This document shows, piece after piece, positions 1 through 64,000 of a stretch of 64,000 nucleotides of DNA. Both the position numbers and the translations under genes were made by a program. A model generated the notes under the pieces. It saw nothing but the letters and a program-made list of their open reading frames with translations, was not told the DNA's origin and did no database searches. Source of the stretch: Raillietiella orientalis (Eukaryota); contig JAYWIR010000012.1 in assembly GCA_036172245.1 (NCBI GenBank), positions 1,860,001-1,924,000 of the forward strand, written 5' to 3'. The stretch's first letter is position 1. Every line of letters starts with the position of its first letter.

Positions 1-1918
1 GACCAAAGTCCGAATTGACAAATATTGTCGGACTCCTCATCCTGTTGCTAGGGAGGATAGAACTGTAGCTCTATCCTTCAGAAGATGGACAGGAGTGTGG
101 AGCCAGAACTGGTGCCCCCTTGCTGACCACATGATAGGGGAAGAGACCGGTTGCGAGGAGTCAGGTTTCCTCCTAACCAGGCGACCGGAAATGGACGGAG
201 CCGTTGGGGTGAATCAGCTTCCCTCCTTGTTGGCGACCATATCATACGTCTCCTGCATCCCCCATGAACCTCATTTCCTCGGTCAATTCCTGGGAGCATC
301 CAATGATTGGCATCCCGGTTCATCTCTTCCTAGGAAGGACCTACCTTCAGAGGAAGAAAGCGAAGGTGCGTTGGCGCTCCCTGTTGAGGGAAAGAGAAGG
401 AATGAAATAGTAAAGGAGGAGGAGAGAAGGGGATGGAGAAAGGGAAGAAGAGGAAGGGGGTGGAGGAAAAGGAGACTCCACGTGTGGTCTCTTTCGCTGG
501 AGCGGACGGCACCGAGATAGGGAGGAGGCGGGGAAAGTCCACCCATTCCGACCATCACCTCAGACTACGCCGCTCCCCGAATTCCTCCGCATTTTTCTCC
601 GGTCCTTGGGAGGAGTCCGAGGAAGTCGCTGCCCGCCAGGACTCCCCCATCTTCTCTTCCGATCCTACCCAATCGCCTGCCTCACTCCAGACGTCCGGAC
701 TACCGTGAGGTGCCGCCGCTGCTGCCTCTTTGTGATGCCCTGGACACGCCTGTTCCACCCCCTGTGACGACTCCTTCCGGTGGTGGAAGTCGCGCCTCGA
801 CCGGATCCTTCCATTAGTGGTGGGGTCCGACAACACGGTCCGCTTCAGCGCCTCCGGAAGAGGCAGATCTACCTCCTTTCTTCAATCTGGGAAGCCAGGA
901 GTGAGCACCCATGGACACGAGTTATTGGGGCTGTCGTGTCTCTTCGGAAGGTTCCCCGGAGGAAGCACATTCCGAGCACAGATCACCCACATCCTCTCCT
1001 AAGGGGCGGGCCGTGCCCTGCCGGCAGGGACAGACCGGCTCCGCCGCGAAGAAAAACGTCGCCCCTGAGGGCAATCACAGACCCATCAACCTCCAAGGGA
1101 AGGAGCCTCCACCCTCCGTCCTTCTCTTTCCATTCTCCCTCTCCCTTTTCCTCCCGAACTCCTTGGAGCTGAATGCAAGAACGGCATCCAGCTTAGCGCG
1201 CATCCCCTTTAATGTTCGGCAGTGGCTGAGAGGGTGGGAGGCAGGAATGGTGGATCCCGAAAAGAGAGAATAGCAAGAAGATCGCATTCCGAGAGACCCC
1301 TGGAGCTGAGGGTCGGGTACGGATCCAGGAGAAGAGGGAGAAGCCCGAAGAAAATGGCCTGTCCGCCCCGGTCAGCATACGGTAGCCTCTATGGGGAGGG
1401 GGAGGAGAATAGCCTCCCTTCCCCACCCCTTGCATCCCCAAGGATCTTCCGAGGCGTCCAGATTCCCTTTCCACCTCTGGTGTCCGGGACTTGCGGCGCA
1501 GGCGGTAGAAGAAGGAGGGGAGGAGAGGTTCATCTACGACCTCTTGTCTCTTGCATCGTTGTGACATCTGTCCGCAAAGCTCAGAACTGACGCTCTTGCA
1601 AAGTCCTGTCGCTGCGGCGCTCACTTCGGCGACACCTGCGTTCGCACTCACGAATCCGCCCTCGCTGAGGCTGTTGGTGGGAAACGCACCCCCCTATATC
1701 ACACATACACACACCCCACGGCGCGACCGGCACTTTGCGATCGGTTCCCGGGCGACCTGGGCGTGAAGCGAAGTGATCCTCCTCCTCCCACCCCGAATGC
1801 GTATGTTTTGATGCGGGCGCGTGCTTGCGTGCCGCGCGACCTTATGCGCTACCCCGTGCACTTTCGAAGCACGCAACGAAGGCGAGGGGGCAGCAAGAGC
1901 GGTCGGCAGGTCCGTGCC

Positions 1919-1971
1919 ATGGGAGGAAGCGTTTCAGGAAGCACGCAGCCTCCTCCTCCGCCCGCTGCTCG
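1919..1971 (+). CDS. Candidate alternative/upstream first exon of the FLVCR gene (MGGSVSGSTQPPPPPAAR)
   Basis: ATG at 1919, strong donor CG|GTAAGA at 1972; phase 2 matches the acceptor at 4698. Confidence 0.4.
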
Positions 1972-3544
1972 GTAAGAAGATCCTGATCACCCACGGGAAG
2001 TCTGACCCTGGAGATACGAGGTGAGGAACGGCAGCTTAGCGGGAGGGAAACCGGAAGCCGGGCTCGGAGGGTTTGCGTCTCTGGACGGATACACCCGGAG
2101 GCTTCTCTTTTCGGCAAAGAAGGACCTTGGAAGGGACGCCGAGGTCGCCGGAGATTCGTCAGAACCTGCGTTTTCCGTGCGCATCGTCGATGAAGGCGCG
2201 CGACTCCCTCGAGCGGCCGCCTTGGGAGCGCGGCGGGCTCGGAGCTCAGGGGCGAGCCCTCCGATCCCTCACCGAGAGCCGCCGCCACGAGCGCCCGACC
2301 CCGATAGGTGGCGCAATCGCCGCCAGAAAGACGGGGGCCGAAGGTTCTGCCCACCTGGCGGCGTAGCTCGGAACCAGCGAAGCGCCCGTCTAGGGTGAAC
2401 CCAGCGTGCCAAAGCGGCGGTCGCCGCTGGAGCCGGCGGACCCCCAGGGTCGGACAGAGAAGTCCCCTCCGGCAACGCGCTGCGGAGGAAACGAGGAGTT
2501 CCGCCGCGTGTCTCCACTGTGCTGGGAGCTGCCTCCCATGCACGAGAGAGCGCACATCCACCCGCCCCCCTCCCACCGGACTCCAGAAGCGCCCCGTGGA
2601 CCTCCCCCCACGGAAGAAGAAAGTCATTCACCGGCAACCCCTGCGACCATGAAGAGACTGGCCGGGAGGTCGGCGCGCAGAGCCCTGTGGCAGCAACCCT
2701 TCCTGCGAGGGTCGGCAGCCGAGCTCTTCCTCGGTTTCGCCGACCTCCTTTGGGTCATTCAGGGGTTCCCATTCCTCCCAGCGCACGGACGCCTGAGAGC
2801 ATGCGTGCGGTTCAGGACTCCTCCTTCTCCCGTCTTCTTCCCTTCCTTTAGAGAGGAGAGGAGTGCCCCTCCTGCCTCCATCCCTTGGAGGCTGGTGGGT
2901 CCGTGATCGTCCTCAGGGATCGCGCTTTTCCTCGAGGAGGCGCTAGTCTGTTCCTCCTCGCCCAGAGGAGCTTCTGGGGTGCGCGAGTGCGCGCGCACGC
3001 CATCTCCTGGCCACGCCCCCCCCCCCCCCCCAACCGGCATGCACTCCGAACAGCGAGCGGGAATTCCCTACCTTCTCCTCCATCCATCAAGAACTCGCTC
3101 TGCACCGCGGTAAAAACGGAGGGCCTCCGCAGTAGGCGATCCCGGGAGGGGGAGATTACTCCACCTCTTCCCTGAGTCCCGCTCCCCTTCCCTGGGAAGG
3201 GTCCCTCCCTGTTGGCGGCGGACTCTCCCCGTCGTAGGAAGGGCGCTTCCGGTCTCGTCGAAAGGAAGGATGTCCCTCCTCTGGTTCGCTGATCGGAAGG
3301 GGAGACCTGGCCCTCTTGCCCTTGACCGCCTCCCCGCGGGGGGTCCGCGAGCGCGGCCAAGGACTGGCTGAATCCTCCACTGCCGAAGCGAGTGAGGAGG
3401 CGGCGGCGGCGCCAACGACAATCCAAAGGCGTGACGTCACTAGGGCGCTCTGCGCGCGCACACGCCGTCTCCTCGTCAGCCGCCTCCGCCGCAACATCGC
3501 GAGAGGCGCGGAGACGGCGCGCGAGGGTGGAACCATCTGGCCGG

Positions 3545-6500
3545 ATGGCAGCGGGGAAGGCGGGCGGCGTGGAGAGGTAAGCCGAAGTGTTCCTACACCA
3601 TTCCCGCGCCCCGAGGTCGCGGCGCGGACGGGTGCCCCCGCCCTGGACGGGGCCAGGGCCGGGGAAGGGGGAAGGAGGCCGAACGAGGGGTCCGCCCCTT
3701 ATGCGGGCATCAGGACGGAAGGGGAGGAGCGCCGCGCGTGTACGACGGCATAGGGCGAGCGGATGGGGGAGGGGACAGCACCGCTAGATCCCGTCCCTCT
3801 CCTTTCGAAGGAGGCGCGCCAGGGAGGAGCGCGGAGGGAGGGAGGTGGGCGAAGAAGAGGAGCGGAGGGCGGCCACCCTGGCGCAGGCGCCCTTCCTCCC
3901 TGCTCTGCTCGTGGACGTGAACGACGCGCCGACGGTTCTCCCGTTGGCCTCACTCCCGTCCCCGCCCCCTCGTCCTCCTCATCCTCCACCCCTTCCCGCC
4001 CTTCCCGCGGCACCGCCTCCGCTGCCGCCGCCGACGGAACAGGAGCCGGAAGCTGGGACGCTCGCGGGACCGGGAGGAGGCGGCGGCGGCGATCGATAGA
4101 CGCGTCGCGCGCTCTCGTTCCTCCTGGCTTCCCGTTGGTGTGAGGGAGAGGGGGAGAAGAGGGCTGGGGAGCTCCGGAGGCTTGGCGTCATGCCGGTCAC
4201 GCCGCCGTTCTGACCTTCTCCGCCGTTTCCTCTCGCAGGGTCACGAGGCGGTTGTGACACCTCCTTTCCTCCCCGCCTACCCGTGGTCACTCCGCGCAGC
4301 CCCTCCGCGGGCAAGATGGCGATCGAAACAGCGGGCGCAAGCAGCCATCGATCCTCCCGTCCTCCCTCCCCCCATCCCTTCCCCTCTCCTTTGCCGGGCG
4401 TCAGCTCCTCCTTCGATCCCGTCGGGCTATTTTTAGAAAATTCGGGGAAGTCGGCTACTGCTGCCTCCGCCGATCGCGTCCTCTCCCCTTTCCTCCCGCC
4501 GTCCTCATTCCCTGTCGCGGGGGAGGGAAAGCGGAAACGCCGGCGACCCCAGGGAAGGGGACGGGGGAGCCTAGAAGGGAGGAGATCGCCTCGGGCTAAC
4601 ACAAGCGCCTCCGTTCTTCGCATCGCTCCCCCATCCCCCGACCCACCTGCCCGCTGCCGCATCGGTCTCCTCCTCTGACCTCACGAGCGTCCTTTCAGTT
4701 CTCGAGGAAGGGAAGAGGAGGATAAGGAGGAGGAAGGAGAAGCCAACGCTGCGGGCGATCTCCCCTCCGGCACCGGCCCCCAGGTGAAGGCGGCCTCCAC
4801 GCTGTACCACCGCAGGTGGCTGATGCTGGCCCTCTTTATCCTGTACTCCGCAACCAACTCCTTCCAATGGCTCCAGTACTCCATCATCACCGACAGCGTG
4901 ACCTTATTCTACGGGGTCAGCACTCTCGCCGTGGACTGGACCTCCATCATCTACATGGTCACATACATCCCGCTCGTGTTCCTGTCTTCCTGGATCCTAG
5001 ACAAGAAGGTGAGCTCGCGCTCTCAGGGTCCCCTACGCTGCTTTTCGCGCCTCCGAGACGGATTCTTCGGCGATGCAAGGCGTGGTGCCTCCCCTTCGAG
5101 ATGGCGCCACGCCCGTGAGAAACCCTCGACGCTCTTCTCGTACGGCTGGATGGTGCCCGGCTACCGCGCGATTCTTCCTTTTCTACCCGTGACGTCAGTT
5201 GCCTCTACCTCCTCTGAGAAGGCGAGCATCGCGGGGGCCTTTCGAGAGGCGGCTGTCACGCTGCAGGCACTCGTCGCTGCCGTGATCCAGAGGCGTGCGC
5301 CTCCTCTTCATTCTGAATGGCCCCGGGTCGCGCTCTTAGGGCGGCGCAGGGTTGGCGGCGCGAAAGGAGGTGACCTGGCGCAGCGTGCGACTCCGTTGCG
5401 CACGCGCAGAAGGCTGCACTGGAAATGGAGCCATCAAAAACCGCATGGCGCCATTCTTTTCCCTTCTGCTCCGGAGGCTGGGACGGTGAATCGACGGCGC
5501 CCCCAGCGCCTCCTTCGGGGTTTTCCTGGGTACGCCTTCGCCCTCGTCGGAGGGGGCACCCTCTTCAGGGAGGATGGGCCGTCGAGTGGGGAGGTGGGAT
5601 GCGACGGCTGCGCCCTTGGCGGAGCGCCCGCAGCGCCAGATGTGCCTTTCGAGAGACATTGATGCCTGCATCTCCCACGCAGAATCTCAGGATATCAATT
5701 CTAATTGGCGCCTTTGGCACTGCTCTAGGAGCGTGGATCAAGTGCATCTCCGCCTCCCCGAACCTCTTTGCCGTCTCCTTCGTCGGTCAGACTGTGGTGG
5801 CCGTCTCCCAGATATTCATCCTCAGCGTTCCTCCGAAGCTCTCGTCCGTCTGGTTCGGCTCCAGGGAGGTGTCCACCGCCTGTGCCCTGGGGGTGCTCGG
5901 AAACCAGGTGAGAAGAGATGGGGGCTTCCAGCCGTCGCGGGCGCAACCCCATCTGGAGCGGAAGGCGGGCCGGCCCACCCACATCCCAAGAGACCGATGC
6001 CGTCCGCAGAGCCGAGGCGTGGGCGGCGGTCCCGGAAGGCAGGAGCTACAGCTCCAGTGGTCTTCCAGCGGAGGACCGCTGGTCTCAGAGCTCATGAGGC
6101 AGCGTCAGGACCCCTTGCCGCCGCCGCCGGCTGCTGCTCCCTGCATTCGCTCTTTTAGGGAAGCAGCGCGCCGTCATAGACGCTGCTCGCGAGCTCGAGG
6201 CGGACCGGCAGGGAGACCGTCCTCGAGAGCACTGCCCTCGGGATCCTCCACAGTGGGGTCAGCAGAATCGCTTTCTCCACTGGGCGGTAGGGATGCTGCC
6301 CGCAAGGAAATAGAGGAGCTCTCTCTTGACTTCGAAGGTGGTGCTCCATTTCTTCTTCCTCTCCCTCTCGCCCCAAGGACCGTAGTTACGGATCCTCCAG
6401 CAGCCCCTTGTGCTTCGTCCGGGAGACCCGCTGGCTCACTCGGACGGTCCCTGAGAACCTCGAAGCCTCCAAGGTCAACTCCCCCCCCCCCCCCCCACTC

Positions 6501-9500
6501 ACAGGGGTGCCCTTCAGCGGCATTCGTTCAGGACACCGCAGGTGGCCTTCCCGGAGGAACGCAGCCCAAAGCGCAGCCGACGGCGAGTCTCGAAGCAGCC
6601 ATCTTACCGCACCCACCTCTCCCCATCCTCCACTCCCACGAAAATGGCGCCTTCCCTCTCTAAGCGCCTGTTGGCTTGCCCGCCGGCGTGACCTCCCTGC
6701 GGAAACCACGACTCTCGAAAGTGTGTGGCGGCGCGCCGACCAGGGCGTCGCTTGGACGACGTCCTAGTCATTACGCCGGTGTACCTGGCCGGTGCCGATC
6801 TCCCCGAGCTCACGCCTTCCCGGAAGCTCACGAGGAGGAGGGATCCCCTCGTGCTGCCGCTGCCCCAGCGCTGCACAATGCTCCCTTCTGGTGCTGGCAG
6901 CGCTACTCCCGTGTCCGTGACAGGAACACCCCGCTCCGTTTCCTCCTCCTCGATCCGAGGACTACGCCCGTGGGAAGACGGCAATGGTCGCCTCGCGAGA
7001 CCTTTTCCAATCCTGTTTTAGCCTCCCCCCCTCTTCCAGCCCGAAGAGGCGCCGCCTTGTGGAGCACGCTCAAAGAAACCGTCCTTCCCGCGCGCTGACG
7101 AGGAAGGAAGGAGAAGGGGAGGAGAGGCTATGAGAAAGGTCTGCGATGGGACTATCCGTAGGGACCGTGGGACCCTCGCCGGCCGATCGCACGTACCCCT
7201 CGCATTCGCAACTTCTTCCATTGCCATGACTCTTCCCCCCCTTCTCGTGCGTTTCGGAGTTCGCGGTGCTGACTCACGAGAGGCTGCGCACGAAGGGGAT
7301 GGATTCCTTCCGCCGCGTAGATTTCACCCCCCTTACTCCGTCCTCAGCATCGTGTGATTCCAGGTGGGCATCGCTCTCGGCTTCCTCTTGCCACCTCTAC
7401 TCGTGCCGGATGAACCATCGGTAGAGAAGATTGGGCAAGGCCTGCTCATCCTGTACCTGGCGGTTGCCGCTGTATGCACCGTCTCCTTCCTCCTCATTTT
7501 GACAGGTATGCTCACAGCTCCCTCCTCCTCTCTTCCTTCCTTCCTCCTCCTTCTTGCTTCCTCCATTATTCTTTTTCCATCGTTCCTCCTCCTTCTCCCT
7601 TTTTCCAACTCCTCTTCTTCTCTTTTTCCTCCCTTCCTCCTCTTCGATTCTCCTCTTCCCTTTGCCATGGGTGTCGATAAGGAAAACATCAGCTAAGGTG
7701 TCCCCCCCTCCCATCCTGTTTTCCAGTTTTTCTGTTTTCTATCTCTCCCCATTCTTTTCCGTGTGCCCTTTATTTTTAAGTATTTCTCTCCCCCCCCCTC
7801 CTTCGATGGGCGCAGGTGCTGGCGGCGTCTGGACATCGAGTCTGGACAGGTCCCGTGCACTTCGTCCAGCGTAGCGGACCCCCTGCGCACGGCAGGAGGA
7901 GACGGCTGGGGCGGGGAACGAGGGGAGGCGTGCAGATTCCAGCGGCGCGGCGGTGGGACGCTCGTCCCGTGCCAGCTGCCCACCCTGGTCCCGACTGTGG
8001 ACGCCTCCGATGCAGACCGGAGGCCTTCCGGTCTGCATTGTCCATCTCGCTGGTCCCGTCATCGGTGGCCCGAGAGCGACGGCTGCACCCCGCTTGAGAC
8101 ATTTCGAGCTCCTCCTAATACTCTCGGAAACGGTCTTGGGCTAGCGCGCTCCCCTTCATCCCTTTCTGGACACTGCAGCCCCTTGTCACGTTCGGGACGG
8201 GGTCGGGTGGGGAAGTTTCCTCCCCCAGAGAGCGCCAAAAGTTTCCTGGACCCTACAGAACCCGTCCCATGCCTCCGCGATCCCACGAACACTCCGAGCT
8301 CGCCGCCCTCGAGCCTTCGATCTTCACTCTCTCCGGATGCCGTTCCTAGCGGTTCTCGAGCCCGCATCCCCGGACCTTCCTCCCGTTCCAGTCTCCCTTC
8401 GGGGAGAGAGTCTCCAGTCGCCTCATCCTCGAGGCAACTGTTCAAGAGGAGGAGCCGGCGAGAAGCCTCCGCGGAAGAGGAGAGTCCTGGAGATCGGGCC
8501 GGCGGCGGCGGCCGCACAGTGACGGGCACGAAAACAGGGGAGGAGTGGAAGAGGAGGAAGATGGATCCACCCCCCTTTTTCTCCCTCTTCCTCCCCAAGT
8601 CCAGGAGGGTATGAGCGAGCACGCGCCTTGAGTACTTTCTATTGAGACGAGCGGCGGAAGACAATCAGAAGGTCGCATGACGGCGCTACCGCGACGACTG
8701 TGCTCCACGCACGCGCATAGAGCTGTGGATGAGTGGATGGCCGCCGTCTCCCAGGTCCTCTCCCCCCTCGCCCCCCGCACGGGGATCACTCAGTCGCCCG
8801 GCAACCCGCGAAGGGTGGGTTCGCTTCTGGGGCGGTAGCTCCCCTCCAGGAACCGAAGTTCCATGCCGCTCATAGGATGCTCTCCAGTCTTCCAGGACCA
8901 CCCTCCGTCGCCTCCCAGCCTGTCCCAGGCTTTCCGCGAAAGCACCCACGGGGAGGAGGAGGCGGCGTTCTGCGCGTCGATGCATCGCTTCGCGACCAAC
9001 CGGAGTTTCATGGTCCTGCTGGTCACCTACGGGCTCAACGTGGGCGTCTTCTATGCGGTGTCCACCTTCCTGGGTCAGCTGATCAACGAAAACTTCCAGG
9101 TAAACGCCCTTTGCGCGCCACCCCTCCACCCTCCAAGAGCCCTTTCCTCGTCCTCGATGTCCCCTTCCCCTTCACGATCTGCGAGGAACTCGGGCAGGAG
9201 AGCAGTTCGCTGGATCAGGAACGGGGGAGGAGATCGCTCCTCCTCTCTGGATGAGTGCGCCTTCCTCCCTCCCGGTCTAGATCGGAGTCTCTCCGCGCCT
9301 GTCCCTTCCCTTTCTCACTGTTCTACTGCCACGACGCTTCGGCCCCATTCCAGCACAGCAGCGCTGACGCAGGACGCATGGGGCTGTGCATGGTCGTCTC
9401 CGGAGTGGTAGGTTCCATCCTGGGAGGCGTCATCCTGGACAAAACGCACTGGTACAAGTAAGGTGGGGGTTGAGGGGTCTTGCCCTCCGGCACCGCCCTC

Positions 9501-12500
9501 CTCCCGTAGAGAGACCACCCTGGCCGTGTATTTCATGTCCCTCTGCTGGATGCTGGCCTACACCTTCGTCCTGCACTTGGAAAAGATCTGGCTCGTGTAC
9601 CTGGCCATCGTGTGCCTGGGGTAAGCCTTCCCCGCGCCCGTTCCAACCCGTTTTCCGCGGAGGGGCCTACCGGAGGTGTGCCATATCCTTCACTTCCCCC
9701 TCCCCTTTTTTCGTCTCCGACACGCAGAGGTTGCGAGTTGCGCAGGCACGTCGGTACCATCGGTCTCTTAGAGACCAGGGAGCGTTTTCCGGTCTGTACA
9801 GTGGAGAGAACGGAGCCCTCCCTACCTTCGCTGAGAAGTCAGTCGTCTTTCGGATGCTGGATGACACCCACCGCAGATCAGCACCGCCATACGACCGCAG
9901 TAGCCCCGAAGGCGGCGCGAACCGTCACCATCCGCCGCCGATGCTTTCCGGAATCTCCCGCGTCCATCCGCACGGGGAGTTGCCCTCTCTCTGCCCTTTT
10001 CCGCCCACGATCCAAGGGGTCCTTCCTCGTCTCACCCGCGAAGAAGGAGGCCTCGTTCGCGTCTTCCCCGAGGGCGGGGACCACCCGGCCTCCGGAAGTT
10101 TCGCCTTGCGACTCACCCGAACCAGTTGCTTTTGCGAATCCTCCGGAACAGTGGCGTCGCTGGCACCCGCCCTCCACCTCTCTGCCGGCTCCTCTCCCGT
10201 GATGAGCGTCGCGGGGAAGCGCGCAGAAGGGTTCGAGGAATCCTGGCCGGCAGACGGCGGGCAAGGAGAAGCTACCATTGTCTTCGCTCTCTCTTCATCC
10301 TGTTAGCGATGGCGGTGATGGGATGCTGAAGTCCCCCGGACTACGGGAGATATGATGAGGGGACGAGATCCCATATAGCATCTCCGAGCCGAGCCCGGCT
10401 GCACGGAGAGGTTTCAGGAAGAAACTGCGACGCGGCGTTTCCCCGGCGACTCCCGAGCCGCATTGGGCCGGCCCGCTCGGGATCCGAGACTGAAGACGCC
10501 TGACGCGCCCCGTGGCGTCTTCGCTGCTAGAAGGCAGCTCGTGGCTGTCGTGGAGCAGCTCCCAGGCTGGCGTCCTCCCGATGAGGCCGGCCGGTCAGTC
10601 GCCGAACCGGCGCACACGTCGGAACCCGAAGGCCTCCTCCGCACTCGCATTGCGCAGGCGGTCAGAGCTCGGAAAGTAGTCGCATCGCATAGGGGAACGA
10701 CGTGTGGGGATGCAAGGGGAACTGAATGAGGGAAAGGGGAGTCAAAGCGTAGAAAGGAGTGGCCAGCTCCTCAGTGATCGTATACCTTTTTCTAAAAACG
10801 TTGCCTGTACCAGTTGCCAGACGGGCCCCGCGGACTGCATGGAAACACTGGTTGGCAACGCGGACGACGGTTGAACCTCCGCCTCCTTCCCCCAGGGAAA
10901 ATGGCAAGCGATCTGGCACATCTGCTTTCAAAGCACGCGGGCTCACTCCGAGATTACTGAAAGTCGACGGGATTCGGAGAGCAAGTGGGTCTGTCAAGAT
11001 ACTTGAGAGAGAGGACATTGTTTGTTGTTGTTGTTTGCTGGTTTTTTTCCTTTGAGTCGGGAAATTCGTGCTTGAGAGCTGTGAAAGCGGAAAAGAAGTC
11101 TCTTCAGTCTCCTCTTCAGCCTTCATCCCCCACAACATAATTCGCAAGGATGGTGGATCCAACTTTGACCTCAATGGAGGCGGACAGGCACGTGTTTCTA
11201 CCAGACCAAAAGCCCTCCCGAATTGGCTATCATTAGATGGGATCGAGAAGAGATTCGATCGACGATCGTTCCAGATCAGCAATAGGATCACGAAAACCCT
11301 TTTGTGTCGTCGGCGTTCCAGGTGATCCTCGTCTCACTGATTGCGGACGAGCGAGAGCGCGTTCACGTGCTTGGAGAGACGATCGTTCTGCTCTTAAAGA
11401 TAAAAATGCAAGCAGGAAGAAGGGCAAAACGCCGTCGTTGTAAACGGTCAAGCCTCGCCTTGGTGCTGATCCGAGACGAGTGCCCAAGAGACAACTCTTC
11501 CCTACAGGGAAGGGTTCGTCTTCCGTCTAAAAAGCATCGCGATGGGGGGCGGGCATTCCCGAAAACTCCAGAAGACTTCCAAAAGAGGGAAACAGAGAAG
11601 GGGGATATGAAAGCGCAAGGTTCCTCCTTGCAGAGCAGAAAGCCTCGCAGTACGAAAGAATTCCACGTCTTCGTCGAGGAACCTTTCGAGCGGGCATGCA
11701 GGAGGAGAGACTGCGCTCTCGCAGGACTCCAGGAGCTAACGGCCCTCTCCGTTTCTCCCTGTTTGTCTGCACGTTCTCGATTGTCGTTCCGGAAGAGAGA
11801 AGGCGAACGAGAAAGATGAGCCGGGAGTGACAGTTTTCGCAGCATCAGACGTGAGATCCGGAGCACCGTGACCTGAAGGGCATTTCTGTGTGGGATTCGA
11901 TCCCGCAAGCGTTGCCATCGTCAGGGAGGGAAAGGGAGTGAAAGAAACATGGCGACTCTGATCTCGAGGGGTAAACGGAGGACCAGTTTCGAGGGAAAAC
12001 TCTCAGCACTGTGCTGGAGGGCCGGTTCTCGAGCTTAAATTGAGCCGGTACAGGAAAGATGAAACTCACTTCATCGGGATGAACACTGGACCGAACCCGT
12101 TCCGGTGCGCCAGGCTTCGGACACAGACGTGACCATGGTCACGGAAGTTCCAGGTGCCCGCAAGAAGCAAAACCTCGTCGGAACTCAGGCAAAACTGTAC
12201 TGCGTTTGCAGAAGAAGGGATTCTCGCAATCCAGCCAAACGAAACCCGTGAACGCAGTTGCGCAGCAGCGGCAGTGGCAGCTAGAAAATTCTCTACGCGC
12301 TCTCCAGGATCTGACAGAACTCTTCGACGAGTGCTTGGTTTCACTTCTGTTCCCTGGGTGAGGGGGGGGGGAGAAGTCCACAGCAAAGGATCCGCTGCGA
12401 TCATGACACCATGTAATGGGAACCTCGCGTAGCGGAGCTCTTTTTCCCCTTGCCCTTTCTCCGAAGTGTTCTTGCGATTGCACGGAAATGGATCGTATAA

Positions 12501-14254
12501 CAGAGCAGGGAAGAATGGTAAGGGAAAACGCAGGTTTGATGGAAAGAATCACCAGGGGTAATAAGATGGTGGGTTTGTTTTTCTTTTGGGATCTCGTCTG
12601 TTTGTTTACTGAGGATGCAGAGAGAGCCGAGAGTACATCGGGAGAGGAATGGAGCAGCCTGTAGTACTCAGAGACTGCCTCCAAACATAACACACTCAGA
12701 TGCCAAAATGTTGGTGGCGCGGGGGTAGGTCCCCGGAATTTCTGGAACCAAAAGGCCCATCCGGAGACCTGAATAAACTGGTGAAGAGAAGCAAAAGCCA
12801 TCGGAGATTCCGAGCTGGGCTGTTGTGTTCTTGAATCGTCGTCGGCAAAGAGCACTGCCGAAACGGCTTCGAAAGCTTCACTTAACGTGGTCACAGATTT
12901 TTCACGTGATGAAACCGGAAGCGCAGGACTCAGTTCATGACTGAGTCCTGCGCTTGCATTTGAATGGATGTTCTTGGATTACGTCACGTCTGCTCTTGCC
13001 TCCTGAGCAGGATCCCTCCTCCTCAGGGTAACGGAAATCACCTGGAGACGGACGTGTCCCTAGAAAAGCCAAACGGACGCTGTCGCCGTACTTGAATGCG
13101 GCGGTGCGCCAGACCTCATGATCTTGCCAAGCGGTTTCTCTTGATAGAGGTTCGGAATGGACGAAAACATGGACGGAGGAAGTAGATATCTTCCGCTTTC
13201 TTGACTTTTCCGTGTGGCCAGGACGCCGAAGAGCGAATTTTTTCGTTGAGCTGCATGCTGAAGGCAGCAGTGCGGATGAAAGGATGAGGATTGCATTCAA
13301 AATTTCGTACCGCTAAGAGATTAGATGAATAGATTGGTTCCCTAAAAACGAAATGGAAACAGCTCGAAAATTCCTGAAGATTTCCGAGCAGATGTGTGTT
13401 ACGAGCGGCATGCCAAACTGTTGATTTGCTGTGCTCTTGATTGCCTTCACCATCGTCCACACTACTCTCACAATTCAATTTACCCGATGAAACGTCTCTC
13501 CCCGTGACTTCTGTTGGACAACATTATGTTAAGACTTGGGCCCTGCCCGCAGGCGTTACCTGATTCGGATTCTAGACTTGCTTGCTATCGAAATAGGAGG
13601 CACGTCTCGGCCCATTCGATTTTCTGATTATTTGATTCTCGGCAGACTTGTGGTGTTTCTGCGTTGTCAGTGTTCCCGAATAAAGACAGCAGCAAACATA
13701 CCACGAAAAGTTGAAACAGACTACTTAATTCTTCGGCACTTTCCGCGCTCGTTTCGGTTCCCAAAGCTCCATCTTGCTAACACGATCGTCGCATCGCTGG
13801 TTCATGAGTAATCCGAACTGTTCCCATGATTTCAGCTTCTTCATGACGGGATATTTGCCGATCGGGTTTGAGTTTGCTCTGGAACTGACTTTCCCCGACG
13901 CAGAAGGGACCTCCTCAGGATTGCTGAACTGTTCAGCACAGGTAACAACAGCCCAGTCTGCGAGGCGGAACCACAAAGGGCTTCGCAACACTCTGCAACC
14001 CCTATCGAGAAAATGCGGGGGAAAAAAAGGGATCTGACTTCTGATTGTCCTATTTGCAGATTTTCGGCATTGTTCTGGTTAATGCATGTTCATTTTTGAA
14101 GTCTGCTTTCGGAGGATTCTGGTGCAACATAATGCTGACTTCGTGTCTCTCCATTGGATTATTACTTAGCTTTACGATAGACAATGACCTCAGACGCTTG
14201 TTCTTCCAAAAAGAGCAATCACAAAACAGTGAAGGCATAGAAAACATGGCTTAG
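3545..14254 (+). CDS. FLVCR: FLVCR-family (SLC49) MFS transporter, 9 coding exons
   Basis: Phase-consistent GT-AG exons 3545-3576, 4699-5008, 5683-5907, 7364-7505, 8888-9099, 9354-9457, 9510-9620, 13836-13941, 14060-14254. Motifs [85 protein letters not shown]. Exon 1 is less certain. Confidence 0.93.
3577..4698 (+). other. Fold-back intron (FLVCR intron 1)
   Basis: Nested imperfect helices 3613-3634/4644-4669, 3656-3672/4627-4644, 3784-3804/4551-4574. Confidence 0.8.
5009..5682 (+). other. Fold-back intron (FLVCR intron 2), rod-like
   Basis: Nested pairs 5036-5041/5630-5635, 5088-5094/5588-5594, 5125-5131/5580-5586, 5152-5158/5554-5560, 5315-5321/5450-5456. Confidence 0.8.
7515..7663 (+). 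repeat. Polypyrimidine (CCT/CTT-like) low-complexity tract
   Basis: Almost purine-free tract directly after the FLVCR exon 4 donor. Confidence 0.85.
12919..12955. repeat. Perfect 16-bp inverted repeat with 5-nt loop
   Basis: AAGCGCAGGACTCAGT-TCATG-ACTGAGTCCTGCGCTT. Confidence 0.95.
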
Positions 14255-14849
14255 GACGTCCGCTTCTGCAGTGTTCCGAGGCGATGCGAGGAGCAGCAGC
14301 TCGAGAACTGCTTCTAATGGATACGTTTTGAAGTGTATACAGCGATGTTTGGAAAGACAAGTGCCTTAAGATCCTAGCTTAATTACCCTGCGGCATTTTA
14401 ATATTTTGATGGTGGCCGCTTACTTTTCGGCATGAGTTGATTAAAAGTACTATATTTGCCCATTTTCCTGAATGGAACCGCTTCAAAAGCCACATTTTGT
14501 TAACAGTGTATGAATTTTTACTGAGTTGATGAATGACGCTTTCAACAGCATTAGTCGAAGTTATATGTAAATACATATTTCTTTAAAATAGATACACATT
14601 GCTCTTCGTGTTTGTGATGAGTGTTGTGCACTCAAGGTTAATTTAAACGCGTTGATCGGGATGCAAATGCCATTAATGGGATGGGAGAGAAATTAAGGCA
14701 TGAAACTTTCGATCCTGAATCGTCCAACGGCTACAATAGGAATGACCATCAAACTAATTAAAGTGAATTGATGGGGACAAAGCTCTTTTAAAAGAAAGTG
14801 AAGAGGCGAATCGTTCTGTTGGATACATCGATACAGCTGGGAGAGCAAA

Positions 14850-15200
14850 AACCGACCGGTTTTTCGACCAGAAGGCGTTCAACTACATCTCTGGAGCATC
14901 CTACATGAAGCAGTACGGCAATTCTACACAATACCACGAAGGCAATCAAATTACGTTTTCAATTGAAGCGAATGAAGTATGCAGTCGACATACGTGCACA
15001 AAGTTTCCAGCACGAAACAAAACTTCCGGATGAAAGAAAAAGTTTCCATGTCAGTCGAAAGGATAGCAAAATTGGTTATGGATGTATTAAACCTTCGTTC
15101 TGGTACTGTTTCTTTGGAACAAAAGATGCTCGATGGCAAGTGACACTTCACGATTGGAAAATAACCTTCAAAAACAGGAGTATAAGAAATGCTGGATGAC
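14850..15200 (+). mobile_element. Possible degenerate LTR-retrotransposon gag relic
   Basis: Frameshifted peptide fragments (AIKLRFQLKR..AQSFQHETKLPDE..VERIAKLV) reminiscent of gag; by-eye only. Confidence 0.3.
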
Positions 15201-16712
15201 AAAAGGCCATCACCAAACGGTAATCACCTTTTACTGTCATTAAGTAATAAACACTGGTTAAATAGAATATTGCTCAGTAGTTTCTGCATCAGCAATACTG
15301 GATCACCATAATCCCAACTGATGGTGGTAGTTCAGCAGAATTGAATTTGAACTAATTTTGGGTAAATCAGCAGAGATGGATTTTGAAACAAACCTCCATT
15401 CGCACTGCAGTACAGATCTTGAAACAAATCTTTAACATATGTTTTCACTCTCTAAACAAACCATCCTCAAAATATACTCAAAGCTTCATTCTTCATTTGA
15501 GTAAACAAATGATTAATTGGAAAGGAACTAAGGATGGCACTTTGCCACTTTCCCTTTCACATACTCTTTAGACAATTCAGAGTTCAAGATTCTGGTGTTG
15601 CATCTGAAGAGATGAAGAAATGACTGATCCAAGCACAAATTATGAAGTAGACTATTCACAGTGATATTTTCATAATCATTTGTTCATACTTCGGATATTT
15701 CCGAATGAATGTGTGTTTCCAAAAGTGATTCATGGATATCCAGTTGATCACATGCTTAGTCATTTGCATGCAGTGTTGAAAGTGAAAGTTTATGGAAGTA
15801 GTGTATAACCTTTCATGTAACACTGTCTTTTCTAAGAGATGAAACAATACTACTGGAAGAAAAAATAAATAAATAAGGATATTTACTTTAACTTTGAATA
15901 ATCATGCACTTACTGACCAATAAATACTTTCATATTTTATGTAAAATGGATTTGCTCTAGAGTCATGTAAATTTTGCATCAGTGAAAGTGTGACATTATG
16001 TAAGCATTATATATTACATTAGACAAGGTGTAATAATAGCAGTACCGACTTCCTGTTGATTGAATCTACAAACTCAAGGAAATCACCAGAATACATTTCA
16101 AAATACTTCATTTGTATTTTGAAATTTCATATCTTGAGTGGATATTCATTAAATGTTTTGAAACTTGGACTTTCTAATCAGGAAATTCTACTTATCTGCA
16201 TTTCCTTGTAAAAGGCACCTCAAAACATCAAGAAAAACCTCATGTAAATATCATAAAGTATTCTTGATCAAATTAGAAAAATGCAGATGCTTGCAATGCA
16301 CTGATTTTCAGAGTCCAATCATCAATTTAATCTTGAAAATCTTCCTATGCCCAAATCCCAAACAAAGCTGACTCACAATCATGAAATAACAAAAAGGGCT
16401 GCACACACACATTTTTTTTATAAGATTATTTTACAAATAAAAGAATTGACAGGAACACACAGCATATTCATCATCATTCCAAAACTGCTAATCTCATCAA
16501 AAAACTTTCCAGTGATTCAACAGAGAATGGATCTTTGATAATCTTGCATCACTATTTTGTGAAATGATACAACAATCTAAATGTCCTCAGCATGTTAGTT
16601 AGACTGTTTCTCATTATTTAAAGAAAATATGCTTTTATAGCACAGTAATCATCACATTTTCTTGCAAGGCAGACTATTCTAATTTAAAATGAATACTAGC
16701 TAAGCTTAGCAG

Positions 16713-17182
16713 TTAAAATGGTTTCAAGTAAACACTCTTTAATAAACTATGCAAGTGTGCAATTTCTGCATCTGTTTTTTCAATCTCATTGACTAGAAGA
16801 GCAAACTGCACACATCCTAATATCAAATTACTATTGCGTAGATTCCTAGGATTTCCGTACCTTTTACTTTCGATGAAAACCCAAATGTCTCCAATACTTC
16901 AGATTCTATTTCAGCAGCAACCGGAAATGTTTGCTGCACAGTTTTAAGCATATTATTTCCAGAAGCTTGTTTGATTCTTTCAAATTTTCGAATATTCTCT
17001 GGCAAATTAAAAGCATCCACAATCTTCTCTAAAATTTCTTAAACAGAATTTACATGTAGAAATTTCACCAGAAAAAGCATTTACCCTAACAATTTTTTCT
17101 ATTAAAGGGGCGCGGGATTACAACCCTGCAAAAACGAATACTACATGTTATGTCATGCAAAAAAGTTATAAATAATTACCAT
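16713..17182 (-). CDS. C12orf57: Protein C10 / C12orf57 (GRCC10) homolog; 5' end disrupted or unresolved
   Basis: Exons 17037-16861 (EILEKIVDAFNLPEN..NNMLKTVQQTFPVAAEIESEVLETFGF) and 16816-16713 (CVQFALLVNEIEKTDAEIAHLHSLLKSVYL) resemble C10. The upstream exon 17125-17085 has an in-frame TAG. Confidence 0.75.
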
Positions 17183-17559
17183 GATGACTCTTTACTTGGA
17201 AGGATGGGGTATATACGTGAAAATGGAAACTATAATTGAATGATACCAAAAATAAATTCACCATATTGGGCAGGTACTTTTTTTTATATTAGGCATGGCA
17301 ATGGGTGATTGAACCAAATCATGTACGATAATTACCTTTGATTTCCTCTTTCGTGAGACTCTTATTCATGGTCTGTGTAACTATGAAATGGGGAAGACTT
17401 GAATGTTTCTAAGAGTACCGTGCATCTCATATGCTTTCCGAAATTGACCTGTCACTTCCACGACTTCTCATCCCGGTGGCGAAACTGTTTGTTGACACGG
17501 CACAGCGGAAAGTTCCACACTTTCTTTTCGGAAATAAAAAAACGATTCTGAAGAGTTGC

Positions 17560-20500
17560 ACCCATTGGGATATCCTAAATTAATAACACAAGCAATTGCA
17601 GGCGATAGGAAACGAGGGGGAAGAAAAAACAAAAGAAATCAACAGTTCACTACTTCCTACTACTTTCCTCCTTTCGCGTAATTCCTGAACGTCAAAGCAT
17701 GCTAAAATTTTCCACGACTTCTCGGTTTAGTGTTTCAGTTCACTTTCGCTCCTCGAATTTTTTTTTTTTTTTCTATGGATAAGGAACTCCCCAAGCTTTT
17801 GTGCAACTCCTCAGCTGATATACTTATCCACTTACCATGCTCTGATTGCATTTGGCACTGTTTCCTTCTCAACTGCTCATCCTGGAACACACCTGCTGTT
17901 GTGTTTACGCTATCAAATAGTTATTGCAGTATGTAATTTAGAACTGTGCCACTGTTTAGAGAGTCTGTCTAATCTTTATAACGGCGGGTGTACGGAACTC
18001 CTGATGTTCTCTGCAGCTGTTCCCTTTCCAGGTGGTGATCCAGAGGAGTGCTTCTCCAGTAGAGGGGTTTTATTCGGAGGTTGTCTGCAAAAGTGCTAAA
18101 CCTTAGAACGTACGAAAACGTTGCAACTATAGGGAGGAGTTTAGGTGAAAATAATGGGAGTTTGTAACATCTGGGTGTTGGTTAAGGTTGTCTTGGAGCG
18201 GTTCTTACGACTGATCCACTGTAACAGAAGCTGGCTAAGCCCTGCAGAGGCATTGAGAACCTCAGAGGAGATATCGGTTAGTCACCCTATGGACTGAAGG
18301 TTATTTAGAGAGGGTGTGATTTTAGTGTCAACTGTTTGTTATGGAAGGGATAACAAGTATGGTGCACTAATAGTAAAATGAACAAGAATGCTAATGTACT
18401 TATCTGAGTGTGCATGTGCTTCTGTGATATGATGTCCTTTTTATGAAGTATGTAAATTATTGTTATTTGGACAGTGTACTGTGAAAATCATGAAAGTACA
18501 GTAAAATGTAGCTTAAGGAGATGGATAATACCTTGTTCTGTTCTGATTAGTGATATTTTTGCAGAATGGCGGTCAATGGTCTTATGATTATATCTGTAGG
18601 AGTCGCAGTTAGTTTCAAGTTCTCATGAAGAGGATGGTTCAGGAATACTTGCTTTGTTTTTTAGCCCGTGTGTGGATCTTTCGTCTACTAAGGGTAATCA
18701 GTGCTTGGTTGGTTGTAGGGATCACGATTAAGGAACTGAACGAATTTTTATGACTGCAAAGGACTGCTTTCAAATTGTGATAGATTAATGTCTACTGCTT
18801 TTAACAATAAACAGTAATCCATCTGATCTTGTTCAGGATGTTTCACGTGCTATTTAATCATAACGAATTTTTTGATATAATAGGATGACGTACAAGGAAG
18901 GGATTAATTGCTTGATGTTTCATTTATAGAAATATATATGTTTCATTTAAATTGCTTTTGAAGATATAGCTGGCTATATGATAAGCGCAGAAGAAAAAGT
19001 AGTAAAGTTTACTCTCTGGCTGGTACGTGGTAAGGTAAAGATAACGGATTGTTTCTTTGTCAAGAAAAGATTGAGAACAACAGTTCGTGATCTGAAGAGG
19101 AGGGTGCTATCCACTTTTGAAAGAAAATAGTCTTGTCAGTTTCTTAACTGGTAACTATGAGTCGGAATGGATCACATCTCTATCTGACTACGAAAGTTGC
19201 GGATCCGGTTGGAAAGATGAAAACTAGACTATTCTTAAGAGATTATGAATATGAGAAATTGCAGAATTAGTTAACGAAAACCTGAAATGGAATTTCCACT
19301 TAAAAATGGGATAATAAAAAAAATAGCAAGTGGTGGCATGTGAAGCCTATTTACAAGTACAGAATAAGACACATTGCTAATACATGCAATGGCTCAAACT
19401 GCTATCTGTCCGTGCTTTACGATGTGCTCTAAAAGACATTTACCATCATAAAAAATGAGGAACATGGTACCTCTCACTTTTCTGATGACGAACTCTCTGT
19501 CGCAATCGCTCCACATCTTGTGGACATGTGCTGTTATACTTTACCGTTTTGTTGAGAGAGAACACAACCCAACAGTCGTATGTTTTGGAGAATCATCATC
19601 CGATTATCGTTGTTGTGTTCCAATTTCAGCTCACATTTCCTATGCTGAAAGAAATAACTGAATTTCTTTTTCAACTGCTTCTGAAAATTCTTTTGGAATT
19701 TCGCTTGCTATTTAAGCTCTTCAAATGCGTAGTGAATTAGAATTCGAAATCTCTATCTTCTCCACCATATATTTATATTCATCTTATTTATAGTTACTCT
19801 GATATTCCTCAAGTCTTTGCCTTCTTTGACCAGATATACCAACAATCTGCTAATATGAGGATCTTTAAATTCAACTTTTGCAAATGCGACTTGTGATTTT
19901 CTGTTTTGTTAAATAAGTGGTTGGAGTCCATATGAGAAATTCTTGCAATCATATGTGCTCCGGATTTAGTTCTTCATAAGTTTCAAGGATGCAGTTCACA
20001 AAAGCTAAACGTCACAGGCTAATTTAGTTCCTTAAATTTCTGGCTCTACATACACCTTCTGCTAATCCATCTTCATCTTCATTTTTCTGTCAAGGGACTT
20101 CTGTAATTGCGATAGATTTATTTTCCTTTATAGCTTCTCTTCTATGTGCTGGTTCTTCTTGAAGACGTTTTTGGTAAGTCCATAATGTCTCGTCTCAGTG
20201 AAACTTGTATACCGATACTCTTCCTTATACTGACTTTGCTTAGCGTTGATTTTGGTTTCTTCTTTGACTCGTTGGGAGCTGGTGTTCATTCCTTTGAATT
20301 TACCAAACTGACCTATTAATGGTTCACATTATTACCCACCTGAGCCTGACTTCTTTTCTACTAGCGTTTCGAGAATTATGTATTGATTCTATTGAAAGTT
20401 CATTTTTACGACGTCTAGAGAACAGGTTTAGTGGAAAGGTACGAAAGTAACTATTTAAGCTTATTAACTCTCTTGAGTGTTCGTCCTCGAAACGAAATAT

Positions 20501-20900
20501 GCAAGCATTTCTCTTGAAGATACGAAACGCATTTTGCTAATACGTTTTTTTTCCTCATCTCCGCCAATGTTTGCCTCATTTTCCAGTCAGTCCTCATCTC
20601 TTTTTATGAATAACCGTAACCTGGAATCAAGGGTTTGTTTCCTTGTTAATGGAGATCCTCCTAGGTCCAACGGAATCGTTTGCTTCTTTAGTAACCACGT
20701 GGTCATCCCTGAACTTCGCTCACGAATCCTATTCTTTAAAAAAGAAAAAGAAAAATCCTATTCTTTACGGAATGAGTCACTGCAGTCCGTTGAAAGGAAG
20801 CCGTTTACCTGTCTTGTATTCAAAAAGCGGAACACAAGCATTATTTTTGCTCTGAGCCTTACATCCCGGTGCTCGCTAGCATGGGAAGAAAGGAAAAAAA
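17560..20900 (-). mobile_element. Possible degenerate Ty3/gypsy-like relics
   Basis: Broken fragments resembling a zinc knuckle (DGKC..KHGQIA, ~19450-19400), protease (LSG-IPFQVF..SAISHI, ~19300-19250), gag (KIRQTL*TVAQF, ~17975) and YRLQL (~17605); by-eye only. Confidence 0.3.
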
Positions 20901-22809
20901 AATGAACAAAAGAATATTCAAATTTAAGTTGTGGAATTATTGTATTGAAACTTCGTTCACTGATTCTGGACTCCAGTGATCACTCCCTGTAGGCACCATG
21001 TTTATTCCATTGAATAATTTCACCAGTACTTGGCTCAGTGCTAGTCATCAAGGCCGAGATTGGTAGGTAGCTTCGCCTAGGTTGTGCCTCCATTGACAGT
21101 GAATTCTCTAAGATGTTTATGGATGTTTCCGACGTTTTGTTTATGAACCGCTAGAGTCCGATGATATCTAAACTAATTTTCCGTTAGAATTAATATGTTC
21201 ATAATACTCACTGTATACACGATTTGAGGGAAGGTAGTTTTAGAAATTCTACCGAAAGGCGCGTATCATTTACATAATCATCAATTCTATTTAATTTCCA
21301 AGAAGCCAGAATCGTTGAAGATATTGTTATTGATCATATCTGTGATTCTTGAAAGATGTAGAATTAGAGGAGGAAAACATTCAAAGAACATTGTGTTAGA
21401 TACATTTCAGATACAAATAAACTAAGAGCGAAAATTGCTCACTTTATCTTTTCGGAACAAAATCCTACTCGAACTCCTTATGGTGTCTAATTATCTATTA
21501 CATTTTCACGCTCAAAAGTGTGAAGTGCATCCGGGATCAAAGTAGGCGATTTTAGTTTGTGCTAGAAGCGATCTCTTGAGCTGGGCGTGTAACCTTTGTC
21601 CAACATCACCGATAGAGTAGCTGTAGTGTAGTATACGAGGAGGGTAGATAAGCTTCCCTCCCTAAACAGCTGTTTATTTGAACCGCAGCATAAAGATGGC
21701 CTGATTTGTTTGAACAGAAAATGATAATGAATTATTGCGTCCCATGCTTTTAACACAGATAAATGATGGGGATGATGTTCTGCAGCGCATTTGCAGAATG
21801 AAGTGATTCAAAATTTGTAGATAACCTTGAAGCTTCATTTTGATTGAGATAACTGAAAAGGTATATTTCGAGTTTCTAAGCCGCGTTTCAATATAAAGAA
21901 AAATTAAAAAAAGAAAACACCACAAATCCAAAAATTTTCAGTATTTTGACGCAAGAAATGGGCATTACGACTGCACTGGGTCTTCAGTAAACTGCAACAT
22001 ATCTGTAAACTGAGATACTTCAAAAAGTATGTCGAAAAAACTAAAACTAGAAAAATGGACAGACGGTTTGTAATAACAAAGCCGTTTCCTAGTGGGAATG
22101 TGGACCAGGTTTCAATTACCAGAAGTACTTTAAATCATTGTGAAAAATTCAGGCAAGGTGAGTTTCAATTAATCAGTTTCAAACAGGGGGGGAAAAAAAA
22201 TGCATCGGATTTATCGATTTTGTATGCGTCTGCGTCTGCAGACAAATGCACTCAGGCAGACAGGGATGCAGTCCAACTGAGCAGTGCATAACGTTGAACT
22301 TTGTAGTTTTTGTACTGTATTGGAATTTGTAATGATAACTAATGTCTTTTTTATTTTAATTTGTGTTCACAACGCTTTAGACATGCATCTGACAAATGCC
22401 GCCCAGTTTAGTCCAAGAACAAATAATAAAATGATTGCTGCGAAACAAAATTCTGATTTTAAGGTATCACTGCTGGTAGTGTCCGTGGATAACGACAGTG
22501 ATTCACAGCTGATGTTAAACTTGAGTGAAGTATCATTTTAAAAGTCTTGCTTGTTCATGCTAAAGAGGTGTTTTGTGAAGACGAAGTTATGGCATTGAAG
22601 TAATTGCATGTTTTCGTAACTTAGAGCACTTGAATGTTCGAGTTTTCCTATCATTACTTCCGGATTTTCGTTTCGACGGTTGATGTTCAGTTATAACAAA
22701 TGCATCCTGTTTTAGCCGAAACAGTGCACCAAAAATCCAATAATTACAGTAAGATAGATACTATGTTTTAGCCGTGCAACCTTGCGTGGAGTTGGATATC
22801 ATATTTTAG

Positions 22810-25800
22810 CCGTTTATTATTCGTGGTACGGAATTTTTTTCCTATGGTATCTGACCTCATCGCACCCAAACTTTTTCATGCTGCATGCATCATGCATACT
22901 GTGAATTAACAGTATCATGTAAAGCCTTTAGCTTAATGGATAATGCAATGTTTGTAAAGCTGTGGGAATGGGCAGTATATAGGTTGGTTTTGTGCCCTTG
23001 ATTGTAATCAAAATTTGCAATGTTTACAGATACGAAATCATTAACGGTGAAAAACAATACAAAAATTTCCTTGAGGTGTTCTGTTGAAGGAAGCCCTCTT
23101 CCATTGATAGAATGGTTTATTAATGGAGAAAAAGTAAGTATGTTTTCCATGCAAAAAACGAACTTGGTGTCTTATTCATACCGAGTTTACCCAGATGGTT
23201 TTTCCTTTCTTCGAAATAAGAGTAAGAATCCATGATCTCACACATAAGAATCCATGATCTTGAAAAGCAAAATTGTTTTTTTTCATGAATTTTAAATTTT
23301 TGAAAAATCAAGAGTCACATTAGTAAATATCTTTCAAAAATAAATATTCAATAGGAATGCAGTTTGTTTCTGTTTTTATCGAAAACATTGTTGTGACTTA
23401 TTGTTGTATTAACTGTTTTAAAATTGACCAACTATTTAGAGCCAATATTCACATCACATTGTGAGAAGTTTTTCCGACTTCTGGAAATATGCTTTCAAAA
23501 AGTTTGTGCAATTAAAAAGATATGGGTGGAGTGATTTGTTATTAGGGTTATCATAGCAAATGTGTTTTTTTGGCACCAATAGAAAGCCAATGAATCAGTA
23601 AAACCTCAGGCACGATGAAACTGAAGTTCAGCATGTGCAGTATTTACTATTAGCCAACTTGATAAGTTTATGATTTAGAAAATAATTTTGTACACCTTTT
23701 TTCCCGAGCTTATCAGTGACTATTGACTATTGACATTTTCTCAATTTATCTAATTAATTTCGGGTGGTAAACTAATGTTCACTTAATAAGGCATAGGTAT
23801 ATTAAGTTCACATATTGGTTTGTTTCATCAATTAATTGTGTTACGACTTATTAAGATGACTAAAATGAAACTATCAAAAAAAAAAATGGTGCAGAATCAT
23901 TCTGTCATCTATGTATTCTCCCTAAATAACAATCTTCATACACTAAATAAAGATCATAAGTATTCATTATTTGAATCATGTGTTTGATGTTTATGTGAAA
24001 ATTCAACATCAGGACTGTATCCCTGTATTTCGTATTGTATTTCATATTAGTGCTCTTAATTTCATTTTAATTCAGGTGAACATGATGTTGTCCCACAATA
24101 AGTTTGATTTTAGATTTTATAAAGTTTCTGACATTTTTCTTCTACAGATCTCAATGGATGTTGAAATTCGATTGCAACAGAATTACATCAGTTCATCCTT
24201 AAATATTACTGTAAACAATAAAATGTTGGTTGAGTGTGTTTCTTTGTTGCCTAATGATCATTATATTGATCGCAAATTTATCGATGTTTCGGTACAGAAA
24301 GTTGTCAAAGGTAAACATGTTTCAGTTGATACAATGATATTATTATTTATTAGAAAATGAATCCTTACATCATTTGTATCACTTATGTGAAGCATATAGT
24401 AACAAGTTATGTCCACATTACATATCTCCAACTAATATGTGGAGAAGAAATGAAACAAATCACCAGAAGTATGAAAAAAAGTTTTCTTCCATGTGGCATG
24501 ATTTTCAGCTGTTCAGTGAAAAGTGTCAGGAAGCCATTCAAGTATGTGAATGTTATTCTCAGTGTGTAAATCTTAAAAATTTGTTCATTGTAGACTATAA
24601 TGTGTCAGTATGTCTTTTCACAATGCAGTAATAATGAAAGTTTTGAATTTTACTTATGCTATGAAGACTGTGCTGCTATCACGATGATATTCTGCTCCTC
24701 TGAATGGATAAACATGAAAAAAAGTTTTGAGGACATATTTAAATTGACTGGAGTAAATTTTGTTGGCTGTGATGCATTATCCAATGCATATGCAGAAAAT
24801 GGTATTTCATGTGTAAGGACAGGTCTAACTAGAATGAAAGCAGAAGAAATAACCAGTATGGACAATTCTCATTGGCATTTTTATGATTTCATTTAGTGGG
24901 ATGTATCAAGGACCGTGGGAGATTCTATCAAGGTTTTCAAAATGTTACCAAGGATGGTTTTGTGTGTCAGCATTGGATTAATGCTACTATTCCTAGTCAG
25001 AAATCGATCTTAGTTTTTGATGAACTGAAGCATGCAGAAAATTCCTGTCGTAATCCTGGTGGCATGGAAATTCTTCCATGGTGTTATACTTTTGATATTT
25101 CAATTCCTTGGCAGCACTGTGACATCCCTAAGTGCCAATCAGGTATGACTCACCTAACATTTTTCCTGATTAAATCAATACATGGTTTTGTTATGTTTCA
25201 GATGATAATGTTGTATCAGTAATAGAAATTCAACAAGAGATTCCTTTAGAAGCTATGTTACTTATTGGAGTGATTGGCATTCTATTATTGCTAGTGTTAG
25301 TGTTACTGATACGATATCGGCAGCTTTGTATTAAAGAATCAGCACAGGTATTTTCTTGTTTGCAATGTAGATTCATTTATTTTAAATAACTGAGTGTCCG
25401 TATCAGTTTTTTCATGTGCTCTGGCATTTAAGAACTGTAGAAATCCAAGGTAGCAAATCATGTCCAGTTATAGTACCCTACATCTGATGCAACAGGATGC
25501 ACATTATTCTATTTAATTATATTTATTTTCACTTGGTGAATATCTTGGCAAATATGTTAATGTTTTTTCTTTACTTTCACAAGACTAGCTTGAGTTTCTG
25601 GTTTATTAGGGAAAGAATTCATGTTATTAATGTCAGATAAATTGGTTTGTATTTTTGTTATTAAGGGCATTTGAAAATTTCATTTCTGTTCTCTATTAAG
25701 AAGAAAATTGTTTATCAGTGTGTCTTGGTTTTCATTTTTTTGTTCTTTTTTTGCACTTGACATTTGTTTGTGTGTGTGTGTGTGTGTTTTTTTTTTGAGG

Positions 25801-27377
25801 GAGGTAGTTCCGGTTGTATAATGTAGTTTTTTCTTTTTTTTTTTACTGGTGAAACCATTTCATATTTACATTGCGATGAATGTGTGGTATCTATTACCCT
25901 GTATGTAGGTTGCTATATTGTGGTTCTAGGAAGCATGATGATAAACCCTCAGGGTATTCCTCTTGTAAGATGGTTACTATTGGAGGTAGGCCTTTGAAAT
26001 GTTAGGTTTGCATTTAAATGAAATTTAACGTAAAGTAAGCCTTGCTCATGCAAATCATGAAGTGTGTACACTAATGAAATGTAAATTTCCCAGAATATTA
26101 CAAGTTTTTGGGAACTGGGTAATATTTGGGGCAATATTACTACATTCTTTAGTGAATATGGTATTTTTTGAAAATAAGGAAACCAAAAATGCCACTTTTA
26201 GATGCAATTTTTCAGGATATCACAGAAAACGAATATCAAATGCACAGAAACTTGGTTCTATATACCATTGTGCAGAAATCGGTTTCTTTCTTAACAAAAA
26301 TAAATAATTTTTGTTTGATGTTTGTAAAGCATTATCACCTGCAATACTTGCTGAGCTGCTAACTGATTAAATTTCAGGAAATCTGCATCGATTTAGAAAA
26401 ATTGCCTAGCAATCATTCATATCACAAAATTAATGTGAAACTTGAATCTCAGCTGGAACACTTGGAGTACCCACGTAACAATATACTCTATGTAAAAGAT
26501 TTAGCTCAAGGAGCATTTGGGCGAGTTTTTCAGGTAAGTTATGTTATTTTTGTTCTCTGATTGCACCTCAATATGTAACTGAGTTAAATTTGTAACATTG
26601 GCTCTGTCTGTAAAGGGTCAAATCCCCATATTGAATTCAGATGAAGAATTTACTATGGTTGCTGTCAAGATGTTAAAACCAGATGCAACAGAAGACCTTC
26701 AGGCAAACTTTGAAAGAGAGGCTATTCTTCTATCAAAGTTTGATCATCCTAATATTGTTAAGTTATTAGGGGTATGTACTGTGGGATATCCTACTTGCCT
26801 GTTGCTTGAATATATGGATCTCGGTGATTTAAATCAATGGCTTTTGACACATTCTGCCTTGCTGCCAGCTGTTAAATTACTGCTAGTGGCAGAACAAATA
26901 GCTGCTGGTATGGTGTATTTGAGTGAACGAGGCTATGTGCACTGTGATTTGGCTTGTCGCAACTGTTTAGTTAAAGAACCTTTGGTGGTAAAGATTGGTG
27001 ACTTTGGATTGAGTCAGCAGATACATCACTCTGAGTGCTTCCGGTACAATCAACAAGATAATATGCCCATACGTTGGATGCCTCTGGAAAGCATCCTCTA
27101 CAACAAATACAGTTCCAAATCTGATGTCTGGGCATTTGGTGTTTGCCTTTGGGAGATATTTAGTTATGGTCAATTGCCTTATCGTGATATGGCGCACAGC
27201 CAGGTTATAGCATTTTTGCAACAGGGATATCAACTTTCTCCACCACAAGATATGCCACCTTCTGTATGTCAGTTAATGAAATTGTGTTGGCATATTTTGC
27301 CTTCAGCGAGACCCACATTTCATGAGCTTTATGATTCGCTTATTACCCTTAGAAGGGACTGGGAAACAAGCAATTAA
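22810..27377 (+). CDS. MuSK/Nrk-like receptor tyrosine kinase (Ig, Frizzled-CRD, kringle, TM, kinase); true start not determined
   Basis: Exons 22810-22846 (tentative), 23030-23133, 24148-24310, 24354-24541, 24594-24855, 24897-25142 (kringle [13 protein letters not shown]), 25202-25347 (TM), 26378-26533 ([14 protein letters not shown]), 26616-27377 ([36 protein letters not shown]). Confidence 0.9.
23223..23260. repeat. 16-bp direct repeat TAAGAATCCATGATCT x2
   Basis: Copies at 23223-23238 and 23245-23260 in an RTK intron. Confidence 0.9.
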
Positions 27378-27559
27378 GGAATCTTTTTTTATAGAATTTT
27401 CTTTACGTTAACTAGTCAGTTGTATGTTGTGATTTATGATCTCAGGAAATGTTTGTAACATTTTGTTTATCTGAAACGGTGGGAGACACACGTCATTTTA
27501 AAAACCACCATCGTAATGAGTAAATCTTTGTATAAATAATTGCCAAAGTTTCTTTGTAT

Positions 27560-27569
27560 TTTTCTCTAG
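27560..27569 (+). promoter_or_regulatory. Unpaired 3' splice site upstream of MRPS33 (candidate trans-splice acceptor)
   Basis: TTTTCTCTAG ending 48 nt before the ATG, in the short RTK-MRPS33 gap. Confidence 0.45.
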
Positions 27570-27616
27570 GGATCTCAGTGGATTCACAGATGGCACACGT
27601 AGCCTAAAGGTACAAA

Positions 27617-28620
27617 ATGTCATTTTATAATTATGCTCGAGTGATTGTTAAAGACACTAAATATGCTAAAAACATGCAACGACTGAGCAGAAAAATCTTC
27701 GGAGAAGTAGTGCCTTCCACTGACTCCAATTCCATGAGAGTTGTGCAGATGTTTTCGCAGCTTCCTGTTGAATCCGACAGACATATCGTACAGTATTATC
27801 CCAGACACTTGGAAACGTACCAGTTAATGTCACACTTGCGTTCCTATGGTTTATATCGGTAAGTCTCTGCATGATACCGGACGAAGGATGAATGCGATAG
27901 AAGTTTTTGGCCGTATTTCATTGCTCGTGGCACTCGCTGTGATGGAATCGCCTCCACATCGCAGTGGAGCGGCTGCATCGCTGTTTTCGAATCCTTGCGT
28001 TGCAGTGGCTGGCAATGTAAAACCACTTTCCTGATCCCAAAGCGATTTCCATTGCGCTGGCATTTTGATGTTTTATTAATGGCTTTTAAAGTAGCAGCTC
28101 CTGGGTTGCGCAACTCCCAGGTGGCAGGTCACATATGAAATCTGCAGGCTGATGGGAGCGATTCCCGCCATGCACGCAACTCCCAGATGCCGTGCCGTTT
28201 GAGGAGGGAGCGAAACTCACTTTCTGTTGGTATTGTTGAGTGTTTTGTTCCAGCAACAAAGTGCTGTAACCGAATGGTTGCCAGAAGGCGTTGGTCTCCC
28301 GGTGGTGACCTTTCCCGTTTTCTGGCACCCCTCTTCGGGAAAGCAGTCGTAGTCGCAGCGGGCGGAGTCTCTGTCCTTTTCGGCACCTCTCCGCTCAAGT
28401 GCCGACGTTGTTCTTGCCAAGGGTTCGTGCTGGAGTTGGTTTTTTTTGTAGGACCGCTGGTGAGGTGGTGGTATGTGGTATTGCTTGTCCGTGTATAAAA
28501 AAAAACTAAGGCATGGAAAAAGAGGGAGGAAGCCACTTGGCTTTTGTGTGTGTGTGTGTGTTTGACACATGTGTGCGTGCCTGGATGCATTCACAAAGGT
28601 CGTGATTTGATTGAAGTTAT

Positions 28621-28654
<34 letters not shown>

Positions 28655-29651
28655 AAGTTTCCCATTGGCTTTACTCTCCCGTTTTTTGTTTGTTTCTTTT
28701 TTATGCGTTCGTAAAGTGCCACACAATCCATGTGATTTCACCCGCGAACTTTGGCCCGTTCCCTTCGTCTTCATCCTTTAGGAAATAGAAGTGTAATGTT
28801 TTCTTTGGCTCACTTTGGCGAAGTCAAAGTGTTGTTGCTATAATAAAACATGTTTTTGAAACGCGTGTTTTTGTTTCTTGGAATTACGACTGGGTGATTA
28901 CGGTGGAGTCGTTAGGTGGTTTTTTACTAGTCGTATCCCCGATTCTCGGACTCTCAGAAAAATATTTTCCCCCCCCTGTCATCGGCAAAATACCAATTTT
29001 CCTTACTAAACTGAATGTGTTTTTGCAAGACAACAGTACTGAACTATTATCATCCGTGCATGGATGATGCTCAAGGTCGATTCCAACTACTGCAGAGGAT
29101 AATTGTTTTTTTTTTTGTGTGTTTAAGGAGTACTTCGGAACCTGGATCTTTTTTTTAAAAAAAAGAAAAAAAGAAAAAAAAAACATTTGCTTACGTAATG
29201 TAAAACACGAAAGTAACTCAGCATGTAACATTTCGTTTGAATTTTGTCATTTGTCATCCGTAGAACGCTGAAAAAGACTCACTGAAACTTTGACATTCGT
29301 GTGTGATTGTAAGGTTCGGTGTGAACATCTATAGCGAAAATCGTATAGACATGTCTTTTAGTACAATCAGAAATTTATATTGCACAAGGAGACCTGTTGT
29401 AATACGGTTGGCAAATGCCAATTGGAAATTTCTCGTGCACCGTAACAGGAGCCTTAAAATGAGTGTGTGTGTGGTGACTGACCCTGTGCAAGTCAACAGG
29501 AAACGAAAAAAAAAAAATTTGTTTAATATGTGTGTGCAATTTAATTATTTTTTTTAGTGATGAGCATCTCGATTTTCAAGAAGAAATGACACGATTGCGT
29601 GCTCTAAGAGGCAAGATAAAGCCACAAAGAAAAAAGCAAACCCAGGAATAG
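27617..29651 (+). CDS. MRPS33: Mitochondrial ribosomal protein S33
   Basis: Exons 27617-27858 (YAKNMQRLSRKIFGEVV..YYPRH..LRSYGLYR) and 29558-29651 (DEHLDFQEEMTRLRALRGK), phase-2 junction. Confidence 0.93.
27859..29557 (+). other. Fold-back intron (MRPS33), apex near 28590
   Basis: 27907-27917/29401-29411, 27934-27944/29326-29337, 28344-28353/28883-28892, 28416-28429/28743-28755, (TG)n/(CA)n. Confidence 0.8.
28545..28652. repeat. Facing (TG)n and (CA)n microsatellites
   Basis: (TG)n 28545-28560, (CA)n 28624-28652. Confidence 0.9.
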
Positions 29652-29900
29652 CCGCTGCAGCGCTGTACCAAACCATACAAACCAATAAACTGTGTGAACC
29701 TACTACAAAAACTTTTCATTTTGTTAATCAGTTGGTGCATATACTTCCTTGAAATCATTATTCTGCGATTTCCTTATTGTTCACATCGCATTCATTTCGT
29801 ATGTATCTGCAGTAGTGAAACCAGTGATACAGCGCAGCATATACGGACGAAATCTTTGGTCGTGATGGATTTAGCAATTTCTTTGTAAAGTGGATAGGAA

Positions 29901-29910
29901 TTCTTCCCAG
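29901..29910 (+). promoter_or_regulatory. Candidate trans-splice acceptor upstream of trehalase
   Basis: TTCTTCCCAG 17 nt before ATG 29927; AATAAA of MRPS33 at 29684-29689. Confidence 0.45.
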
Positions 29911-29926
29911 AGGAGTTAACCGAAGC

Positions 29927-32900
29927 ATGGAAGCCGGTTTTCGTCTGTGTTTGTCAGTTCTGCTGAACTGGATGATGTCTTTGGCTACTTGCGAGACCAA
30001 CTTGCCGTGCGACAGGTATGAAAAATGTGCTTGGCACTCCCAATTGAAGGGGATCCCCACCTCGTGTGAATGTCGTAAGGGCTCAAAGTGTTTCGGAAAG
30101 TAAAAAGAGGCAATTCATTAATTAATGTAATTGGTGAGGTTGCGTGGTTTGTCGCCGTTGCCCTCTTGCGTAACTCTTTGAGCCTGTGTGTTCCAGCGAG
30201 ATCTTCTGTCACGGAAACCTGTTGCATGACGTTCAGATGGCCGCATTATTCGAAGACAGCAAGCATTTCGTGGACATGCCCCTGAAATTTGACCACGACG
30301 AGGTTCTCGAAAAGTACCAAGCATTAGTCAAAGCAAACAACGGCACTCCGCCTCGGGAGCAGATCCGGGAGTTTGTTGCCGCTAATTTTAAGGATCCGGG
30401 TCACGAATTGGAGAAGTGGGAACCTTCGGATTGGCAGGAGGAGTAAAGCGCTTTGTTTAATTTCGTTTTATTCCGATTTGATGTGGCAGCTGATGCGTTC
30501 CGCTCGCAGAAACCACGAATGCGTTGATTTCAAAATTTGGCTGTAAGATTTAGCTGGCAGCCTTTCCGATCTCACTCTCGCATAATGAAGCGTCGGTTCG
30601 AATTGGCCGTCATTCGTTTTTTTTGCTCAAAGATTATTTGGATCGACTTTAGCATGTGATCTCGGTTCCTGTCGTATCCGTACGGTGGCTGCTGAAAATT
30701 CACCTGGCCTTTGCATCACTTTTTATCATTACGGTTCATGAGACCAACCGCTACTTGGACTTCCCCCCCTTTCCCTTCTTGATGTGTAACCTCGTGTCTG
30801 AAGGTGCTCATTTGTTTGGGTACGGTCGCAAGAGCACGACATATGTAGCGTGCATTCCAACTTGTTCAGCACCTTTCCAATAAATTCATCTGAGGAATGG
30901 TGAGAAACAAGACCACCGATTCCAACGGCGTGAATGTTTCGATTTGGGAGCGCTCACGAGATTCGTTGAATAACATCTGCTGTTGCATAAGGGAGAACAC
31001 AGGCGGAGGCGATCTCCGAGCGGAGAGCTCTCAAAAACCCTTGCGAGTACGGAATCCTTCATTCATTGTGTAATGATAGGAAGGGAAAAAGGAAAAGATC
31101 TGAAGAAGAAAGTCTTTATTCCCGTTTCATAACCGATGAAAACTGAGCACGAGTAATTAAAGCGTGCACGGATCACGATTTGATCTTCTGGGAGTGCAGC
31201 TGTTTGTGCCCTCCCTCATCATCGGTTAAGGTCAGAAAAAGGAAACATCAATTTCAATTCGTTTTCTATTTTGGATTCTCTTTTTGAAACTGTTCGTGAT
31301 TTCATTTAATAAGGTGCATGGTTTGGAGCCCGAATTGTCCATTCAATTTTAGGCCGCGTACGTTCTGTTTTCAATCGCTTCTCATTTTAAATCTTTTTTT
31401 TTTTTTTGAACTTTTACGGTAAATTCACAAAGGATTTGTACGTATGTGTCATGTATTTCCTACCTGTGTGTGTGTGTGTGTGTGTTTTTTTTTTACGTGG
31501 ATTATGTCGTGCTTTAATGTCGATCTAGATGCAAACTTGGTGTTGCACCTCTTCGCATTCACGTAGAAAAAACTTCGTTGGCATAGCATATCACCCTTTT
31601 GGTTCACTTTACAACGAATTTGAAGATCTTCGTTCGGAAGGAATATTTGTTGTACTCAGCACTGAAAATATTGTCCATGGGCAAGTTCTGCATTATACAC
31701 TCTCTAGAATTGTAGGCGGTGCGGAAACCAGTTGCTTTGCTTTGCTCCAGAACTGGACCGCGGAACGGTGGACCGTGTATCCGTTTTGGTGCACGTACCG
31801 ATACAAAAGATCGTAAAAAAGAGGGTAGGGGGGAGGAAAAAGCATAGTTTTGAAGAAATCTATGTATTTCTCTGGTCAAGGGAGTACAATGCGCCCGTTG
31901 CAGTTTGCTCAATGCGTGCACGATCACTTTTCTTCAAGTTTTTCTCAGATGCCCTCAGATGTGTGGTTTGTCATCCCGCTGAAACCAATCGGTAGATCGA
32001 ACTGTTTCCGGACTGATGGAACTATCCGAGGGATCTTTCCTCCTCAGCAGTCCATGCTTCATTCCAGTCATTTGATTTGGTGGAAGTCTCTGCGAGCCTT
32101 TGGAATTTTTTCTAGGATCCGGCCGTTGGGAAAATGCGCTACATTGAGTCAGTTGCCCGCAGGATAATCACTCGATAATGGCCATGAGCGATAAATTCGT
32201 TTCATCGTCGTATTTAAGCGAAATTTCAAGTTGTAATGCGTAAATGTGAACTGTAACCGTGTAAACATATACATTTTTCAAACGTATGAACGGAGTGTAC
32301 AATTAATAGTATTGGAGATGAGAACCGTGCCTTGACTGCACGATGCACAACTCCAGAGTGTCCATGTAAATTTTGGAACAGTACAATAGCTGTTTGCGTC
32401 ACTATCCAGAATGTCTCTGAAGTCTTCAGGCAACCAAATCGTTTCCTTATGTGCTCATAGTAGTGAATTCGTGATTTCAGCGTAAAAGTCGCCCGTGACG
32501 TGTATCTCTCATAAAGGAAGTTTTATGGCACACTCAACGTTCAGTTGCTCTCTGCTTCTGCGTGCTTAAAATGGTTAATTACCCACCAAGTCCACATCTG
32601 TTTTTGCACTACAGAGCTAACGAAGAAGCAGTTTGCTAAGAAACGAGTTCTCATCAGTGCTTTCACTTTTGGTTCGTGTATTTTAAGGGGATTGCTCGCT
32701 CCGTGGGGATGGGAGCATCTCGATGTGCTTTCTGTTCCGAAGAGATGACCCCCAGGTTGTTTTGCACCAACGCTTTCTGCGGTCCAAACGAAGCGGTTGT
32801 TCTTCGGGGTCGCCGCGATCCCATTTCGCTTTCGAGGTGCTTTGAATTTCCCTCTCAAGCACCAGCAAGAAACCGGTGCAAGCCTTCTGCATTATAGGTG

Positions 32901-35900
32901 CCCGGGCAAGGAACTCGTGTTTCTACTTCATCCGTAGATCGGGTGTCTGCTGTCTCCGTTCACGTATCATTTGTGCTTTCTTGATTGGCGAAATTCTTTT
33001 TTTTTCTTTTCTTTTTACATTCATTCTGTGTTTGGAGAATAAGAATTCTCCTTGAGTTGATTCCGATTCCGATTGTCACGTTCAGCAATGCGAAATGATC
33101 CAGGTTCCTAGTGGCCACGTGGTCTACGAAGAGAGGTCGATCACAAATTAATCACTAGCACTGTGGTTGCCGACTTTGCAGTCTTCAAGATGGGTACCAT
33201 CTGATCAAAAACTGAAACATCACATTTGGATGCATTCTTTGTAGAACCCAAAATGTAGATTTGTGCTTGTTCGTTGCTAGTCATGTAGCAGAATTTCAGT
33301 CTGTTTCCCTTTTCCACTATTTGCATTTGGAGTGATGCTATCGAAGCTGTTGATAATCTTTACCCCACTTAAGAGAAATAAATTTGCATCGGAACCACTC
33401 AAAATGAGCTCTGTACCATCATCTGGGAGTTTGAGGCGGTATTATTTCTCTACCCTTATCAACGAAGAATGCTCGGAAATTCCCAAAATCTATATCAAAC
33501 TTACGAATCTACGTGCATAATATTAACATAACTAAGAAGATATTCATTTAGTATGAAGTGAGCTGCTGGAACATAGATATGGTGAATCGATATGGTTTGA
33601 TAAGTATTCTGCATATGTGGATGAAAGGGCTAAATGGGACTAAACAGACCCTCACGTCGTTTTTAAATAACAAGCGTTCCTATCGTGCTCTTCCCCCTTC
33701 ACATCTTGTATGCGTTCCTGGAGATATCTTTCGGAGCCTCAATCATCTTTTCCCGTGTGCGAAAGAGTTGGTCAAGTTCGGACACCTCGGTATCGAGGGT
33801 TCCAGCAGCGAAAACACAATACTCTCTTCTGGTTGCCACCGTGTTCTCGTTCGGTGCTAAACTGGAGGGATCTCATAACATGGTTACGTCTCATCAAAGG
33901 AACTCCTCAAAAGAACTCCTCATGTCGAGTTCACTTCTCTTTTTTGAGGGATGTTTAGCGGCCGGAGTAAAATTATGGACAGACCCTTCAAAAATCCTCC
34001 TACAATTATTCGGAGCGTATGTTCTGCGCGTGTGTTCTTTCCTAACATGCCATTTCCGAAATCTAAGACATCATCTTCCTGTTTTCGTCACCTCCCTCAT
34101 TTTATCCCAAATTTCCTTCGGAAACGATGCTCGGGAGAATTTCACTTCCTGTATAATTTCCTGTTCTAAGGGAAAGTTCCACGCAGGTTCGTGGATTTTG
34201 GATCTCAGGGCGAGTTACTTTGCCCTCAAGCTTTATTAGTTTGTATTTTAAAAGCTTTTGTAGGCCTAGGATTTAGATCTTTCGTGCGTTTTTCTTTTTG
34301 CCGTCTTTGTTTGTTTGTTTGTTTTTTTTTGTTCGCTCATTTTTTAAAGTGAACCACGAGACTCGAGCTTGCGAAGTAATCACAGAACTGTCAATGGTGA
34401 CTTCTGGTTTCCAATGCATTTCCGCCTTCATGTTGTTCGTGAATTCTGCAGGCTCCGACGCAAACTGTGCGAATTTGGGCGAAGACGCCCGGAAGAAAGG
34501 ATGTCACTAAATGAAGTGCACTCAACCGATTGCTCCGTGAAAATAAGTTAACATCTATGCCGGCGTGCATTCGCACAAAGATGCATCAACTGCATTTGGA
34601 AACCGGGAGATTTGTGTCTTTCACCGAAACAGCTGCAGAAGGATCGAGGATTAGGATGAACTCACGCTTCAAGGACTATCTGCCGCATTTCACTGCCAAT
34701 TTTCCCTCTTTTTTCGCATTCTTCATCTCCCGTGGTGCTTGCATGAAGTCAGACTTGCATCCGTGCAAACAGTCTTGCTGATCGTGAAGTATGCGGATTT
34801 GTTTTCATTCTTCCGATTTCTTTTTTCTAAAGTTTGGGACGTCTTTTGCAAGTGCGTTTTTCTTCTTCTTCCTTTCTTCATGTTCTGAAAAAGATCAGTC
34901 GGTGCGTCCTCATTGCACGGTGTTGCATCCACGAAATGGAGCTGTTCGCCGAAGTGATTCAGCGAACAGCTGAATTCTTGAATCGGAAAGTTTCTTCAGC
35001 TGCGCGTCTCATCTCCAAAACTCAGGGCGCCGGTAATTGCGAAAGCACATTTCTGGCGAAAGTGTGCTCTCGCGATGTGTGCGACGTTCGGAACAAAATA
35101 AGGTGAGGTAGCGAATTTCGAGCACGGACTGGTCGGAAGCGGAAGCCGCATTTGTTTTCACTGGGGGGTGCGGAGCCGCGGCCTTTTAACTCCCCCTCTG
35201 TCCAATCGGAGGTTTTATTTCTTTTTGAAGTCGTCGGCTCCTGTGTTTTCTTGGCCAGATCCTTCCCTCCTTCCGTCAACAAACAGCATCCACTCATCGT
35301 GGAAACGGCGCTTCAGATTACTGCGACGTTTGCCTACTTTCTGGAAAACCTCTAGGGACCCCGGATCCCTTACCCGTGCGGGATTACCGAATGTGGCTCT
35401 GTGCATTTCTTTTCTTTTCCTTTTTTTTGCTTCATCCACCTCCTGGCCCGATGGGAATAGTCGGTCGAAGCAGTTGCTAAACTGCACAGGTGTGTTCGGC
35501 AGTTCGGAATCTAGAATTCGATTAATTCTTCTCCATTTTGGTCACCAAAGCACTTAATACCCCTCGATGTTGCAGTGGTCTTCTTTAAGCGACATCCCGT
35601 GAATGCGAAAAGAAGCGGCCAGTTGCACTGGTTTCATTGCCTGTACAATCACCGAGGTGTACGCCCACAAAACGAAAACTGCTAAACACGCAGCAATAAG
35701 GGTTTGGGAGTCCTGGAAACATCCTGAGCGGCGGCCGCCCCTGCTTTTCGAATCGCGCCTGCCGGCAACTCCCACGTGTTTGCGTACCGTGGGGCCCAAG
35801 AACTTGCAAGTGCCGCTGCTAGTGTTCGGAACGTCTACTCTTGAGTGCGTGCAGAACACGAGAGCAGCATTAAAAGTGTCATTTCTGGCGTTCATTGCGC

Positions 35901-38900
35901 AAATGTACGTACGTCTCGAGCTCCTGACGTTTCCGGCTTCAGGATTCGTTTACGGTTACTATTTGGGGGAGATCCCCCTCGATTCGCACCCATCGCCCAA
36001 TGGAGCCAGGCAGTAGGGGCGAACAGCACGTTGGGAAGCAAGAGCGAGCGCTCGTCCGGTAATCGATGAAGCAAGGCACGGTGTTCGACACAGGAGTGTT
36101 TTCGAGGTTTCGTGTATTCAGGGAGAAGTAGGTTGATTGCGCTGTATGGACCCATACGGTGTTCCGACTCCGTGGCGACGTTCTGATGATGTGAATGTTG
36201 CATTTAGTCATTAGCTAAGTTCATTGACCTCAGCAGAGTGACGATAAGGGGAGCCTAGCAACAACTGATAGCAGCGTTCAATAATAATAACGCAGGGCGA
36301 AACGAGCTCGAGATACCGAGTGTGTGGCGCAAATTACGAAACCTGGGTGCGAAATGGTGGTCCGGAACAGAAAGCACCCAAACGAGCCAACATTGGACCG
36401 ATGCAGTCAATGGTGTGCTGGACGTTCAAGAGCTCCAGTATGCTTTCCGACAAACTTAGGTGCACACAAATCGGGGTGTGCTTGCAGCCGAAGTAGGTGG
36501 GGTCGGATTGTATGACGAGCACTGGTGGGGCTCGCACTTTTGCCTAGCTACTCTTAGGGTAAGCTGTGCATGCGCGTGCTCTCCGTGTGGACGATCGCAC
36601 GCAGGATACAGCAAGGCGAGCCGAGCAGGCGCCAGCTGCTAGGCCCCCATCTCGCAGGCGGTACACTTTCTCTGGGAGTGTATCGTCTGTGCTTTGAGTC
36701 GGCGCTGAGGTTTTCGGCGTTGGCATCTCGTTTGCACCACCATCTCCCCCTAGGTTTGCCATAGACCTCGAGCTCGGTTGTTGTTGTTATTGAAAGCGTC
36801 CGCCTACCTTTTGCCACTCTCGTCGACGTCTCCCTGGCCGCCAAGGAAACGAGTTGGGACTTCGCCCCGGGTGGCAGCTTCGGACTATGCTTCGGGAGGG
36901 CGTAGGCGGCGTTGCTTTCGCATTCGTGGGTCCCCCTCACCATTACTGAAACGTTCGCTGTTTGCGAGGACTTGTGGGGCAGGGAAGGAGGTTCTCCTGC
37001 CTTGGCGCGCAAGTCTTCGTGGTCTAGTGATCTTGGTGTGGTTGTACCAAGAAACTGGAATTGAAAGTGATTTCTCCTTCCTTGCGTGTAGTCAAGCTAA
37101 CTGTCTGTCGATCTGAGGTATAAATCGCAACAGCGCGGATGGCGGGAGTCGGATGAAGCTCTGCGTTGGGGATGTTTGCGGTCATGAGGGTAGATGAAGG
37201 CAGTGCAGCGGAAAGGGGGGGGGGGACTGAAACGATCCAAGAGCGTTAGCCGACAGGGCTCAGTGTATAGAGGGGTGTCTGAACGTGCGGTCGGTTGCTG
37301 TGCGCACACCATATCCACCGCATGGAACCCATACCAGAACAACCTGCCCGAAGGACGTTAGTCGGCGTGTTTTCAATACGAGGTGCTGGCCAGGGAAGGG
37401 CCGGTCTTTAGGGGTAGCGGGGCGGTACTCGACTAGGAAACCGAAACCGAGGGAAGCTTTCTCTGGAGGAGCACGCAGCACTCCTTCCGGGCCGGGCCGT
37501 TTCCAGGAGTGATCGTGCACTTCCAGTGCGGAAAGCAGCGCAGACCGAAATGAAGGGGCCAAAAGAAGGAAAGTGAAGGCGCCGTGTGTGGAGTGGCAAC
37601 CCGAGAGCATGGTGGTTACCTCTGCCCCTCCTGTCGACCCTCGCACTTGCGGGTTCAATCCTTTTTTTTTTTTTTTTCAGTCACAGCGAACCAATACTTG
37701 CACACCCTTGGGCTGGACGAGCGGGAGGTTACCGTGGGAGATGCTGTGTGTGGTGCACGCCATGCAAGGCAAGAGAGCTAGCTGTTTGAGTCTGGCATGG
37801 CGATTTCGCCCCGACATTTTTGGAACGCCGCCGGGGGTCCTTAGTCACCCGGCCGATCCGTTTGTGCCCCCTTCCGCCTCATTCCGTTTATGGAATGGCG
37901 TCCTCACGTGTGAGCTGCTCTTCTGGCTGGTTGCCGTGGAGAACTCTTTTCTACACGCAAACTGCGCGAAAGATCAGAAGGTTGCCTCCCTCGTAAGAAC
38001 AGCTGCTCAGTTGCGCGTGCTTCCAATTCGTGGCTTCCGGCATGACACCTGCCATTGCGTTGGAATTCACCAAGACCTCGCGAACCAGTGGACGCTAACG
38101 AGGGATCGGACTTCGGATGATATCCTCGGCAGCAGCTGTGAGTGCGGCGCTCGCTGCGGGCTCGTGCTCTCCTGGTCACACCCCCTGCCTTTCGCGACCT
38201 TGGGAAAAGGCTGTGCTGGCTGGCCGGTGGACCTTCCGTTGCTTTGTCTCTAAGCGGTGCGGGAAGAAGCAACACACTTCCTCCCAAGCTGCCCCGAAAC
38301 TGCTTGTCTTTCTACGTTCAAGTGGTGACCTTGCCCGAGATGCCTATATACGAATGCACCTGCCTCACCGTCAGGATGCAAGTGTCATGGTCGCCTGTGC
38401 CATCTCGTTTCGTGAGCTTTTCTTTCGAGGCCGCCGTCGCGCATCAAGGCCGTGGCTTGTTTCTCTGGGGCTCTCGCGTGTCTTGGAGTCGTCATCCATT
38501 TCTCCCCTCTTTCTCCCTCATCCGCTCTTACCGGAAGTTTTCCCATGCAGCTTCCTCGTCCTCACACCCGGGGAAATAGATGCTCAGGGCCAAGAATTCG
38601 AAGTACACCTGCAAGGACAGCTCCCACGTGTCTCACATCACTTCCACTTTTCATCCACGCTTGTGCACAGCTTACGTACGCGTACAGACAGGGAACATCT
38701 CCCGCACCTAACCATTGACTTTTTCCCATACTTGGCGGCGGCAGTGGTGAAAAAAAATTCCATGCTGCGGAAACCCCGCTCCCAGCGCTTTAATCCATGT
38801 TGAACAAGACAGAAGTGGAGCTTTCCATCGTAAGAGGTGGCGGAAGGCGTTTCTTCCCAAGCTCCGTTCAGTCCCAGTCGGTGGTGCAGAAACTTCCACT

Positions 38901-41900
38901 GTGGGAATAAGCGCCGCTCAAGAGGCGCTGCGGGCTTCGCCTCATATCAAAGCCGGCAGCCTTTCAGCTGACAGGCTATCCTCTCCGGATTGCAGGATGT
39001 GCCATAGCTTGCCGTGTCCCCTGTCACTCCTCGACAAGGCGCATGTGGAGACCTCAGCGGTGGCGTCCGTACCGAGTCAGCCACGCCCGTTCACACTCGC
39101 CACCTGCGAGACCACCTTTTCCTCACAAGCTCAGTGTTCCTGCTTTCTTCGCTTCCAGCTCTGTTTATTTCTAAGAACCAGCTTCGTCAAGGTTGTCAAG
39201 GAGGAGGGTTACGTTGCTAAGAGCAAACGTGACCCTCCTCCTAAGAAACGTGTGGGTGCGGCACGCTTGGAATGGACTCGATGCACCAATAGGACGAGGA
39301 AAAGGGCTTCCCTGGTTGCACAGCAACACTGTCTTCCGTTTGGCGAGCCCTGCAAATTATCGTGAACGGGAGCCGCCGCCAGCTGCTTTGCGCATGCTGC
39401 TTCGGAGAAAATGGGGTCCCGGGGGGATGCAAAGGTCCGTAACCGATCGTTGGGGTTAATCGTTCGCTCTCGACATTTCTGGATGCTTGAAGTCGGCGCC
39501 ACGATGAAGATACCATCGGTAGCATCGTAAGGCGTAGTAGGGCTACTAAGTAGCATAGGAGGCTGGGTGCCCGGGATGCTTCGCTCCTTCTCCAGACCGC
39601 AGAAACTGGGAAGCAGGAGCGAAGGACGCACGACTTTGCTGGGGCGGAACAGCCAGACCGTGCTGTCTTCTCTGATGCAGTGAATTTGCGGTCCTCACTG
39701 AACTCGTATCTGTGGAAACCCTCTTCTTCATCTCTTCGGAAGTCAATTCGAAGCTTCTTTGGAGGAGGGATGGCGCGAAACGAAGCGAACCACAGAAAGC
39801 AAAAGCGAAATTCCAAGTTTGCATCCCTCCGCTGCTCTGTTCCAACATGTGCGCGTTGTTTTTAATGTATCTGGTGTTTCTCCTTTCGCCTTTTCACGGG
39901 AAAACAACGACGGACATCTGCGATCGAAGTCTTTATTGAAGTCATTCGCAGTAGACTGTATATTATTTATGGGATAATTGTGATGGGATCTTGGAAGTCC
40001 TCAGCGCTGTTGGCCTTTGCGTCAGTTTGTTGCCTGGCGAATGATCGTCGACTGTGCTTATTTGGTGTCGTAGGTCGTTTTTCGGATTCTGCTTTCTGAA
40101 GTGGAAGCTGAATCCTTAATTCGTTAGTTCCTTCGATCTTGCATCCCCTCAAATGGAATTATTCTTCTGCCACTCTCATTTGTGACCTGCCTTTTCCATC
40201 AAGTTGCGCGAAAGTGTCCACGAACCGCTATTATGAAAACTTTGAGCCATGAATCAGTGCAGCTCTTCTGTCGAGAATTGTCTGAAACTTCCCCATCCCC
40301 ATTTAGGTAGCTCTTGTAGCTCTCAGTATTCGATCCAATAGTATTAAATTGTGTTCTGTGTTTGTACGAAGGAATCGTAAAAGTGGATGCTGCCTTGGGA
40401 TTGGATGGGCTATACAGAAATGATATAGAAACATGAGCATGTTACTTGGATCCGCACTTTTGTCTAATTACGGGACGCTGTAAGTGTTCCTTGCTTATTT
40501 GGTCTCGTTGCAAATCTGTGTTCAGGTCCGGCTTGACCTTGCGTAATTTCCGTTTCCTTAAGTAATTGCTTTTATTCCTGAACTCTTCATTTCCTGACTG
40601 CGGTTCGTTTGCCATTCTGAATCTGTTTTGGAAATTCTTGATGGCTTGACTTTTGGATTTACTGAATTGAATTGAGGGTGCATTCGCCCCCCGAAATAAC
40701 CGTTTTAGGTTTCGTCGGATAGGACGTCGGATTTTGTTTTCTGGCTTCCGGATTCTGTGGTTCTTATCGCACGCTGGGCAGGACGTTTTCGGGTCGTTCG
40801 TTCGCCTCCCCCTTCTTTTCATCGGAAGCATGGCTCGGTGGCCGGGCAAAGCACCACCCATGGAAGGAAAGGTTACGAAAAAACCACACACTCCCTTCAA
40901 AAGTGGCGACACCAGCTTTATGAGATTCCTCACAAGAGCCCCTTTGATTCCGAAGAGAATGTAGATACGGGAAGATCGTTGGAATTAGTTTTATCTGAGC
41001 CGTGCGGAGGTTTAGTTACAAGCAATAGCGAGCACCTTTGAAATGCAAACCGTAGGGACGTCTTTGCACAAGTTCCTGACACTGCATAGGTCACTTGCTA
41101 AAAAGAGATGCTTTCAGATTTCCGCTTTTGCGAAATATATCCGATGACAGATTGAAACAGTGGGCGAAGGAGTTGCACCATTTTTGGAAGGAATTGGGGC
41201 GCAAGGTATCTTCGGCTGTGCAGGAAAATCCGAAAAGATATTCGCAGATCTATGTGGAGAATCCCATTATTGTTCCCGGGGGTCGATTCCGAGAGTTCTA
41301 TTACTGGTAACAGCACTCTTTTGTTTCCGATGTGGTTATCAGCATCTTCAGGGACTCATACTGGATCGTGAAAGGGTTGCTGATTTCCAACATGACCCAG
41401 ACCGTGAAAGGCATGGTGCAGAACTTAATCGATATGGTTAAGAGATATGGAATGGTTCCCAATGGGGGAAGAATTTACTACACGCGGCGGTCGCAGCCAC
41501 CGTTCCTCATCCCCATGATGAAGGTGTATGTCGAGAGAACCAACGACCTAACATTTCTCAAGTACGATTGCAAATTAAAATGTTTGCAAATACTGAAGTT
41601 CGTTCCACATGATAGGGAGAATATCAATTATCTTCAACAAGAATACATGTTTTGGAGGAACAATCGTTCGGTGACCATAAATCATCCGAAATTTGGAGAA
41701 CTCATTGCTTCACGGTATCATGTTGATGTCACCGTGCCGCGACCTGAGTCCTACAAGGAAGATTTCATGTTGGCCGCCAAGGCTGGTTCATCAATCAACG
41801 CTTCGAGATTAATGGCTGACATCGCTGCCGCAGCAGAATCTGGTTGGGACTTTTCCACTCGTTGGTTTTGGCGTAATGGCACGAATAAAGGCAAGGAAAG

Positions 41901-42810
41901 ATAATAAATGCGCCAAGCATATGGATTGCATTTGCAGGAAAATTAATGAATACGTGGACCGAAGCCATTATCCCAGTTGACCTGAATAGTTTGATGTGCT
42001 ACAACGCCAGAACTATGGCTGACTTTTACTCTTTACTGGGAATGCCGGAGTCTGAAAGTCAGTTCCGCAGCTTTGCGAAAGCATACGATAGAACGCTAAA
42101 TGTGCTGCTCTGGAGCGAAGAAGACGGTGTATGGCTGGATTATGATTTGATACTGAAGGTAAGATGAATGCCCGATCAAAAAGACGTGTACGTAACTCGA
42201 TTTCCATAGGAGCGCCGTAATTACTTTTATGTTTCGAATCTGTTTCCGTTGTGGACGCAGTGTTACGGCAGCACACGCAACAGGCGACAAATCGCGGATC
42301 GTGTGCTCCAGTACCTGAAAACAAACAAAGATGCAGCACGAGCATTGGAGTACATTGGTGGCGTACCTACGTCCGTAGAGGACAGTGGAGAACAGTGGGA
42401 TTTTCCCAACACATGGCCCCCCTTGCAACACTTGGTAATAGTGGGGCTTGATATGTTAGGTACAGAGGAATCCAAAAGTTTGGCTCTCGATCTAGCCAAG
42501 AAATGGATTGATAATAATTATAAGACGTATAAGGAAACAGGCAACATGTACGAAAAGGTATGGGCACCTTGACTGTGAGGATGATATAATAGTTCATCCA
42601 CAGTATGATGCCACCAAACCAGGACCAGGTAGTGGTGGAGAATATCATGTCCAGCTGGGATATGGCTGGACGAATGCGATTGTTTTAGATTTATTAGATC
42701 ATTATAAGGATAAGCTGTCATTGGGTCCTGATGGTTCTCAGGCCATTGTAAAACCAACTCTGATTTTGATAGCAGCACAAATGATTTTTTGTTGGGGATA
42801 CTATTATTGA
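29927..42810 (+). CDS. TREH: Trehalase (GH37) with signal peptide and hydrophobic C-terminus
   Basis: Exons 29927-30015, 30197-30442, 41118-41306, 41352-41561, 41616-41890, 41938-42158, 42210-42557, 42604-42810. Signatures PGGRFREFYYWDSY, RSQPP, RPESY, AESGWDFS, QWDFPNTWPPLQ, GGEY..QLGYGWTN. Confidence 0.96.
30443..41117 (+). other. 10.7 kb trehalase intron 2 with paired ends
   Basis: 30475-30489/41076-41092, 30527-30534/41037-41044, 30564-30572/40973-40984, ~30785-30823/~40838-40877. Confidence 0.7.
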
Positions 42811-42881
42811 GGTATTCCTAAAATTAGCTTTGCATCAACAAATGAATAGCTTAATAAAGGGAAAAAAAAAAAAAAGACTAT

Positions 42882-44684
42882 TTACAATGCCATCATTGTA
42901 TTTGGAAATGTCAACTCCTGGTTGTGATGGCATAATGCCAGTACATATTTACCAACATATTTTGATGGGAAGTGTGTATGGAAATGCTGAGAGCATTGTG
43001 CATATCCATAGTCCTTCCACAATTTCCAACCTGTCTGCTGGAGTAAAACATCAAACATGATGATAACACCTGGTAGAGGATCCAGAGAGAACTTCTTTTT
43101 CACCCATGCAGATGGATTACTGTAGAAATGCTCTGCTTCATCCATGTAGTCTGGAGTTTGCAACAAGTTGGGCTCACAGGTCACAAATTGCATTGGGACA
43201 GGCACATGTACATGACTATTTTAATTAACATTTTGCAAAAGCTTAATTTACCTGTAGAGAGGAGTTGAATGGCAAGGCATAAGTATCAAGACACTGGAAA
43301 TATTTGGCTGGTGGCGTACAAATTGCATAACATCAAGTGTTCCACGTTGATGGACTAAGCCACTGTACAAGCCAAGAATAGTGTTGAACAACAAAGTACT
43401 CCTCACAAAGCACATCTTTAATTTTCTGTTTATCTCTCTCTTCTCAGACAATTCTGCGAGATATGCTCCACAAGCAACCATGAGAAATGGAAATAATGGC
43501 AGTAAAAATCGAAACTCCTTGTGTGGAACAAAACTAAATCACATCATAATTCAAACGAAGAAAAAAAAAAAAAGAATCTAACCTGAGTAGCACAACATTT
43601 GCGATGCAAGGAAGGAGTATCCCATATGTCAACATGCTCTTCCATGCTTTATACAAAAGGAATGGCAAAATGAACACACAGGAAGATAAGACAACAGGCA
43701 AACCATGTGTCACATACCACAGGAAAGGATGTGTTCCATAATTTGCACTCCATCCAGATAAAATGTTCAAGAAAAAGAACTGAATGCAACTAAATGTGAT
43801 TGTGCCATAAAAGCAGGAATCCAAGAGCACAGCAATTAGACCTGTTATCACACTAGGTACCATACAGCATCAAGTCACTGTGATATCATGTAGTTTGCCT
43901 TACCCAATAATCAAAGAGATCAGTACAGATTTCTGTTTGGAACTATGCTTCAATATCCACAGCACCCATAATATGCTAAGTGCAAGACCACCAGTAGGAC
44001 GTAACAGGAAAGAAAACGAAATCAAAAAGGGAAGCAAATACTCATCTAATATAAGCAGGATAATACATGGTTTTCACATAACAATTACCATAAACTGTAT
44101 CTCGTGCATATGAATACAAAGCTGCTGAGTGCAGCAGCAGTTCAATGTTCTGAACTAAAGTGCGAGGTGTGCAGTAAAATAAGAACCATGATGATAAACA
44201 ACAAAAAGTGGTCCAATTAGCTGCAGAGATACTAAACAGCTTGTAAGCACTGAATATCATAAAATAATCACAGACAGCTGCACAAATGCAGTGCACTAAA
44301 CGGGGAACATGAATCTGAAAGTCAAATGTCAGTTTAAGACTGCCAAGGAAACTTTCTGCAACAATACCAGCATAAAAGGGAAATCCAAATGTAACAGTTT
44401 CAATAAAAAAAATATTGCAACATAAGGTACCAAAGTAAGGGTGCTTCTTAGTCCGACCTTCCATTCCCAAGTTAGATAGCCATAACTATAAACACAGAAA
44501 AATTAACATAGCAACAAATGTTGGTTTCATACCCAAAAACTACATGATGTGCTACTTCCAATGTCTGCCAATGCTCATCAGGTACGAATGCAGTTTGGAT
44601 GAAAATGAGGGGCAGCAATCGAAATAATAAAATGCAAAAACAAAAAAACTTCACATTTATTTTACTGTATTTTTCAAAAGACAT
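42882..44684 (-). CDS. PIGB: GPI mannosyltransferase 3 (PIG-B, GT22)
   Basis: Exons 44684-44533, 44485-44368, 44314-44089, 44045-43904, 43852-43583, 43533-43252, 43215-42882. Motifs FVPDEHWQTLEVAH, GYLTWEW, RPT, YGTHP, HKEFRFLLP, HQRG, MPCHSTPLYSHVH. Confidence 0.95.
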
Positions 44685-45319
44685 TAGCACTTGGAACGTT
44701 TTGCCGTCCTTCTAAAATATTTTTCATCACTAGGAGTCCACAGTGTATCACTTGCAACTAACAAGCGCTTTACACCATTATATATTAAATGAAGGCAATC
44801 TAAACGCGGAAGACTTGCTTGAAATAATGGAAAGATGGTTTCTGCTTCACCAGTAGCATTACCTTTTAAAATAAGTGCCAGACAATAAACAACCTGATGA
44901 AATGATATAACCTCATCGATCACTATATCACGGACTGAATCGTGAGGAAAGAATCGAGTTGACTTCCTGCCACTGGTAAATGTTGTTGTTATCTGAATTC
45001 CTAAGCCAGATATAATCAAACATGATTCTTTCTTTACCATGGAACACCATTTAAAACATACTAGTAACAAGAATACTGAGATCATAGGTAACAGAAATCC
45101 AAGATCATATCTTGGTATCATATACAAGTATACCATGAAAGCAACGAAAAAGCCCATGAACCAATGAGATATTTTAAAAGACGGTCCATGAATCGTGAAC
45201 TGTGATGAAACTAGGTGAGGGTGTGAAGGACTATCACACAAAAAACAATCAACTACTGATAGCTTAACAAGGCTTCCCTTCAGATTTTTGAAAATTAACT
45301 CCTTTTTCCTAATAGTCAT
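44684..45319 (-). CDS. PIGH: GPI-GlcNAc transferase subunit H (PIG-H), intronless, 211 aa
   Basis: Two TM segments, then ESCLIISGLGIQITT, VRDIVIDEVI, VVYCLALIL, PLFQASLPRLDCLHLIY; ATG at 45319. Confidence 0.92.
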   Translation of the reverse strand: MTIRKKELIFKNLKGSLVKLSVVDCFLCDSPSHPHLVSSQFTIHGPSFKISHWFMGFFVAFMVYLYMIPRYDLGFLLPMISVFLLLVCFKWCSMVKKESCLIISGLGIQITTTFTSGRKSTRFFPHDSVRDIVIDEVISFHQVVYCLALILKGNATGEAETIFPLFQASLPRLDCLHLIYNGVKRLLVASDTLWTPSDEKYFRRTAKRSKC

Positions 45320-45369
45320 CACGCGTTAAAGAATTCACTTTTCGCAACACCGTCGCACCAAAATTCGTT

Positions 45370-45500
45370 ATTCACGCTGCACTCCATCAACATTGCAACA
45401 GCTCATAATTGGGATGTTATTCAACTGCAGAGCAAGTCTGCACGGCACGCACTCTTCAAGGCAACTCAAGCTTATCTTCAACTGTGGGATTAGTGTACAC
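45370..45500 (+). mobile_element. Possible gag relic upstream of PIG-H
   Basis: IATAHNWD..SARHALFKATQAYLQLW resembles the N-terminal part of retrotransposon gag. Confidence 0.25.
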
Positions 45501-47468
45501 GTGAAACTCCACGTGCACCAACGCAACGTTTCCTCTTGGGTTGAAGTGAAAAAACCAACAACAGCAACAGGAACCCTACAAGTCCCTACAGTACAAATGA
45601 AAAATTCACTGTTCCTACAGCATTCTCGACACACATAAGTATGCTTAGCAAATAAAATTCCGAAAACTCTCCCTACCATCCGAAATTATTTGAAATCCTA
45701 TTTGGCTGCCACTCAGTTTTGCCACATCACGAGCCATTCCTCCACAATTTTCCCTAGCCGAGACGTGTTTTTAAGGCAGCGTGAGTTCAGGAAACGCGAA
45801 TCAAAAGATGCATTGACTGGAGAATTAAATTAATAGTGACATAGGCAAACTAATTTAATAACTAATTCCTGCGGAAAGTAAATGCCGCCAGAGTTTTATA
45901 TCTTTTGATTCAAACAGGTATTCATTCAACTGAAAAGGGGATGGCTAGGTTAGATAAAACAAAAACAAAAATAGCTGTAGTGGACTCAGATATTCATCAC
46001 TGTAAAGGTTTGAGAGAATGTAGAAAACATAGCTGTTAAGAGAAGGAAAATTTTAAAACTGAGAATGATTAGGCATAAAGTATCATATCCCATCATTAAT
46101 GAACATATCCATGAAGACAGCGAAGCTAAAAACACACCCGATGATAGAATAGATAACATACTTTATACATGCATGAATATGAACGCTATTGACATGAAAT
46201 TTCCAAATATAGTGTACTACCCAAATATAATTTCCGTGGAATTTTTTTCTGTGAGGATGAGTTTATTTGATCTACCAGTACAAGAGATTCCCAGTAGGGA
46301 AAGTATACCGATATCATAAGGAGTGCAGAATTGAAAAAAGGAAGCCGATCTTTGTACAGATCACTTATATGAAAGAGATGAAATACCCTTAAAAAAAAAA
46401 GAAAAGAAAATCACTTTTGATGGCTTCTGTTACATGTATAATAATAAGAATGACTAACAATTAAAAATTCTTCATTACTGCAAAAACTACAGTCTGGTTG
46501 TGAACCGTTCATTCCATTATAATAAGGCAGATTTGTTAAGGAAAAAAGTAGCTTTATATTTACTGAAATTTTGTATCCAGATTCTTGAAACCCCATCAAT
46601 GCACGTTGATCAAACTTCAAAAAAAAGGTACTGTAATATTTAATTACGTGTTCGAATAATGTGCCTTTACATTTGTGAATTCTGGATCCCTTGAGAACTC
46701 TTAAATAGCTAGCACAGTAATAAAGACTACATTATTATTTATTTTTATTTATTTCTATTGTTTTCAAGAATATAAATGGGGACACATGTATTCATAAATA
46801 CATGATGGTGAATCAAGCATTTACAATAAACTAGAAATTCCCTACCTACAAGAAAAAATTCCATACATATGTTTGTTTGCGCATCGAATTTCGTATGCGA
46901 TTTCAGATAAAAAATCATACATTAATGTCACACTTATTTTAGAATGATGAAGATGGATTTAAATTGTAATCTTTAAAATGAATTTTCACAAAAAAACTTG
47001 ATGAAAGGAGCCTTGTAAATCACATTCACTGTGAAATTGAAACTCTGAAAACGATGCCAAAAGTGAAGATAGTCTCTTGATAGAAGTTTCTTGCAACTGC
47101 TTATCAACAACATCCAGCATTTTAAACACTCATAGAAAAAGGATGAGAGAAGCACGGAGGTGGGCTGGATTAGTTTATGAATCTCAAAAGTGTTTTCAAC
47201 GAAATGTTTTTGTTGTATAAATGACGTGGATGTAAATTAACGTAGCTCTGAAAAATTAAGTATGGTAACTCTGCTTTCACATTGGGGGAGCAGAATTTGG
47301 AATTGCAGAAAGTGATGCAAGGAAGGAAATTATACAGAATAAGAAAATAGAAGTAATGTGTGAAAAAAATTATGTAAAAATTCTAATTAGTTAAGGTGCA
47401 ACAATAAAATGAAGATGCTTTTGGCCTTTTGACACGAGCCATTGAAAGTAAAACTAACTGCAATCAGA

Positions 47469-50260
<2,792 letters not shown>

Positions 50261-53200
50261 AGGACGTAACTAGAAGTTGTAATTTTTGCCGGAGGACGGT
50301 TACCGAATAAATTATTGAATTACATCTACTTACGAATAAATAAAGTGAAAGTGGTGGGCACTGTGTTTTCACGTAGGTACGTGCCTGCGGATGATTACGG
50401 ATTCCGGCTGGCGGAATGCGTGTTGTGCCGTCCTTGCTCCGTGACCATGGAAACGTCCGGCGGTTCCGAGAGGCGCGTGACGGGCGGGACGGGTCGGCCG
50501 GAGCACGCGGGTGGGAAGCGGGACGGCTCCAAACGGGATCGGAGGAGGAGGACGGGCTTGGCGGGTTCACCGTGAGGGCTGGTGGCCCTCGCCGAAGCCC
50601 CCGATCCGGAAAGCGGGGCAGCAGCAGCAGAAGACCGAATGCCCAGACGAAGGAAGAGTGCTGGGCCCCGAAGAGGCGAACGGGTTTTCTGCCGACGGGC
50701 CCTCTCGCGGCGCCCCTTTTTTTCTTCCAGATCCCTCGTTCCCCGGCTCTTCCTCAGTCAAGTCTTTCGTGTTCGCTGCGCCGATCCCCTTCGATCAACG
50801 GGTAACAGCACTGCTCCGCGCGTGAGGAGTGCGAATCAGCCGATCTTCTCACTGTGGGTGTTGCCGTGGACGAGCGCATCCATGGTGCAGCGGAAGATCC
50901 ACGGATACCCTGTCCGTTGCGTATGAATGAATGGCCGTTGCTTGCGGCGAAACCTGGAAGACCTCTGAGCGTTTGTTCGTTAACCATTTCCGTGGATAAA
51001 ATGCGCCCTACGGGCGAAAGCAATTCCCGCACACGGGATGGTAAGCCACTCCCGGATGCCAGGAATCCCAAACGAGGGCTCACGCTGCAGAAGGATGCGG
51101 GGTCAGCTTATCTTCGGGAACAGTCGACCGTGAATAAGGAATGACGACGGCAAAGTGCTTGTGCGTACGGCGCAGAGCAACGTGTTCGGATTCAGGAGAT
51201 GCTGGATATGCAAGGAACTCTGGACTGCAGATTCCAGGAGGTTTTGCTGTGAGAGCGGAATCGACAAAATGGCAATCCTTGGCAGCACATGTAATCATGG
51301 ATGAGCATTTGGCACATCCGGGTGGAAGAATGTCTGCTGTGCCGGTTTTCTCGAGCATGCAGCGCGATCCGATTCCACCCAAATGCTCCTCGGCTGTGGA
51401 GGAAGCCGAGCAGGCCGCCACCGCTTCGTGTTCCCCATCTGGACGGATGGCAAGACGCAAACATCGAAGACCGATCGGATGTGCAAAGCAGCTCGGCGAA
51501 AAAGCAGGACGATGACGTGTTGCATTCTAAAGGATGCCTCGAGAGGCAGACTCGGATGGATTGTGCCGGGCAGCCGACGCCGGCGGAATCCTTCCGTATC
51601 GCTTCCTTTCAAAGCCGCCGAGGCTTCCGGAAAAGAACAGAGATGGCACCCCCCTCCCTGCCAACACCCTTGCGGACGGTCAACATGCGTGGGCGAACGT
51701 GGTAGCAGCAGCCACTGCTGCTGTCGCGTGGTGGGACTGATTTCTTGGGACGCGCAACTCTTCGTGACGAGGGGCGTTGGTGCCTCGGCGTTGCAAAAGA
51801 GCGCACACTCCGCCGTCCTCCGCTTTGCTGCCGGCGGTGAAAAAAACAACAACAAAAACAGACAAATCTTGAGTGTAGTACGGAGGTGCATCCTGTTGGC
51901 ATCCGTGCCACCCACGCGCGTGAACTGGAAAAAAAAAAAAAAAATATGTAAAAAATTATGTTGGGTGCTTCGTCTTTGTACACGGTTGCCACATCGTTCG
52001 CGGTTTCTTGTCTTGAAATTCCCGACGCACCATGCATGCAACGGGTTGATCCAGGTGCCATGTCGAGAAACCGGGGCATCGACCACTGGCGTGGGAACGT
52101 GTCCGTATCCGCGGTGACCGCAATCGGGAATGCTTTCTGGGGTCGTGGCTGCAGACGCTGCGGAAAAACGTGGTCCCTTGGCCCTTGCTAGGCATTCGAA
52201 AGAAAGCTTGGGACACAGAAACGGGCGCCAAGGGTTGCAGCTTTGCGTAGTAAGACATCAGTCGGCAAATTACGCTCTGCCGGAAATATCTATGGGAGCG
52301 TATCTTCTTCCCTCGCGTCAGTGTTAATGGGAGCGTTTTCGTACGCGGAAGCACCAGAAAAAGGCGTGATGGCGAGAAACGTGCCGCGCTGACCATTCGT
52401 CTACTGCTATGCACATTCTGGGTGCCGCCGGAAAATGTACGGAGCGGAGGGAGCGCGGGTGTCTCGTAAAGTATTTTTTTTTTTCTTTTTTACAAATCAA
52501 GGTCTCTTGCTTCTCTGCTTCAATTCATCAGCTGGAACCGAGTTCCAACTTGGACCCCAAGAGTGCCTGTCCCTTTTTTTTTGGTTCTTGTTTGTTTGTT
52601 TGTTTTTCTTCTTCGCGTTCTATGAAATTTGAGGATTCCATCGAGCAGTTTCTTTTACTTGAAGGGATTTGGTCAACGAAAACGCTCGCTTGTGTTTCCT
52701 TGAAAAGGGAGCGGGGAGATCGGTTGCTAGGAGTCGTAGTAGTTGGTCCGCACGGTGATAGGCGTCGCTCCATGTGTGATTGCATGTAAGTAGTCCATCC
52801 CCTGGCTATTTAATTAAGGGCGGCACCTGGTATACGAAAAGTGGTTTGGTTTGCCATCTTGGAATTTATGTACGCAAACCAATCGATCCATCAGTGGGAT
52901 GCTGGAAAACAGTCACAAGTCCGACTAGTGGTGCGATGCAATTTTCCTAAAACGGACAGCACTTGCACACTTGCAAGATTTCTTGCGGGCGATCTGCCGG
53001 GATGATGATCGCCGACCTCCCCAATCCGAAGAAGCTATTCATCAGAACTTGCCGAGACCAAAGTGACCTCTGCTGAACCCTGTACGCTACGCGTTCGTGC
53101 GGACCGCAAACACGCAGGACGGGGAGCGAGAAAGTGCGTGCGTAGATCGGTGATGCGCACGCGGGAACGAATCTTCCCCGGGCCCCTCCGGGGTTGTTTT

Positions 53201-56200
53201 CCCCCAGCGCGTTTCGGGACACTCCCCGAGGGTGGACGTTTCCCCGAAGCGGCAATCCGCCTGTCCAAGGTGGTGGTGGCGTGGAAAATTCTGCGAGCGG
53301 CGCGCGCCTTGCATGCAAGGAAGGCGGTGCTCACGCGATTCGCGTGCGTTGGGAGCAGCCGGGAATCCCGGATGTGCGTTTGCCACGAAGTGGACTGCGA
53401 AGACTTTCCTCCGTTGCGGTGGCAAGCGGATGCCTTTTTTGCCCCTCCCCCTCTCTCTTTTTCTGTTGGGAAGGAGGAGAGGGAGGGGGAGAGGAGGAAG
53501 GGAAGGGGAGGGGAGGGGAAAAAAAAAAAAAAAAACCGCTCCAAAGATGCGAAACCGCATACGAAAGCGCGCCAAGCGGGATGCATATCTACCGGAGCAA
53601 ACGAATGTGGGCATCAGAAGATACACAATCGGCAGTAAGAGCTCGATTTCATCTCGAGCGCGAATCATTTTCGTTAATGGTGAGGCATAAAAAGCGATTA
53701 ATTGACCTCGATAGTGGAATCTTAATTATTCGATCTGCTGCATTTGAAAATCAAATTACGCACTGCGGTTGCCAAGTAACGAACTTTTTGCAAATGTTTG
53801 CTTTTAACCACTTTTGCTGTCGGCTTAGCCGTTGTAGCAGCGCCCTGGCGGCAAGCGCCGGAACACTGCGCGATGAAGCCCTCTTTAGTAATCGAAGTTA
53901 AGGCGGTAATTACCAGTCGAGGAAGATTAAAAGGAAATCACTGATGATGCATGACAGTGACCTCCGCATTCCTAAATGAGCGCCCCTCCTATTAGAATGG
54001 CCCCGATTCTTCGGCATCGTCGTCGTTCGCGTCGCCGAGTGCCGTATCGTGCGTCCTGTGCTCCGCTTTTTTTTTCCTTCGAAAGGTCATGGGCGAGTTG
54101 GTTTACGGGACCCTCCGTTGCCCTTATCAGGGGCTGCTGTTGCTTCTTCACAAGTAGGGAGTTGGTCAGCTGGCGGAAGGGGGAACCGCGCGAGTGGGGG
54201 AGCAGCATCCCGAGGACCGGGTTCGAGCCGGTAGAAGTTGAGCGGAAACGAACCGTCGTTCCAGGGAAGGCGTGGCCGCGGGATGCAGCAGAAACATTTG
54301 GTCTTCCACGATCCGCCTCCTGTGCCACAGCGGATGGCCGGAAAGGCAAGCAAACGCTGCAGCGCATGCGTCGGCGGACGGTGGCTCTCTCCGCAAGCAT
54401 CCGACGCTGACGCAGTGTGCGGAGGAGGGGAGAGGTGGTGGTGGTCGGGGGGGGGGGGGAGTGCACGGGAACGAGTAGACGCGTGCCGAATCTCTTTCGA
54501 TCCGGCTGGTCGTTGCAGCAACGACCGGTCTCTCGTGCTTCCTCCAGCTTCGCCGTTGCTGGACGCCTCCTCGTGCAGAATGCTACCGGCAGAGCTGACC
54601 GAACCCCTGCAGCAACCGGGTCGCGCCGGTAGTGTTGTGATCGTGCGGTGTCGGGAAGCAGGCGACACTCAGGAAGCAGTCCACGTTTCGAATCGCAGTG
54701 GGGCTGGGCCGAACCTGCCGCCCGTCCAAAACGGCCCTTTCGATCTGTCGCGCGGCCTGACGGTTTTAGAGGGTGGCGTAACCTCGATGTGGTCGGCAGT
54801 TCAGCCTCACGCGTTTTCCCGAGGAGCCGCGCAGCGTCCGAAAACAATCAAAACGGTCGCCACTAGCCGGGAGCGGTCGCACTGTTCCCTGTCCCCGAGA
54901 CCTGCGCTAACCGCACCGGCCGTGCCACCTCATGAAACGGCAGAGGTTTCGACGAAATGATCGGAAGGAAGAGAGGCGGGCGGCGATTCGAGGGAACCCG
55001 TTTCTTCCCTATTCTTCGCCCAAGAAAGCCACGTGCTCCGGAGCTCTTGCTTGCCTCCTGCCGATGGAGCACAAATCCACCCGCTTCGGTGTCTTGGGGC
55101 GCTTCGGGACGCACTTCTTTCGGCGATCTCCACGAAGCGTAAAACGCCTCGGGAAGGAAGAACGCAGCAGCAGATGAGGAGGGCAAGCGGCGTTGCAGGC
55201 GAGTCCGCCACCCCCGTCTTAAGAAAATCGGCCAACGAACGGACCTTGCGTGACGCGGCGAGTGATTCCTTGAGTTTGTCCCCCCTCCCCTTTCCCCCCA
55301 AGTCTCCAGCATCGCTACAAGGGACCTCGGAAGGCCCCCCCGCGTTCGCTCCCAGTCTGCGTGGACGAGTTCACTTGCGCGCGCGTGCGCACTACGGGAC
55401 TTCCGTCCTCCTTCGACTGTGGCGATTTTTCACGCACTGAATCTTCGTGCAGCGGTCACCATGCGGCTGCTGCAACATGCAAGGCTCTGGCGGCTCGTAA
55501 CGTAACAGCTGCCTGTGCACCTGTAACAGCCGCTCCGTAGGTGCGGCACACACCACGCCTTGGCCTGGGCGCCGTTTTCAGCCCCGAAAATGCTTCCAGT
55601 GAATTCCTGTGCCGGCTGATTCGGGACCGTTTCAATGCCGGTCGCTTGTCGTCGGTCTTTTCGGATTTCCGGACCCGCATTTCTTCTGCTGGTGTGCCTG
55701 GGTTCGTTTCGGTCGCTCCGGATCTGTGCAGAGGGTTCCTGCCTGTGGGAATAAAAGAGTTCGCTGAAATGAAGGGCAGCGGCTTACAGCGGCTGTCTAA
55801 TTTTCTTCTCACGGAGATTGCCAACACGCGGCACGGATTAGGTATTGGAATGCCATCCGGTTGCCAGGACCGTGAAGTACAGAGAGATGCACACCTCTTC
55901 CGCTGCATGCCCTGCTACCTCTAATCACGATGGTGGGATAGTTCTCTCTCTCCCTCTCTCTCTCTTTTTGTTTGCCATGCAACGCATTCTCTGTTTAGAT
56001 TCGTCGAAAGTCCGTGCCAGCAAGGATGATGACAAATGATCCAAGTTTTAATTCCTGTTGATTTAGAAGCACTCGGAGACGAAGTAAGTGCCGTCGGCGC
56101 GCATGCATCAGCCTTAAGTTGACGTGCAGTTCGCGTCGGAAAAAACTTCGTGGAGCGCGGATGGGGTGAATCAGGGGAAACGGGCGCCGTAAAGAGCGGG

Positions 56201-59200
56201 TCCGGAGCTGCTCCCGCTGCTGGTCGCACGAATGACCTGGGGAGCGAATTGTTGCACGAGGATCCCATGTTCACTTCCGAGGGCGTGGACGTGGTGTCGA
56301 CCGGACGTTTCTTGCGTGCGGAGCTCTCAGAGGAGCTGCCGAACGTCCCATTTTTTCTGGGTGCGTGGAAAGTTTCTCGGAACGTGGGGCGCTGGCCGCA
56401 GCCGCGTAGCTTCGGGGGCAGTGGGTGGGGCAGAACCCTTTCGCGCGCTTTGGATCCGACCGCCCTCGGATGCAAATCACGGTGACCCACGGGCCCGCAA
56501 ACTCTCCCCGCAAACACCACAGCGTCCCTCCTTGAACCCCGAGGAACGGGAGGGGAGGGGGGCAGAACTCCGCGGTCGACCTTCGGCCGCACTGCGAGCG
56601 GCTCGGCGAGCAGCTCCCGAAAGCCTCTTCGTGCACCTCTGCCATGATGGTTTCACGAACACCTCGCAGCGAGATCGAGCCGATCGAAGGTCTCCCAGAG
56701 GGGATGCTGGGAAAGTGGCGCTCTGCTTCGTGGGGGAGCTCGATGGTGGGCAAAGCGTCGGAATCGAGAAGATCCGCTTCCACATCGAAGTCCCTGCTGC
56801 GTCGTCGAAACTCATCCCGAGCGTTCCCTTCCTTGAAGGCCGAAGGTGAAAGGAACAACCACGGCACTCCGTCTTTGGCTACTTTACGAGCAACGGCAGT
56901 TTATCCGTCACGAATGCAGTTTGGGATACGAGGGTCGAAATTGACCGCCCCACCTTGGAAGCGGAAAGTGAAGATCCAACAAGAGTTGGGGGTGGGGGAG
57001 GTCATTGATGAGAAGCAGGGACGCCCCCACTGCTTTCTTGAGCGCAACCAACTCCATCGTGCGAGACTTCTTTTCCAATGAATGGCCTGCTGTGCAGTGC
57101 ACAGAGATGCGTCTCCCAGAAGACCCTTGGCGCTCATGCGGCCAACTCTCACCGCAGAAGGGCGGTGTGGCACGCGGACGCTCAGTCTGTTTTCAGATGC
57201 GGCCTCAAGGCAAGCGCCAGCAGTCATGGCGTACGATGGCGGATACCGACAAAGCCCTCTCCAGCTCAAAGTCTTCCCGCAGATGACTCACCAGGCTACC
57301 CGATGCTGCTTCCCCTGGCCCGATTCCGGGGCATTCGCGTAGTTTTCATCCGCCGAAATTCGAGAGCACGGGCGAGCTCACGTGCGGAGGAGACTTCGGA
57401 GACGAACTGGGTTCTCGTGGAATTCTCCCTGCCGAGGAGGGGAACGGCACGGATCCCGGTAAGGAGTCTGCCTCGGCGTTCAGCTCTGGAATCGGGAATA
57501 GGCAGGGGACGGTGAAAGCATACGTGTTCTTGCAGCGTGCAACAGCACGAGAGGAAGACTCGTTATGATTCCTTCCCAGAAAAGCCGCCGCCCCTTGAAA
57601 GCAGACACCAGCGACGTTCCCTCTGTTCCAGTCCTCCCATGAACTTTATGGACGGGCGATTCGGACCACGAAGGATCCACACTTCCCTTCCACCAAATGG
57701 CTTTACTTCTGATTGTCTAGAAGCGTGTCGTTTCTGACGTGTTTTGGCTCTGGCTTCTTGCGAGGACCGTTTCGTGATTGTCACTTAATGAACCATCCGT
57801 GTGCATCAGTTGCTCTCCGCGGTGTAAGAAAAAATCTTCCTGGGAACTGGAGCACGTGTTTATTAGTCCAGACACGCCGGATGTACAATCTTGGAGCTGC
57901 TGCGGCGCGCTCGCCGGGGACTCGGTTCTTGTGGAAAAAATGGATTTCGGGATGCAACAGCTTCGAGGGTTGCAACATCGAGCCGTCCACAATGCATGCG
58001 GAGGGTTTTGCTTGGGAGCCCGGCCGCCCCGCGCTGCTCAATCATCGCAAGATTTCGTGAGGCTGCCGACTGCACCATAAAGGAATTTCCTCTCGTGTCG
58101 CAAGCAAACAAATAATGTCCCACTATTTTGCTGTTCGGAATACCGTTTATGTAGTAGTTATTTAAATCGTGTTCCAGGTTCACTTGGGGTTACTCCTTTA
58201 TTTATTTATTTTTTTCCCCTCCCCCTTAATGAAGGCAGCAAAGATAAATCACTAAGAGAAACGTTACTTGAACATGAGATGAAAAATGAACTTTCCAAGT
58301 GCCTTGAGTAACATGAAGTGTGTGGCTGGATCGGAGTATAACATCCATCTGACAGGTGATGTAAAGAGAAAGGGGGGGGGGGAAGGGGGGAGGACCGCTC
58401 AAATTACTCGCATGAAAACTACGCGGCAAATGAGAGTTGCTGCCTGTGGTCCCATGCCAAGTGCAGTCATCGTGCACTTGAAGCCTCAATGATGGTCATA
58501 GATATTTCAAATAGTGACTGTCAAACACTAATTGTTCAGGGTGAGGATAAAATGTTAACAGATCTGAGCTACTTATTATTATTCTGTGTAAATGTACTGT
58601 CGAAATGAATAAGAAGGAAGAAATAATCCATTAAGCGCAGCTGCAGAGCACACAAATCCGAGAGAGTAATGCAATGGGAAAAGATTGTTTCTCCACCAAA
58701 CGGCTGCACTGCTTTACAGCACCGACAGTCCTTCCTCAGCACCGTCACCGCTGCTTTCTTACTTTCTCATCAAGTAATGGTACCCCAATGCCCTGGAGCC
58801 ATAGCGGAAGAATTCGCGCACTCTGTCGTTCGATCTCCCCTTAAAAGGCACGCCGCGCATCGCCGTCAGCACGAAAAAGGAGGTTGGAGGCGGGGATGGG
58901 GAGTGGGGGGTGGGTCGCGCGGGAAGGGGGCGGCGGCTTCGCACAGCAGGACTGAGGACCGAATGACACGCAAGTCACTCGGTCGACTGTGTGGTGAGTG
59001 AGGTGGATGCGAGGGCACTCCTGTGCACAGGTCTTTCTCCCGTTCGCTCACCGATTCCATTTTCTGAAGACATTGAGGATGACCACGACCAACCTGGTCA
59101 CCAAGGTCATCAAGGTACTTCGCATCCAAATGGCGCGCGAGGTATCTGTGCGGGAATACAGTATGGAAAAACACAACCGTTCCCACTCCTATGCTTAATG

Positions 59201-62200
59201 AAGTTGCAAGCAAAGAGGGAATACAGGAATGCTAGAGTTATTTGTCAACCTAACCGTCCACTTTCCCTCCACTATCAGATCACTGATTTCAACTGAGGCT
59301 GCAAAGCTCATCAAAGACGACGGGCTCAGTCACGTACTTCATCGGTCGTTAAAGACATGCGCCATCTGATGGAGAAAACCGTACAATTAAGGATAGGGTT
59401 GTAAATGCAAAGTAATAGTTATGTTGTAAATAGGAACTTCAACAAATGATGGGTCGTCTGCTTAGATAATGCGAACGATCTTAGAGGATCTTCATGAGCG
59501 GAGATGCAAAATTAGCTCGGTTCCCGGAAGGAACACAAAACACAGGGGTGGACTGATTGCTGGGTTCCGAAAGATAGCAAAATTCATCCAACTGATTTTT
59601 GCAGCATTTTGCAAAGAGGAAACTCCCACTGCCCATGCACGAAGAAGAAAGCCTGAGCGATCTGGGAGGGGATGGGGGGAACGTTTGCAGTAGCCTGGAG
59701 TGTCAGGGGCGAAGAAAGGTGTCGGTTACGCTTCTCGGATGGATATCGTGGAATTCCGCAAGCTCTCAGCAGCCGTGCCCTCAGGGAGCTAGGGGCTGGC
59801 CGCCAAAAAAGTCCCCATGGAGGCAAATGCAAACATACCGTTACGGCTTCCATCGCTTCCAGAAATGGGAACTGCGAGCGTGTGGTGGAGAGCGGGTATC
59901 TTTAAAACTGCGGAAAACGGAACCGAGGAGAGTCGAGGATCCGACGCGGCGCTGACTCACGAGCACGTTTCCATGAGGATGTCTCGAGAGATGAGTCAGG
60001 TGCACTGTTCCGCAGAGCAAAAAACACCACCTGTGAGATGCACAAGACGATGCACGCCGACGGCTCTGGGCTCGCTTTTCTCTCTGACATCGCTCTTCTT
60101 CACATGCATCGTCTTGAGCTGCAACCCTTGGCGCATACCTCATGGTCCCCCACTGTCGGCCAAACTTGCAAGCATCCACGAGAGTCCCCACGTTTCTCTG
60201 GGCGCTCCCATGCATCGCTGGAGACTAGTGGGTCCGTGCAGATGCAAGGCTGGAAGGCTTTTAGAATCCACACCGATGAAAGCAAGCGGTGTCGACGCTG
60301 CGTACTTCCGCTATATTATCTCCCTGCGTCTCTTCCTGGAAGATGAGTTCCATTTGCTCGCCAGTCTGGAGAGCCGCTTGCAAGTCCAAGGCACCGCGCT
60401 CTACAGGGCCGGGCTGCGGACGGACAGCGGTGCCCGCCTAAGAAAGTGAATAGCCAGCCTCCATGGAGCTGCACCAGAGCGAGTGCCAATTTATTTCTTC
60501 ACGTTCCTCTGAAAAAAAAAAGGCGTTTTCCTATTTCGATTAAGCCATTCTCATCCTCTTGGTGAACTCCGCCTGCTTGGAGGCGACAAGAGAAGTGCAA
60601 TTGGAGGTCTTCTGCTAGTCAGCAGATGACCTTCAGTGGGTGTGAAAAGTCCGCCTTGAATTCCGGAGGTCCATCTCAAAAGCAGGTGAAAATATCTCGA
60701 CGTCTGAGCAAAGGGATGTGGGCGTTGCTGAATGAGCGTTTTCGCAGTCGAGGAAAAGGAAAGGTCTTTTCATTCGTCTGAATTCCCGAGGAGCTCGCAG
60801 AAAGGAAGCGAAGGAGAGGGGGGTTCGTGTTCTTTGCACGATCGACCAGAGGGACGTTCGGAGCCCTCTCTAGCGAAACCACGAGAGGGGCTCGACCCAA
60901 AAGAGACACGAAGTAAGCAAGTGGTAACTGTGGCGACAGGAAGGCGTTTGAAGTACCTTCACGTCATTCCCGTGCGAAGTGATCCCCCCTCCCGTGAACT
61001 CCATTACACCCGAACTGGATCTAGGAAACCACAGCCTCTAACAGAGTGGTCATCTCTCCTGGATATTTCCGGAGTAGCGCCCACAATAGTGTGTAGTAAA
61101 AGTGCCGAAACAAAAATATAGAAATGGATGGATAAATTTACCACGTATAAAAATGAGACATGAAATACGATAACAACATAAGGGAACAAAAGGAACATAT
61201 CGAGGCAATCCAAAAGGTAGACCTGAATGGCACGTCACGCACTGTCCCCTTTTTCCACTTTCACTTTTTCACTTTTGGCGGTTTCGCCTGTTCGTGCTTT
61301 CGGGCACGGAAGGCGAGGGTAAACAAACGGATCGATTGCGAAAGTGCAAGCGGCCTTCGACGCGGAAAATGTTGCCTTCTAAGCTTCCGGCATCGCCCTC
61401 TGAGTGTTTCCGGATACCCCTCAGTTGTCATCGCCGAGGCTGCTGACCAATGAGTAGTCAAGCAGCACGCAGCGGTGGCGGCGGAGCGGTTGCATGAGGT
61501 CGTCGAAAGTGCGGTCAGATAGCGCCAAAGGTTTCGTTACGGTTTTCAGCAGAGAAAGCAGGGCGACGCCACCGACATCTAGCGACTGCGAGGAACACTA
61601 GCCCGCCTACGCACATTCCTTCGGAGCCTGTAATCGGTCACACGAGCCGTAGGAAGCGAGGCCTTTCGTTTTCCGTGGCCCAAAGGACTGTTCCCGGAAT
61701 GCTGCAAGCTCGGGAAGGGGAAGGGGGGGCACCATCGGTGGAGAAGGAGAGGAGGAGGAGCCGCTGTCGGAGTCGCAAAGCCAGCGAAGCTGAGAGCGTC
61801 CCCGCACAGCGAAGAACTAAAGCGCTCTCTGTAGTCCGCAAGGAGAGCGACCAGCGGGCGATGGGAGTTTACGGAGTCGCCTGGAAGGGCGGTGGATACC
61901 ACGTGGCAGAGAGTTGCATCAAAGCGGGTGAATGCTCCCGCGGCAAGGGATGCGGAAAGCGCGCGGTTCTTCTCTGTGGGCACCCGAGTGGCTCAGAACT
62001 TCAGCAGCCACTCTTCCGGTTCGGAGAGACTCTGCTAACCGAGGCTGACGAAGTGGCGTTCCCTTCAGTCGAGACGGGGACGGAAAAGAGAGGGAACATA
62101 GAGAGAGAGTGGAACGCAGGGATCCAGTAACAAATGATCTTTTCGATCTCGAGGTCACGCGGGCCCCAGAAAGGCTCTTGTCTCATTCTCCCTTGAGCGC

Positions 62201-64000
62201 TCCGAGCGGCAAGGCGAGGACACCAGGGAGCTGCTCTGCTCGCAGGAGGCCAGAAACCCCTTCGGAGGTCGGATCAGGTTCATTCGTCGCTCTCTTCCGT
62301 CCTCTTCCCTCCACCTCCGACCTCTTTTGGACTTTTGCACAGGTCCGCGTTGAGAGTGGGAGGAGGGGCATAGGCCAGTGCCAGGGGAGCTTCATCCTGC
62401 TGAAGTCGCCGCTTTTCGAGGGTGAGGAAAACCTTGCCCTCAGGAAAGGCGGGCGACCTGGGACTCGGTGCGCCTTGGGCAGCGAGTCCCAGGAAACGCT
62501 TTCTTTTCTTCCACCGCCCGCTCCTCCCGAGCCATTTTTGAATCCTTCGTCTCATTCCGCGCGCCTCCCACCCGTTTTCCCGATGCGAGCACATCTCGGA
62601 GGGTCCAGCCGACAAATCCTCTCTCCTCAGGAAGCAGGGGGAGCGCCTGTCCTCACTTCTGGCGGGCATCGTCGCAGATGCCCTCCTGGGAGCCCCTGGA
62701 GGGCTTGAAAGCTTGAAAGCTGTGTCCCATCCCGGATAGATGATACTGCGGTCTCCGGTGAGTATTCTTTCGCAGCAAAGTGACCTGGGCGCAGCCACCC
62801 TTGACTGTCCTCCTCCTTCGTCTTCCTTACTTCTCCTCACCCTTCCTGCGAAAAGGAGGGAACCATCTCCATAGGGACCGTTTCGGTCCATACGACGATG
62901 GTTTTGCTGCTTAATCGCTGTCTCGGTAAGAGAGCGGTGGTAGGAGCTTGACAGTCCTGGGGGTGATGCGCCTCCTCTGGGACGCTCAGGGTCTTCGCAG
63001 GCGTAGCAGTCAAATGCAATCGCTCCTGAACCTCCTTCCTCCCTCGAGAAGACCAAGCGCATCCTTCCCCCCTTCCCTGGAGCTGTCATGTCGACTGTAC
63101 GGGAAGTGCCAAAGCAAAAGACTTCTCCAGATCTTCCCCCTTGAGGAAGGTGCAGCATGTCCAGCTGGAAAATCGCGAGGTTCTCCATCTCCCCCCCTCC
63201 CTGGAAACCTCTTTCGGAAAATTCTCCAGGGATGTCCTCCGCTCCCTCTCCCTCCTGTTTTGTGCTGCTACTCCAGGTCGATTCTCGCCTCCGAGAAGCA
63301 CGCAGAGTGCCCCTGAAGGCCACTGCGGGAACGCAGACAAACCGATAGCAGCCGCAGGGTCCGTAGGGGCGAATGGCTGGACTGCCTTGCGAGCAGGAAG
63401 ACAGGAAGGGAAAGGTTCGTTAGAGCGGAAAGCGGTGCTCGCTGAGAGTCGGTTCTCAGGCAACCAATGCATGCTCCCGTTCCCCAGAGGGCGCGTCCGC
63501 TGCATCCTAGGCCAACGGCGCTCGTGTCCAGCTCCCAGCCGAGAGTGAGGAGCCTCAGGGCTGCAGCACCTCTTGCGAATCCTTCCCCCATTGCGCACAC
63601 GCCCCGTCAGGCAACGAGCTCAACAGTTCGATCTCAAGGGGACGCTGCGAACATCCTGAAGGGCGACCCTTCCTTCTGAGCATAGCCAGCGAGCTGGCGC
63701 ATCGAGGGAGGGCGTGGGTCCGCTGCCGGGAGGAAAGAGGAACCTCAACCCAGAAGCCTATTTTTCTTCGCGATGGGGTGAGGAGAGATCCAGAGGGAAG
63801 GGGGAGAGGAATCCTGAAATGATACTTCCCGGAGAATACGGCAAAGGAAGCGCCAGGAAGAAAGTCCCCTTCTGGTCCAAGGTGGTCTGAGAGGGAAGGA
63901 GTCTGAGGCAGCGGGATGGGGAGAGCTAAAAAGGGAGGACGGAGAACAAGAAAGCTAAATGGAAAGGCGGAGGGGAGAAAGAGAAGGAGGAAGGGGAGGG

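Follow-up and report, generated by a model that had tools for sequence, protein, structure and literature searches.

How can two adjacent genes both be expressed when the stop codon of the first and the start codon of the second share a base? In a 64,000-nt stretch of Raillietiella orientalis DNA (the window, the whole of the DNA analysed here), the minus strand reads ...AAG TGC TAA TG TCT at the junction of two genes that we identify as PIG-H and PIG-B, which act in GPI-anchor synthesis at the first step and at a later step, respectively. Base 44684 belongs both to the PIG-H stop (TAA, 44686-44684) and to the PIG-B start (ATG, 44684-44682), and the genes lie head-to-tail on the same strand with a spacer of -1 nt. 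This overlap is a fact of the sequence and not a statistic. To our knowledge, the stop of one coding sequence and the start of the next almost never share bases in nuclear animal genes. A preliminary description of this DNA had reported the one-base overlap, and the sequence reads the same to us; its interpretation holds for the gene identifications and the overlap, but lacked a model of overlapping, separate mRNAs and the AATAAA that lies 23 nt past the PIG-H stop.

44684..45319, minus strand: PIG-H coding sequence, intronless, 211 codons plus TAA (44686-44684), from the ORF list, Pfam PF10181, homologues and AlphaFold2
44682..44686, minus strand: TAATG, PIG-H stop and PIG-B start, read directly from the sequence
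42882..44684, minus strand: GT22 mannosyltransferase gene read as PIG-B, 507 codons, 7 exons, from a gene model, Pfam and tblastn
44684-44533, 44485-44368, 44314-44089, 44045-43904, minus strand: PIG-B exons 1-4 of the gene model
43852-43583, 43533-43252, 43215-42882, minus strand: PIG-B exons 5-7 of the gene model, the last with the stop TAA at 42884-42882
42808..42858, plus strand: trehalase stop (42808-42810) and AATAAA (42853-42858), from a tblastn gene model

The upstream ORF matches the Pfam family PIG-H (PF10181, E 9.4e-19) over profile positions 1-67 of 67 and has 520 homologues at E<=1e-3, the best with an E value of 8.8e-24. Judged by this domain together with full-length colinearity, the ORF is PIG-H, the GPI-GlcNAc transferase subunit H. 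It was previously described as intronless, and we agree because its alignment to homologues is uninterrupted (query 6-192 in the best match). AlphaFold2 predicts a confident fold (mean pLDDT 90.8). A word-indexed protein search returned no relative of near length at E<=0.001 among 106 candidates, a metagenome scan with the protein gave 423 pattern matches, none of them confirmed, and no relative was found in the PDB.

The downstream gene model has an open coding sequence of 1,524 nt, interrupted by six GT..AG introns of 47, 53, 43, 51, 49 and 36 nt, the same number as originally described. Four of its exons match the Pfam family Glyco_transf_22 (PF03901), together reaching from profile position 3 to 410 of 414 (exon 1, 3-41; exon 3, which shares an ORF with exon 2, 57-150; exon 5, 216-301; exon 6, 325-410), and on this whole-domain match we assign the product to glycosyltransferase family 22, the Alg9-like mannosyltransferases. 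Within this family it is read as belonging to the PIG-B / GPI10 subfamily, which adds the third GPI mannose, from the sequence PDE[HY]WQxLEV...GYLTWEW, which we take to be the PIG-B N-terminal motif. The model was matched by 72 of 73 metagenomic loci carrying PDE[YH]WQ (tblastn). In the PDB it matched only 9s6t_A, 'Mannosyltransferase' (E 0.004), for which, as for PIGB cryo-EM, our literature search found no paper; exon 3 had no PDB match, and exon 1 had no relative among longer proteins (3 candidates, word-indexed search). PIG-B needs the ATG at 44684: it is the sole in-frame ATG in exon 1, and the Pfam match begins at residue 15. The 34 residues from this ATG to the conserved PDE motif are inside the range of the 73 metagenomic homologues, whose nearest Met is mostly 17-61 residues away. 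The context of this AUG is weak, with C at -3 and T at +4.

The neighbourhood is tightly packed. The trehalase and PIG-B stops are convergent and 71 nt apart, while 239 nt separate ROR from MRPS33 and 276 nt separate MRPS33 from trehalase. A window-wide scan found no tandem repeats, and our literature search returned, among the matches listed, no paper describing a PIG-H/PIG-B gene pair or operon. The nearest named relatives of PIG-H are from sea spiders and horseshoe crabs, its nearest Atlas cluster is from Arthropoda, and trehalase is placed within a pancrustacean clade (SH-aLRT 94); by these sequence relationships, the organism groups with the arthropods.

The first possibility to be weighed is that the two proteins are joined. 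The preliminary description proposed, as one of three models among which it made no choice, a 62-nt intron inside the end of PIG-H, and the following features bear on it.

44712..44773, minus strand: candidate 62-nt GT..AG interval, starting with GTAAAG at 44773 (donor score 3.0, acceptor score 1.4)
44747..44773, minus strand: PIG-H codons 183-191, second half of the C-terminal helix and start of the proposed intron, from the alignment and predicted helix
44712..44719, minus strand: TATTTTAG, candidate 3' splice site, seen in the sequence, at chance level

Alternative cis-splicing of 44773-44712 would produce PIG-H(1-182), a 9-residue linker and PIG-B, and in this proposal the fusion would carry PIG-B activity while the unspliced mRNA would give PIG-H alone. 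The arithmetic is correct: removal of these 62 nt joins PIG-H codon 182 in frame to nine linker codons and then PIG-B, the donor being in phase 0 and the acceptor falling on the last PIG-B-frame stop. The likeness to a trehalase donor also holds, as the 11-mer GTAAAGCGCTT has two exact occurrences in the window, here and at the true donor at 30443 (that of a 10,675-nt trehalase intron); this identity has no splicing rationale, however, because the CGCTT extension is absent from the other true donors. A splice-site matrix built from 12 true introns gave equally good scores to 15 decoy GT..AG pairs lying within true exons (4,689 nt; 17 pairs counting the candidate). Splice-like signals beside the overlap are thus not above chance, although by a rough estimate from these 15 pairs in 4,689 nt an equally good, phase-correct decoy would end in a 30-nt span by chance only about 3% of the time. 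At 62 nt, the interval is close in length to the 11 short introns modelled (36-54 nt) but longer than any of them, and its donor has T at -1, a position occupied by G in 10 and by A in 2 of the 12 true donors.

Protein conservation also weighs against the fusion. The interval opens with 15 nt that encode PIG-H residues 183-187. Of 120 homologues, 116-119 have a residue in these alignment columns, which follow the pattern hydrophobic, Q/K/H/R, any residue, hydrophobic, L. The unspliced reading, VKRLL, fits the four constrained columns, whereas the spliced reading, K-D-G-K-T, fits none of them, and 113 of the 120 homologues reach residue 188 or further, the match to these homologues continuing to about residue 191. 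Splicing would also halve a conserved helix, predicted at residues 173-191 with block pLDDT values of 98 and 93. The unspliced reading is a whole, canonical PIG-H protein. Fused relatives were not found either: none of the best 150 of the 520 PIG-H matches is longer than 364 aa, 25 Atlas clusters carry PIG-H only, and PIG-H lies within 2 kb of PIG-B in 0 of 73 metagenomic loci. An in-frame join therefore exists, but neither an interval free of coding constraint nor fused relatives accompany it. With the helix halved and 15 equal decoys in exons, we do not retain the earlier intron model; the fusion is unlikely, and the 62-nt intron could at most give a minor or alternative isoform. A 44-nt variant with the same donor and an acceptor at 44730 (CTCCTAG) was rejected, as an immediate stop would result.

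A fusion could also be hidden by an assembly error. One added base within the 25 nt from 44711 to 44687, for example in the A4 run, would put both frames in register and leave one natural PIG-H/PIG-B fusion ORF, and indels in homopolymers are frequent in assemblies. Against this, about 5.1 kb of modelled coding sequence in five window genes needed no frameshift, the A run is just four bases long, the PIG-B frame has its own ATG at a normal place, and fusion-sized relatives are missing from the same best 150 PIG-H matches and 25 Atlas clusters. We regard such an error as extremely improbable. Programmed -1 frameshifting was rejected because an X XXY YYZ heptamer is missing from the last ten PIG-H codons.

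Both genes are intact, the tail of PIG-H is coding, and the two proteins look complete and separate. In addition, a potential 3'-end signal for PIG-H is present just beyond its stop.

44656..44661, minus strand: AATAAA, putative PIG-H poly(A) signal, 23 nt past the PIG-H stop, in PIG-B exon 1 (codons K-I-N)

It is followed by a T/GT-rich stretch, and its distance from the stop (+23) is comparable with that of the first AATAAA past the trehalase (+43) and MRPS33 (+34) stops. AATAAA is not depleted in exons (2 in 5,079 nt versus 2.4 expected), and its position could therefore be due to chance at about 2%, the expectation derived from these two sites being ~0.02 per 45-nt span. This signal suggests that the PIG-H mRNA ends within PIG-B exon 1.

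A dicistronic mRNA offers a different solution, in which ribosomes would end PIG-H translation at UAA and start again at the overlapping AUG, or else enter internally, so that the output of PIG-B would be coupled to translation of PIG-H. The UAAUG geometry is that of influenza B M1/BM2, caliciviruses and a hypovirus (PMC10275272, PMC3035654, PMC2699510), and, according to one of these sources, hypovirus CHV1 and the SART1 retrotransposon share with influenza B and caliciviruses both the pentanucleotide and a second ORF that is out of frame (PMC10275272). If translation were coupled, the weak context of the PIG-B AUG would not matter. A stop and a start within a few nucleotides, as in TURBS-type reinitiation, are indeed found here. 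No upstream UGGGA, the 18S rRNA-complementary motif, is held in structure, however: this TURBS motif 1 is absent from the coding strand throughout 44687-45319, the nearest minus-strand TGGGA copies to the overlap (44465-44469 and 46088-46092) both lie outside that interval, and the 201 nt around the junction fold like shuffled sequences (z -0.10; 85 of 200 shuffles as good), with no stable structure upstream. According to that source, a tethering element is required in every well-studied case of reinitiation after a long ORF (PMC10275272). The viral systems also serve a short 3' ORF, whereas here the two ORFs are cellular genes of 211 and 507 codons. The earlier suggestion of UAAUG reinitiation as in influenza B therefore finds no counterpart in motif or fold.

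Dicistronic mRNAs do exist in Drosophila (PMC3372440), but several features of the locus argue against one here. Fourteen ATGs, five of them in frame, lie between the two starts, and leaky scanning, for which the first ORF would be AUG-poor, is therefore ruled out; in the Drosophila study, AUGs of this kind attenuate translation of the second ORF (PMC3372440). Furthermore, the AATAAA at +23 would truncate a two-ORF mRNA. Overall, a dicistronic mRNA appears decidedly unlikely, and production of PIG-B from it by termination-coupled reinitiation at UAAUG without a TURBS-like tether is more doubtful still.

We favour a reading in which the locus makes two overlapping mRNAs and either an internal start or splicing creates the PIG-B 5' end within the PIG-H ORF, and give it a probability of roughly 0.55; each RNA end and processing step in it is one that we infer. 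PIG-H and PIG-B would then be complete proteins, translated separately. The PIG-H mRNA would start upstream of 45319 and be cleaved and polyadenylated ~15-30 nt past the AATAAA at 44661-44656, inside PIG-B exon 1, while the PIG-B mRNA would have its own capped 5' end within the PIG-H coding region. On the latter mRNA the AATAAA would be poorly used, because it would lie only tens of nucleotides from the cap and is ~125 nt upstream of the intron-1 donor. If one primary transcript were common to both genes, each transcript could yield only one of the two mRNAs.

The PIG-B 5' end might tentatively be ascribed to an internal transcription start. More tentatively, an AG such as that at 44712 may act as a 3' splice site, to which either a spliced leader, supplied by a co-transcript, or a non-coding leader exon from further upstream would be joined. 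TATTTTAG ends within the PIG-H ORF, 27 nt separate its end from the PIG-B ATG, and its TAG (44714-44712) is the last PIG-B-frame stop ahead of that ATG, so that only nine open codons precede the ATG. With an acceptor score of 1.4 (12-intron matrix), it is at chance level and no evidence for trans-splicing: in the nearby non-coding DNA of 45400-49700, 69-81% of positions have an AG as good no more than 60 nt away. The pyrimidine-rich AGs that precede the ATGs of trehalase, MRPS33 and PIG-B were considered as a sign of trans-splicing, a view dropped after this background test. Rfam detected no SL RNA within the window at either gathering or E<=1 thresholds, and at E<=1 its matches over the window were chance ones on low-complexity DNA only. 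Co-directional genes with a very short or no spacer, as in spliced-leader operons, are found at this junction (-1 nt, with 239 and 276 nt at two other junctions), and trans-splicing at TATTTTAG, another of the three earlier models, is possible. As promoter-like sequences within PIG-H we noted, by eye only, TATATAAT at 44784-44777 and TTAGTT at 44761-44756, both unremarkable in AT-rich DNA.

Known gene arrangements resemble this one in part. In human PIGY/PYURF, a GPI-pathway gene shares a bicistronic mRNA with another ORF, but the partner of PIGY is no GPI gene. At the cholinergic locus, VAChT lies inside the first ChAT intron: one promoter serves both genes, and the intronless one precedes its neighbour's first coding exon. 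The coding regions of PIG-H and PIG-B overlap, but those of VAChT and ChAT do not. C. elegans has rare SL1-type operons with no intercistronic region. Most Ciona operons likewise lack one, their genes being co-directional with zero spacing (PMC7986045). As would be the case at our locus, formation of the upstream 3' end and of the downstream 5' end compete at one place in these operons (PMC7986045). Here, however, the coding sequences themselves overlap, and therefore any acceptor must fall inside the PIG-H ORF, and the putative PIG-H poly(A) signal lies inside that of PIG-B. In copepods and amphipods, the arthropods known to trans-splice, operons were unreported as of 2021, according to that source (PMC7986045). 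The dicistronic loci of Drosophila (lemming, lmgA/lmgB; stoned and snapin are cited with it) come from an arthropod and have an intronless upstream ORF, as here, and their RNAs are partly dicistronic and partly monocistronic and overlapping (PMC3372440). At lmg, where the ORFs are 92 nt apart, RACE placed a 5' end 107 nt upstream of ORF2 and a 3' end 56 nt after ORF1, next to a dicistronic form, and in that study the second ORF was not detectably translated (PMC3372440). In contrast to lmg, the genes here have a spacer of -1 nt, and the second one has six introns and encodes a conserved enzyme.

Whatever the mechanism, this layout forces coupling or competition between the PIG-H and PIG-B mRNAs, because the putative PIG-H poly(A) signal lies in the PIG-B coding sequence and any PIG-B mRNA 5' end lies in that of PIG-H. 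Tether-free reinitiation, if true, would be a cellular, animal example in which a start is coupled to the stop of a 211-codon ORF, and it would fix the ratio of two enzymes of the GPI-anchor pathway. If this lineage trans-splices, the two genes would form a pair of operon type in an animal that resembles arthropods, a setting from which operons have not been reported; if it does not, the locus would offer a clean natural example in which to study overlapping tandem transcription units or non-viral reinitiation.

The PIG-H and PIG-B genes meet in a one-base overlap. Read directly, the minus strand at the junction is AAG TGC TAA TG TCT, and the stop codon of the first gene shares a base with the start codon of the second (TAATG), as the preliminary description had it.

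45319-44684, minus strand: PIG-H ORF, 211 codons, stop TAA at 44686-44684
44684-44682, minus strand: PIG-B start ATG, its first base being the last A of the PIG-H TAA

The PIG-H frame encodes a complete PIG-H domain (PF10181, E 9.4e-19). At E<=0.001, an exhaustive profile search returned 520 relatives, of which the best 150 measure 103-364 aa, and the top match spans query residues 6-192 unbroken. Given the complete domain, the continuous alignment and the lengths of the relatives, we conclude that PIG-H is of normal size and intronless, the latter as previously described. PIG-H was aligned with 120 relatives, those heading the list of 150, and an AlphaFold2 model built on this alignment was confident (mean pLDDT 90.8, pTM 0.82), with a weak prediction for the last 20 residues (block pLDDT 64, 55 and 44). 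The PIG-H start is preceded, at a distance of 49-87 nt, by a 12-codon mini-ORF (ATG...TAA; 45368-45406, minus strand).

The downstream gene is modelled with seven exons and an open CDS of 1,524 nt, which bears out the six introns originally proposed (all GT..AG; 47, 53, 43, 51, 49 and 36 nt). Intron 6 (43216-43251, minus strand), at just 36 nt, is very small by the standards of animal spliceosomal introns; its joining preserves the frame, with Pfam-matched sequence on either side. Glyco_transf_22 matches were found in 4 of 6 ORF pieces tested (profile positions 3-410 of 414), and from its N-terminal motif we take this GT22 gene to be a putative member of the PIG-B subfamily. The ATG at 44684 is the natural PIG-B start, since it is the only in-frame ATG in exon 1, the frame is shut by a TAG nine codons upstream (44714-44712), the Pfam domain is matched from residue 15 on, and the distance from Met to the PDE[YH]WQ motif is typical (34 residues here; mostly 17-61 to the nearest Met in 73 metagenomic loci with this motif, GT22 by tblastn in 72). 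The TAATG layout is real, with a complete protein on either side; that an assembly indel underlies the junction is very improbable.

The genes lie in a densely packed neighbourhood within a strongly mosaic sequence:

16716-17038, minus strand: Protein C10 (PF14974) gene, two exons
23008-27377, plus strand: ROR-type receptor kinase (Ig 23008-23232, Fz 24594-24893, Kringle 24887-25219, kinase 26583-27377)
27617-29650, plus strand: MRPS33 (27617-27859 and 29557-29650)
29927-42810, plus strand: trehalase
49817-50014, plus strand: GNAT acetyltransferase match, one exon
1-13000, 36000-40000, 50000-64000: GC-rich blocks
14000-36000, 40000-50000: AT-rich blocks

ROR, MRPS33 and trehalase are three unrelated genes in a co-directional row (23008-42810, plus strand), separated by only 239 and 276 nt and having introns of up to 10.7 kb. 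Introns in this neighbourhood fall into two groups, tiny ones of 36-54 nt and long ones of 179 nt, 1.7 kb and 10.7 kb, and a 47-nt trehalase intron (41891-41937, plus strand) has a GC donor (GCAAGG...TTTGCAG), with no GT at that junction. Trehalase and PIG-B converge, their stops 71 nt apart (42808-42884); because the trehalase AATAAA (42853-42858) places expected cleavage at or inside the PIG-B coding end, their 3' ends probably overlap in antisense. Blocks of 55-68% GC adjoin blocks of 31-45%, and all recognisable genes lie within AT-rich blocks, the GC-rich block at 36-40 kb being inside the 10.7-kb trehalase intron. Pfam searches gave no match for 15 long ORFs tested from GC-rich blocks and none in the ~4.5 kb that separates PIG-H from the GNAT exon; no tandem repeats were found in the window.

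We favour the reading, inferred at every RNA-level step, that PIG-H and PIG-B are expressed from two overlapping mRNAs (probability roughly 55%): the PIG-H mRNA would end at an AATAAA inside PIG-B exon 1, and the PIG-B mRNA would start inside the PIG-H ORF. This AATAAA, 23 nt past the PIG-H stop and followed by T/GT-rich sequence, suggests a short-UTR PIG-H mRNA ending inside that exon. Exons totalling 5,079 nt hold two copies of the hexamer against 2.4 expected, which puts the chance of finding it within 45 nt of a stop at ~2%. The first AATAAA follows the trehalase and MRPS33 stops at +43 and +34, and none follows the ROR or PIG-B stops within 150 nt. The PIG-B 5' end might, tentatively, be formed by an internal start within the PIG-H ORF; a slightly less probable origin is splicing onto an AG such as that at 44712, taking a spliced leader and a leader exon jointly.

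Trans-splicing at 44712 had been proposed from TATTTTAG, a candidate 3' splice site within the PIG-H ORF, upstream of the PIG-B ATG. The sequence is a plausible acceptor, but its score is at chance level: in non-coding DNA (45400-49700), 69-81% of positions have an acceptor scoring at least 1.4 in the 60 nt upstream. Because equally good acceptors are so common, TATTTTAG gives no weight to trans-splicing. The trehalase and MRPS33 ATGs are preceded by better-scoring pyrimidine-AG sites, but these too were dropped as a sign of it, their scores being reached at 26-64% of positions. The window yielded no SL RNA, a result of little weight given that SL genes are usually located in other parts of a genome. 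Copepods and amphipods do trans-splice, and a 2021 paper gives operons as unreported in them (PMC7986045; for copepod SLs, see also PMC4664967).

The source of the window is an arthropod-like animal to which nothing in the databases is closely related, as judged from PIG-H relatives (among 10 best-match clusters looked up, 4 bear names: sea spiders, horseshoe crabs, hagfish), from the nearest Atlas cluster (Arthropoda) and from trehalase. Trehalase identity is at most 53% among the best 120 of 2,527 relatives. In a quick tree of the window and 36 matches picked from these 120 (84 listed matches excluded), the branch of the window is long and falls within a pancrustacean clade (SH-aLRT 94); none of the starred clades contains it.

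A 62-nt cis intron (44773-44712, minus strand) had also been suggested, fusing PIG-H to PIG-B in frame. Its phase is indeed correct, and a phase-correct decoy at exactly this site has a chance of only ~3% by rough estimate; we therefore keep its splicing as a minor alternative isoform among the possibilities, although an unlikely one, and disfavour it as the main route. The first 15 nt encode conserved PIG-H residues 183-187, for which splicing would substitute K-D-G-K-T. These columns are occupied in 116-119 of 120 relatives, with a pattern (hydrophobic I/L/C/V; Q/K/H/R; variable; I/L/V; L) to which V-K-R-L-L of the window conforms; 113 relatives reach residue 188 or further and one ends at or before 182. 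Splicing would also halve a single predicted helix at 173-191 (block pLDDT 98 and 93). Scored on a matrix from 12 true PIG-B and trehalase introns, the donor reaches 3.0, against -0.3 to 9.6 for true sites (leave-one-out), and the acceptor 1.4; 17 of 387 GT..AG pairs (36-65 nt) in 4,689 nt of confident exons are equally good, 15 of them decoys once this interval and a 44-nt sibling are set aside. At base -1 the donor carries T, against G in 10 and A in 2 of the true donors, and at 62 nt the interval is longer than any of the 11 short introns (36-54 nt). The noted likeness to a trehalase donor extends to identity over the 11-mer GTAAAGCGCTT, present in the window only at 30443-30453 (plus strand), where the 10,675-nt trehalase intron has its donor, and at 44763-44773 (minus strand); since other true donors lack this extension, we regard the match as fortuitous (roughly 1-2% chance). 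Its core, AAGCGCTT, is a palindrome confined within the window to the same two places. No fused relative was seen: none of the best 150 of 520 PIG-H matches is longer than 364 aa, PIG-H stands alone in all 25 Atlas clusters, and no PIG-H-like ORF was found at 73 PIG-B loci (tblastn with 151 queries; profile at E<=10; positive control 1.6e-63), where upstream DNA spans at least 800 nt in 52 and at least 1,500 nt in 40.

Stop-start reinitiation on a true dicistronic mRNA, the remaining proposal, would suit the TAATG overlap, but UGGGA, the 18S-complementary motif for reinitiation, is absent from the coding strand across the entire PIG-H ORF, and the fold of the 201-nt stretch spanning the junction is no more stable than that of shuffled sequences (z -0.10). 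Also against it, 16 ATGs occur in the 638 nt that run from the first base of the PIG-H start codon to the last of the PIG-B start codon, 14 of them between the two; in Drosophila, AUGs within the first ORF attenuate second-ORF translation (PMC3372440). Well-studied cases of reinitiation after long ORFs require an upstream element with 18S rRNA-complementary sequence, according to a review that describes the requirements in cellular mRNAs as not known (PMC10275272). We consider this mechanism unlikely, slightly less probable than a fusion isoform. Overlapping PIG-H and PIG-B mRNAs would instead resemble the Drosophila lmg locus, where mRNA ends likewise overlap beside a dicistronic form (PMC3372440).
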